64,000 nucleotides of DNA from Marsupella aquatica. Taxonomy: Eukaryota > Plantae > Marchantiophyta. Positions 1 through 64,000 of the stretch are shown here, piece after piece; positions within the stretch are counted from its first letter, which is position 1; each line of letters starts with the position of its first letter. The notes under the pieces were generated by a model, which saw only the letters and a program-made list of their open reading frames with translations, did not search any database and was not told the DNA's origin. The position numbers and the translations under genes were made by a program. The stretch spans positions 16,968,170-17,032,169 of the forward strand of contig OZ316895.1 of assembly GCA_973895155.1 (NCBI GenBank). The letters are read 5' to 3'.

Positions 1-579
1 CAGGATCTAAGCTAAGGTTCCCTGCCTCAGCTAATCTACTCCATGAATTGAAATGCGCACTACTGATGCACTAAGTATTTTGCGGATCGAGTACCAAATA
101 ACTTCTCTATCCACCTATTGATAATTGTGCAAGTGCAGGACCGGGGATTAATTATGTCGAGTAAACTCTTTTTCTTGAGATGAACTCAACCAAGACAAGC
201 TCCTGAGTGACGACATGCATCAAATTATAGCTCCAAACATGAACACACCCGTCTGTTCCTGCTGCAGACAGAGAATCACAGTTTGGGAGGGGTTTTCACG
301 TGGTCGTTGCTGTACTCTGTCCGAGTCTCGACATCGCCTGCATCTTGAGGACAGTAGGATCTGCTCAGCTCAGCTCCAAGGAAACGTATCTGGACGATGA
401 GTCGTGTTCATTGGTTTTGTCCATAATGAATGAAACCAAGCAGACAAATCTACGATTCTACCCTGCGAATAGGTCAAGTACCCAATCGAAGGTACAACAG
501 AGCCGCCCAAGTGCTAGCTAAACTCTAATAAACTAATAGACTCTCTCACTCTCTACTCTCTACCCCGAAGCCCTGCCCA

Positions 580-1230
580 ACTTCATCCGATCTATTAATG
601 GAGGCAATCCACTCCGTCTGCTGGGTCTTCTCTTGATTGCAATTGATTGACAAACGATAGAAGGTCGGAGTCGCATAGGTACTATCATATTCTCGAATGA
701 AATATGACCCCGAATCCCTTCCCAATTTCTTCTGATTAATTAATGGAGGCAATCCACTTCGTTAGTCTGCTGGGTCTTCTCTTGATTGCAATTAATCGAG
801 AAAAGAGAGAATGTGGGAGTCTCATGGGTACTCTCATCGTCTCCAATGAAATATGACCCCGGATCGTACCCAAATTTATCTGATCCATTAGGGGAGTAAA
901 TCCACTTCGTTAGTCTGCTGGGTCTTCTCTTGATTGCAATTAATCGAGAAAAGATAGAAGGTGGGAGTCTCATAGGTACTCTCATCGTCTCGAATGAAAT
1001 ACGACCCCGAATCCGTACCCAATTTTATCTGATCCATTACGGGAGTAAATCCACTTCGTTAAGACTGCTGGCCGGGTCTTCTCTAGACTCTTGATTGCAA
1101 TTAATTGACAAAAGATAGAAGGTGGGAGTCTCATGGGTACTCTCATCTTCTCGAATAGAATATGCCGTACCCAATTTCATCTGATCCGTTAATGGAGTAA
1201 ATCCACTTCTTTGTCTGCTGAGTCTTCTTT
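580..1230. repeat. Tandem repeat, about 5 copies of a 145-152 bp unit
   Basis: ATCCAC..GTCTGCTGGGTCTTCTCTTGATTGCAATT recurs at about 607, 752, 900, 1049 and 1201. The period is not a multiple of 3, so it is probably non-coding. Confidence 0.9.
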
Positions 1231-1737
1231 AATTGTCTGCTGAGTCTTCTTTGTCTCAGAGTCTCGACTAAAACATGACACAAACGTCCATCTGGTGCCC
1301 GATTACTGATGGAAAACAACATTTAGCGAAGCCGATCGAGCTATGGCAGTTCTAAATAATGATAGATTGCTAGTCTAGCGCAAGACAGTATTGCATGCAC
1401 AATCAATCATGATGTTCCTTGGATCAATTGTTAGTAATTCGGGCATCCAAAAGTAGTGCAACTTCTTTTCCCACCCTTTTAATTAAAGTACTGGTTTCTG
1501 TTGAAGGTGTACGCCTGTCTCTCGTTCCGTAGTAGTACTTCATGTTTCAACACTCGATATTCCATGCTTTTCACGACCACCCTGCCTCTTCTTTCTGTTT
1601 GGAATGATTTAAGAAGACTCTTACTTTAATGGTCCAAATAATATAAGGAGCACTTTAGAATAGGTCCGCCGCCCCAGTCTGCAAAGTCTGTTACCTCAGA
1701 TGAAATGAATCTCCACAGTTGATTTGCATTGCCGGGG

Positions 1738-1845
1738 CTAGTTAGGAGGAGGTATATGCTTGATGGACCGGCCAAAGTGATAAGTGTTACTTGATGGCAC
1801 CCCTAAGTGATCCAGAAGGTTGGTAAACCTTGAAATTATGTGCCC
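1738..1845 (+). repeat. Dispersed repeat, diverged copy of 13145-13250
   Basis: Colinear blocks TGCTTGATGG / GTGTTACTTGA / AAGTGATCCAG / ACCTTGAA are shared with 13145-13250; likely an old non-autonomous TE end. Confidence 0.55.
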
Positions 1846-4800
1846 AAAAACTCAGGGGTCCCATTTAGTAACACTATGTTGGGGTCCATAAAGCAAACAC
1901 CTCCTATGCACTCTATAGAAAGTGCTCTGGCAACTTTTGTTATGGGAACGACTGAACCTAAATGCACCCTGGTTTGGGCAGTTTTCTGCCGACATGGCAA
2001 TCTCAATCGGGCGAAAGAGTGTCATCTTCCGCCCACTTTATCCCCCTGCTCTTTCATCATTCCTGCCTTGGTAGCAGGCCTGGAAAACTAGTTGCACATG
2101 AAAACCTGGAGATGCACCCTTAGTTAAAACCATACAAACTGCCACGGACTTCTTCTAATTAAACTGCTCGTTAGTGATGCTTATCTCATTATTGGCTAGC
2201 AGTATTTTGGCGGTCAGCTCATGTCATGCCATAGTAGCAATATGGTTCTCACAGAATACTACTACTAGGCTGGAAAAATGTGGAAAAATATGGAAAATAT
2301 GGAGGCAGTTTAGGGAAGTGAGGAAAAAATTGAATTCAGACAAGATACCCTGTAAAACCTTTTCTGTTGGCAGTAATTTTCTAGATCACCACTGTCTTAT
2401 TTATTAGAGCCAGAAACAGAAACCATGCTCCAAGAGCTTCAATTTTTTCTCCAGTTTAAAAACAGGGTATTTTGCCCATGAACCCAAGAATGGGGCAATA
2501 AGGTCCATTGCCAGTGTCAGGCCTTTCTATGAACCTCCACAATTTTTTGCCTAGAAAAAAGGTCCAACCAAATAATTGAAGTCTCTACTGTAGCATTAAA
2601 ATTATCCTTAAAATGCAGCCACAACAAACCCAATTCTAGGAACAACCAGCTCCTCTACTATTAAAGGGAACTGGTTCACTAGAAGAATGTAGAGGGCATA
2701 AGAAACAAAAACCCTCCCATACAGGCTGTATTAATAGGTAGTATCCCACCATTGGTTGTAACATTAGCACTCACAAGTGCCACGGAGTTTGAAACAAAGG
2801 CCATGATTACAAATAATATCGGATGGACTAAAATTGGAAACTGCCATGTTCACCATTGCTCGAGTTCTTTGCAGATTGCCATGTTCACTATCGCCCGAGT
2901 TCATTGTGGCATAGGAAGAGATGGGAGCAGTGAGGATATAATGGCAGCAAATGCGAGGGAAAGAGACATGGTATCAGCAAGATGACAACTATCACCCAAA
3001 GATTTTCATTTTGGGGTGTAAGAGGGATCTCCTGCAAAACCCCATATGAAAGCAGGATGTGTCATTTTGAAGACTAACAAGAACCGGCAAGCTCCATTCC
3101 AGTAAGGCAAAGTGAGCAAGAATTCATAACTCTTTCTTGATGGTATGAAAGTAAAGACAATGGAGAGAGAAAAAGTCCAAAAAAGTTTCTGAGTTGTACA
3201 ACAAGTTCAGTTCAATCACAGCAGCATTGAATGTAAAGATTGGGTCACAAAGACGATCATCCAGCAGCAATCTCAACATCTTATAATTCTCCTGATTGGC
3301 TGGCCATGAAGTCCCTTTTGCCTCCTTGTGACTTTGCTCAGAGTATCACTCCAACCTGACACCTGCTCAAAGATCTAATGCCAAGGTTTGCACTCATGGA
3401 GTGTGGAATTAGTCCGAGGCGGCTATTTCAATTGTGCCCCAAACAATGTGTGAGGTCTAGCCCATGGCGGCCCGGTTAGCCAGTAACGTTCGGAATTGCA
3501 GGCCCGCCTTGAAATATAATCAAAGGGCGAGAAGATAACGATGCAGGCTCGTAATTTGGAAAGATGGAAAGTGAGGTACCATGTACTTGACGTGACTGTC
3601 AAGCGCAATGCACACGTTATGTGAGCATTAATTTCGAGCGGGAGTTGGCTCGTACAGTCCAGGAACTGCACCCCTCAACGACCAGATAATGATTGAAGGT
3701 CCAACAACTAAGACCATTTGCCGCCCAATTCTGACATCTCAAAAAGTGATGAAGAAATAGGTACTAGCAGTCCCTGGGGAAGGCAGGGTTAGATTGAAAA
3801 TCACCGAATAGTTATTCGTGGAGATAGGTGATCATCATGCTAAGACTACATTGACATTCCTTTTTTTTTGTTTCTTGATGCGACAAAGATTTTGTGACCA
3901 TATTAAGGTACGGCTCGCTTGGCAGTCGGGGGCAAAATTCTTATTGTTTGGGGTGTTGTGCATTTGAAGAACCTTGTCCATATTCTACTTCATTCAGTCT
4001 CTCTGTGACAAGAGCTGTGCATTTCACTGGAAGTGGACGATCGCCATTTCCGTCACCCTCTGTTGGTTTATTTTCATGAACGAAAGTGCAATTCCTTCAG
4101 CCGGTTGTGGAGGATGGAAGGTGGGTGACCACTGCATTGAACGATGGTAGGGATATTGGATGTCATATACAATACTATCCGGTCGGGCTAACAGAAGCAC
4201 CTTAAGTGTAAGGTGCGTTTCAAGCTAATGAAATATTATGAACGATTCGCAAGGAAATCCTCCAACGTAAGTCATACTCTGCCGCAAGGGACGTAGACCA
4301 TGGTTGGTTGTTCTAACATTTTTTCAGCTCTCCATAATTTTGGAAAGACTAAAGCTCCCAAGTATGGTCATGCTTATAACAAAAAAACCAGTTTGGGCAG
4401 CCATTGAAAAACGCAAAATTCCCAGACACCTGCAGAATGGGTGAATAGTGAACTTAACGACAGATACACTGTACCTCGGAACTTTGCTTCCAACATCAAA
4501 TCTATCAGTTTAAACGAGCTCGATTACCAATTTCAAGAACAAAATCTGCTTCAAGAGAAGTTACCGACATATGTAAAACGCAAAGAATTGGCACATAATG
4601 ACAGAAATAAAACGAAACCCTAAGGTTTTACTGAGGCTATGCATGCCAGGAGGTTAAGTAAATCCATCATGTACCTGATTACTGAGGCCACTCCACCAAT
4701 AGGATAGAATCAATTTTGAGCTCCTAGGTTTGAACTTTCACACCCTTGGATCTCTTTTAGCTCATGATCCAAGAATCACTTTCCTTTAAATTGTTCGTAA

Positions 4801-5610
4801 CATAACTTTTACAAACACTCACCTAAACAATTTGGTTCAGGTCCACGAGTGAATGGTGCATTTCCCCAGGACGAAGAAAAACCTGGCGGCCACAAACTGC
4901 TCTGATCCAGATCTTTGCAGCAAAGAATGAGATCCGCAACTAAATTGACAAAACTTGTAGCATCATGATTGTGCTCCACTTCTAAATTCCAAATCACAAT
5001 TTTCTCACCTTGACAGATAAATCACCTAACTATTAATAAGGGCTCGATTCAACCCCTCCCTGAATTGTTTCCATCCCCGTGGTGTTCCACCGACAAACGC
5101 TTCCAAGCAATGCTTCACTTGAAGCACGTGGACAAAGGATTCATTAAAACTTATGGCTGGAGAGAGACTTGTACTCCAGCAACTTCATTGTGAGCAACGA
5201 TCGGTTACATGTTTGAATACCAAGCAGATTTGTCGAGGTAGGATTCACAAATGCTAGTATCAGTCTTGAGGCGTATTCTTCGCCTTGTAGCGAAGAAATG
5301 TTCCAAGAGTCACCCTGTCAACCAAATCTTGTCTTGTTTGTACTGGTAACCAAGTGCGCAAGGCAAGAGGTTCACCTGAGCATTGAGTGAATCATCTATT
5401 ATACTTGAATGCTGCCCCATACTTCTCAGCCAATTTCCCAGTAGAACCCCAATCAAGTTTGTTGAGTCCGTGCCACGCTTTCACAGACAAACGGAGCAAG
5501 AACGCCAAATAATGCGCCAATGAGGATAGTAGATTGGCTATGAAAGTAGACTCGAGAAGACTTGCAGTAGTTTCTTCGGAAACTGAAGCCAGTCATTTGT
5601 GTCATCAATT

Positions 5611-8600
5611 TCACCTTCCCTGGGATTTTTTCTTGTCTGGCCCTTTTGTTTGAAGTTTGTCTTCGACCTGTTCTTCATGCCCCTTATCAGTTTTCAATGT
5701 TTTATCCTTCACGCTGCTGCCCAGCTTGCCTCCCACCTTTGAGCCCGACCCATCTAAAGAATGTTCATTTCCAGTTCCGTCTAAATTCGAACTCCCTATT
5801 TGAGGGCTTTTCTCTAACGTATCATCAACCTTTAACTTCGTGCCTTGCTTTGTAGCATCATCGTCACTCGTCCCTAAATTCCCATTACTGTCAGTCACTT
5901 TTCCGGTATCGGCAGTTTGGTGAGGTTCTGTGCTTGCAACTTCTTGCTCCTTGGCCAGATTTGCTGGATGGTTTTTCAAAGCACCATCAATTTCTTCAGT
6001 GGCAGCTCCAGCAGAAACGAATTTCTCCAATGCCGCATCCAGTAAGTCCTTCCATGAGGACAATCCCACTTTGTACTGTTTATACAACAAGAGAAAAGAA
6101 TGAGACTTTATTCAAAAAAGTAAGTGAGGTTCAGTTCTCAACCTCTTAAAGCACAACCTGATGGCAACCACACAACGAAGCTTGGGTACATCACATGTTT
6201 CTCCGACCACACAAGCAAACTACAAAATTATTTCAAGATGAGATATATCAGGTAGCTTTCCAAAGCAGGCGGGGTGCCTACTAGGCTGAAATCTTCCTGA
6301 TATTCCAGCATCAGTAATTACGACAATTCAAACCCTCCTAACATTCTGGCATCAGTCGTAAAGACGCGTACCTCCACTTGAGAGTGCTCAAAAAGCACAT
6401 TGCCCCAAAACAAATTGATTTGAGATCTCATGGCTGCGCCCTGTTCCGCAGCTTCTGCAACAGCACTTTCCTCAGTGGGTTCAGGCTTTGCGTGTTCCTT
6501 CCTTGATTTTGAAACGGCATCCACTTGAGCTCCTTGTTGCTGAGCCTCCAGTTGATCCCACATCTGTTCAGCCATCCCAAACAGATTAGAAAGACGAGTT
6601 CTCCTCCAGGATTCCTCCAGAGTCAGATCTACAAGGCCCTACTGTCTTAACTCTTCCGAAGGAGCCTCATTCGATCTGGCGACCATTCCTAACCATCTGG
6701 ATCATTCTTTTTTGTCTCGTCACTTAGGTTTAGCCCGGAACAAGCTTCATTTATTTCCAACGTGACTGAAGTGTAGCAAACCTTAAAACTTGCATCAGCA
6801 CACAACCCGAAGCTGAGTCTTAAGAGCCACACTACTAAAATAATTACCTCAGCGGCAGTCTTCATTCTTTCTTCTGCAAAACGAAATAAACTCAGGGTTT
6901 CGGCGGAATCCCAAGTCTTCAAATCAACACCACCCGCGACAGCTGCTGCCCACTGCAGCTTGGCGCTCTCAAATTTCTCCTGTCCCAGTGCTAGAACACC
7001 CTGCCAAATAATGCTGTAGGTAAGTATGCCTCCTAAGGACTTAAACGTACAATAGAGATTCCAGTATGATGGATTCCTCCAAGAAAATGAACTAAGTCCG
7101 TTTATCATTAGTGAATATGGGACCACACAAGGTATGGCTGAACAGCTGCCTTCCATGATTGCATTCTTGAAGAAAAACGACCTAGTCCCAAAATTAACCG
7201 CTGGCTAGAATCCAGGATCCAAACTGGGACATACGCCATGGTTATACAATTCTCCGCGTATGGGGAGAAGCACATATCCTAGGATACTTCAGAAACGTAC
7301 CTCATAAAAATCTGGCTTGATTTTCAAAGCTTCCTCATATTTTTGTCCTGCTAGCTTGTAGTGCCCTCGGGCCCATTCAAAAGCTGCTTGCAACTGTTCT
7401 TTGGAGTCTGTCTTTCCTCCTGCTTCTTCGGTAGGCATCCTCTTCCGTGCAGCGCACATATAGACATTTCCCCAATTGAAGAGTGCCAATGCAGCCTAAA
7501 ATGGACAAGTACCAATTAGAAAACACAAGTTCAAAGACGAAAAACCAGCCGACGTGATGAGATCCAGACCATCTCTAAGCAATAACTTTCAGTCCGAGAA
7601 TATGACTCTTCACAACGCTAGGATGTCTAAATGTCGAAACCTAGATCGAAACTCGGATGCAACCTAGCAATGAGAATTGTGCCAAGGATCGAAAGTAAGG
7701 CATTAGTAGGACCGTACCACTTCTTGAAACTTGGCTGCGGCAGCCTCAAATAGAGGCTGTGCCTCTTCACTTGTCACAGCTGCCTCAAGTGCCTCCGAGC
7801 ATAGTTCCATGCCCAGCTCATGGAAATCAACATGTCCATCAGGATCAATTCCTGTAGAAATTGGTGAGACGGATTGATTGCATTCTAGTACATGGCTATG
7901 GAATGTTCTAAAAACTGAAGTGGTACAGCTGATTCTATCGACTACATGACGATCATAGCTTTTCAGCAGCAGCTTCAGATAATGTCATTGAGAACAATCT
8001 AGGTTGGCGGCTGGCAGTGCCACTCTATGATAGAAAGAGTACAAAGAAGCTCTGCGAACATGAAAGACATACCTACTTGATAACTCATCCCCATTTTAGA
8101 AAAAGGACAAACAGAACCCCCATAGATATATCATCCTCGGAATCTATGGGGTGTTCAGGAAAAATATCTCACCAACATGGGTACGGAACAATTGAGCAAA
8201 GTCAAACAGCCAGTCATCAATCTCCATCTCCTCCCCAGCTGGCTGCCCATCGTCTTTCTTCACTGACTTATTTGTTTTATCTTCGGATATTTCTTCTCCA
8301 ACTTCTGGAGGATCAACTGCACTGACTACTAAGCTCTTATCTTTATCTACAGTGTCTTCCTCAGCTGGATCCTCGTCTTCAGAAATGTCTTCCGTTGTGT
8401 CCACCACCTCATCATCCTCAGGAACTGGCGGCTCTTGCTCAGGGCTGACTTCAACTATGTGCAACCTCAAAAGCTCAAGTGAGCTTTTGCTTCGCTGAAC
8501 TTGCAACTTATCCACCGTTCTAGAACCTTCTGGAATGCTCTCATCTATTGGAACTTCAGATATTAACAGACTCTTAGCCATCTCTGCTGATTCGAACTCT

Positions 8601-10986
8601 GCCTCAGCTAACCGAAGCTCCTCTCTGCTGGTAATTGTTACTAGGTCTCCCTGTTCAGGATTCTGAGTTAGGACAAGGAAAGTACAGGCACCAAGATTGA
8701 ATCGAACTGAAAGTCTTCTGGTCCTAAGTAGACGATGGGAAATGAGAGTACGGATAAGAGAGTGAATTGATTTGTAAGAAAGAGCACCTCTGGATCTTGA
8801 TATTTTATGAGAGCAGCTTTCAATGCAGGAAATCTCTTCCGAACAACCTCCCTCAGTTGACCAAACCTACAAGTAAGAGCGCTGTCTGTCAGTGCAAGCA
8901 CAGGCATCAAACCATTAATGCGATTTCAAAGAGATTAAATCATGCAGAAACTGCACTTATAAATCACAAAAGGTGGAAATCAAAGATGAGCAATTCGCAT
9001 TATTTAAGTTGCGTAGTCCTCACCCAGAATTGATGGGGATTTCAGCCCGCCTGATATCATGCCCGAAGATGAGCTTTAATGGCCTCATTGGTAGTTTCCC
9101 GTCTGCTTCTGGCTCTGCGCTCTTTTTTGCCACCTTTCCATCGTTTAAACTAACCGCACTGCCTACTTGACTAGCATTTCCTTCCATAACTTTTGTTTGA
9201 GATGCATTGGATATTGCTGATGACGATGGAGACCCGTCCTCTCCACCTGTGCGTAAAGTAACTTGTGGGTCAACATTGGACCGTCCTTTCTTCTTATTCC
9301 CAGGCCTGGCCGGAAGGGATGGCCCTCTGCCACCTTGATCAGGAGAATTGTCTGCTCCAGGAGTCGCAGTAGCGTTTGCAGAGTCTTCAGAAATTGTGCC
9401 CAAAGGGACAGAGGATCGCCTCTGCGTATCCTGCTGTGCTTGTTCCTTGTTCCCAAGAGCTATTCTCAATCGCTTTCCCAGTTCCAAAGCATCTTGATTA
9501 TTGGATTCTGACTGCAGTTTGTCACGTTGGTGTCAGGAGGGCAAGATAAATATTCTTTGAGCAAAACAGGTTTGATATCTAGGAATCAGAGGGCCGTACT
9601 CAAAAGAGAGACGAATCACCATACGTCCTCTCTGATAACATTTGTATATGAGAGCCCTACCAAAGCTACTCTCTGTTCAGGAGAAAAGACTTGCTCTTCA
9701 AACTTCAATCCCCATTGGCTATTAGCCTATACGCAAGTAATCTGGTCACATAGTTCTTTCAGTAAAATAAATAGTTGGCTCTTCCTCTTCGCAAATAAGA
9801 TGATCTTATAATACTTTGCAGTGGAAACGACAGCTAGCATACGTACAACATGGGCACCGACATTGTTAAAGGCTGATGAAACTGTCAACATAGGTTGGTA
9901 TATTCGTTGTGAGATTCTATAACGCTCAATTGTAAATTTTGACCGTGGAAAAGGACAAAATCTTCTATCTTCTCTCCGGCATTTCCAGTCATTAATCATT
10001 TCCACGTCGAAAACAAATAGGTTGCGTGATCAAAGCATCGTCTGTTAAACTCCAACTGGCACTGCGATGCTCCTGGAAGAGAACTATAATGAAGCTTACC
10101 TGGAGGAGAGTTTCCACATCAGAGAGAGCCAATTGCAATTTGCTCATTGCCTCATATGCTCGAGCTCGACGGAACAACGCTTTCCCAAACTTTGGATGAG
10201 CTTCGAGGGCCAGTGTGCACTCATGTACAACATTTTCATAATTCACTGGTTTTACTTGCAGAAGGCAAGCAGCTCGATTGCTGCAAGAAACAGAGGATCA
10301 ATTCCTCAGGCATGCCTCCGCTTAATTATTAACAAGACAACTCAGGTCTGTAAACTCTAAACCATTTTTTCAGATGACCAAGCGATCTTCTCGTGCATGT
10401 GTTTCTCTCTGCCAGCAAGGCCTCTGTCACTGTCTGAAAGAGAAAGGAACCTGAAAATTGGCAATGACATAGTCTGATGGTAGAATAATGTGCTTATGAC
10501 TAACTGAAATCCGCAATCATGTTCTGCATTGGGGTAGACACAGTTTAAATGAGACGCACGAACTAGTTGCTAGGATAGAAAATCCGATATCCTACTGAAG
10601 TTCCTAAATTACATAGTCTTTACAAATAAGTTAGCAAGCATTCCTACCTGTAAAACACAGCCCTGTCCGGATGGCCTTCAGGTGTTAATTTGAGGGCCTG
10701 GTCATAGATATCCATGGCCCCGGCATAATCTTTCGCTTGAAAACGCCTATTTCCTTCATCTTTGAGTTCATGAGCCCTCTTGAGAAACACCTGCCAGTTT
10801 TGAAGAGTTAGTTTAGGTTTTATTTATCGGTCGGATAAACTTGAACTCCGGCTTGCATGAAGAGTAAATATCGAATTTGCTTAACCATGGCAGAGAGGAT
10901 CATACCGCGTCATCAGGGTCAAGCTTGGTAGAGCCTTCACCTGAGGCCACATTTGCCTTTTTCTTCCTACCACCCGACTTCCCCAT
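5611..10986 (-). CDS. CLMP1: CLMP1/PHOX-family TPR + PB1 domain co-chaperone (about 11 coding exons)
   Basis: ATG at 10986 directly after a CAG acceptor gives [13 protein letters not shown] exons: [61 protein letters not shown]1: [30 protein letters not shown]-terminal exons: [70 protein letters not shown] introns; stop at 5611-5613. Confidence 0.93.
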
Positions 10987-12790
10987 CTGCAGCAAACAAA
11001 TTCCATTCGCGAATAAATTCAACAGTCAAGATACTTCTTTCGTTTATCAGAAATTTTGGAAAAGGCGCCGGTGAAGTATAGATGCAATTCAGATTATTCT
11101 CCGGTGCAGCCAAATCGAATCTCAGATCAGTATCCTATGCATCATGATGACAGACTACTTCCCCTGTTACGAATCCTAGCCCCCTCCGCCCATTTTGAAA
11201 TGCTGTTGACGAAATCCTCGTCTACTGTGGTTCGTCCTCTCTTTCTCAACTCTTGGGATCCTTATATAGCAAGTTGATATCTGAAATTGTTCAAAACCAA
11301 GAGTCCATCTGGGACATTGAACCGCTGGCCAATCCTTATCATGTGGAAGAGTGTCCCGCGGAATTGGTTGACAGACACACTTCTCGCGGAACCCAAAATT
11401 CCATGTCTAGTTCATTCAGACGTTAACTACCACTAGAGAAACCAGTCAGCAAGAAATATAGAGCTAAACTTGCGTCAGCTCCCGTCCAACCCGTTCACAA
11501 CGAAGGACAGAACTCATCAATAGGAGCTGATATGCGTTGCACTGTCCAACACTGTAGGGGGAGTGGAAACACGCGCGGCACAACTACCACAGGTTTCCAA
11601 ACATTCAGTGAAAAAACAAGTTCGTTCCAAAATTACAACTTAAGATAAGAGGAACGCTCATTCCGAATATTCGTCAAAGATTAGTCAGTGCCGGTCGGCT
11701 TAAATTCCTCGAACCTCAAATTCAAGTTCAGCAGGTGTGAAAAACTGCTTGCGCGGATTCTGTAAACAAACTCAAGCCGCAAAACAAGAAGATAGTCGGG
11801 TGACCATGACCATCCTTGCCTTGAAGCCTCGCTTTGAAGCTGCATGAGGCATCAGTGTGCCCATCGGCGCTTGACGGCACAAACGACGAAGGATCATACT
11901 AGGCGTAATATAAACTTGCCAACCCAGCCTGATTTTCAAGACAACCTAAGACCCCAGAGGTGCATGCGAGGGCTTGGGAGTACACACTCGTCGACTGCCT
12001 ACTACGAAGCGGATTCCATACCAGCACTGGCATTCCCCAAAAATCCTTATCCCCGCGGCTTTAGGCCGTCGATGTGGCTGACAATGGAAGATGCCAATGA
12101 CAGGCAAAGCTATCAGGCAGTCTGGAGGCCGTGCTAGAGAGAGTACTCTGCCCCATTTTCGACCAATGCAATCTAAATCACACCTCAAAATAATTGAAGC
12201 AGTGAAAGAGCCACGCTACGCATTTCAGCAAAGCGCCGACAGCCTGAAACCCAATCCTATGCCACAAGACTAAAACCTACTACGGTGCACTAGAAGAAGC
12301 ATCCTCAGCAAAGGTCCCAGAAATCCATGCGTGAAGCATTTTCTTACCCGGAAGCCGGATACGGACCCACGCTGCCTGCGACAGCAGTCGCTACTACACT
12401 TCCTCTTTCTCTTTCTCCTCCTCCTCCCGCCGCTTCTGCTGAACACCACTCGTCGCCACTTCTGCTGAACTCTGTGTCTCTGAACGAATCTCCCCTCCGA
12501 ATGAGTTCGCTCGCCACAAACAAAGACCGTAGCCGCTCCACCGAGCTCTCAAAACATGGCACAAGCGACTCACAACACGAGACAGAACAGAACCGAGGCG
12601 CGAGAGCAGGGCAAAATCAGAAATGGAAGCGAAGAAGGCGAACAAGCATCACCAACATCACCACCACCACCACCACAACACCAACGAGAGATGAATCAAG
12701 CAAAGCACCCTCCGCCTCCCCTCCCTCGCTCCTCAGTCACTCGTGAGGCTGCTAAAACCCCGAATGGCTGAATTCCCTTATCTCCCAGAA
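10987..12790 (-). other. 5' UTR of the CLMP1-like gene: UTR exon (about 12348-12790) plus a 1.36-kb intron (10987-12347)
   Basis: Donor CGG|GTAAG at 12347 and acceptor TTTGCTGCAG immediately before the ATG; GA/GGT-rich, CpG-rich leader. The TSS position is approximate. Confidence 0.65.
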
Positions 12791-13144
12791 TCCGTGTCCA
12801 TCACTCGGTGAGGCATTTGAAATTCGCAGAGGTATAGAGTATAGGGCTACGCGACATCACTACAGTAAAGTACAAATACAGTCGATCCCAAAGCTACAGT
12901 AGAGTACGCGACTGTGCGCGAGGTGTACGACGGATTGGATGGGAGGCTACAGTTCCTACTACCGAGCTCGTGGCTGCCGACGACGCTCCTCAACCCCACC
13001 TCAACCCCCCATTTACGTCCTCTGTTTATTATTAAGTCTCAACTCAACCAAACGTCCTGACCAGGGTAAATTGGCTGAACTATAGTTCAATTGAAGTGAT
13101 GGGCGCCTAAACATGGGCCCAGCCAGCATTATGGGATTACTTTG

Positions 13145-13250
13145 CTAGTTCACCAAGTGATTTGCTTGATGGTATCCCAAAATGAAATGTGTTACTTGAA
13201 AGGATCTCCAAGTGATCCAGATAGTTGATTTACCTTGAATCAATGTACTC
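13145..13250 (+). repeat. Dispersed repeat, diverged copy of 1738-1845
   Basis: Same colinear blocks as 1738-1845. Confidence 0.55.
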
Positions 13251-14834
13251 TGCTACTAGGACGCTCAAGTTCAAATATAGTCTGAAAATGTGTTCTACGG
13301 CCATCTTCGGGCCCCTAACACTTCTACTGAAATCAAGTCCACCCAATTTACCTGGGTCAGGACATTGGGTTAAGTTGAGACTAGGGTTGTTCAGCACTAC
13401 TAGGGTGTCTCAAAGCTTTGTAATCTCTGAATGAAGGTTACCTGTGTGTAACCATTTTTGCAGGTATCTGCTATTCTCATAATGTCTTGCCGGGAAATAT
13501 TCTGGATAGTGATAACTTACTAAAATGGAGGTCAGTAGGCAGGGGTTGTAGATTGAACCCTGTTCCAAGAAAGCTCAGAAAAGCTTCCCGGCTGTCACCT
13601 ATCAAATTTTCTTCACTTTCTAGTCCACACCAATGTTATCCTATACATAGTTAGGGATGATGGTTTTTGGCCATAAACAAATGGCCAATAGCTTTCCACT
13701 AGCAATTTTGACCAATCTTTATTGCAAAACCTTGGAATGCATTTTCTGAACATAACCTTAACCACTAAGTTAAGGTCCATCAAATTTGATCAAGGTTTGA
13801 GACCCCTATGTGCAGAAATTGATTATGACCCATGATTCATTGGGATGTAGAGAAATGTTGCCCAAACTCTTCCCTACATGCCATTTCATTGCTGGCAGTG
13901 TTTCCAAAAGAGGGAGAGTTGTTGGAGGGTCCGTGAGGTAAAGCCAAAGAGTTTTAAGGAAGGAGAAATAACTAAACCACATCTTCAAGATACAGGACGG
14001 TCATATCCCCGGTCCTATCTTTACACAGTTAACTATACATACACATACCTAATATAACATACACAGTTTTAGGCTTGCTTCATAAGATATTCATATCTTA
14101 TTTTATCTACAATGACATAGAGCAAACTAGCAACCTCGTTTGCAATAATAATGATTCCATATTTTTGTGTTCATGAGATCTAGACGATGAAAAGATACTT
14201 CTATGTTCATGAGATCTTTACAGTCAAAAATATTTCCCCATAATATCTCTTTCATATCAAATAACTTAGTCTACATCAACCGGTTGTCCCTAGTACCTGT
14301 TGTGATGGTTCAAATCACAATCATAGTTGCATGCGCAGTGTATGTTTTAATATAATATTTGTTCATGGTAGCTTGTTATGTAAGGAATTGTTAATCCCTT
14401 TTGCCCTGGTACCTGCCTTACACAATGCACACCACACCTTGACATGGAAAGTGGGTTTAATCTGTCGGCAAGCATGCAATTGTTAGTAGAATTTCTGATA
14501 ATAGAGACACATGTGGGTAGGGATCCAAAAAATGATAAAGAAAACATATTTAAAAGGATATACCATAAAATGAGGGTTGACTTAGTCATAGGCAAAGTTA
14601 CATGTGTTCCTGAGGAATTGTAGCAAAGATTCTCAATCAATCAGAAGGTGGTTCATCACATTCCCATTGTCGGTCTGAATATCTGAATATGTCTTTGGTA
14701 GAAGGATGAACACCAAGGTAACAAGGATTGTCATGCTACAAGCCAGGGGTGTGGAAGGTCATTCTTATATCCTAAAGATTGAAGATCCCACAACCATGGA
14801 TATTGGTAAATGCTCCATTTGTCTAGACTACTTG

Positions 14835-14863
14835 CACTAGTAGAAACCGGGGCAATTTAGACC
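14835..14863 (+). mobile_element. Orphan CACTA-like terminus (relic)
   Basis: CACTAGTAGAAACCGGGGCAATTTAGACC resembles the CACTA TIR at 40228 (CACTAGAAGAAAACAGGGCCCTTTATGACC); no partner end found. Confidence 0.35.
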
Positions 14864-15529
14864 AAACCTTATGGGACTAAGTCCACTAAGTCCTGTTTCA
14901 TACTTTAAATGACTCGGAACCATTGCACTAGTTCACATGAACGCTAGACAAGACTTTGAGTGTTTTCTGGTTTATGAAAAGACTATGAAAAGTAACCTTC
15001 CTACTTTGTGAAGGGTGAACACTCTAGCGCATCATGGGTTGTATTGTTGGCTTTTGATAATGGTCATGAGGGGGTTGCAAAACTGATTGATTGACCTCTT
15101 TACCAACATCCCGCTATATTGAACACTCCAAAAATGTTGAAATGCCCTAATGTCTCATATACCCAACAAGGTCATGCTTTAACACTAAGCAACTTGTCAA
15201 TCATTCAAGATTTACGTTTCTTTTACAACAACAAGGCAAGCAACCAAATTGACTTGTAGTTAGAAGTTTTGTAGGTACCCCAAATCCATTGATATCATAT
15301 ATGTTAGGAAAGATAAGTATAAGGGCTTAAGGAGGGTACTCAATTTGGACAATATTCACATATGTTCAGGAGGGGTAATTGTGTAAAGACGGTGATGGCA
15401 AGGGGCATCACTCATTAAATGGCCTCATTTGTGACCAAAAAGGGTTTTGGGTTTAATAAAGTTAAGTTTGTTCGTAATTCAACCCACATAAACCCTTCCT
15501 GCCAAAGTATTTGTTTAGGGTTAGCTACA

Positions 15530-16700
15530 CTACACTACAATAATACTTGAGTTGATGGAGGGTGGACCTTGGAGGGAGGTGCAGGCATTTATTCTTACAC
15601 CGTTACTATATTGGCAACAACGCTTGCAACAACGGTGAACTTTGGTAAGGGAATCCCAAAGGGCCCTGTAGCGCTTGCAGTACCGTTTGGGCACATGAGT
15701 TGCTCGACCGTTGGAGGGGAACGAGTCTTCACAGCGACTCTGCATACACTTTGCAGGTGAACACTTTGTTGCACCCTAATCCCACCACATTTCCAGCATG
15801 TTGCGTTGCGAGCAAGGTTTATTGTGTTGTCTTGGTGGACACTACTGTACAGTGAGGTTTAGTGTTCCACCTTTCTCATGGTTGGCATTGTGGAATCAGA
15901 GAAGATGGATTTGGTGTGCGAAGGATCTGCGACAACAACCTAAACCGGCTCTCCAGGGTATTTGAGATCATCGAGCTGCAAGGCCGACCAAGCCTTTCAT
16001 TGGGCAATGTGAGTGAGGTGAGGTGACCTATCGGGCGCCCTTGTTTTTGTGGTGCCATTGCTTGACACCACAAGCAGACAACTCTTGACTTGTGATTGAG
16101 GAGTTGGAAGGGACCTGTTATGTTGGTTTATGGATTGGAGGCGTACTCGTAGCTGCTTAGAGCGCTTTATAGCACGTTAGACTACCTGAGAGCGCGTGAG
16201 AGCTGAGAGTGCCTAAGAGCTAAGAGTTGTCAAGGAGGTAGTCACTTACAAGTTCACAATGGGAGTGACAACGTTGCGGGTAGCTCTTCAGGGCGTTGCA
16301 AGCTTAGTGTGCTTAATTGAGCTATGGCGGTATTCACTTAACATGTCCCAACATGATTTTTGTGAGCTGGTCAAGCTGCGTACAAATTGTATCAAAGTCA
16401 GGCTGTGGGTGTTTTATGCATAGCGGAACAACTTGACCTCACCACAGGTAGGGTTTAAGGTGGGAATAGGACAAATATGCAGTACTAGGAGCTGTGTGAG
16501 TGGTGAGCAACAATTGGTAGTGTTTGAATGGAGCAAATTTGAGCTTCTTTGTGGATGTGTGATTCATTGCGGCTAAGACCTATGACCGATTGTGTGTGCT
16601 CTGTCATGCATGTTTTCTACTTCCAAATGAAGATCGGGGACCACTGCATTGTGGCGTGCGACCTTGGAGCTACCCTTGTAGCTTGATATTTGGAACATTG
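15530..16700 (-). mobile_element. Possible highly decayed LTR-retrotransposon gag remnant
   Basis: The minus frame near 15810-15780 reads NATCWKCGG (partial CCHC knuckle), and LKPYL..PDFDTIC lies upstream. No RT, LTR or long ORF is visible. Confidence 0.3.
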
Positions 16701-16892
16701 CAACACCCACCAGGTGAGGTCGAGACTATCATTGTACAATTCCCAATCTTCCTCTCCATCGCTAGAGCGTAGCTATGCCTTGTACTATGATTTGTCCTAT
16801 GTGCTTTTCTAGTAACTAATGAGCATCAAGCATTGTGAGGCAAGAGTTTCTCCTAGGAAGCGCTGTTATGATGGATGAATTCTTCAAGCCTT

Positions 16893-16997
16893 TTTTTCTT
16901 ACACGTGAACCCCGCGGTGGGGGGGGGGACCCAAAAGGCCATCACAATATATAAAAGCCCATAAAAGGCAATACATCAGGGCCAAGAGAACCCAAGC
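16893..16997 (-). mobile_element. Short 5'-truncated non-LTR (LINE/SINE) insertion with TSD
   Basis: Flanked by GAATTCTTCAAGCCTT (16877-16892) and GAATTCCTCAAGCCTT (16998-17013). A T-tract at the left end corresponds to a poly-A tail on the minus strand. Confidence 0.7.
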
Positions 16998-17580
16998 GAA
17001 TTCCTCAAGCCTTGTCTACTTTAAAAAAGTCACAATGTTTACCTTCAGCTACAGGGGATTCACATCTTTTTTAAATTGTTGCAGAGCTTCTGCCCCAGCT
17101 GCCCTTTTTTATGGTAAGTTGTACGACCTTGATTTAAGTATTGACAATGTTGATTATACACTAGGTTTAGCTTTGGTAGAGTGATCCAAATAACCCGGGT
17201 GGAAATGTGCAAACATTTATTGTTCTTTCTAGATCTTGTAACTCAAAGGTGATAGCTTCAGTTCATTTTGTTTGAATTGCAATTGAAATTTTCCCTATGT
17301 CTTGTGAATTTTGTATGTGCGTGCGTTCTTAATTGTATCCTTTAATTGCTTTTCTTGTTATGAAAACCTTGTTGTATTGTATTCCGCATCAGGTTAGCAG
17401 CTTATTTGGCCTCCCAAGGGGAGTTGTTGTTTGCTTTGCTTGTCACACTTGTCATTCTGCGATAAGGGGCTCAGGTGTGCATGGGCCCTCATTCTAAATC
17501 TTATCTTGCTGGATTTTGTTGCAAAAAGAGTTCCAAGGTAATACTATGTAGCCAATCATTACATTACTCTCAATTCAATT

Positions 17581-17907
17581 CACCGCGATTCCCAGTATCG
17601 ATGCACATTAATGCTCGATGTTGGACGGATTACACTCAGTGTTTACACTTTACATCCGATTAGTAGTTTGGGCAGTTGCGCTTGTTTTCGGGCAGCGTGT
17701 CCCTTAGCGCTTTGGTGCCTTGCAGCTGCTGTCCCGCGCCCTAAACCTGGTTGTCCCTAGTGCTGCGCCCGCCAAGTCCCTGCCCCCCATCTCGGGCCAA
17801 TTCAGCAGTGAACCGGCCAAGGCATCACCTCGCGGGCCGCTTCACACATTTTGCAAAGGATCACGAATCCACCCCATCAACGTATGTACATGGAAAAGAG
17901 GGTGTAC
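17581..17907 (+). repeat. MULE left TIR (interrupted at its inner end by the nested element)
   Basis: Reverse complement of 37803-38129; begins CACCGCGATTCCCAGTATCG. Confidence 0.93.
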
Positions 17908-18330
17908 GGCCAAAAGCAAGCTAGAGGGGGTATTATTTGATGTCACAAATGTCACATTTCAAATACCATAGAGGATGGTACTTGAAATGTACAAGGACCA
18001 AAAAGGACCATGGAAGGGCTCAGATGTATCTGAATGGGTGGCCAAGATTAGACAAGCATTACTGTGTAGCCCAAGAAGTAAAGGTGATGATTTCCTTGGT
18101 GTTGCCCTTCACTACCCACAGCCGACATTGTCACTTAAGGTACTAAGCTTAAGTAGTACTTTCTTGGAATTCAAATACCTCGTAACTCGTGTTGACCCTA
18201 TGGTTTGAACTCTATGCAAGTTCCCAAGTCCATTGTACATGGCGCGTTAGGTCGTGAGTCCTTCTACAAACATCGTTACGTGTCATATACTCGTGGACGC
18301 ACTACACCTGTAAGTTTTTCTTAATCTTGA

Positions 18331-18560
18331 GTAAGTTTTTCTTGAGGGAAACAAGCTGCCCCGACATTGCGATGCAGAAATTTGGTGGTACTCACGGATG
18401 CACTATACCAAGTAAGTTTTTCTTGCGAGAAACAAGCCCAAACATTGCGTATGTTGCAGAAATTTAGTGGTACTCACAGACGCACTATACTTGTAAGTTT
18501 TTCTTGCAAGAAACAAGCCCAGACATTGAGAGAAACAAGCGCGGACATCGCGTTGCAGAA
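18331..18560 (+). repeat. About 3 copies of an 81-bp tandem unit upstream of the Sola2-like transposase
   Basis: GTAAGTTTTTCTTG..GAAACAAGC starts at 18331, 18412 and 18493. Confidence 0.8.
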
Positions 18561-18873
18561 CTTTTGTGTTACCTTGTCCTTTTCGTGTTCGACATTCACC
18601 TTCTTTTGCTCCTGTTTGGAGCTTCAATGTTGCGTTTTGCGTCACATTGCCATGCATTGTGGTCTAAGGGATATTAAGGACTGTAAACATCTGACCTCGT
18701 AGCGAATGTTCCTTACTCTGCGACAGGAAGCTGCGGCATTACTCTACATTTAGACCTTCATTACTCTGTGGCATTACTCTATGTTTAGGAGAACAAACAT
18801 TGTAGCTCAAGGGCGGTTGAAGTAGGGTGAATCTCTACCCTCACACATGATCTCATGGTGTTAACCCAACATC

Positions 18874-21800
18874 ATGAGTAGTGTTTGGGATGAAGCAGCG
18901 AAAGCCAAAAGAGACCGACGAAATTTTAAGAGAAGAGAGCGTAGGGCAGGGCAAGCAGTGAATGCAGTAAGAACACATGCCAAAGAAACTTTACAAGATG
19001 CTCAGGGGCAGGCAGAGAAGCTGGTGATTCAGGAGGCTGCCATAGAGGCCGAGAAGTTGCTTGCTAAGGCTAGACACAAGGCTGCAATAGAGGTAGAGCA
19101 GTTGATTGCTCAAGCTAGACACAAGGCTACCATAGAGGCGGAGAAGCTGCTTGTTCAGGCTGGACGAGAGGCTGCAATAGAGGCAGAGAAGCTGCTTGCT
19201 AATGCAAGAGAGCAGGCTGACAACTTCAAGGATGAAATTCGGCTACAATTGGCTGGGGAGTTTGCAACTTTGGAATACCAAATTCATGACTTGCAGAATC
19301 AAACTATTGATTTGGAGTCCAGGTTGAGATCAGCGGAGGAGTGCAGTGCAAATGATCAGTCTTTTGGAGATGCAACAGGGGTGGCAACTCAAGAGGCTAT
19401 GCGTGCATCAGCTAGAAGGAGACAACAAAAGTCTCGTTTGAGGAAGCGGTGTCTACTTGGTGAGGTAATCGAGAATTATGATGCCTCTGATATCCCAAAC
19501 AGAAGTGTCCGTAGCCAGACCCAAGTTGTCACTGGGATGGTAAAGCACTTTTCCGAATTAACAAGACGACATAATTTTGCTGCTAAGAAGATCATCATGG
19601 AGCGTTTCTGGACTCATAAGGGAATGGTTCAATTGCACCCCACTTCACTAGGCTGCCCTAAAGCGGATCTGTCATGGAGTATAGCTATCGATGATATAAA
19701 GAACACTTTGAAAACAGTCAAGTATGCAAGGCGTAAAGATCATAAAGCAGCCAAAGATATTCTACTATCTTCTTTTATAGGTCCCAAGATTGTGGATGCA
19801 AGATACCAATCTTCTCTTGCTCGAGCATTGTGTATCAAAAGAGCATCTATGTATGCTGCTAGTAAGAAAAGAATTCTGCTAGATGGTGATGCAACACTGC
19901 GTTTTCCAATGGGTCAGCGAAAGGAAAGGAGTGATCGCCTTTCTCTGGAGATTCGAGGTGATGTTGCGTGGTTCTGGGAGGCGCTTACCAGGCCTGATCC
20001 AGGCAAGAAGGATTTTGTACGAAAAAGGATTGCAAAGAATGAATATGTGGAGCACAGGACTCACCGCCTTGAGGATACTGAGGTAATTGCTAATTATGTA
20101 GTAGTGCATCTCATTTCTAATCGTGTAGTAAGTTTGCAAGTGTAGTAGTGCAAGTCTGTAATCAATATTGGTTTATTTTGTGCACTACTCATTTTGTTCA
20201 CTTATGTTGCACATGGTGACAGGTAGAGTATTTTTTCAAGTTCCAGGAATGGCTGAAGAAAGAACATAAAGCTTACACTATCGGTTTGCGATCTTTTCAA
20301 GCCCTCAAACCTTACTTCATACGTACAATGAAAGATAGGGATGTCTGCTGTTGTAAGCAACATGTTGAGATGCACCTACTTTGCAAAGCCTTTGCCAAGC
20401 AACGACAAGCTCAACATCCTGTGGGTTGCACATGTCAATGTGTAGTTTGTTCCCCTATAATTGTTGCTGGAGTGAGTCATAGTATTGATGGTATTGTTGT
20501 CGACGGTACTTGCAGTACCACTACTCATGTGAGTCTGAATAGTTATGATGAACCCTGCAAAGCTCACAAGTATACACAATGCTCTGTGAGAGAGTGGTGC
20601 GCACAGACCTTATGTAAGAAAGGAGAGGATGATCTTTGGCACAAGAGGGACTGTTTACTAGGTAGTTGTGAGATCTGTGGGCCAGGGTTGTTAGAGTTGT
20701 GTCCGTGGGAGGAAAGAGTGGATGAAGAGGATGAGTTTGTGGTGTGGCAAACATATGAGTATGTTAACCTGGATGATTTACCAAAGCCAAAGAGTGCCAA
20801 AAAGAAGAAAGTCCAGAATCGTGATGATGCAGAGATTTCCAAGGTTAGAAAGAGGCTTAGATTAGTAACTAAAGTCACCTCAATGGTGGTGTTTATGGAA
20901 AAAGTAACAGCTACTATAGAAACGTTTATAAAACATGACTTCTATGCTAGATGGCAAGCTGAGCAGTACCAGAATTGTCTCAAGTCCTTTCCTAAAGGCA
21001 CCGTAGTGAGTTCGATTGACTTTGCAGAGAACTACACGTTTGCAACGCAAGATGAGGTACAATCCCTTCACTGGGATAATAGACAGGTCACTATTCTTGT
21101 TCTGATCACCTACCGGCACCAGTATGACAAGGAGGAGGAGGATCCTGTGGTGTACAACAAAATGGGCCAGAGGATCACCAGATTTATTGAGGCTGATTAC
21201 CACTTCTTTATTTCAGATGACAATAGCCATGATACCTTCTTTGTGCAACACAGCTTGGATTTCCATTGGAAGTGGATGAAAGAGAAAGAGATTTTTGTAG
21301 ACAATCACATTATGTGGTCAGACGGGTGTGCAGCACAGTTTAAAGCTTGCCGCCCTTTTTCCTATGTGGCAAAATACAATCATGACTATGGGGTCCCACT
21401 AATGTGGTGTTTCCATGCCTCGGGGCATGGGAAAGGTGTACAAGTAATTACTTGCCAGACCCTTTTTTTGCTTCATTGTCTATAGTATGTAATAGTGTTA
21501 CATTTTTACGTGCTGATTTATGCGATAGCTTTGAAGTTTTTAGCGTGCAGGATTTGATGCATTTTTGTTGTATGCTTGCTTCCACAGGATGGACTAGGAG
21601 GTGGGGTGAAGCAAGCTCTTTGAAAGGAGCAGTTGCGGAAAGAAGGAGGGCATCCAATGGAGGGTGCCAAGGATGTGGTCGAGTTTCTTAAGGAGCGGTT
21701 TTGCCTAGGAAAGCAAATGGAGTATGACAAGAAGCAGGGTGTGAGGCGTTTTTTCTGGGAGGTCGGTGTGCAAGAGGTGGAGCGGAGTTCAGGCCTAGAA

Positions 21801-22605
21801 TGTTTGCCTATCAAAGGTGTGAGACAAAAGCATTGCTTTTTGGGATATAGCCCTGACAATCCCATGATGCTGAAATGTAGAGAATTGGCTTGCTTCTGCA
21901 TCAACTGTGCACTTCATCCAGAAAGTCAAGAACTCTGTGAAAATCAGGCTCATGTTCTACCGTGGGAGGTAGATTATGTGTACCCCAAAAATGCTGGAGA
22001 GATTGCATCCATTATTGAAGACATGTGTGGCGGGTTGGATAGTGAGACCTGTGATTACGAGGGCTACATTGGTGATCTAGTTGAAGTGGGTGACTATTTT
22101 GCTGTGAAGGCTGAAGAAGACAACATTTGGAAAGTAGAATTCTACGTTCTTTTGTGTACAAAAAAGGCTCATGTTGTTGAAAATGATTTCATAGACGACT
22201 ATTCCGCTGAATTTTATAAGGGCGATCGAGTTTTGGCAGGCACTTGGTTTCAGCAATATGGCAGGCATTCGACTTGCTTTGTTCGTAACGACAAATCTAG
22301 CATTAGCTATGCCGATGTGGCATCCGTGATTCATATAAAATTTGGACTTGTGCCAACAAAAATACTGAGGGGATCACCAGGGTTCAAGCTTGCCCCTAAC
22401 ACTTATCAAGCAATTTTGGATTCAGCGGACAGGTAATTTTCTTTCACTGCCAATATTTATCTGTTTATTGAAGACACTAAAGACACTCATTGGAAGAGAA
22501 TAGTTACATTGGGTAGATTGTTGGTTGTGCTGGTTTAATTCTAATTGCAACTTTATTGACTGCAGAGGAAATCCGAGTGTGGTTGAATTGAACCTGTACT
22601 CCTAA
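18874..22605 (+). pseudogene. Sola2-like transposase (exons 18874-20082, 20223-21443, 21588-22432, 22566-22605) with one premature stop
   Basis: Motifs DFAENY..QDEVQSLHW..QVT, FISDD..HD, WSDGCAAQFK and HASGHGKGVQ|DGLGG match Sola2-type DDD cores as recalled. Cys-rich CCCKQH and CxCxxC regions. In-frame TGA at 21621-21623 (likely CGA>TGA). Exon 1 has four 15-aa coiled-coil repeats (AAIEAEKLLA..). Confidence 0.8.
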
Positions 22606-22869
22606 AGTTCTAGGTAAGCAAATTAAAAGCGCAGATGCTAATGTTTTATGAGGTGGTCGTCCTCACTTGATGTTGGTCCCTCAATCTCAAAACTCTGTGA
22701 AAAGGCACTTTGTGACATTCTTGTACACTGATTCATGTCTTTGACCAATCTAGTTTATTGTGTGCAGGTGTTCAATTTGATGACTGCGCAATGCACATGG
22801 CCCATGATTCTCAGTGGCAAGTAAACTTGCAACTCCTCCTTACCGAATACTAGTTCTTCTTTGTAATAC

Positions 22870-23370
22870 CTATTGCTAATACTTGTAATATTTATTTGCT
22901 AATACTTAATGCCTTTTCTAGTACCTACTTGATAATAAATACTCATAGTACCTAGTACATAATACTTAGTCAAGTATTAAATACCTTAAGTACCAGTACT
23001 GGTTACGTATGTACCAAGTACTCAGTACCATAAGTACGCAGTACCAACTTAAGTACCTTAAGTACCAAATACTCAGTACTTTGAGTACCTAGTACTCAAT
23101 ACATAATACCAAGTACCTAAGTAAGTACCTAGTACTCAGTACCTTAAGTACATAGTACCTTGAGTACATAGTACCAAGTACCAATAAGTACCCAGTACTC
23201 AGTACCTTAAGTACCCAGTACTCAGTACCTTAAGTACCTAGTACTCAGTACCCTGAGTATCAAGTACTTAGTACCTTGAGTACCTAGTACTTAATACCGA
23301 GCTCAATACGTTGAGTACCTGGTACTCAAGACCTGGCTTTAGTACTCAGTACTTGCAGTCCGACCCAATA
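22870..23370. repeat. GTAC/AGTACT-rich degenerate repeat array in a predicted 3'-UTR intron (22821-23508)
   Basis: About 40 GTAC tetramers in about 430 bp (manual count), in units such as CTCAGTACCTTAAGTACC. Confidence 0.85.
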
Positions 23371-24783
23371 CTCAATACTATAGCCTAGGCTAATAGTTTT
23401 ATACAGTTGAGTGTTTGATGTAGTGGGTGTTGTGAGACTAGTAGCTATATTGCAAAAGCAAGCCACTGATACATTTTAACTGCTGGACCTGTCTCTTTTT
23501 TCATGCAGGTGATATAATAAGTCTCTCTTTGTTGCCTAGAGGCACGACAATCACTACCCTTGTTTGGCTAGATATGGATATAATTTATCATAAATTTTAG
23601 TCATGTGAGTTGTGGCTAGCGAATTAGCTAGTTGAGTAGTGGCCACAGGACCATTGTGTATTCGTTCAGCAGCATTTTGTGATCATGCTTCTGTTTCAGA
23701 ATAAGCTTGAAACGCAATTTGAACCTTGTCTATCAAATCTATAAAAGTTCTCATCAAATGCCAATGGATGTCCATATTCTTCTCTGTTGCCTTCCTGGAC
23801 CTCTGGTGCAACTTTAATTATCTCAATTCGGTGATCACCTTAGTCTGTTCCTCTTGTTCGGTGTAGTGCCTTAGTTCCCAGAACTTTGCAAAGGGAAGCA
23901 AATTTTAGCTCTCAACCTCCATCCAGATCTTATTTTACCCCCATGCATGTTATAGCATACTTTTGAGATCTGCCTTAGTTTGATTTCTTTATTTCAATCA
24001 TCAAAGGAGGAGCATGATTGTTTCACAGTACCAGTATGTACACTCATTCAGTTTTTTCCTGAGTGTACATACTGAGATCACTATGAGCATCAATGGCATT
24101 TTCTATTCCAAGGCAAATGATTGCTATGAAGGGATCACTTTCTAAGGTTTCTCACAATAACTAATTGCGCTAACATCTACATTATGATCCAAACAACAAC
24201 CTGGATATAGGTCGAAAGCTTGGCATTGTTGAAGGCCAACATTTTGGACTATAAACAAAAATTAAACTCATTCATTGTTTCTTCATAAACACGAGTCACA
24301 AACACTTGCTCAGTTTATTTACAGTGCAAGTCCTGTTGCTTTCAATAGTAAATTATGCAATACCATGCGGATTACAAAATTGACTGTAACAAATCCATGT
24401 AATCCATTGAACTGTTTGGCCTGTAGAATTCAGTTCACTTTTCCGCGATTAAAAAAACTACTCTAGCAATTGTCAAGTAGGCAACTCTATTTCTCTATAG
24501 TTTCCAATACATCAAGATTTGTACAAAATGAGACATCTTGTAGTCACTCAATTTATTTATGCAAGCTAGACTTTAGCTTTGTACAGTAAATCAAGTACTC
24601 ACAGGATACAAGATTGATTGATTGTAACTAATCCAAGCAGAGATAGAAAGAACCACACTAAACTGTTGGGGCCTGTAGAAAATCCTGGCCACAAGATCCG
24701 TATGCAAAAACACTACTGCAAAAATTGCAGCTCTATATATGTCTCTACAATTCCCAAAACATTCTCCTCAGATCACCTCATTC

Positions 24784-25407
24784 CTAATCTAAACCTTGAT
24801 GGCGAAGTGCGACTAAAATACCCTCCAATTGGTCCAAAAGGAGAGATCCTCTTGGTACGAGGGATCGTTCCACATTGGTGGACCTTGGGTGGGATCTAGA
24901 AACTGTCACAGTGAGAGGCCAGGGGACCCAACTATGGGTAGGAACCCCAAGGAGAGACAAAATTTCCACTGATAGTACCCCATCTTTTGCAGCCAAGGCC
25001 ACTAAGCACCTTCGACACTGCAAGGCAACAGCCCGGATGTAGTCCATCTGCTCCTATTCGGTGCAAGCTCGTAGGTCTGAAGCTCCTAGCCCCAACCAGA
25101 CTGAAGCGCTATCCCGAATCTCAGCACGAATGGGGGTTGCCTGCTTAAACACCGCATCAACAATCACAACTTCAAAACCATATGTATCAACACCCTCCCC
25201 TGCATGGCCACACACCTGCCGGCCGAGCTCCTTTGATGTGCCACAAATGCCTCCATGTCCTAGCCGATGTGAGCATGCTTTATAAATAAAGCGCCGAGGA
25301 TGGGGGAAGGTTGAATGAAAGTTCACAATATGAACCACGACATCTCGAAATGAAGCAGACTGCCCTGCTTCCACGACCTGCTCAACTTTTGTTACAGGAG
25401 TCCCCAT
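24784..25407 (-). pseudogene. RPA1 C-terminal-like OB-fold/Zn-ribbon protein (Sola2-like cargo), one in-frame stop
   Basis: VHIVNF..FIYKACSH..ICGTS..VCGH..YGFEVVIVD..IRAEIRDSASVWLGLGASDL resembles the Rep_fac-A_C pattern. TAG at 25054-25056, then the same frame continues EQMDYIRAVALQCRRCLV..GVLSVE. Acceptor TTTTGCAG at about 25428. Confidence 0.65.
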
Positions 25408-25539
25408 TCTTCTGCGTCAACAAGATCCTGCAAAACTACAAGTCCAATACTCAAATCAATACTCAAGGATTCCCGATGGATATTCAATGACAAAACCTTG
25501 CTTGCACTACCACAACATGACACACAATCCTCAAGGGAT

Positions 25540-25950
25540 TACACTACTACTCAAAGGTATTGAACTAATACTCGCAGGAATTTGAAACAATACTCAAACG
25601 CGTAACTTACATAATACTCAAAGGTATTTACATAATACTACAAGGTATTTACATAATACTACACGGTATTGTGACAATACTACAAGGTATTGTCACAATA
25701 CTACAAGGTATTATGATAATAATACACGGTATTGTGATAATACTCAATGGTATTATGATAATACTCAATGGTATTGAGATAAAACTCAACGGTATTGAGA
25801 TAATAGTACTTGAGGTATTATGAAAATACCAGGAATTGACTAACACCTGAAACTCTTACAGTAATACCTTATTGTATTAGACTAATACCCGAAGGTACTA
25901 AACTAATACTTAGTATTAGAGTAACAATCACAGGTACCAGGTAAATACTC
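25540..25950. repeat. 21-bp tandem repeat (AATACTACAAGGTATTGTGAC-like) in the predicted intron upstream of the OB-fold ORF
   Basis: AATACT(A/C)..GGTATT units at 21-bp spacing across about 25610-25820, with degenerate flanks. Confidence 0.85.
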
Positions 25951-26242
25951 TGTGACATGAAAGCACAGCCAGAGAAATTACCTGAGTCTGGTAGTGCATG
26001 TAAAGTGAGTATTCAAATCTATATAATATGCATGTATGAAGTGAGTGAACCCTAAACCAAATAAACCTGTGACAATACATAGAAATTGACTGGTACAAAG
26101 GATGAGCAATAGGAGAGTAAGAAAATTTACCATCGATGCATCCACATTGGGTATCTAGACAGACATCTAGGGTTCATGAATGCTCAGAGGCAGACGACAA
26201 TGTCAACATAGTAGTCCTATTTAAATTACCCAGCCTCACCTA

Positions 26243-29097
26243 TTACAATTTCCTAGCTGATCCACGACCTCTTCCTCGTCCTTTGACAGGTGGTTTAACC
26301 TTTTCAACTGACTTTAAGGCAACATTACCACCCTTGTCATGAGCAGGATCCAATCCTAGACTGATAGCAGCACCCCTTAACTTCCCCTTAGCTTGAGAGG
26401 AGCTTGTGCCATTCTTCTCCTCGGCCTTTCGCTTTTTGCTACTCCCCTTACAAGACTCAGAGCCAGGCTCAGAGTCATTAGAGACATTCTCCACCTGAGT
26501 GACCGAACCAGGTTCTGGAGCAGCACCCTTTTTGACCTTCACAATTGAGAGATTCACCTCACCCTTGGACTCCGGGGCTGAAGTCTGCATTTGAACTAGA
26601 GTAGGAACTGACTTGATGTCAACTTTTGAGACCCTCAACAACTCATGGTGTACATGTGCAGCTTTACCAACAGCCTCATGATATTCGATAGACTTCTTCA
26701 CACTTTCCTGCAGCGCAAAACAATATCCCACAATTAGCAATTGACCAATATCCCCGCTAATACCAATGTACGACAAAGCCAGATCATACTATGCCAACAA
26801 CTCGAGTGACCAGGTTTAGTGATATACCTTTGAATATAACTTGGTCACTTTCTTATGCTTCAAGGCTTGATTCTCCCTCCTTCCCTTTAAATTCAAGGCA
26901 TTCTTGCAATACAGATCACTAAGGCTCTTTTGAAAAGAGATAGATTGTTCTTCCAAACCCCAATCATCTGCTAGCTTCACTACATCTGGATGGTCCACTC
27001 GGGATGAACCCCAGCACTTCAGCCAGGCTGGATGAAACACTTCAGCACAGGCTAAACACTTAGGAGGTTTATTGTCACCGTTTCGAAGCAACGGGAACAA
27101 ACAACTTGGATGATAGCAATGTCCACATGATGTGGGAATCCAATTGTTACAAAAGAAGCCAAGAGAGCAAACAGGGCATTCGCTTATGGGAAAATAAGCC
27201 TCCTCTGTCTGCGCAGGACAAATGATACTAATAGGGCATACATAAATTGCATGAGAGGTATTCAAGTGCTCCTTTAGTCTTGCGCACTCTAGATTGAGAG
27301 CATCATAGGACTTTGTCAATTTGTATGCTGTATGATCTAGCTTGTGCAAGGTCTGTTTCCCATACTCCTGTTCCTCATCCAACTTATTCAACTCTTTCAT
27401 AAGAACTTGAGCATCTGCGACTACATCAATGCGCTTCTGCTTTGAAGCAGCCAAGTTTGCTTGTAGTATATTTGTTTCATTGCAACACGAGACATATTTT
27501 TCTCGCAACCCTTTGCAAAGTGCTTGCACAAGTCCCGGCCAACACAACAGGATTGTTATAAGCAACTGAAAATCACATTCAACAAAGATAATATGAAAAC
27601 AAATGTAGCTTTAAACAAAATGAGATCATTTACCTCGTCTTCAGAATGCTCTTCGTCAGGATCTTGCAGCAGTTCAAGATCCTCAGATACTTGAGCTTGC
27701 TCTTTGACCTGAGCATGGATGCGTCGCTGTACGTCGTGGATGATATTAGTGAGTTCATTCTTTTGCACTTTCAACGTTGACAATGTCGTTTGAATTGAGT
27801 TGATTCGATCAGTAGCCTCATTCTGAGCTGCTGTGAATTGAATGGCATCTTGTGTAGACTTCTGCATTTCAGGGCCAAGCTCTGCAAGACTAGCCTCCAC
27901 TACCTCCAACATTGTTTCAAGAAGTGTATTCTTCTGGTGTGGAACTGGCGTGCCAGTAGTGACTCCAGTGCAAAGTTTTTTGGTTTGAGCTTCTGGAAAA
28001 CCTATGAAACTATTTTCTGGTGACATTTCATGATTCGGACCACCTACCTGAGAAAGGGACTCACCTTGCTCTTGCTCATTTGCCTCTAGTCCTAACACCG
28101 TACCTGGAGATATTGTATCTTGCTGCAATTGGTTCATGTTTTGCAGGAAGTTTTGACTACTCGAATGAGGACCCGAGGCTTCGGGTGACTTGAGCTCTAG
28201 GTTTGCCGGTTTCTCCTCCCCAGGTGATTCACAATGTGCTCCACTCGCAACGGACTGTATTCTATTGAAGAGGTCTAGAGGAGGGATATACTTTGTCTCA
28301 ATCCTCTTCCACGGTGGCGAGTTTCTATCGATTGGAGACTTCCTTACAAACCTCAACCGAAGCTGCCCTCTATGCTTGTCTGCACCACAAGCTGCCCAAT
28401 TCACAGGTCTTTTTAAGATCCGCTCATAGTACAAACCTTTGGCAACCTCCACAGTGTATGGTTGAAACTTTCCGATTCCGTCCAGCACACAGGTAAGCAT
28501 GGCGATGTCGTCGACAGGAATCCCCTTAACGCCATCCTTCTTGTAGCCGTTCTTCCCAGACTTGTTCCCAAAATACTCCTCCAACACCTCAGCGGACACG
28601 TCTTCATTTGTGAGCTCCTTCGGAATGCTTCCCACATTGGGCAAGCCAAGGACATTGTGGAAATGATCGATGTCCTTCACAAACTCATCAACTGTCCACT
28701 CTTCTGATGAGGGGACCTTTACAAGACTCTCACCGTGTGATTTCGGTGGTAGCTTGTGACTCGTGGACTTTCCAGGCATTTCAGAAGACATACCTGCTGT
28801 GTAGCTTGAGTTCTCCCAGCTGCTCGCTCCAAGCGTTGGCAACAAACTATTTGGGCGCAAACCTGCGCTATGCGACTCCGCCCGAGTCCCTTGAAAGCAC
28901 GTTACTCCAGAGTCTGACTCGTCCCTTCCAGTGCCTTGCGCCTGAATTACAACACAAGAATGTGAGTTCAATGTCATCTTATTTGAAAAGATTGAATGTG
29001 TGCCTAATGCGTGGCCTAGATCATAGAAGACATTCAATATTAAACAAGTGGGGAAGAAAACAATCAGAGCAACTTTCCGAATGTCCTCAACTTTCAA
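26243..29097 (-). CDS. Sola2-like accessory protein: PMD-like N-terminus, coiled coil, RING finger, basic C-terminus (multi-exon; start uncertain)
   Basis: Long ORFs 27556-29097, 26816-27565 and 26243-26776 joined by plausible splice sites. RING: CPVC..PTSCGHCYHPSC..CLAC. Motifs VLGLPNVG..VNWA; heptad-rich segment; C-terminal KGRGRGRG. The acceptor near 27535 looks mutated, so it may be a pseudogene. Confidence 0.7.
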
Positions 29098-29904
29098 AAT
29101 TGTAGCTCAGGTCTTGTAACTCTTCAATCTCCACAACGCAAACGAGAATGCAAAAAGTTCTAGAGATTCAAATGCTTGCAGCCCTCGACTAAAAGCAACT
29201 TCCTGCGCCAAAATGCAATGTCATTCCCTCCCGCATTCCCTCCCCTGCTACCTAATCAAGGATCACAATGTTGCGGTCTTCTCCAACTGGCACATTGCGC
29301 AACATTCAAACTGGAGTACGCATCGTGAAAGTTGATTCAACGCGACAAAAAGGAAATAGAAAGGAAGTGCGCACTTTGCGCCCAGGTCTCCCTTGATTGC
29401 AGGCAATGCTACGGTTTGGATCATCCTTCTAGCAGGAAGGGTCAAGATCCAACAATGCTACTCCCTCAACCACCACCATTGATCTTCATTGCCACCACGG
29501 CACGGTCCGGATTTGCTGACCTTTCTAATTTTGAAATGATAGAGGTTACGGTAGTAATGTCTTTTCGGCCCTTCCTCCCTCCAACGTGATTGTACTTGCA
29601 ACAACCTCCTCCCTCATCATTACATGACTTGTAGTACTAACTATACTATGAGCTTTGTTGTAGGGGTGGTATTAGGAGGGGTATTATTTTGCTCAAATTA
29701 GACCCCCTCTAGCTTGCTTTTGGCCGTACACTCTTGTGAATTGACGTTTTGCATGTAGGCCAGGCCATCGCATTCCCGCCCTCAGTTTTTGTGACCTATT
29801 GCATTTCACACTTTGCCACTCGTGAGTTGCACAGCCGACATTCCATTCCCTCGTGATGCGCATCGGTAAGCACTATTTGCTTTTGGTAATTTACTTTCAT
29901 TGAG

Positions 29905-30921
29905 ATGATTGTGTGGTTTATGACTTATGCAACTCTGCTGCAATATGCTGCAGAGATTGAAAAAAACCCGGCTGATCGTGAGTCCGATTCGGAGTCGTTT
30001 AGCCCTTCATTTGGTAAGCCAATGTCAATGACAACTCTGTTCGATGTGCAAGAAGCTGTAATGAGGGAGGACACTGGTTATTTGGGACCATGTAATGTCC
30101 ACGTATTGAACTTCATTGCCACGAATCCTTTCCCCAAGAAATTTGTGTATCGAGGATGTACTGAGGTCATTTCCCGAGGTCATTTCCTGAGGTCTATGTA
30201 AGATTTCAATTGAAGGCCTGAGAGGAAGTCATTGCGAGCATGATGCTTTACGGAGTGGACAGTACCGTGAGTTTTTTCATTTTGAGGTATTGTTGACGGA
30301 TGCTACCTTGCACTGTAATTCTGGCAAGCCTAGCTGCTTTGAGAGCTACAATTTGGGATGCTGCAAGAGATTTAGTCGATCTCTCTACAACTGCACTAGC
30401 TTGTATGGAACACACTTGATCAATTTCAGGTCCTCCATGATTCCATCAAGGACGCGCCATAGTGCAAAGTCAGGTTTTGGATAAATCATGGTATTTTATC
30501 TGTGCATGAGTTGGAGATTGTTGCATCAAATAGTACGTTGCCACAATCTCGTTTATGGACCCAGACACGGACTCCACAACGACAGGGGTTGCAAGGTACA
30601 CACCTATCGCCCAGCCCACGCGCTTCCACTGAGGGAGGCACCCAATCTGTTGCTACCCAATTCTACAGCACTCCAACTATGATTGTGCCCGTAGTCTCAT
30701 CCCCTGCCCCACCAATGCCAAGACAGTCACCAATAATTGATTCAAAGCCAGATTACACCACAGCTACTTCGAGTGTCGGACAAGTCTCAGACGTGGTACA
30801 GGCCGAACGCAACAATCATGGCAACGAAGAGGTCCAGCAGGGCACCATGTCATCCATTGTTCGTCGACTAACAGAAGCTTTCAGTTCATCATTGGACGTC
30901 TACTCTGGAAGGAACCGATAG
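29905..30921 (+). pseudogene. RPA1 C-terminal-like OB-fold/Zn-ribbon protein (MULE cargo), frameshifted
   Basis: Stitched frames read VHVLNF..KKFVYRGCTE..LCKIS..HCEH..FHFEVLLTDA..LRATIWDAARDLVDLS..DQFQVL..*CKVRFWINHGILSVHELE, followed by a Pro/Ser/Thr-rich tail. Colinear with 24784-25407. Confidence 0.6.
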
Positions 30922-31669
30922 TTTATATTACTGTAGGCTAATTAACATACATACATGTAGCCATTTGGCTTTTGCAAGTAGACTTGCCCAACTTACCGTG
31001 TTGCAATTGTATGCAATATGGCAAACTGATGGACGCCTGGTTCATTCACTATGTATGAGGATGGAAGGAAAGCAAAGTTTGCATTTTGAAGCAAGTTAAT
31101 GAGTGTCTCGTCCTTACATCTGAATGTGTTGCGTACATGATTCTGTCAATCATATTTGACCGTCGGTATGAAGTCCACTATATGGTGTTCAGTGTCGAGT
31201 GCCCTCTTATGCTGCGGCCGACAATTTCATGGTGTTGACTCACCATCATGTATTGAGGCCATGAAATCATCTATTCTCTGGGTATTCATAGAATTTCACA
31301 AATGGTGATATATATTGTCTTGCAATAATTTGGTTGACTCAAATCTTACGAATGAATTGCAACATACAGTGTAACTCCATGATAGCCCTTGCCCAACTAT
31401 AAGGTAATTAAGTTTCCCGCTGTGATTCATTAAACTATTCATATTTTCATTGTAGGTCTGAAGACATAATGCCGCGAACAAGGGCCCAGGTACTCACAAA
31501 TCCTTCATCATATCTTCTTTCAAACCTGGTTAATTAGCTCATGAATAGTAAATCATTCAGAGATTACAGTAATTAAATGAGGTTAGTGTAATTCAATTTA
31601 GGTTAGGGTCATTATGAACACTCACATTCTGTCACCTTTTCAATTTAGGCTGGTAAGAAAAGGCAGGCT

Positions 31670-33412
31670 ATGTGGGAACCGACTCTGCTCCACCGTCGAT
31701 TGCCACAACCCACATGTGGTGAAGCATCTCATGGGGATTCGGATGTGCAAGTCATGGCAGCACCGCCTACCTCTGACTTGTCTCCCATTCTGCCTATGCA
31801 AGGGTCCCCTATGCCAACTCTGGTTGTTGCTGTAGCAGCACCCGACTGTTGTGGGGATGGATTAACCAAGGCCTCCTCGACCATGCCTGGACCTCAACGG
31901 AGGGTCACTCTGGACCCACCACCTCCAAATCAGGATGAGTCATCTCAACCCATGGCTCTATTCTTGTCATACAAGAACCAATCTAACACTATAGCACTGG
32001 GGACCCAGCCCACGCAAGTGACTGATCTTTCCTCACTGCGGTATTTGGAGCCACAATCACAAGTCACATGCGAAGCTAAAGAGGGAGTTCATTTCTCTCG
32101 CAACGGCGGTGGCGCTGTGTGCAACATGTTGCCTTGTAAAAATTTACATTTCAAAAACCGTCGCACATACGGCTGTCAAGTTTTCAAGAAGCATGGTCTG
32201 GTCGTTGGAGGGACTCCCCGATCACTATATACACCAGACATTCTTCACGCCCCGAGGCAAAAGCGACCTGGACTGCAGTCCTTGCCAAATCACGTTGACG
32301 TGAGGGGAAGACTGAGACAAAGGTGGAGCATGGCAAAAAGAATCGTCAAGTACGTACAAGTGTCCACAATTGCGTGCAACTTTCTAAACTTCGCAAACTG
32401 AATTGTTTTGACTCCAACAAAATGCTTGTGGTGCAGGGCAATGACTCACACGAAGTTCGTCAAAAAATTTGAAGACAATCGCTCCACAAATCCCCACCAA
32501 CGGTTCCATGTCAGCTATGTTTATAATGTTCTTTGAGTTCATAATGCCAAGACTTGGCTTCCAAGTGTGGAACAGTCTTGTCAACGACCATGATTGGGAG
32601 TGCTTGCAGGCCTTGCTTTCACATTGCCCACATTCATCAACTGTATGGTCATGGACTACCTCTGCTTTGTCTCATATGGAAGATACTTCTTACGCGCACT
32701 TAGACGAGTTCCAACTTGGAAGACTCAGCCAAACAACTACAGTCATGAGGACTTTCTTTGAGCCAAGGCAGGCCGGATTTGATTGTCATTTGATTGATTA
32801 TGCCATGATGCAGTCCCGCAAACATATGTGTGATGATGCACTGAATTGGATGCAAGCCAAGCGTGACAGTCTTCTTTGGGATCAGGAACACGGGTGGGGA
32901 ATTTTTCAGACTATGGGGGACAAGGACTACAAGGTGTGGAAAGCAAATCATAAGCCACAGGTCATTCAGAGTTACGTACCCAACATGGTGGCCATGTACA
33001 AGAAAGTGCACTCTTGTACCCATGATTTTGCAATGCAGCAGGTAAGTTTTGCATTGCACACGAGGCTTAGAACATTTGTCACAATGTTAACTACAAGGAT
33101 TATGCTACTCATATTTTGACTTAGTTTGTGGCCCACTTATATACTTCAGTCGCTTTGTAATGCAAATTTGCCCAAGTGCAGGTTGAAATGGAGGCTATGT
33201 GGACTGACACCTCAGATGAGGAGCGACTTTCTGAGTCTGATGTTGAGGAGAAGGATAGTCAGCTGTGCCTAGACGAAGATGCCCATGAGTTGTTTGGAAA
33301 TTTGGGCCGCAGGGAAGTAGTTGCCCCGGCTCCGTGTACACATGCCCTGGCTCCCTCGGTGGATGGCTCTGAAAATGACTCACATAATATAGACGACACC
33401 ATCTCACCCTAA
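31670..33412 (+). CDS. MULE cargo gene of unknown function (multi-exon, possibly pseudogene)
   Basis: Consecutive ORFs 31670-32401, 32469-33119 and 33176-33412; donor CAG|GTAAGT at about 33041 and acceptor GTGCAG at about 33181; acidic tail. No recognised domain. Confidence 0.45.
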
Positions 33413-33828
33413 ACTGTGCCAGTGTTACGTGGAAGCCATTTTTGTTGTGACATTACAGGGATGCCAATTTTATGTAGCACTGTTCACTTAGGACTGATGG
33501 GCAGTTGCGTAGCTACCAGAATAATTGCACTAAATTGTAGTGAAAAAGGCATTTTTCTGGCGCCATATATGTTGGTGTCATGTAAAGTTCCAAGTGATCA
33601 ATAAAGTTGTAACAGTCTTGTGTACTTCAGTCTCGTGTACTTCTTGTCATTTGAACACCTGGCACAAATTCGTTTCAAATTCATCCCGGTGCATCATATA
33701 CAACACATGTATGATACAAAGCCTTATTTGAACCCCACCAAGAAATGTGTGTGAACTGAACTCAAGTCACTGAGAAGCCCATGTGTATAATTTTTAATAA
33801 TTCCAATTGTCCACAATGATAGATGTCA

Positions 33829-36800
33829 CTATTCATCACCGATCGATACTATGTGGTTATCTACATGCACTGTTGAATGAACGTCCATGCTCACTCCGGA
33901 CGAGAAGGCATGTAAAATATCTGGGAAAGATGGCGACATAGCCCACGTCTGGCTATTGCCTATGTGGACATTTCCAAGAATGTCCATGTTGGCCTCCGTT
34001 ACAAGTGCTTTAAGAATGCCTGATTTACCTGCTTGCGAGAGAGCGCTGCTTATTGGTAATGCTGGCGCTGCTCGGTTTTTTTTGTCTTCCCTGCCTTTGA
34101 TGCCGTGGGCTTCTTACATTTACCATTTACCGGGGTATTGCTGTGATCTGTAATTGCTTCGCACATCTCAACCAGCGCTTCTATTGATTCCATGTCAAAT
34201 TTTGCTTGGAATGATAGAGCCTTCTCCTTTTGTTTGACCTGTAGCTTCTCTGGGATGTTGGTCCCACGCACCAAATCTTGCAGGTCCTCCTTACCGTGCG
34301 GATGTACATTTTCCTTGTTGTTATTGTCAATGTCGAGTTTCCCCTTGCGCTTGCGCCGACCCTTGGCAGCCATCATTTTGTCTACCGAACTGCATTTGGG
34401 GACGGTGGTTCTATCTGTACCCTCACGTGGAGTCAGCTCTTCATGCTTCGACTGTGGGTCTAGCATGGCAACATTTTGTTGTGCCTCTCTTACAAAAAGC
34501 GACTCCATCCAATGCTTCAACTCAATCAAGCCTTGTTTGGCAAGGGTTGGGTGATATGAGATTCACTTGTAACATGCCGATAGCACTACTTGGTAGTCTT
34601 CCAAGGGCGGTGAACACATGAATTGCCTGGGAAGCCTCTTCCTCTGGTGCCTCCCACATATCCTTGCCAACATATGTGAGGGTGATGTTCGCAACCTCAG
34701 TCACCAATTTCGGGGCTTCCCCATGGGCTACATTGAAATGTGCGTAAAGCCCACTAGAGAATGATCCCATTTTGGTTCCCAATTGATGGAGAACTTCCAT
34801 CTTAGTCATCTTCTGTGTGACCAACAATACTTTGATCTGCACATAATAACATAGCGGAATGTTACGAATAGAATAGAAATGCCTTTCATGCAAAAAACAG
34901 TTCGTCATTGCTTCTCAAGAACAGGCAACAGTGGAATTGTAATAACCTGGTGCTTGCAAGCGTTTCCTTGTAGTGAATAGCCACATGTACACTGACAACT
35001 GTCTTTGTCCCAGTCAGTTACGAGGTGTTCCTTAATTAGTGCCTGGATTGTTTGAGGAGGTGCTACGAACGCATGCACATTGCGCCAGCCCACAGTCAAA
35101 TGTTTGGACGTAATCATCAGGGATTGCTTTGGCTCTATTCAGGGACTTATGCACAAGCTGCTCGATTGTTTTGTTCCTTATGTGACCCTGAAATTTTTCG
35201 GCAGCAATACACCAATAGTGATTCTCCAGCACTCTCAGACGACCAAGTAACCATGGTATGGACCGACCTGTTATGCTGTACCTACCCGCCTTGAGCTCCA
35301 TCTTCAGGGTGTGGTGCCAACGTTCGATGCCCCCGTTTGTATTCTGGTTGGCATGATGGTACCCTCTTAACTTGACTGCCCAACTACAAACCTTGGAGTG
35401 CCACTCTCGTTTGTAGTATGCCACAAAAATGGGTTGGGTGTCAACCCACCGATCCATGAAGGCTTCCAACTCTTCTGTCATATTTGTCAAGAGTCACAGA
35501 TTAGCACTATAGACAAACGTGATATACATTATTTATTCCATATGCAGGACCTGCACCACTTTGACAAATAAACAAACTCACCAGTCCCCTCGGAATACAT
35601 TATTGCTCCCAAATGTGCATTGATCTGGGCTTTGGCAAATGGGCAGAAGACTTTTGTGATTATGTTTTTAGTCCAGGCTCGTCTGACATGCCATGTGCAA
35701 AATGTAATGGGTACTTCCGGAAATACCTGTCTATACACACGAAAAATAATTCACATAGTATTTGTCAAAGATGCTGCAGACAGTGCAAATATGTTTACAG
35801 ACCACATTGATTGAAAACATGCATTGTCTATACTTGATAGCTGCTTGTTCCTCATCCGCTACATCAATAATCCAACAGGTAGGAGTCCAAGGAATATTGA
35901 GATTCAGTTCTGCTCTCCTAGCATTGACACAATCTTTCAAAGCCATCAATATTTGGCTGACTTGCAGGGCTTTATATGTTTGTAGCAGCGCAAATGCTAC
36001 CGGAATGGCATTTTGGAACTTGTCAAACACAACGGCCGTGTAGAATAAGAACTGCAATGAATTACATAGAACTTGGTAAGCAGAGGTCTAGCATTACATA
36101 CTCATATTTGAATATAATATGTGACCAACATTTGGCAAGATTTGTTTGGGCAAAAAGAGGTTGGAGAGTGTGATCCTTACACCAAAGTGATTGGTGCCAA
36201 AAGTTGCATCAAATGCCACTGGTCCTCCATGACCAAGTTGGGCAAGCTTCTTCTGCTGCCAAGGAGACGACCACATGAGAATGAAAGGCTGGTTTTCCCC
36301 TTTCATTTGTGGCTGGTATAACAAGACTTGGTCATTGTTTTGAAGGACCCACAATTTGATAGCTTGTGCTTCGTCAGAGCAATAATCTGGTTGGCGACGT
36401 CGCATAGAATCCCGAACTGTTTGCACATCTCGTGGAGTGAGCTGCATATCCCTAGACATGATGACATCAGCATCCTCGTCCGGGTGGTCTTTACGCCATC
36501 TTGTAAGAATCTCTTCAAACTGTGCATTCACAATTGCCCTTGCTGTCAAACCAGCCCTGAGGTAACGTTCTATTTAGGTTCGTAGCTTCAATGAAATTCT
36601 TGGGGCAATGTGTGCATTTGCTTCAAAGGCAGTGGAATCGTGTAGGCCATGGCAAACCAAATTTTGTCTGTCAAAATGATCTTTGCGGATCCATTTGATC
36701 AGAAGGGCCCCTGGACGATCCTCATACTTCGTAGAAGTAAATGAGCATCTGCAACCACGATGGATTGACATTCCTGATTGCATGCACAGAAAAACCCCAC

Positions 36801-37582
36801 TTGTTATACTAAATACTAAAACTCTGGATAAGGACATCTGTTGACAGAAATCACAAAACAGCCAATTTCCAATTCCAAAAATTGATTGAAGTCACCTGTT
36901 AGTGTTTTTTTCTTCAAAAAAACACCCGCCTCCTTGGATTTCAGTTTCTCAGGGACCTTGGTTGATTTCCAGCCTCGGTAATCCTCTGGACCAAAGCAAC
37001 AACAATACAAGGTTGTGGTCTTCACCAAAGGGCCCATTTTGTACAATCGGTTCTGTACCATGTGTCGAGTTGAGAATTCAGTATGGAAATTGTCTCTCAT
37101 GTTCTCACCCCATATAAAATCTGTAAGCCTACCCTCAGGAATCCAAGCATAATCATTTGTTGATCCAAACCACTCGATATCAGTGTATTCAAATTTTCCA
37201 GGAGGAGGGATCTGAATTCTATCGCATCTGGAGACTGTACAATGGCTTCTGCGTATGGGTGGGCTTTTTGTGGAAGGGAATCCGGCGCAAAATCTCCTTC
37301 CTCCTTGAAATTGAGGTCACGCACATGCTGTGAGATGCCATCGAGCGCATCTGCTACAGGCACCGATGTAGTCACCTGCAATTCATCAACGCCTTTCTCT
37401 GCACTGTGTACTTCCAGAAATTCCTTCCTATTGTCAAATGCTGACATCCTTTGTTGCAAAAAAGCACCTAACATCGGAAGAGGGCCCCCAGGGTGGGGTG
37501 AACTGGGAGCATCGCACATGGCTTGCCAGTAATCAAGTTTAGACATGACACCTGCCAAATCCAAATCCGAGTATCGATGCAC
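33829..37582 (-). pseudogene. MULE DDE transposase with SWIM zinc finger (At4g13970/At1g60560-like), decayed
   Basis: DFIWGE, YCCCFGPED, RGCRCSF..H..CHG..APRIS, AFDATFGTN (D), IIDVADEE (D), FCTWHVRRAW (CxxH), TNGGIERWHHTLK (E), SWIM CTCGYSLQGNACKH. In-frame TAA at 36574-36576; frameshifts near 37110 and 35035. Confidence 0.88.
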
Positions 37583-37799
37583 ATTTGCACGAGGTTACTG
37601 CACGTCACACAATCATACACGAACTCAATGTAAATTGTAGTGAGAAAACAATTCCATTCCTGAGTCTATTGTGCCAGAGAAATGTGCGAGGGCCTTACAT
37701 TCTGTCGATGCAATGATTTAGGGTCCGCTGTAGACTACACACGCGCCCTCGCAATCCCGCTATGGTATTCTCATTTGAAACAGTATTCCAAAATTTGAA

Positions 37800-38129
37800 A
37801 GTGTACACCCTATTTTCCATGTACATACATTGATGGGGTGGATTCGTGATCCTTTGCAAAATGTGTGAAGCGGCCCGCGAGGCAATGCCTTGGCCGGTTC
37901 ACTGCTAAATTGGCCCAAGACGGGGGGCAGGGACTTGGCAGGCGCAGCACTAGGGACAGCCAGGTTTAGGGCGCGGGACAGCAGCTGCAAGGCACCAAAG
38001 TGCTAAGGGACACACTGCCCGAAAACAAGCGCAACTGCCCAAACTACTAATCGGATGTAAAGTGTAAACACTGAGCGTAATCCGTCTAGCATCGAGCATT
38101 AATGTGCATCGATACTGGGAATCGCGGTG
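37800..38129 (-). repeat. MULE right TIR
   Basis: Inverted copy of 17581-17907 plus 29730-29732. Confidence 0.93.
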
Positions 38130-39517
38130 AATTCAATTCAGGTGTCCATGGGCGATGTTTATTGCTCGCAGTACTTAAAGCTCCTCAGAAAACAACAAAA
38201 TGAACTACCTACATTATTATTTGCACTTTTGTTTTTAAGATAGTTTGATCGTTCTCTAGTACATACAATGTATAGCTCCCAATCTGCTGTCATGTACCGC
38301 TGGAGTGTGCCAGGCATAGACTTCATTGCATTTGTGGTGGGGAATCCGAGCCACTACTCTCCCTAACTAATCGTTGAGGTGAAAGGGCGATTGGTCTTTA
38401 TATCTTCCTTTGATGGAGTTTGAATATAGAAAAATGCCCAAAACTTGCATTATCTTTGGATCACTGATATACCAATTGAGGGTTTTGGGATTTCTTTGCA
38501 TATCCTAAAGCATTTTGACAAAATCTGGTTGTGCTAGCAAAGCTCTTGTTCTAGGGTCTGTCTGAATCTTTGCCCACACCTCAGGGCCCTGAAAAATATT
38601 GGCAAATGGCAACCCCTGGCCCTTATAGGCGGTCCTTTGGCTTTGACAGTGGCCGCCTCAGCCCCTTATATTGTCTGCCCTTTGAGCCACTGATCAACTG
38701 AGTTGTTCGGTTGCCTGAGCTCCTGTGTTTGCTGAGTTGTAGTTGGGCAGGACCTGCAAGAGTTGCGATCGAGGAGGAGATAAAGGTAGGGAGAACCATG
38801 CATGTTTTCTTGCCTTCATGATCCATCCCATTTTTTTGTGGCTTCAAATGAGGCTTACTTAGCCATATTAAGTGACGGACATTTATGTTGTTGTCTCTCT
38901 TGCCCGAGTCCCTGTTAGTTGGAGTCATTACATCCCTAGATTTTGTACACCTTGGCCATCCTTTGTTTTTCTTCTTGCTTGTCCTGGATTTTTGCATCTT
39001 GGATCTACCTGCATAATGCAATTTGCAATGTGTCTTTGTAATTTCTGGTCGTTGCTTTGTATGGCACAGTCATTTTGGATTTTGTTTGAACCTGGTATTA
39101 CCTATGCTGGAGGCGTTATCGGGTCTTAGGTCCACTCACAATGATTTTAGACCACACCTGAGCTGTTGGATTGTTTTTCATCTTTGTTGGCGTGGGATTC
39201 ACATACATTATATAACGTTGAATGAATAGACTATCATTTATGTCTGGTCATAGTTCAATTTTTATATTTCCTTATACTTTGCTTATTGTGGACTATTGGG
39301 CAATAGATTCATTTCCTCTACATGAACATTCATCCAATTGGAGGTGAACATGAGGTGAACATTGGAGCTGCAAAGACCTGCAAGGTGAGTTATGACAATG
39401 TTTGTGGTTCAAGGTGAGCTTCATTTTTGGTTTGTTCTTTTGTAGTCCTGAGTTTTCTGTTGTATGTTGTTTAGGGTTGGGTCTGCCTTGGCCTTAAGTA
39501 AATATACAATACACCTG

Positions 39518-39782
39518 GCCTTGCTTGGGTACTGTTACACAGGACATTTAGTGTTACTTGAGCCCTTTAGGGGCTGTGGCCACTCGGCTTGTACTTCTGA
39601 CATGGTGGACTGTATTTACTGGCAGTATTGTTCTGGTTTGGCGGCTGTTAGGTTTTCTGTTGGCCCCGTGTAGGGGCCTCCCTGTTGTCCTCTTTGAGGT
39701 GGTGTTGCTTTGCGTTTTTCTGGTGCTGTGTGCTTCCCCCCATCCGTGGGTTTTTCGCAGTTTTATTATTAAAGAAAAAAAA
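39518..39782 (+). mobile_element. Short 5'-truncated non-LTR (LINE/SINE) insertion with TSD
   Basis: Direct repeat AAATATACAATACACCTG at 39500-39517 and 39792-39809; the insert ends in ATTAAAGAAAAAAAA. Confidence 0.75.
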
Positions 39783-40249
39783 TTTCCAAGGAAATATACA
39801 ATACACCTGTTTTCCTTTAGTCTATTGTTTTTCTTAGTCTTCTTTTGTCATCCCTGTATCTCTCTATATGTGAACTTTGACAATTCTCATCTCCTTGTCG
39901 AGCTCCCTGTGTATCATTGCCCATTTGTTTTTTGTTTTTTTAATGAGAACTCTGACTTATCCCCTATTGATTGAGAGGACAATTTACTCTTGCTTGTTTC
40001 CATTGCCTTAGGTCCTGAATTTCCTTTGATCCTTCCTATCATTGGATGTTGTGTCATTGGCCACGTATTCCTGTTTGTGTTTCCTGCTCATCACTATTTA
40101 AATCATCATTGCCCAAGTACTTGAAAATTGGACCTGCTTAGAATGCTTGAGGCCATGAACTCCTCAATAGAATAACCCATTAAATCCATACATTTATGTA
40201 AAAACTAGAATTCAGCTGTATTGCATACACTAGAAGAAAACAGGGCCCT

Positions 40250-40615
40250 TTATGACCAATCACCCAATGACAGAGATGAATAAATGACCAAAAGTTTTAA
40301 TGACACAAAAAGAATGACGGGGAATGACTATCCACAATGACCAATAGACTGAAATGACAAAATGTTAATTTTTTTGTCATTTTGTATAATGTCTATAATG
40401 ACTGATGCGACCAAAATGACCCAATTTCCCTAAATGGTCAATTTAGACACATGTCTTAAATGACACAATTAATAACAACAATGATAAATCAGTGTTTAGC
40501 AACATTATAGTCACTCTGGACAATGACTGAAATGACCAAAAATCTATTTGCATCATTTTGGACAACGGTGATAAATGACAAAAAATGTATTATCGTCATT
40601 TTAACCAACGGTGTT
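40250..40615. repeat. CACTA left subterminal repeats (AATGAC/GTCATT)
   Basis: Many copies of the hexamer in both orientations. Confidence 0.85.
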
Positions 40616-41135
40616 AAATGACAAAATTTAGGGTCAATCTGAAAATGAGAATATATCAGTGTTTACAACAACATATTGTCATTATGGACTTATGCCATAA
40701 ATGACTAACTCTAGGGTCAATCTTGAAATTAGGACATATTAGTGTTTACAAGAACATACCGTCATTATGGACTTCTCTCATAAATGACAAAATTTAGGGT
40801 CAATCTGAAAATGAGAATATATCAGTGTTTACAACAACATATTGTCATTATGGACTTCTGCCATAAATGACTAACTCTAGGGTCAATCTTGAAATTAGGA
40901 CATATCAGTGTTTACAAGAACATACCGTCATTATGGACTTTTCTCATAAATGACTAACTCCATAGTCAATCTTGAAATTAGGATATATCGGTGTTTTCAA
41001 CAACATACTATCCTTATGGACTTGTCGCATAAATGACTAAATATAGGGTTAATCTAAAAATCAGGATATATCAATGTTTACAATAACATACAGTCATTAT
41101 GGACTTATTACATAAATGACTACTTATAGAGTCAT
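40616..41135. repeat. 83-bp tandem repeat x6, organised as an A/B 166-bp dimer
   Basis: GGGTCAATCT-like anchors at 40631, 40714, 40797, 40880, 40963 and 41046; alternating variants. Confidence 0.9.
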
Positions 41136-41199
41136 TAAAGAACCCAAGAGATATGAAGATTAAAATACTCAATAGTCATTCCAGACACCTATCATAATT

Positions 41200-44100
41200 G
41201 TAGAGTCATACACCTTTGGAGTGATTTTCCAGAAGTGTCATCATATATAGATGCGCGCATACTATCGTATCCATGGGGCAAATGAAACCTTTTTGTCTCT
41301 CCAAGAAGTAGGGCAATACCAATGGAAGGTTGTCATGCTTTGTTGTAATTGTGTCATGTTTGTGCCGGTGTTTAGACGGGGAATATTTTAATTTGCAAAT
41401 AAATGCATGCATACCATCACATCCAAAGGCAAATAAAAGTTGTTTTTTGGTTCTCCAAGAGGTAGTGCTGCCCCAATGGAATGGGCAGGGGAGTCATGCT
41501 TTTAGGGTATGGTGTGGGTGCAGATTAGGGAAGAGGAATATTCCAACCTTGCAAGGAATCTAAAGCTGGCTCTCTTTGGAGGTACTAGGGCCTTTATTGG
41601 GTCATATGTGAGCAATGGCCCGTCATAAATGCCAATGACTAAAAGTAGGGCCATTAAAATTGTCATATGGAGAGTCATATCAGTCTAATGACTGGATTTG
41701 TGGTCATTTGAGGGGTCCCTTATGTAGTCATTAAGGAAAAGCACAAATGACCATTTTGGGGCTAGGGGCTTGAGGTGGGCCCTAGAGTGCCATGGGCCCC
41801 ACATAGAGGTGAGAACCCCTCCACTGCGTGCGGGACACTATACTCATCATTGTCCAACCACTAGTTGCGACATAAACACTTTGGACACAAGTTTTTGTGT
41901 TTCCTTAAGGCATGATGCACCTTTGGGGAAATCACTCCCAATTCGTACGACTTTGGAGTGATTTGCCAAAAGTGTTGCCATGCATGCACACCATCACATA
42001 CAAAGGCAAATAAAAGTTGTTTTTGGGTTCTCCAAGAGGTGGTGCTGCACCAATGGAATGGGCAGGGGAGTCGTGCTTCTCAGTATGGTGTGGGTGCGGA
42101 TATAGGGAAGAGGAATATTCCAATCTTGCAAGGAATCTAAAGCTGGCTTTAGTTGGAGGTACTAGGGCCTTTATTGGGTCATATGTGAGCAATGGCCCGT
42201 CATAAATATCAATGACTAAAAGCAGGGTCATTAAAACTGTCATATGGAAAGTCATATCAGTCTAATGACTGGATTTGTGGTCATTTGAGGGGTCCCTTAT
42301 GCAGTCATTAAGGAAAAGCACAAATGACCAGTTTGGGGCTAGGGGCTGGAGGTGGGCCCTAGAGTGCCATGTGGCCCCACATAGAGGTGAGAACCCCTCC
42401 ACTGCGTGCGGGACACTATACTCATCATTGTCCAACCACTAGTTGCGACATAAACACTTTGGACACATGTTTTTGGGTTTCCTTAAGGCACGATGCACCT
42501 TTGGGGAAATCACTCCCAAGTCGTACGACTTTGGAGTGATTTGCCAAAAGTGTTGCCATGCATGCACACCATCACATCCAAAGGCAAATAAAAGTTGTTT
42601 TTTGGTTCTCCAAGAGGTGGTGCTGCACCAATGGAATGGGCAGGGGAGTCGTGCTTCCCTGTATGGTGTGGGTGCGGGTTTAGGGAAGAGGAATATTCCA
42701 ACCTTGCAAGGAATCTAAAGCGGGCTCTCTTTGGAGGTACCAGGGCCTTTATTGGGTCATATGTGAGCAATGGACCGTCATAAATATCAATGACTAAAAG
42801 CAGGGTCATTAAAACTGTCATATGGAAAGTCATATCAGTCTAATGACTGGATTTGTGGTCATTTGAGGGGTCCCTTATGCAGTCATTAAGGAAAAGCACA
42901 AATGACCAGTTTGGGGCTAGGGGCTGGAGGTGGGCCCTAGAGTGCCATGTGACCCCACATAGAGGTGAGAACCCCTCCACTGCGTGCGGGACACTATACT
43001 CATCATTGTCCAACCACTAGTTGCGACATAAACACCTTGGACACATGTTTTTGCGTTTACTTAAGGCATGATGCACCTTTGGGGAAATCACTCCCAAGTC
43101 GTATGACTTTGGAGTGATTTGCCAAAAGTGTCACCATGGATGCATACCACTGTTCCAAACGCAAATGAAGCCCTTTTTTGTCTCTCCAAGAGGTAGCGCA
43201 ACACCAATGGAATGGGTGTGGCAGTGGTGCTTCCCTCTATGATGTGTCTGATGTTTAAAGGTATACGATTATTCTATTTTTGCAAGGAATGTAGAGCGGG
43301 CTCTCTCTGGCGGTGCTAGGACCTTCTTTGGGTCATTTTTTAACAAAGTCATGTCATAAGTGTCAATGACCACAAGTAGGGTCATTGAATTGGTCATATG
43401 GGATGTCATATAATTCAAATGACTGGACTTGTTGTCATTTGAGGGGTCTCTAGTGCAGTCATTGAAGATAAGCATGAATGACCAATTTGGAGCTAAGGGC
43501 TGGAGGTGGGCCCTAGAGTGCCATGTGGCACCACATAGAGCTCGCAACCCCTCCACTAGGTGTCAAATACTATAATTACTATTCTCCAACCACTAGTTGC
43601 ACCATTAGCAGTTTGGAGCCATGTTTTTGTGTTTACTTAAGGGATGATATAATCTTGGGGAAATCACTCCCAAGTCGTACGACTTTGGAGTGATTTGCCA
43701 AAAGTGTCACCATTGATGCATACCATCCTATCTAAAGGAAATGAAGCCATTTTTTTTGTCTCTGCAAGAAGTAGTGCAAGGCTGTTGTCCTTCCATGTAA
43801 TTGTGTCATGTTTGTGCCGGTGTTTGGATGGGGAATATTCTATTTTGCAAATGAATAGTGATGGGGCACTCAAGAAGGTAGTGTAATCTTCATTGAGTCA
43901 TTTCTGAAAAAATTGGTGTCATAAATACCAATGATTACAAGTAGGGTCATTAAATCTGTCATATGGGCTGTCACATAAGTCAAATGACTGGATTTGTGGT
44001 CATTTGAGGGGTCCCTTGTGCAATCATTAAGCAGAAGCACAAATGACCAGTTTGGGGCTAGGGGCTGGAGGTGGGCCCTAGAGTGCCATGGGGCCCCACA

Positions 44101-45400
44101 TAGAGGTGAGAACCCCCTCCACTAGGTGCGGGACACTATACTCATCATCGTCCAACCACTAGTTGTGTCATAAACACTTTGGACACATGTTTTTGCATTT
44201 ACTTAAGGCATGATGCACCTTGGGGAAATCACTCCCAAGTCATACAACTTTGGAGTGATTTGCCAAAAGTGTCACCATGGATGCATACCACCGTATCCAA
44301 GCGCAAATGGAGCCATTTTTTGTCTCTCCAAGAAGTAGCGCAACACCAATGGAAGGTTGTCATCTTGTGATGTAATTGTGTCATGTTTGTGCCGGTGTTT
44401 GGATGAGGAATACTCCATTTTGCATATGAATAGTGTCGGGGCATTGTGAGTAGGTGTTGTAATCTTCATTGGGTCATTTTGGAGGAATAGTGTGTCATTA
44501 ATGCCAAAGACTGCAGTAAGGGTCATTTTGGCAGTCCTTTTGGAAGTCATTTGTGCCAAATGACTCCATATGGGGTCATTATAGAGGTCCCTCATGGTGT
44601 CATTACGTACCATCAGAAATGACCCTTTTGGGTCTAGGAGCTTAAGGTGGCCCTAGTGTGCCATGGGGCTCTACATGAAGGTGGCAACCTCTCCACAAGG
44701 TGCGGGGTACTATACCCACCGTACTATTCTCCAACCACTAGTTGCACCATGAGCACTTTGGAGCCATGTTTTTGCAATTACTTAAGGGATGATGCAACCT
44801 TGGGGAAATCACTCCCAAGTCATACAACTTTGGAGTGATTTGCCAAAAGTGTCACCATGCATGCATACCATCCTAAGTCATGCATACAAAAATTGTTTTT
44901 GTCTCTCCAAGAGGTATATAGTGCAATACTAGTGGAAGACTATGTCCTTCTATATAACTATGTCATGTTTGTGCCGATATTTGGATTTTGGATATATTCT
45001 ATTAAATTCCAAAGGAATTGTAAAGGGGCACTCCGAGAGGTAGTATACTCTTCATTGGGTCATTTTCACATAATGTGTGTCATTAATGCCAATGACTACA
45101 ATAAGGGTCATTTTGGTAGTCAGTTAGAGGTCATTTGGAGCAATTGACTGCATATGTGGTCATTAGAGAGGTCCCTCATGGTGTGTCATTAATGGAAACA
45201 CCTCAAATTAGGGTAATCTTGGTTGTCATACTAGAGGTCAGAAGTACCAAATGACTGGAAATGTGGTCTTTACAAAGGCTATTGGGGGGTTCTCTTTGGA
45301 GGTACAAGGGAGTTCATTGGGTCATTTGTGAATTAAATGGTGCTTCAATCTGAGGACTAAACGTGGGGTCACTCACGCTGTCATATTGGAAGCCATTAAT
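41200..45400. repeat. Tandem array of a 565-580 bp unit (about 7 copies), each with a 36-bp palindrome
   Basis: TTGGGGAAATCACTCCCAAGTCGTACGACTTTGGAGTGATTTGCCAA at about 41923, 42501, 43079, 43656, 44220 and 44800, with a partial copy at 41216. Confidence 0.92.
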
Positions 45401-45777
45401 GTTGGCATATTGGAGGTCATATAGTCATGGGAAGGCTCACTTATTAATGCTTTGGTGTAATGCTCTCAAAAACTCTTACACAACATAGCCTCATATGTAG
45501 TGGTCATGTAGCATGTAAGGGACCCAATAATTGTGCTTGAGTCATGAATGAGGGTTTCTCTCAATTGAGTCAGGAGTGGAGAGCTATTAAATGCTAATAT
45601 TTTGGATGAGTATCACTATCATATGGTGAGACAATAAGGTAGTCCAAAATGGTGTTCATGCATGCGGGTTATGGGTTTATATCGCGGGCATATATCGGAC
45701 ATTTTATATCGCTAGCATCATTTTTTATATATAACATTGGTCCTTAACATTCTTGTTGGCACCAACACAAACAGCCA

Positions 45778-45965
45778 TGACCTTATGGGGGGGTCATGAC
45801 ATTATGAGTTATTAACCTTGCCTTCCCTACTTAGGGCCTTATGGGGGCGTCCGGACCTTGTTATTAACCTCTATAGTCGGTATTTCCCTAGGGCCTTATG
45901 GGGGGGGGGGGGTTACATTGTTATTAACCTAGTCTCAACTTCCCTAGGGCCTTATGGGGGGTCCA
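45778..45965. repeat. Short G-rich repeat (CCTTATGGGGG..TTATTAACCT) x4
   Basis: Four copies of CCTTATGGGGG at about 57-bp spacing. Confidence 0.75.
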
Positions 45966-46534
45966 GACATGTGAGAGATATTGTCAGAATATAACCCTAA
46001 TTAATGACCCACAATATCCACCATCCCCATCCAACAGAATACCTTACCTTTACGGGGTTTAGGGGTCCAGCATTAGGTTTTTCCCGCTAAGTGTTCTTGC
46101 GTACCAACAGGAGCCCTTTTTCCTGAAAAAACATCGAGAGGGCAACGCTCGATGTGCTCATTTCTTGGCATACCTTTGTGTGCACATTGCAAGGGCTTAG
46201 GGTTGCGCAGCGTTGTGCTCCATTCCACCAAGCTTCGACACCCTTCGAAGCGTTGGGCGAGGCATTGTTCGGGCAAGCATTGGGTGAGGCATTGTTTGAG
46301 TGAAGCGTTGGACGTGGCATTGTTTTAGTGACCATTTGCAAGGTTTAGAGGAGGAGCTCCGACCCGAAGCCATTCAGGCTACAATTGTTTTTGAGCTTGT
46401 TGCGCGCGGTCGGCGGAGCACCTCGGTAGGACTTGGGAGCTTCTTTGGAGGACCCTGCGCTTTGGAGGACATTCGGGCTTTGGAGTGCCCGATTGCAGGG
46501 TCAAGGCAATAGCTTCTTTACATTTGTCATTGTT

Positions 46535-46745
46535 GCGGGTGAGGAGCGGAGGATGAGCTGCAATCGGCGATAAGCTGCGGGTGAGGAGCGGAGGATGAGC
46601 TGCAATCGGCGATAAGCTGCGGGTGAGGAGCGGAGGACGACCTACAATCGGCGATAAGCTGCGGGCGAGGAGCGGAGGACGACCTACAATCGGCGATAAG
46701 CTGCGGGTGAGGAGCGGAGGACGAGCTACAAATCAGTGACGAGTT
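46535..46745 (+). repeat. 42-bp CpG-rich tandem repeat x5 in the probable CACTA promoter/5' leader
   Basis: GCGGGTGAGGAGCGGAGGATGAGCTGCAATCGGCGATAAGCT at 46535, 46577, 46619, 46661 and 46703. Confidence 0.92.
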
Positions 46746-49094
46746 GCAATCAGCAGCAAGCTACAATCGGCAAGAAGCTGTGGGTGAGGAGTTGCAATCG
46801 GCGAGAACCTACAGGAGGTTCCATCAAGGAGCTGCGAGAACTTATATCTGTGGGAGCGAGTTTGGGCTGAGGTGCGAGAAGGTCAGTTGTGCAATTTTGC
46901 GCTTCTTCCCCTTCTGGCCATTTGTTCATTCTGCATTTTTGCTTTGCTTTTGCCAATGTGCTACCAATGTGCTGTCAGTCCATGAATCCAATGTTGCCTT
47001 CTTGTTCTGTTGCTTAGTGTCTGCTAGTATGCTTATGGCAATGACAGAGAAGCTCCGATTGCTAAGAGACTATTTGCTCTCTCTTTCTCGCTCTCTCTGT
47101 CCCTCTCTCTCTAAGTGCTTGAGTTTTGCACCAGTTTTTGAATGTCTACAATGTTGAGTTCCCTTTGCAGAGAAATGTGAATGCAGTTTTCGAATGTCTA
47201 GAATGTTGAGTTCCCTGACGTGATGCGATGGAGCATCCTGGACGCGCACTGATTGTAGCAGTTGTGCATGTCGTCGGCACTGTCATGGATTGGAGAAGGA
47301 AATCCCATAGAACTAGCCATTGCACTTTCTCGCACAATGCCTGCATTTCCTTCCCTGTACCATGCTAGCTCCACTGCGACCTTCCACTGCTATCTATGTT
47401 GATTCCTTCCACTGCTACAAAATTCTGCTTTGCAATGGCATCCCAATGCTCATATGTCCCAGTAAAATTCGGGTAGACATAAGTATTAGGCGCGGACTCT
47501 TCTCTCTCTGCCTGCCCAAGATCAGGGTTTACTGGTTCTAATTGCTAATTCAGTCCCCATTTAGAAAGACCTAAGAAATTTAACTATCTTCGAGCTTTAT
47601 TGTTTGTTTTGGCAAAATCTTCCCTTGCGGCAAGCAGCTGAGGCCCAGCGTCCACGATGTCCAATACATTTTTCAAGACATAAGTAAGCTGGCTGGGAAA
47701 TGCCTTTCTCCTCAATCTCAAGAGATGATTTTTCGATCTGGAGTCTGCTCACGTATTGCTCTTGCTTGTCCAGAACCTGAACGGCTATTTACCACAACTG
47801 AATCAAGTGCCCGAGTTCTGACCAAGTTGTCCTTTGTCTGTCTGCTGTTGATTTCTGATTGCTACTTGTTGGATTTGTCTGCTATGTTCAGTTCAGTTTG
47901 TTGTCTTGTTGTCGTCTGACAATCTTTGTGGTGCAAGGTGAGCTTGATCTCTTATTATTACAATGTAGTCCTTAGTTTTCCATTGTATGATGTTTTCCTT
48001 AGTTTGTCTATGTTCCTCAATGAATTGGTTTCCTTACTCTTCTTTTGACATCCCTCTGTATCATAGCCCTTTTGTTTTCTCTTTTTTTTACTGAAGAGAA
48101 GTGCAGGCATGTATGGTGAATCCTCACTTGATTCCAGCAGCGACTCTGTAGAATTTTGTCGCCAAAAAGTTTCAGAGTTTCGTGTGTGGTTTGCCAACTG
48201 CTGTGCCACCTCAGAGAATTCCTTAGTGGCTTTTGTACAAGCCTTGCTCTTCAACTATGGTAATTTACAGCTAACTGTCTGATGTTCACACAACATCCAT
48301 ACACAGCAATGAATACAACTCCATGAATACAGCCACATGATTTCCTTTGGTCTGCAAACTGGACGAAACTAAACTAAAATCAGCTTGGTCAATTTTAAAT
48401 TCTTCGTAAGGGTCTCTGACAGCAGCCCGGTATAGTCATTTGTGCACGAAGATAGAGTACGGTGCAGCTTTTGAAAAAGTGGGTGGACCAGCAGCTTGTT
48501 GAGAGTAAAGCAACTTATGGTTCTGTAACAGATGTGTGCAGCAGCTTAAGATGTAGAAGGCACACAATAAAACTTGATTTTTACAGATTTAAAAAAGGGC
48601 AGGGTGAGTGAGCACTGCATGTTGAACTCACAGGTCCGAATCTTGATTTGATTTCGCTGCTAAAATTCGTATCTCTTGCCTGAGTCCCAGTTTGCTGGAG
48701 TTTTGTTGCTCTCTGTGCTTTGTTGTGCACATTGTTGTGTTTGCTCTGTCCATTTTAAAACTTGAGAGCCAAATGAATGCTTTGCTGAAACTCAATTTCT
48801 ATTTGTTCTGTGTTACCCTTACAGATTTTAAAAAGGCAGTGTGAGTGAGCACTGCTGTACAGCAAGCAAAGGCATACAGGTTGCAATATTTGTGATTGCT
48901 TCCAATCATCTAGGCCAAGGTTATTTGCGCTGCTCAATCCTAAATGCTTTGCCATCTATAAAGCATTGGTTTATGTTGCACCCTTGTGGTTACATGTCAT
49001 ATTTTATGCTGCACCCTCATTCTTTTGTGTCATACTGCACCCTGTTATTCCTTCTTGTTTCACAATCTGATGTAGGGTCTGAGTGTGCAGGACC

Positions 49095-49754
49095 ATGGCT
49101 CGCAATAAGCAGAAGGCCATGAATCGTTGCAGAGGTGAATCCTCTCAAGCACCTCAATTGTCCTTATATTCAGACATTGAGATTAACCAGAATAGTCCAC
49201 ATGTATGTGCGATTTGTGATGAGGGAGGGGATCTCATTGTTTGTGATGGGCCTTGCCACCGACATTTCCATAAGAATGTTTCCTGTCCTTTGGGTCAGCA
49301 ATGGCTATGCCCAACTATATCCCTCGCTGATGGCCATGTTGGAGAATGGCTTTGTGTTGATTGCAAGAATGAGGAACATTCTTGCTTTAAGTGCCATGTG
49401 TCTGGAAAAATTGGTGAAGAGGTAAGAAAATGTCCAGACTCTCTCTGTGCCCGGTTTTACTGTCGGCAGTGTTTGGTTCATGGCACAGCATCATGTGGAC
49501 TCCATATTTGTCTTACTTGTGGACAGGGGCCCAATGATGGGGCTAATGGCTTTTTGGTTCAGTGCATGAGGTGTCCTAAGGCATGGCACAAAGACTGCCT
49601 GCTGTTTATCCAGCAGAGGGGATTTGCCCATGATCGAACAATTTGGGATCACTCAGCACATGGGCAGCCCAAGAAGGGGATGTTTTAATGTCCTGACCAT
49701 GACATTGACCCTACACTAGGCACTCTTGCTAGGAGCCACATATCTTGGATTTGA
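49095..49754 (+). pseudogene. EDM2-like triple (composite) PHD-finger protein carried by the CACTA; premature TAA near the C-terminus
   Basis: VCAICDEGGDLIVCDGPCHRHFH..C..WLCVDCKNEEHSCFKC..EVRKC..CARFYC..C..CGLHICLTC..QCMRCPKAWHKDCL..RTIWD..MF*CPDHDIDPTLGTLARSHISW is colinear with the recalled EDM2 PHD region, which ends YCQEHEIDEELLTPVRDH. ATG at 49095 follows a GTGCAG acceptor; no introns. Confidence 0.8.
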
Positions 49755-50351
49755 TTGAGGCTGGATCGAACACAAACTTGAGATAGAGCTTTTTGATGGT
49801 TTCACGTGGACTTAAACAATTTTCAAAGTGCTAAAACATGTGGACTATTTATATGCAGTTTGATGAACTCCTCATGTATACACACTCTACGACAGTGCAT
49901 TGCGGATTGAGGCAATTAATTTTGAGAAATCAACTTTATTATCTTTTCCAGGGTAGGATTCTGATTTTCAAGCATGTACTTTGAGTGTGACTTTCCTCCA
50001 TATTGATGTCTAAACTTCACTTGTAAATTTGTCACTGGTGTCACAAACATTACTTATTCCAGACCTGTCTGCTCACATTCCTAATAGGCAAACAAATACT
50101 GGAAATGATGAAGGCACAGAGATTTACGTTCATAGTATCATTCTGATGACACTGTATGTGATGCTCTATTTGTATGCAAGGAGAAGGTGCCCTACTACAG
50201 TGGATTTGAGAAACTGGGCTCTGTGGGTTTGAGCAATTGGACTGTGGTTGGCATCGGTTGTACAACTGTGACGGTAGGCCCAATTTTGTATGCATGTCAC
50301 TCTGATTCAGTTTGAAAATCATAGTTTGAATACAATTTCAATCAAGCTAGC

Positions 50352-53300
50352 ATGGCACAATTGCCACAGAATACGTTAGGTGTGGGTAGAACTCCAAAGT
50401 TACCGCTCTTCCATCCAGCTAGAGTACAACATCGTGATGATGCTTTGTGGGTTCGAGAACAGAAGGCCTGCCACAAGAGTGGGGACCATAAGATGTACTG
50501 CCCTTGTGTGAACTGCAAAGGGAATTATAGGACTAATCGGAATACTGCTAGACTGCACCTTATTAAACATGGTCGGTACCCTGCATGTCGAGTGTGGGTG
50601 GGAGAGGGACAGGACTCTTCTGATGAAGAGTGGGGTGCTGACTACATGTCACAACATGGCCCTGAGGCATTGAGGGTAGCAAACCTTCAGCAGGCAACCT
50701 GTGCACAACAGCCAACTGTAGATGTTGAAGAACATTTATTTGTAGATGTTCCAGAGTATCCAACTGTGGATGTTCAAGAACATCCAACTATAGATGTCGA
50801 AGAACATATCAGGGCTCTACTGGAAGAAACGTTGCTGAGAACCAGTGAAGAATCCCCTGAGCATGAGCTAGATGATCAGGACCGTTTTGACTTGGATTTT
50901 GTACTTGGGGATGATGAGAGTGAAGGAGGTGCCCATCCTGTAAACCCCCTTGAAACCTCCAAAACTCCTGTGGAGACTGATCCTGCACAGTTATCTTTAG
51001 ATGCAGCAATGCAACCTTTGTTCCCAGGCAGCAAAATAGATGTTGTGTCATTCATGTTGCTTCTGCTGAACATCTGTCATGGCCATGGATTCTCAAACAA
51101 AGGAGTGAATGCATTGTTGTCTTTGATGGGGGAGCATGGTATGCCTACAGAGCATAATCTGCCCAAGAACTTATATGCTGCAAAGCAGCTATTGAGAAAG
51201 CTTGGCTTGGATTATGAGAGAATCCCTGTCTGTGAGAAAGGTTGTATGCTCTTTAGGGGTGAGAATGCCAAGTTAGAAAACTGTTCAGTGTGTCAGCAGC
51301 CCAAGATGAAGAGAGTGGGGAATTCATTACAGGCAAGGAAGGTAGTGCGGTATTTCCCTATAATTCCCAGGTTGAAGAGATTGTATGCCACTGCTGGTAC
51401 ATCTAAACTCATGACTTGGCATCATGAGAATAGAAGCACAGACAACATGGTTCGGCACGCAGCAGATTCAAAGGCTTGGAAGCATGTGGATACAAATATT
51501 GATCGGGAATTTGCAGCTGAACCAAGGAATGTGCGATTTGGGTTGGCACTTGATGGGGTGAATCCCTTTGGGAATAATTCCACAGCTTGGTCTACCTGGC
51601 CAATACTGTTGTTGAATTACAATTTACCTCCTTGGCTTACCACCAAGAAGTTCTTTGTCATGCTAGCTATGCTGATTCCAGGACCTGATTCAGTAATAGA
51701 GGAACAGCTAGACATAATATTGGGCCCATTCTATGAGGAGTTGGAGCTGTTGTGGAAGAAAGGAGTGCCCTGCTTTGACAAATTGCCACGCCCAGGATTG
51801 TCTCAACACTTCAACCTTAGGGCTGTGCTATTGTGGACAATCAATGATTACCCTGCATATGGTTTAATATCTGGACAACAACACTCTGGATACAAAGGAT
51901 GTGTCATCTGTGGGCCAGAATGTGTGGCACGTGGTTCTAAGCACTTGCAGAAATTAGAGTACAGTGGCCACCGTCGATGGTTAGCAGCAAGGCATCTTTT
52001 TCATAGACCAGATAGTGCACAATACTTTGATGGTGCAATTGAGAGTCGACCTGCACCGTGTAGAATGACAAGCTCTGATAGAAAGAAGTGGGGAGACGAG
52101 ACAACAGAATATTTGAAGAAGGGAGGAACCAAGGTTGAGGATGAGAAATGCCCCATAAAGGTGCATGGAGTGAAGAGGGCTACTGGTCTGTACAAGTTGC
52201 CCTATTGGAATGTAAGACTCCATACTACTACAATGAATTTCTGCAATCTCTTCATATGACTTTGAAATATATTCTCTTCATATACTTCCTGTAGCCCAGA
52301 TTTTGTAATTGTTGTATTCAATGCACTAATTTCTAAATTGTGTCCACTGCACAACTACTGCCCAGTGATGCCAAAAGTTGTATTCAATGCCCTAATTTCT
52401 GAATTGTGTGTCCACTGCAGAAACTACTCATTAACCATTGTCTAGATCCCATGCACTGTGAGAAGAATCTTGCACACAACATTGTGCACACTATCATTGG
52501 GACCAAGGACACTCCTTCTGTGAGAGAAGACATGAAGCTCTTACAGGTGCGCCAACACCTATGGCTTGTACCCAATCCAGCTCCCAAGCGTAAGGATGAC
52601 AAATTGTTGATGCCCCCAGCCCCATATTGCCTGAGCAAGAAGGAAAGAACAAGGTTCTTGGAGGTTTTATTGACCTTGAAAGGGCCCACTGGTTTTTCAA
52701 GTTCTTTGGCAAAGTGTGTTACAAAATCCAAGAAACTCTCTGGGTTGAAATCACATGATTTCCACCAACTCATGCAACAGATTCTCCCTCTGGCAACAAT
52801 GGGATTACTTGATGAAGGGGTTCGCTTGGCCATAGCTGGGGTGAGCAATATCTATCGCCAGATCTGTACGAAGGTGTGGGACCCTTCAATGTATGAGAAT
52901 TTGATGATGGATGTTGCATTCACTCTCTGCATTTTGGAAATCCATTTTCCACCAAGCTTCTTTGATGTCATGACCCATTTAATGATTCACCTAGTGGAGG
53001 AATTAGACTTGTGTGGCCCAGTTACAGGCAGATGGATGTACCCAATAGAGAGGAACCTGAAGGTATTGAAGGGTTATGTACGAAACAAGGCACGTCCAGA
53101 GGCTTCTATGGCTGAAGGCTATGTATTAGATGAGTCTTTGGGATTTCTTTCTGAATACATGATTGATGCAAAGGGAGAGGGAAAACGAACCTGGGAGTTG
53201 GAGGAGGATGCTGGCGTTGCAGGCATTGTTTTGGAAGGGGCTGCAAAGGCGATAACTTTGGATTGGTCTGAAATGATGGCCATGCATCATTATATATTAG

Positions 53301-54320
53301 AGAATGAAGAGACAGTGGCTCCATGGTACAGGTACATAAACCCTAGAAACTCTCCTATCCTTAGGCATATGGATCATAATTATGTTGCCCCATTGTGTTT
53401 GTATATTCATGGTGGATCGTGCACTAATGTCTTCAGTGTTGTTGTTGCCATGCAGGATATATGATGCTACCAATGAGACTGTTACCAAACGAAGAGTGGA
53501 TTTCCGGAAGGAGTGGATGAGGAAGCCTGCCAATCGAAGAAAACCAGTGGAATTTCCCGTAGACTGCCAAGAATTGCCACCTTTCAGGGAATGGTTTCAA
53601 ACATTAGTCAATACCCATAATTTTGAGAAAGAGTTTGAGCGGTCATTACTATCTGCATACTCCACACCACCTAGTTTGAAGGCACGACTGTATAGGGCAT
53701 GTAGAGCCTATGGGCACCATTGGAGGACTATTCCATCCTTGGGGTGTTTGAGTGATTGTGATTCTGGTGCTTTCAGCACTTTTGATTCTGGGATGGCTTC
53801 TACATTCACTGAGAAGCGAGTGGACAGGTCTGGTGCAACCATAGAAGAATCTGTACAGTATGTAGGGGCCTTGACAGATATCTTGGTACTGAATTATGGC
53901 AGCTTGAGGAAAGAGGTGATTCTTTTCAAAGGGAAATGGGCAGATCCATCATGGACTCCTAAATCCTCAGCCAGTATGAGGTATACCAAGTCTGGTCTTT
54001 GGCAGGTGAATTTCCATAGAGAACTGGGTGTGTCCAAGAAAATGGATTACGTTTTCCCAAAGCAAGTGGAGCAGGTTTTCTTCCACCCCAATGAGAAGGG
54101 GATAGCATGGAGAACAATCCTCCACAAAGAATCCAGGTCCACAAGGGTGTTAGGTGATTACACAGACGTTGATTTCCATGCTACAATGGAAAACAATGCC
54201 AAATTACACATCGAATTGGCTAAGGCCTGTAGGTCCAGAGAAAATCCAGGACCAAGTACTGGTCCCAAACGAGGCAGAGATGCAGAGGGATCTGCAAGAA
54301 AGGGCAGGCCTAAGCAGTGA
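50352..54320 (+). CDS. CACTA TnpD/Tnp2 transposase (exons 50352-52211, 52421-53331, 53456-54320; 1211 aa), apparently intact
   Basis: CPCVNC (transposase-associated domain), CEKGCMLF..CSVC, YFPIIPRLKRLY, LALDGVNPF (D), TINDYPAYG (D), DPMHCEKN, GLKSHDFH, PPSFFDVMTHL, WMYPIER (E), DUF4216-like VFPKQVEQVFF. Splice phases are consistent. Confidence 0.92.
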
Positions 54321-54418
54321 ATAGGTTTTAGCTAGGTGTGTGAAGTCCATAGATGGACTACATGTATGGACTATTTATGAAATCAGACTAATGGTTTACC
54401 CATTTGTGCAGTTGGTGA

Positions 54419-57400
54419 ATGCAGCCTGTGAAAGGAAGATTGCAAGGGTTGTCACATTCTGTGAATCCTTATGAGGAGGCCCGAAATCGGAACATAGAGC
54501 ATAATGTCAGAATTATGCGTGATCTAGGACTGGGGCCAGACTGCAAGCTGATGTGTGTGTTGATATGTCTATTGCAAATTTGATTCAGTAGATGGAGTTG
54601 TCAGGTTCATGTTCTGTTTTCATATTCCAGATTGGTCTCATACTAGTATGGATCCTGTACATAAGTACTAGTGTTACGGTGTTGTAGATTCATTTTGCAT
54701 GTATGTTTGATCTGCATTGGTGTATGTTGATGATTGCTTTGTTCCTTAGAGGCCCAACCACACATGTACAACGAGAGAGAGGAAAGCCTGCTTTGGTGAA
54801 AGGTACTTCAACTGAAACATTGCCAAAGAGGAGGAGCTCTAGACTATCAGAAGTTACCAAGGTGAACATGGCAGAGTTTGGTGATGATGGCTATGGTTCT
54901 CCTTCTGAGTATGACACTGAGGATTCTGACATTGGAGGGTCAGAACCAGAGAGTGCACAACAGGTAATGCTTGAACTTCATCATCCTAATAGGAAGGGAT
55001 CCTTGTCCCTTTTTCAAATTATATGTTGATATGCTTACGTTGTCCATGATGTAGGTACAGAAACAAAATCGTGGTCCTAAGAAGACTGGGCCTGGTGGAG
55101 GTGGGCTAGTGAGATGTTGGAAAGACCCAGACACTGGACTCTTATATGAAAGTGAGTGGATTGTATTGTTCTACTTTTCAGGTGTGTTTGGAAGTTGATA
55201 TTCTACTTGGAAATGAAATTAATTGAAGTGCTTTGGTGTTGTGTGTTTGTTTAGTGGTTCCATCAGCATCTGAAGGCAGATCAGGTCAATCTGATGTACT
55301 ACATTCCAGAGGATCTTCAGGTAATACACAATCTGCTCGTCATGCATATGCAAGTACATTTGCTCAACTTTTCAATCATGTACATATTTTTTGATTGAAT
55401 GCATGTGTGTGCATTGCAGGAGGGGCCTCTGAGATGCGCAGGGAACGAAGGCATGCTAAGAAGCAGTTTGATAATACTGCCAAACAACGAAGGGATTGCG
55501 GAGAGGTGCCCAAACACATTAAAGTGAGTATTGTACTTGTTTGTAGATTTAGACAAATCTGATCCTCTCTGTTGTTGTGTGTATAAAACTTGGACTCTGC
55601 ATAAATTCCAGAGTTATGATCTGACATTGTCTGTGAAATGCAGATTTATGACAATGATATTGATGATTCTGATGGCAACAAACAATACTGGCTGGAGGAA
55701 CTTCGTGGCAACGTACTCAGAGTCTTTGATGTATCAAAGCCAAAATGGACTGATCATCCACAAGTTCATACAACCACAGTGTGGAATAACATGGCAGCTG
55801 AGTGGGAGTATGTGGGTGGGGAATTTATTAACACCAAATTCCAGAGTCATTGTCGTGGCATATTGAAGAGAGAGCGCCATAAAATGCATGTTTATTGGAA
55901 GAAAGTTTGCAATGAGGATCCAACCAAACCTGGGTCATCTGGTGTTGATCCAAAGAAATGGGCAGCTTTGGTATCTCATTTTACCAGTCCAGCATTGATA
56001 TCTTTGAGTAAACATATGACTGATAAAAGAGCACGAGTGCAAGATACCTCTCACTTTGGAAGGGGAGGGCATGCTGCAGCAGCAAAGAGAATGGTAAATT
56101 GTCTATCATTTTCACTATCAATTCTGTCTTGTTTGTGAATCTTGATGAAAACAAACTCTGTGATTTCTCATTCATTGTGTGTTTGAACAGAAGCAGAAGA
56201 GAGGATCAAGCCCAGGTATATCTGACCTAAAAGAAAACCATGGTAGTCAGGGTTCATTGCCAAAGGTGACAATGAGCCCATCATTGGCAAGTGCAGAAGG
56301 TCAGACTGGTAGTTTTGTGGGAGCAAAGGTGAGCCCATCATTGGCAAGTGGGGAGGGTAAAAGTGCTAGCTTACTGGGGCAAGGAAACAGACATGGATCA
56401 GCTGTGAGTATTGTCATACCAATTTGATTTGTACATCATTCTCCATTTGACAGAGCCAGTGTTGTGTCGTTTGTAAGTTTGACAGTGAGACTGTTGTGTT
56501 GGTTTGTGGTTCATTTACAGACCCCACATTCAAAAGAAGAGATCACTGCCATTGGGGCTGTGAAATTGGATGTCGCTGAGTTGAAAGGCACTGTGAGGGA
56601 GTTGACAAACATGATGACTACGTGGATGGCACATCACCCCAATAATGCACAAGTTCCAACAGTTGTGCCTAGTCACAGTAAGTTGACTACAACTACCAAA
56701 CAAGGTAGTAGAAAGCGATCTCTTACTTTTTCAGGCGATAATGAAGGTAAAATTCTCTATCATGTATACACTGTCCATTCAATGTAATTATTGTGATGTG
56801 TATATGTCATTGCATGTTTATAATATTCTTGCATGTTTTTAGTGTGATTATATGTTGCTGGTGTATACATGTTTGTTTATGCATTTCTTTTGTGTGTGTT
56901 TTATGACAGCATCTTTAGGGGAGCCTCCTGTGTCGCAGGGAAGACCAACTGACACAGCTAACAGTACTCTAAAGCAAACTGAATTGGAAGTGAACCTTTT
57001 GCCATCTAAGTTGCCCAAAGAAGCCATTTCAGATGCCTTTCAGTTGCCAGAGGATAAGTCGACTCAGTTGACACCAGATGTAACCCCAGAATCATCTGAG
57101 TTGCCAAAAGAAACTCCCATTCCAAGTGAACAGGATGACACTCCATCAACTAGAAAGGGAAAGAAGAAAAGGAAGAAAGGATCCTCAGCAAATGCATCAC
57201 CTGCACAGAAGAAACCAATGCAGTCTCCTAACCCCGTTGCAAAGGTAAATGTGTGTTTGATTTGAGTGTTCTTCTATCTTTCAATTTCTGTTTATTGCAT
57301 TTTTAACAAAATGTGTTGTTCACAGTTTGCAAGAGGAGATTTGGTGAAGATGAAGAGCGTTGTGGACAATTCCATGATAGTGGCAGAAGGTGAGGTGACA

Positions 57401-57586
57401 GGGCTGCCAGGAGAAGATAAGTTTCATTGTGCAGATTTTGAAAGCCCTTTCTTGCGAGTGCGTGTGATTGAAGTGTTTGTAGATGTGGCATTGCCATTTG
57501 CCAATTCAGGGGAGAACCAGTCTAAATTATCTGATGTGAAAGGGATGAATGCCCTATGGAACTCTAGATTGCTTAAGAAGCAATAG
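54419..57586 (+). CDS. CACTA TnpA-like protein (multi-exon; exon structure approximate)
   Basis: First exon MQPVKGRL..YEEARNRNIEHNVRIMRDLGL. Ptta/Transposase_24-like exon (W..LVSHF..S..M..KR..H.GRGG). Coiled-coil exon. Last exon VAEGEV..FHC..RVRV..VALP..LWN (TNP1-like). Confidence 0.75.
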
Positions 57587-57934
57587 AAATAGCACTCTAT
57601 CAAGAAACAATAGACATGATACAATGACAACTCTGTTTTTCTATAAACATGCAGAGTGATTGGTATGTCAGGTTGTAACAATTGACAATCTAATATTATT
57701 GATGTCAATGTAATTTTGTTTCATAAATTTGCATTGAGTTCAATATTTACCGTGAGACTTATGAAGGTATCTTGTATGAATATCAATTGGATTTGTGATA
57801 TATATCGAATGTTTCTTTAAGTTTTCATTTAGCAACTCTATTGAATGGCTTTGTAATGTATGATTTTTGATTGACATCAAGTTTTATCTATCATGATCAC
57901 TTAAATTTGAATTTCTCCAAATCATTGAATACTT

Positions 57935-58660
57935 CGTCTGAATGACTGGCTTGAATGACTGGCTTGAATGACTAAATGACTGGCTAGAATGACTGATGTA
58001 ATGGTCATTATTCACAACTATCTTTGTGACCAATATGACTCAACTCTGGTCATTAAAGACATAGACTAAATGATTCAAAGAATGACATATACAATGACCT
58101 TTCTCATGGTCATTATAAACAAGTCCACTATGACTCACTTTATGTCATTCAAGACATGTCATTAATGACTAATGTGTATCTTTACGTGTCTTCTCCCAAT
58201 TGAACCACGTGTCTCAATATGACTTGTTTATACTATAGTCATTTTGGACACGTCCAAAATGACCCAAATATATTGCCAAATGGTGAATCCTCTTTGAACC
58301 ACGTGTCACTATTTGATTTGTTATATAATGTACGTCATTTTGGACAAGTCCAAAATGACCAATGTTATTTGTTTTTTTATTGCCATGTGTCGTTGTGTGA
58401 TTGGGTACGGGGACCATCGACGGTCAACGGCAATTGACCGTCGATGGTGATTTGTGTCGTCATGTTGGACCGTTCAACATTTATGACCATATCATAAAAA
58501 TGGTCATTTAGGATAGTATGAAATGACCACATGTTTTTAGCGTCATTTGTCCAAAAGGACCGTGACCAAAATGTCCGTTGTGACGTGTCTGGAAAGACGA
58601 GAACAATTGCGTCATTGTTTTGTTAAAAAGACCTGATTAATAGTCATTGTTTCGGTCATA
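57935..58660. repeat. CACTA right subterminal repeats (AATGAC/GTCATT), including a perfect 15-bp-stem hairpin at 58413-58448
   Basis: TGAATGACTGGCT tandem copies at 57939-57995, many GTCATT/AATGAC motifs, and ACCATCGACGGTCAA-cggcaa-TTGACCGTCGATGGT. Confidence 0.85.
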
Positions 58661-61320
58661 AAATACATTGTTTTCTACTAGTGATATTTACTTCTCCTAA
58701 AACTTGTAATGATTTTAATGCCATGTCAAGATGTCTTAAAATGTATAGGCAGATTAGGTCAATGTGGTGTACTATGTACATTCCAGGTGTCTAGATGTCT
58801 TCAAATCTATGTATACTCTATGTATAGTGAGTGTTGTATCTAGCCATGTGTGCATGACGTAGTGATTGGGAAGTGGTATTTTAGGTTGGTCGTTGTTGGT
58901 GAGGCGATTGGAGATCCTGCTCACCTTGCTAATCAGAGGACGTGAACAAAGGACATCACAACAAAAGCAACACTTATGGTGAGGCAGACTGGTTGCGCAG
59001 CCTTGAGTAACTATGTCAGATGTGGGATCCTTCCATCCTAGTCTGCATGGTACTTACAGTACCCTATTGTTGCTAGGAATAACTACAGCCGGCCTCTACT
59101 TGTTTCGATACCCTTCCCAACATCCTATGTATTTGTGTCTCTCGAACACAACCCGCAATAAATTGAAGCAAGTACAATGCTTGCAGATACTGAAATTATG
59201 TTGTAGGGAAATCCAACTGTAGAATATGTTTTGTGTCATTGAAGATTAGTGTGCGTGGTATAGAGAAACACTTTGTGAAACTCTGCATTCTGATGTTAAC
59301 ATGATGAATGGTGCACACTAGTGAGGTTCTTGGATACACAAAAGAACATGAATGGAATGTGCGTATGAGTGTTATATATTGGTGCACACTAGTGAGGTCA
59401 TTTTTAGTTGTATAAGGGGGTCTTCATTACTCATTCCAAGTTGAGATGAATGACTTATACAAACCCCACAAAGTATTTCTCTTAGACATTGAGGTGATCT
59501 TTGGTTTCTACGGAACCAAAGATTTTTAGCCACTTAATGTGAGGGGGTACTCTGGTTGGCTATTAGGTGTTGTCACCTTTCTTGTAGTTTTATTGTCACT
59601 CGAGGTGCTGATTTAGATTAGTTAGGTGTAGTATGTTTGCCCATCATGGGTTTGATGGATTTTGGACCCAAGCTCTGTTTAGTTTGGTTACTCATTGGGC
59701 ATTTAGTGATGTGTTGGTCTGGACTGGGTGTGAAGGCATGAGAATCCTTCCATCTTGTTTGAATTGGTTGCTAGACCCTGTGGCTTTAAATGCTCGTTGA
59801 ATTTGTATAGTTGGGACTTTCACGTCCTCAGACTCAAAGCCGTATATTAGTTTTTGCATTTTTAATGTGATAGATCCAAGAGATTTGTTTGCTCTCGTTC
59901 TGGTAGTTATTTGGTCTTTTGACTCTGGCCTCCTTGTTGGAGTTGACCTTTTGTGGTCTTGTTCTGTTTGCGCCCCCTTGCTGTGGGGTTTTGCGCCTTT
60001 ATCTTGTCCTTTATCAATCATATTAAAAACCCTTTCAAGGAAGGTCCCATAACCATGCCTGGTCAATACTGGGAAATGTGATTCAACACAAACATAAGAG
60101 CATCATAAGAGTAGACTTAAGGGAATATCTTTATTTAAACATGAACCATGTCATTCATACCAAGAAATCAGAGATCATCTAGAGACACAATCATACATTC
60201 AAGTAGATGTAGTAGATGATGTAGGGTAAATCTGGACTAACGTATATCCCATAGGGGTAGGTAGAGTTAAGGTCCAACCATATTACATAATGACACTTTG
60301 AATCATCCAAACTTTACAATTGAATCCTGGGTAGATGATACACTAGGATGAGTATACTAACAATGCAAGCAAAAATAAATAATTTTGGTCATATCATGAA
60401 TTTTTTTCTTGATATCCTCCCAAACATAGTTTTTCCAATATTCACTTGTTGGGGCCGATTACCTGTAACTAGGGTCATTTTTAAGGGTTTTTTTATTTGC
60501 CAAGGTGGAAAATTTCCCAAGAAGGAGAAGATGCTATGAACAATCCCTTATCTAATTCGACTAGATTTATTTATTGCCATTAGATATCCCTAGATTTAAG
60601 GATAACCATCAGGTGATGATATCTCTAGGTGGAAATTGGCGAAGCCAAGCCAAAAATCCGTGAGTATTTTAGGCAAGTAACTTTTGTAATTTGCCACCGA
60701 ATATGTTGATGACAATGTCACATTTTGTTTTGTATTTACAAATATGTCCTGGTTTTGTATATGGACAACAAATTCACCAACATAACCAAGGAAACCATAG
60801 AATATGAAAGTGCGAATCTTTGAAAATACAATAAAACAGTGCAAGAGTTATGAATCTGAACAGCTGTAGTGGCTATAAAACACTGGGAGAGTTGTGAATT
60901 TGTACCCCTTGGTGGCAATGTATTTAAAAGCTCTTTAAGCAAATCTAGGGTTCTCTAAGCAAACTATGCACAACCATGCCTCTCAGGGTTTTCGTAATTA
61001 AAGAGCAATGTATTTAAAAGCTCTTTAAAGCAAAACCAGCTCACTTGAGTTGAGACTTATAGGTCTAGAGAGCACAACCCTTGGTCCCTTCTGTGGGGTT
61101 TCACAGATTTCACTTTAAAACATTAAGAAAAAAAACCTGTTGAGGCAAAAGTGGTGAAAACCTGGGTGGAATTGGGCAAATTTTTGTTACTAAAAAAATG
61201 GTCATGCAATCTTAGAGTACGCCCCACAATCCCCTCAAGGGAATGGGTCACCTTACCCCATTACTGGAAGGTGCTGACAGAAGATTAGGCCCTTTCATTC
61301 ACTCATGCCACCTTATCATT

Positions 61321-64000
61321 CACTAGTACATTTTTGGGGGTTTTCCAATACTCATTTTGAGCCAAATGTGATCCGTCCGATGCTTTCAGCTTCGGACATT
61401 TTCCGAAGCATCCCGCATCGAAAGTTCCAATACAATAACCTTCGGACCTTTATTTCCCGATCCAAAATCCATCGCATACGTTATCCCATATGATATGTAT
61501 CGGATATGGTCTGAAAATAAATACATCAGACATTTGTTTGTCATGTCTCAATATTTGTTTCGAACCTTCATGCATCAAAACATCATTGCGTCTCGGATTG
61601 TATCGGACTAGGACCGATACAGTCTACATCAGACAATTGTGTCCGTTGGTTTTTGTAACGCTTAATGGAACCGTAAGTATGGGCATCGGAAAATGTTTGT
61701 TGCTTATAGTATCGGATACCTAATCGTCAAAGGAGGATTTCCGATGCATATCCGATGGTTTTGTCATGGGATAGCCAATGGGACATAAGTTTTCTAGGGG
61801 TTCTTAGCTATAGAAAGGGTATTCATTAGAGGATTAATTAGCGACATTTATATTATAACCAATAGATTTTGGGCATGCACTCACATACTATAACAATTAT
61901 GAAATAAGTATAGAATGCTACTGCTTTTTATATTGCCGAGTAAAAAAAGAACTTGAAGGTACATGGTGGTTGGGGGCCTAACTACATACAAAATATGTTG
62001 CCTAGGTAGCTAGCTCGTGGAGGGGATGTTGTCACCTTCCACTACAACTACGTTGGGCCTCTCTTGGACTATGGACCGTGATCGAGGAATATAAGGCATG
62101 ACAATGGACCATTCTGGGTCATCTGGATAGGGTAGGTAAAAGCATTGCTCAAGGTGATGTGGGAAGGCAAAGGGATCTGAGGACCTCCAATTGGAACTGA
62201 TGACACTATTTGCGGAAGTCTTCAAACGAGTAAAACTGCATGGATCCTCTTCACATGTACGATTGTTGCCTACAAGATTCATCTTGAACCATTTGCACTT
62301 AAATACCACCTTCTCCAAAGTAGTATGTGCATGGTACTTCACTGTTAGGATCTCATCAATCTTCCCATAATGGGCCACCGTGGAGCGGATGGGATTCATG
62401 TCTGACGTGCTACTTTGGGAATCCTGGGTGAACCAACCCATCACCCCACAATCTTGAGTAGCTGCCTTCTTCTCATCCAATCGTTCCACACAAAATGTCT
62501 CCCCTTTGACCACATTGCTGTCCAAGTCATGACTTTAAGTAGTAGACCATGAACCAAGGTACGAAGCTTATCTGTCACCTGCGGGTAGTGTAATATACTC
62601 TCTCCTATACCCACCAAGGCATCCACTTCTAACAACTTTGACTTCATGTATGGGTGAAACTTGGGAAACAACCGTGGTCATTGACTGTTTTGTTTCTCCT
62701 CCTCATAAAATGTTGTCCACTCCCCTACAACCTCTGGTGAGTTGTACAACATAAATGTTGTAAGCTGCAAACGCTTTGTCGAGCCAAGGAGGCACTCTCC
62801 TGTTGCCCCAATGAGTCTATCATCCTCATAGTCCGCCTCTCGTGCCGCCTCATCTATCCATCCTCTAGGAGCCTTTGGATCTAGTGTGGCAACTATGTTT
62901 GTACAATAAAACATACTCTCTGCTCCAGGATGACGCTCTGCAATGCTGCCTTCCACCCTAGCCCGATTAGAGACATATGACTTCATCACCCCCATGTAAC
63001 GCTCTACCCAATACATCCATCAACAATGTACTGGGCCTGCAATTGCAACCTCGTGCACTAAATGTACAAGGAAATGAACCTGGCCATCAAAGAATGAGGG
63101 GGGAAGTGCCTTCTCCAACTTGCAAACAACCTCTACTCCAAATAGCTCCATCGCGGCAATGTCATCCTGCGGTACCTCCTTCTGACATATCCATCTCAAA
63201 AGCTTGCCCAATGACCAAAGAGCATCACAAAGTTCCTCACTACCCAATCCAATAATCGCAACTAGAATGACATGTTCTAATAACCGATGGAAATCATGTG
63301 TTTTCAAAAAAGATGGCCATTTTGGAGAATCTTCCCCCCAAATGCCTTACGAAGATTGGCACCATAACTTGTGGGAAATCTCATTGACCCAATACGTCTG
63401 CGAAACTCAATGCACTCTGCCCTAGTCAAAACCCAAGGAGGATGGATGCTAGGGGGGTCACCAGGGGGGTCCAAAGATGGCCAAAAACCAAGAAGACCAT
63501 GCATCCCCATCTCCTCACAACTTTCTCTCCAATTGTAGTTCTTCTCCCCATATAGATGACGAATCAATGATCTTCCCACATTCCCCTCGATGTGCATGGG
63601 ATCTAACAAGTGATTAATGGGCATCTCTGACCAATATGGCAACTCTGACAATGCAGATAAACGGGTCATGCCACATCGGAGAAATTGTAATGGATCATCT
63701 GGGTCTTGAACTCTCTCCCATACCTCTCTCCAATATGCTGGATCCTTTGGCTGAGGTTGAGGACGGGTATCAGGTTGGCCCTCATCATTGTCATACAAGA
63801 AATGATCACTCCTCCAAGGATGATTTGCTGGAAGATATTTCGTATGACCAATGTAAACTATCTTATGCAAGGTAGTTGACTTGGGTCTTGCCACACCGCC
63901 CAAATCTGGTCCACACAAAGGGCAAGCTCAATAGCCTGATGTTTGCAATCCAGAGACATACCCAAAGCCTTTCCCCAATCCATGCATAGACAAACAACCA
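61321..64000 (-). mobile_element. Second CACTA transposon (different family), extends beyond the window
   Basis: Terminus CACTAGTACA at 61321, followed by TCCGA/TCGGA subterminal repeats (about 61370-61760) and a minus-strand TnpD. Confidence 0.8.
62010..64000 (-). pseudogene. Decayed CACTA TnpD transposase (C-terminal part)
   Basis: LLDPMHIEGN, KTHDFHRLL, LEKALPPSFFDGQVHFLVHL, GPVHC*WMYWVER and DPFAFPHHLEQCFY, split by several stops and frameshifts. Confidence 0.88.

Follow-up and report, generated by a model that had tools for sequence, protein, structure and literature searches.

A putative RPA70-C-like OB-fold gene family carried by two nested transposons of the Sola2 and MULE types

Two nested transposons and their genes

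The window, i.e., the whole stretch of 64,000 nucleotides that was analysed, contains an outer transposon of the MULE type into which an inner, Sola2-type transposon has inserted. Each element carries accessory genes beside its transposase; one from each, gene A in the Sola2-type element and gene B in the MULE, are the subject of this report. The features, by position in the window, are as follows:

17572..17580, left TSD of the outer MULE, 9 bp, AATTCAATT, identical to 38130-38138
17581-38129, outer MULE, containing the inner Sola2-type element
17581..17907, plus strand, left TIR of the MULE, with the inner element inserted at its inner edge
17904..17907, left TSD of the Sola2-type element, GTAC, 4 bp, repeated at 29726-29729
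17908-29725, Sola2-type element, 11.8 kb, at the inner edge of the left MULE TIR
17908..17940, plus strand, left TIR of the Sola2-type element, 33 bp, the first 24 identical
18330..18528, non-coding tandem array, ~81-bp unit, upstream of the Sola2 transposase
18874..22436, plus strand, Sola2-type transposase gene, three predicted exons
22944..23378, non-coding tandem array, 23-bp unit, rich in AGTAC/TACTCA, downstream of the Sola2 transposase
24784-25407, minus strand, gene A, 207 codons, in the Sola2-type element
25548..25924, tandem array, 21-bp unit, in the putative 5' intron of gene A
26243..29106, minus strand, second accessory gene of the Sola2-type element, three ORF pieces with predicted splicing
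29693..29725, minus strand, right TIR of the Sola2-type element
29726..29729, right TSD of the Sola2-type element, GTAC, 4 bp
30022-30921, plus strand, gene B, start most likely at 30022/30028, in the MULE
31649..33412, plus strand, second accessory gene of the MULE, ORF pieces
34900..37594, minus strand, MULE-type transposase, frameshifted in the window copy
37803..38129, minus strand, right TIR of the MULE
38130..38138, right TSD of the MULE, 9 bp

The outer element is supported as a MULE by its ends and has a transposase with MULE-type motifs. The 9-bp TSD falls within the 8-11 bp range of MULE/MuDR elements (PMC6446971, in part). The TIRs are long, with 14 mismatches between left and right over 327 bp. 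Read by eye, the transposase displays the motifs FDATFGTN, PVAFALL, IIDVADEE, CTWH, TNGGIERWHHTLK and C-x-C-x7-C-x-H, which we take to be those of a MULE DDE domain with its CxxH and of a SWIM finger; scanned as separate intron- and frameshift-split pieces, it gave no MULE or SWIM match in Pfam.

The assignment of the inner element to the Sola2 type is likewise supported. Its short TIRs match at 31 of 33 bp and are found twice in the window, where no match is expected by chance, and they are flanked by a 4-bp TSD, GTAC, of which the undisturbed right MULE TIR has a single copy at the corresponding place. The transposase motifs DFAENY, QDEVQSLHW, ISDD..HD, SDGCAAQFK, HGKG and DG.GG..K match by eye, and in order, the Sola2 alignment of PMC3627910 (supplement S10, part 1 of 2); the Sola2 TSD given in that paper (in part) is AT-rich, whereas GTAC is not. 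The transposase ORFs have no Pfam match and the transposase has none in a viral scan; under the predicted splicing the gene contains one in-frame TGA (21621-21623). Both superfamilies named in the initial annotation are supported.

In public sequencing runs, contigs end in unlike flanks at 17578 (11 in run X1, 19 in X2 and 4 in X4) and behind 29725 (two in X1), so both ends are multi-copy. In run X1, the Sola2-type element is covered from 18.9 to 29.5 kb by contigs that have a depth of 110-124 and 1-4 differences, versus a depth of 24-27 over gene B; contig depth in these runs is not copy number, and the window itself may come from one of the runs. The flat depth profile suggests that near-identical Sola2-type copies carry their accessory genes as one unit.

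Gene A is located between the TIRs of the inner element, on the downstream side of a RING-finger gene, and faces the Sola2-type transposase; gene B starts ~300 bp past the insertion point of the inner element and faces the MULE transposase. With the Sola2-type element lying within the MULE, the carriers do not count as two independent loci. No second Sola2 terminus was found within the MULE, which argues against gene B being a relic of a Sola2-type family.

The RING-finger gene is the second accessory gene of the Sola2-type element. Its product would combine an N-terminal domain without an assigned family, a coiled coil and a RING finger, the RING matches being under the Pfam cut-off (best E 0.008-0.03). 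A PMD-like origin of its N-terminus, suggested by a motif there, drew no support from Pfam and PDB searches. The second accessory gene of the MULE has no credible Pfam match and no similarity to the RING gene. GT-AG-interrupted ORFs are present in the window, as is a CACTA element bearing Transposase_21, DUF4218 and PHD fingers; on these grounds the DNA is read as eukaryotic and likely from a land plant.

Genes A and B as divergent homologues

The product of gene A is predicted to consist of an OB fold with a zinc ribbon (residues ~1-160), a variable linker and a C-terminal helix. The gene would encode this single domain from its own ATG: an in-frame stop lies just upstream of the ATG, and a splice-acceptor-like sequence 20 nt upstream of it points to a 5' intron. 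The window copy has a single premature in-frame stop, at 25054-25056. Gene B has a longer linker, ~100 residues before the tail helix versus 26 in A, and in addition a constrained C-terminal motif; the two tails do not align to each other. It had been placed at first at 29905-30540 on the plus strand, outside the Sola2-like TIR: strand and placement stand, and the limits are now 30022/30028 to 30921. The window copy of B is broken by three +1 frameshifts (~30176-30188, 30330 and 30412-30415) and one stop (30460-30462).

In a frameshift-aware alignment, A and the B region score 95, against 31.1 ± 3.2 (maximum 39) for 40 shuffles of A, and the matching protein blocks quoted for the pair in the initial annotation are all present and colinear. 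With A as the tblastn query, gene B is the sole other match in the window at E < 1 (E 5.6e-5), and tblastx between the two elements returns the A-B pair only (E 2e-5). Core identity is 42/155 between A and B (27%) and 44/155 between B and P0002, an open relative of A described below; 40 columns are invariant among the three. No third member of the family was found in six frames of the window, CACTA elements included.

At the DNA level, A and B have no similarity (best blastn E 1.4), which rules out a recent local duplication, in agreement with the initial annotation. Protein similarity restricted to this one pair of genes, with none in the DNA, places the A-B split far before the nested insertion. 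By the sequence evidence A and B are homologous, and their common start position and an unusual zinc spacing (see below) mark them as being of one origin.

A different history would have A and B derive from two separate captures, the donor being a lineage-specific host gene or a Helitron RPA-like family, with no exchange between cut-and-paste superfamilies. This account, which we consider somewhat unlikely, concerns origin and is compatible with any of the functions proposed below. At 27% identity and with no DNA similarity, a very old split is possible, and Helitron groups took up RPA independently (PMC11417382, in part); on the other hand, word-based protein searches, which miss distant relatives, returned no named host protein, and the same start position and an own ATG in both genes favour the transfer of a ready-made gene. 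The initial proposal of a mobile module shared among cut-and-paste transposons is partly supported: one nested pair shows the module in two superfamilies, from which general movement among such elements would be an extrapolation.

A predicted OB barrel with an atypical zinc site

Pfam and PDB sequence searches of the family gave no match, PDB returns being at chance level, and neither A, the pieces of B nor P0002 exceeds the cut-off of Pfam Rep_fac-A_C. A three-member profile aligned by hhalign with Rep_fac-A_C, a template chosen by hypothesis and represented by 35 archaeal/Asgard domains (35 of 36 loci, the weakest left out), scores 36.8 (P 3.4e-5, probability 72%) across 72 columns, beginning at the first zinc ligand and ending at the helix that follows strand three. 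Column shuffles of the profile reach 13.1 ± 2.5 (n = 110, maximum 24.6), and a further 110 with the invariant Cys/His fixed reach at most 20.3; the controls score 14.7 (reversed profile), 17.8 (Cys/His masked) and 16.7 (upstream part of the same RPA proteins). Single sequences are not significant against the RPA-C profile, with 13-22 of 300 shuffles scoring equally well or better and a probability of 1-2%.

An AlphaFold model built from the family sequences alone is of low confidence (pLDDT 45.6, pTM 0.36). Its top Foldseek match is Teb1 OB-C (3u50, E 0.0097, prob 0.95), with RPA70-C entries following at E 0.04-0.09 (1l1o, 0.046) among other OB folds; no Foldseek E is below 0.001. VIA-align, run against 48,161 chains, also puts 3u50 first (Z 6.5, rmsd 5.2, 111 aligned), with the Cdc13 structure 6lbt at Z 6.4 (rmsd 3.9, 108 aligned), all Z scores being below 8, in a range that the tool calls common. 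All ten of its best matches are OB folds: Teb1, Cdc13 (including OB2), three RPA70 entries, CTC1, RADX and Pot1. A full-length single-sequence model (pLDDT 32) found no OB match, and a viral fold library returned nothing below E 0.04. Because the untargeted structure search agrees with the targeted profile test, each weak alone, the family very probably has an OB fold, as first predicted. A barrel of the RPA70-C type with a zinc-ribbon insertion is probable, with three concordant tests in its support, each of them weak alone.

A and B resemble RPA70/RPA1 DBD-C, Teb1, Cdc13, CTC1, RADX and Pot1 in their predicted OB barrel, into which a zinc ribbon is inserted behind strand one, and the Y-x-x-C, V-x-I-x-D and I-R-A-x-I blocks of the family align with RPA70 DBD-C. 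The zinc ligands, by contrast, are not those of RPA1. In both A and B the invariant C, C, C and H are spaced C-x8/9-C-x10/11-C-x-H, so that the last pair is C-x-H, not the C-x-x-H initially read, versus C-x2-C-x13-C-x2-C in RPA1 (PMC4731521, in part). The RPA1 subunit further combines DBD-F, A, B and C in one chain (PMC4731521, in part), whereas A and B are stand-alone proteins of 207-293 aa that lack DBD-F/A/B, have a long linker before the tail and are borne on transposons. With this atypical zinc site, a single domain and no Rep_fac-A_C match, the A/B proteins resemble RPA70-C and are not RPA1 subunits. Of the RPA70 DBD-C pattern claimed at first, the predicted OB fold has the concordant support of hhalign, Foldseek and VIA-align, and the zinc motif is not that of RPA1.

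Copies elsewhere and selection

One word-based protein search returned P0002 only, and a second P0002 together with a fragment, P0005. P0002 is a Logan protein (cluster of 3) with an open reading frame, 70% identical to A. The similarity starts at the ATG of A and is unevenly distributed, identical residues making up 127/159 of the core, 7/26 of the linker and 13/21 of the tail; loose ends in run X2 encode, by eye, a P0002-like peptide. Gene B, read in one frame, gave nothing in a word-based search, a kind that misses distant relatives. A metagenome scan with P0002 produced 538 pattern matches, 0 of them confirmed; protein and metagenome searches found no homologue of known context, and B-type relatives in other copies could not be linked to a MULE transposase.

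The lesions of the window copies are missing from other copies. The stop in gene A is a sense codon at full depth in runs X1, X2 and X4 (three contigs each), run X5 having almost no cover at that place. Each of the three frameshifts in gene B, i.e., a 13-nt duplication, a 4-nt insertion and a 1-nt insertion, is absent from contigs in all four runs examined, and the stop is a sense codon in contigs of three of the four. These lesion-free contigs are separate and short, others match the lesions of the window copy, and one X2 contig has a 14-nt gap in gene B; a contig spanning an intact gene B was not seen in the runs examined.

Across the 28 codons of three 30-nt loose ends (one in A, before 25249; two in B, behind 30409 and behind 30890), read by eye and chosen by hand among the 24 of 365 and the 24 of 156 rows listed, 17 are synonymous, 4 are identical and 7 are replaced. 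At the end of gene B, 7 of 10 codons are synonymous and 2 replaced. Among 40 of 125 rows of B variants, with 5 upstream rows dropped, synonymous changes make up 10 of 35 coding differences, close to the expectation of 22-24%; the transposase has 18 of 30 among the rows listed. Selection on A is well supported, and selection on B moderately so.

These data bear on the counter-case raised in the initial annotation, neutrally decaying fragments of host RPA, taken here as pieces of RPA1 carried along as Pack-MULE-like passengers. Both window copies are indeed broken, and the B variants have little synonymous excess overall. Yet decay is hard to reconcile with lesion-free copies, with P0002 being open at 70% identity while its core and linker differ in conservation, with a zinc spacing that is common to A and B but is not that of RPA1, and with the lack of a Rep_fac-A_C match; neutral passage is highly improbable. 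The family is real and likely functional.

Possible functions

When the sister chromatid is used to refill the donor gap, a cut-and-paste transposon ends up with an extra copy. The best reading of A and B, put forward tentatively and with somewhat less than even confidence, is that of a selected accessory OB/zinc protein which would act on ssDNA at excision gaps and favour repair that restores the element. Such a helper, presumably translated from its own ATG, would coat resected ssDNA at the donor site or the target gap. As a lone OB domain of this type is expected to bind weakly, the C-terminal helix may serve to oligomerise the protein or to dock it on a partner, and repair would thereby be tipped toward copying the element back. 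The benefit would be independent of transposase chemistry, which would explain its retention by unrelated cut-and-paste elements; A and B would have diverged, from one common origin, long before the nested insertion. In RPA70-C, the zinc insertion participates in ssDNA binding (PMC8881015, in part).

The main rival of the ssDNA-binding helper, unlikely in our view, is an adaptor or decoy that would mimic the C-terminal domain of RPA1 or CTC1, bind host RPA2/RPA3 or STN1/TEN1 and shift the choice of repair pathway or damp damage signalling; DNA binding would not be needed. It is the C-type OB domain alone that has been kept, i.e., the domain of subunit interaction (PMC4731521, in part). Among the best structural matches are Cdc13-Stn1, the RPA trimer core, CST and Pot1-Tpz1. 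Against the ssDNA-binding helper, several of the matched domains (Cdc13 OB2, Pot1-C) are mainly protein-binding. The C-terminal segment, moreover, is constrained in both families, by the contrast of tail and linker in A and by the codons at the end of B. However, the helix of RPA70 is directly behind the barrel, whereas the tail helix of A and B follows a linker of some length, and the failure of the two tails to align also counts against the adaptor.

A more far-reaching version, which we regard as decidedly unlikely, is that plant cut-and-paste superfamilies trade a stand-alone RPA1-C mimic, which would join host RPA2/RPA3 or STN1/TEN1 as a transposon-specific alternative RPA and steer gap repair to copy the element back. 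If true, such an RPA would turn conservative transposition into net amplification.

Alternatively, the protein might recognise element-specific repeats, as telomeric OB proteins do, and mark its own element for anti-silencing or transpososome assembly in the manner of VANC, which targets arrays (PMC5735166, in part). The Sola2-type element has three non-coding arrays and 33 copies of TACTCA, versus 3 in the MULE, in a layout that resembles VANDAL (PMC5735166, in part); telomeric proteins head the fold matches, and binding by POT1 and CTC1 is sequence-specific (PMC8881015, in part). This reading is nonetheless improbable. The MULE has gene B yet no array comparable to the dense, VANC-target-like arrays of the Sola2-type element. 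VANC, which is dicot-specific and MAIN/PMD-like in fold according to PMC13547354 (in part), binds double-stranded motifs, whereas A and B model as OB folds. The RING gene of the Sola2-type element is an alternative candidate for the array reader.

Comparison with known accessory genes

RPA-like cargo is recurrent in Helitrons, both HLE1 and HLE2 (PMC6431247, PMC11417382, each in part), and is, like A and B, an RPA-related accessory domain kept by a DNA transposon. The carriers here, by contrast, are TIR/TSD cut-and-paste elements, which offer no rolling-circle ssDNA intermediate to explain the cargo: both genes lie between TIRs with TSDs, and no RepHel match was found among the ORF pieces scanned. 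Fanzor1 is carried by several superfamilies, including Sola2 and MuDR (PMC3627910, in part), and thus parallels the A/B family as one accessory family in unrelated transposons; Fanzor, however, is a TnpB-like nuclease, while A and B are predicted OB/zinc proteins in which no catalytic motif was seen.

RPA cargo in Helitrons and cross-superfamily cargo in the form of Fanzor were thus already known, and A/B is a new accessory family. No report of RPA/OB cargo in MULE, Sola or other cut-and-paste elements was found in the literature covered, outside which lie subscription papers, Repbase reports and bioRxiv supplements; the term 'RPA' is absent from the available parts of PMC13547354, PMC6446971 and the gene-capture review PMC13317346. 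For a cut-and-paste element to multiply, the host must refill the donor site, a step whose control by the element itself is poorly known. A selected gene of the RPA-C-like kind, present in both of these unrelated superfamilies, offers a small, expressible candidate for such control, or for a decoy of host RPA/CST. Unannotated, with no Pfam or PDB sequence match, the family joins a short list of cross-superfamily accessory genes, and its inner carrier documents a gene-rich, multi-copy Sola2-type element in a likely land plant.

Extra ORFs are familiar from MULEs, where they include mudrB, vanB and vanC (PMC6446971, in part). In carrying gene B, the outer element is like MuDR and VANDAL. In MuDR, mudrB faces the transposase from the opposite TIR, as gene B does here.

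Arrays and accessory genes of the Sola2-type element

Three non-coding tandem arrays lie within the Sola2-type element, which is nested in the MULE, along with an accessory gene additional to gene A, its OB-family gene:

18330-18528, 22944-23378 and 25548-25924: non-coding tandem arrays
26243-29106, minus strand: second accessory gene, encoding an N-terminal stretch, then a coiled coil, then a RING finger

The N-terminal stretch of the RING protein (~28400-28720) bears what we take to be a resemblance to a plant-mobile-domain-like motif; searches of Pfam and PDB returned no match for it. The RING gene is a candidate reader of the arrays, all three of which have TACTCA/AATACT in common. The minus strand of some 21-bp units reads TAGTATTAT, identical to the Arabidopsis VANC21 motif, given as YAGTATTAY (PMC5735166), an identity that could be due to chance.

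Target site and transposase of the Sola2-type element

The target site of the Sola2-type element is near-palindromic (AGGGT GTAC ACTCT; 17899-17912 and 29721-29734), making its TIR appear 9 bp longer than it is, and the TSD lacks an AT-rich composition. The start of the transposase contains a 45-bp tandem repeat (18874-19300) coding for a helical repeat of the EAAIEAEKLLA type. Under the inferred splicing, a TGA at 21621-21623 is in frame; it is absent from the 40 variants listed, and near-identical copies may thus carry the same stop and be mobilised in trans.

Accessory genes of the MULE

The MULE contains a second accessory gene besides gene B, its OB-family gene:

31649-33412, plus strand: region rich in Cys/His, plus a part predicted to be helical

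Pfam yielded nothing credible for its product. Contigs from two public sequencing runs, X1 and X3, align to gene B in separated blocks only (30165-30838 and 30050-30494), with one such match residing in a 4.6-kb contig; this pattern points to B subfamilies of greater divergence.

Other features of the window

5600-9550, minus strand: likely host gene, weak PB1 match
40590-41170: tandem array, units of about 83 bp
41400-45300: tandem array, units of about 577 bp
49083-57300, plus strand: first CACTA-type element, Transposase_21 ORF preceded by NSD-like PHD fingers
62013-63927, minus strand: second CACTA-type element

Neither CACTA-type element in the window harbors a copy of the OB family. The product of the likely host gene is presumably similar to plant PB1/TPR proteins. 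The ~577-bp unit is repeated in 6-8 copies, and every copy contains an internal palindrome.

Follow-up and report, generated by a model that had tools for sequence, protein, structure and literature searches.

The window, a stretch of 64,000 nucleotides, contains a complete CACTA (En/Spm) transposon that carries an intronless gene for a protein with PHD fingers, in addition to its transposase gene and a putative TnpA-like gene. The element has the features by which CACTA transposons are recognized: terminal inverted repeats (TIRs) that begin with CACTA, a 3-bp target-site duplication (TSD), a TnpD-type transposase, and subterminal repeats. These are listed below with their positions in the window.

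40225..40227, no strand: target-site duplication ATA, 3 bp, with its partner at 58684-58686 (sequence on both sides of the element)
40228..58683, plus strand: complete CACTA (En/Spm) element, 18,456 bp (TIRs, TSD, and Transposase_21/DUF4218/DUF4216)
40228..40242, plus strand: 5' TIR, 15 bp, beginning CACTA; pairs with the 3' TIR at 14 of 15 bases
40243..45600, no strand: long 5' subterminal repeat region with tandem units of 83 bp and ~577 bp, and 16-26 ATGAC/GTCAT words per kb
50355..54320, plus strand: TnpD-like transposase, 1,210 aa, in three predicted exons (50355-52211, 52421-53331, 53456-54320)
54750..57586, plus strand: putative multi-exon TnpA-like gene, assigned by position and open frames
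57950..58668, no strand: 3' subterminal repeat region, with 24 ATGAC/GTCAT words within 58001-59000
58669..58683, minus strand: 3' TIR, 15 bp

The transposase frame is open, with no internal stop once the two GT-AG introns are removed (1,210 codons), and it matched Transposase_21 (E = 6.5e-65), DUF4218 (8.7e-36) and DUF4216 (3.5e-05) in Pfam. There was no meaningful Pfam match in the three frames tested from the TnpA-like region. The ~577-bp unit is present in 6-8 copies at 41400-45300, at the 5' end of the element, and the subterminal array is unusually long. A short motif is duplicated at 48571-48625 and 48813-48862; in the first copy, an AG acceptor and a GT donor flank about 17 nt, a possible leader micro-exon of the element.

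The rest of the window has features of its own. A pair of 339-nt inverted repeats (95%; 17569-17907 and 37803-38141) encloses about 20.5 kb, and minus-strand frames at 35032-37594, which had no Pfam match, presumably encode a Mutator-type transposase, going by their motifs. A pair of 42-nt inverted repeats bounds a nested element at 17899-29734, in which long plus-strand frames (18865-22436; no Pfam match) face minus-strand frames (26243-29106; weak RING match), a layout that resembles a convergent DNA transposon with two genes. A second CACTA transposase, decayed, lies on the minus strand at 62010-63927, with Transposase_21 and DUF4216 matches in broken frames. There is also a multi-exon host gene on the minus strand at 5600-12700, with fragments that had no Pfam match, which we take to be a PB1/TPR gene (PHOX/CLMP1-like).

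An intronless gene for three PHD fingers

The PHD gene and its parts are all on the plus strand.

49040..49075, plus strand: pyrimidine tract and AG, the predicted splice acceptor of the PHD gene (sequence motif)
49095..49754, plus strand: intronless accessory gene, 219 codons when read through, with an in-frame TAA in the window copy (ORF, Pfam)
49095..49127, plus strand: histone H3 tail-like N-terminus, M-A-R-x-K; 5 of 10 residues identical to H3 1-10 (7 of 10 in relative P0002)
49206..49364, plus strand: PHD finger 1, C38-C90
49383..49505, plus strand: PHD finger 2, C97-H137, with a family-specific His-to-Cys ligand swap and without the ~20-aa EDM2 insert
49509..49700, plus strand: PHD finger 3, C139-H202, with the last ligand pair 3' of the stop
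49686..49688, plus strand: premature TAA; TAC (Tyr) in the contigs of 4 of 4 runs, and Tyr in 120 of 120 EDM2-like proteins
49701..49751, plus strand: EDM2-type C-terminal extension, TPxRxH; P211 is changed to L in the window copy

The ORF starts with the ATG at 49095, in the context GGACCATGG, and runs for 197 codons to the TAA at 49686-49688, followed by 21 codons and a TGA at 49752-49754. Between its end and the transposase ATG (50355) lie 600 bp, and the whole ORF is enclosed by the TIR- and TSD-bounded element. An earlier reading of the window made from its letters (the sequence-only reading) had described an intronless ORF of about 220 codons upstream of TnpD, preceded by its own splice acceptor. 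The ORF was borne out, inside a complete CACTA, and the predicted acceptor corresponds to the pyrimidine tract and AG ending at 49075. That reading had also proposed three atypical PHD fingers, in agreement with the NSD-type families found by Pfam (PHD_NSD and PHDvar_NSD above their cut-offs, PHD-1st_NSD and PHD below cut-off) and with the complete set of 24 predicted zinc ligands in three fingers. The ligands are those of EDM2 at 23 of the 24 positions; the other is the His-to-Cys change common to the family. Finally, it had described a C-terminal CxxH tail after the TAA. The sequence is present there, but a separate tail was ruled out: C199/H202 is the final predicted ligand pair of finger 3, and is invariant in 120 of 120 EDM2-like proteins. 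Because the TAA precedes this pair, finger 3 of the window copy should be broken. There was no evident DNA-binding, RNA-binding or transposase-binding domain in the PHD protein.

Maintenance of the gene in a CACTA family

The TAA is a defect of the window copy. We compared the locus with public runs X1, X2, X3 and X5, which are filed under three organism labels. Base 49688 is C in 701/701 (X1), 107,517/107,940 (X2), 18,890/18,890 (X3) and 35/35 (X5) depth units, giving the TAC that the sequence-only reading had anticipated as TAY. All 30 bins of 45500-58800 are covered by contigs of these four runs, and a single X1 contig spans 48992-50192; we infer linkage of the PHD gene to the transposase in the run organisms from this continuous cover rather than from one contig. 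One contig of run X7, and none of run X8, fell on the PHD ORF. Besides the stop, the window copy has two more private missense changes in the PHD ORF. Its transposase has private missense changes at 3 of 9 listed sites, as expected after insertion.

Relatives of the PHD protein, which are Logan or JGI proteins where we looked them up, form a deep family. A word-based search gave three intact relatives among 11 candidates (81, 70 and 52% identical; 213-225 aa), and 510 proteins reached E ≤ 0.001 in a profile search. Among the best 150 of the 510, the top five are 166-245 aa long and 11 have the family pattern before finger 1, all of them 93-245 aa. In a tree of 37 rows, eight short relatives of nearly full length group together as a clade (100/100) on a long branch; they are 36-84% identical to one another and 26-38% identical to six host-type EDM2-like proteins. 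An alignment of 71 proteins has 38 invariant columns. Eight relatives end early or run into unrelated sequence, and the early ends of several are what decaying transposon copies would have. The evidence for a transposon context comes from the close family rather than from the relatives at 36-70% identity. The strongest single-stretch long matches that bear names are liverwort and lycophyte proteins, and a tree that joins the family to the short EDM2-like proteins of liverworts was neither supported nor rejected (AU p of 0.43, with long-branched outgroup rows). Metagenome scans gave no relative of the PHD gene and one distant 3-kb transposase locus that had no PHD match; a viral scan gave only one weak single-finger match.

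The sequence-only reading was to be dropped if the ORF were present in this copy only, or were nearly identical to host EDM2. Neither was found: the ORF is in all four runs and in the 36-84% identical relatives, and identity to the host proteins retrieved is 26-38%. That the short relatives are one clade and are so distant from any host EDM2-like protein retrieved argues against recent passive capture.

There are 23 variant sites in the PHD ORF among the family contigs, and no indel listed at ≥5%. Taken singly, 12 of these sites are synonymous, or 13 if a codon with two changes is read jointly, compared with a neutral expectation of 21-29%. The excess at 13/23 has p = 0.0002-0.004 and corresponds to a rough dN/dS of 0.2-0.3, in line with the dN/dS below 1 expected in the sequence-only reading; the dN/dS is crude, and the 23 sites should not be counted as independent events. 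With the six window-private changes removed, 10 of 17 sites are synonymous (p = 0.0007-0.009). CpG depletion values of the PHD ORF (0.23) and the transposase (0.22), compared with 0.64 in the host gene region, fit long residence of the ORF in a methylated element.

The best reading of these results is that the PHD ORF represents a third, selectively maintained gene of the CACTA family. We consider it very unlikely that the ORF is passive Pack-CACTA cargo undergoing decay and that its intact distant relatives are host genes. Passive cargo would explain the stop and the two further private missense changes in the window copy, the eight relatives that are cut short or turn unrelated, and the existence of PHD-only EDM2 derivatives outside the family (see below). 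It is difficult to reconcile with the synonymous excess that persists at 10/17, with TAC in all four runs, and with an intronless ORF on a long branch that keeps all its ligands; private missense changes are also found in the window-copy transposase. Anti-silencing factors of the VANC and TnpA type belong to autonomous transposons and are maintained by selection, two features that the PHD gene shares.

An EDM2-like module behind a histone H3-like N-terminus

The PHD protein scored 57-86 bits against 120 seed-plant EDM2-like proteins, a set biased towards EDM2 because it was retrieved by a profile with one EDM2 row, and 43 bits against NSD3, the best sequence match among solved structures. The match to NSD3 ends short of the EDM2-type extension, which is common to EDM2 and the PHD protein. 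The sequence-only reading had placed EDM2 closest and NSD-type PHDs next, and both placements held. EDM2-like proteins (Arabidopsis EDM2; Marchantia MPTK1_1g03210 and MPTK1_2g00350; Selaginella EDM2) share with the CACTA protein the three atypical PHDs, 23 of 24 ligands and TPxRxH. In contrast to EDM2, the CACTA protein is ~220 aa long, is encoded by an intronless gene in a transposon, and is without the DNMT1-RFD and methyltransferase-like (ELP) domains; it has the His-to-Cys swap and a ~20-aa deletion in finger 2, has lost an acidic patch, and is only 26-38% identical. By homology, it is a related module and not a member of the EDM2 family.

The loss of the acidic patch is seen just before finger 1. 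There are two Asp or Glu in 12 residues, compared with a median of six in 119 EDM2-like proteins, and the residue three before the first Cys is Pro where EDM2-like proteins have Asp or Glu; the liverwort short EDM2-like proteins have Pro there as well. Acidic residues ahead of the PHD finger of AIRE hold H3K4, and both AIRE and BHC80 read unmethylated H3K4 (PMC2685098). Given its sequence, the CACTA protein should not be assumed to have the H3K9me2 specificity of EDM2.

An AlphaFold model made from four sequences had a pLDDT of 34 and one made from 71 sequences had a mean pLDDT of 70. Because residues 1-46 have pLDDT <50, the latter is silent on the H3-like tail. Its best fold matches are NSD PHD-C5HCH tandems (top Z of 6.8 in a wide search, below the caution level of 8); for single fingers, the top PDB matches are AIRE, CHD4, TRIM24/33 and PHF21A. 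PDB searches found no solved structure of the EDM2 PHD module. The PHD cassettes of NSD1/2/3 have the same Pfam families as the CACTA protein and are its top fold and sequence matches among solved structures. NSD PHD-C5HCH tandems can bind non-histone partners.

One possible role, in line with the read-through and decoy ideas of the sequence-only reading, is imitation of EDM2, in which the CACTA protein would bind H3K9me2 and recruit or block ASI1-AIPP1, changing polyadenylation and read-through of the long transcript of the element. EDM2 binds to H3K9me2 and, within intronic heterochromatin, suppresses polyadenylation at proximal sites (PMC7529245, PMC5364540), H3K9 methylation persists on active Spm (bioRxiv 10.64898/2026.08.24.746577), and the homology extends over the entire EDM2 PHD module. 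Because the acidic patch and the other EDM2 domains are lost, H3K9me2 binding and EDM2-like read-through are weakened as explanations. The finger-2 insert is also gone, identity to host EDM2-like proteins is low, and there is no RNA-binding domain. We consider EDM2 imitation distinctly unlikely.

The sequence-only reading had the transposon taking the reader module alone. This was not the case, in that the protein begins with a motif that resembles the N-terminal tail of H3. The first residues of the window protein are M-A-R-N-K-Q-K-A, which we compared with H3 1-10 as printed in PMC2685098, and its M-A-R-N-K fits the definition of iM-Z-R-x-K H3 N-terminal mimics, with a small Z; such mimics number 48 among 20,996 human proteins (PMC8166343). 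Among the 16 family proteins that retain the N-terminal region, M-[AT]-R-x-K is at the first Met in seven, and in eight if one second Met is counted; [ATS]-R-x-K is present somewhere before finger 1 in 11. In controls, M-[AT]-R-x-K was found in 3 of 271 other proteins collected, all three of them short PHD-only EDM2 derivatives, and in 5 of 2,424 Met-started frames of the window, this ORF included. Shuffles within the tail reached the observed identity to H3 at frequencies of 0.0015 (window copy) and 0.00004 (P0002). These values apply to a motif that was spotted post hoc in family members that are related. A PDB search with the 28-residue tail gave no matches.

Some of this resemblance may have been inherited, because non-seed host EDM2-like proteins already begin M-A-R; the CACTA protein adds K4 to this start. 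The non-seed proteins (P0155 and P0158 among them) begin M-A-R-T/V, unlike seed-plant EDM2. There is also a short liverwort EDM2-like paralog that stops just past the PHD module (P0153, P0154 and P0156, from Marchantia, Calypogeia and Riccia). Outside the CACTA PHD family, we found PHD-only EDM2 derivatives of 287-386 aa (P0220, P0228 and P0253; also P0200, P0171 and P0254), so standing alone does not by itself make the CACTA protein unique. In this group, three begin M-A-R-x-K and keep the His ligand, which suggests that three PHD-only derivatives may have reached the layout of an H3 mimic joined to EDM2 PHDs independently.

The basic N-terminus could be a nuclear localization signal. If that were its only role, the gene would be functional and the zinc fingers would be a protein scaffold that reads no histone. 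The N-termini are K/R-rich and variable, and 8 of the 16 family proteins, as called, have no such motif at a Met; position 3 varies, and Thr6 of H3 is never kept. The lost acidic patch and the fold matches to NSD tandems are also consistent with a scaffold. However, the motif comes directly after the Met with the spacing of R2 and K4 kept, next to a linker that cannot be aligned, and the shuffled tails seldom reached the same identity to H3. We rank an import signal with a scaffold below EDM2 imitation, as an improbable account of the protein.

Proposed function and comparison with known systems

We propose that the PHD gene encodes a chromatin adaptor in two parts, acting against silencing, and give this proposal, made from sequence, a little less than an even chance. 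The gene would have been captured long ago from a plant EDM2-like gene, and its product would be expressed as a separately spliced transcript from the promoter of the element. Removal of the first Met would expose a free Ala, as in H3. The EDM2-derived triple PHD module is predicted to dock on nucleosomes, and the H3 tail mimic would serve as bait for host readers or writers of H3K4. Tethering to the element, for example through the TnpA-like protein, would keep the effect local. Activating machinery would then be recruited, or repressive readers of unmethylated K4 titrated, which would allow transcription of the transposase genes within heterochromatin. A further possibility is a switch in which the tail folds back into finger 1. 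The broken window copy would rely on intact sister copies. More tentatively, and with confidence clearly short of even, we suggest that this CACTA lineage fused an H3-tail decoy to an EDM2 reader module and so plants a fake H3K4 tail on its own silenced chromatin, hijacking the readers and writers of the host.

There is precedent for expression in marked chromatin. Arabidopsis Spm that has been activated by TnpA keeps its H3K9 methylation (bioRxiv 10.64898/2026.08.24.746577), and because of this, Spm-type elements can be said to be transcribed in marked chromatin. There are also counterpoints to an adaptor, including the lost acidic patch and the NSD-like fold matches. In addition, a reader with no DNA specificity would act globally, which would be costly for a transposon, as argued in PMC10398659.

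By analogy with RAG2L, the PHD protein might instead be a transposition cofactor that guides the transposase to or from a type of chromatin, thereby selecting target sites. The PHD gene is separate, lies directly upstream of the transposase and is conserved with it, and the RAG2L protein of RAGL has a C-terminal PHD, which in sea urchin binds methylated H3K4 (PMC7204232). On the other hand, the protein has no evident domain for binding the transposase, the H3-like tail would be superfluous, and the requirements described for En/Spm transposition are TnpD and TnpA (bioRxiv 10.64898/2026.08.24.746577). We regard a cofactor of this kind as unlikely, although less so than EDM2 imitation.

PHD fingers in transposons are known generally; what appears to be new, in a search that covered CACTA cargo rather than histone mimicry, is the EDM2 origin and the H3-like tail. 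The literature searched described no CACTA with EDM2-like or PHD cargo. The term 'PHD' is absent from the main texts of a survey of 962 Spm proteins (bioRxiv 10.64898/2026.08.24.746577), a 2026 review of gene capture (PMC13317346), an atlas of transposon products (PMC13547354), and PMC6719617; the supplements of these papers could list it.

If the adaptor is a conserved effector, the combination of an EDM2 reader module and an H3-tail mimic would be a histone-level route, unlike that of the DNA-targeted VANC and TnpA, and would bear on how Spm-type elements that still carry H3K9 methylation are transcribed. With a fake H3K4 tail as effector, transposons would have a new way of countering silencing, akin to the histone mimicry of viral proteins. 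The protein, at ~220 aa, also offers a natural means of testing histone mimicry in plants and of dissecting the EDM2 PHD module.

The known systems each resemble part of this arrangement. The H3 tail mimics of PMC8166343 have the same sequence definition and are human proteins; the CACTA tail, known from sequence, is carried by a transposon and joined to a PHD module in the same protein. RAG2L is likewise the second gene of a DDE transposon and has a PHD finger. However, its kelch propeller partners the transposase, its one PHD has another pattern, and it belongs to a different superfamily; the excerpted text of PMC7204232 describes no H3-like tail. Pack-CACTA gene fragments (PMC13317346) also place host-derived coding sequence between CACTA ends, whereas the PHD element retains an open transposase and carries an old gene that has no introns and evolves under purifying selection. 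VANC of VANDAL (PMC10398659) and TnpA of Spm (bioRxiv 10.64898/2026.08.24.746577) are, like the PHD gene, accessory genes of autonomous plant DNA transposons with non-coding regions rich in tandem repeats. Both, as described there, are sequence-specific and DNA-targeted, whereas the CACTA PHD protein has a host-derived histone-reader fold and no evident DNA-binding domain, and its element has a putative TnpA as well.
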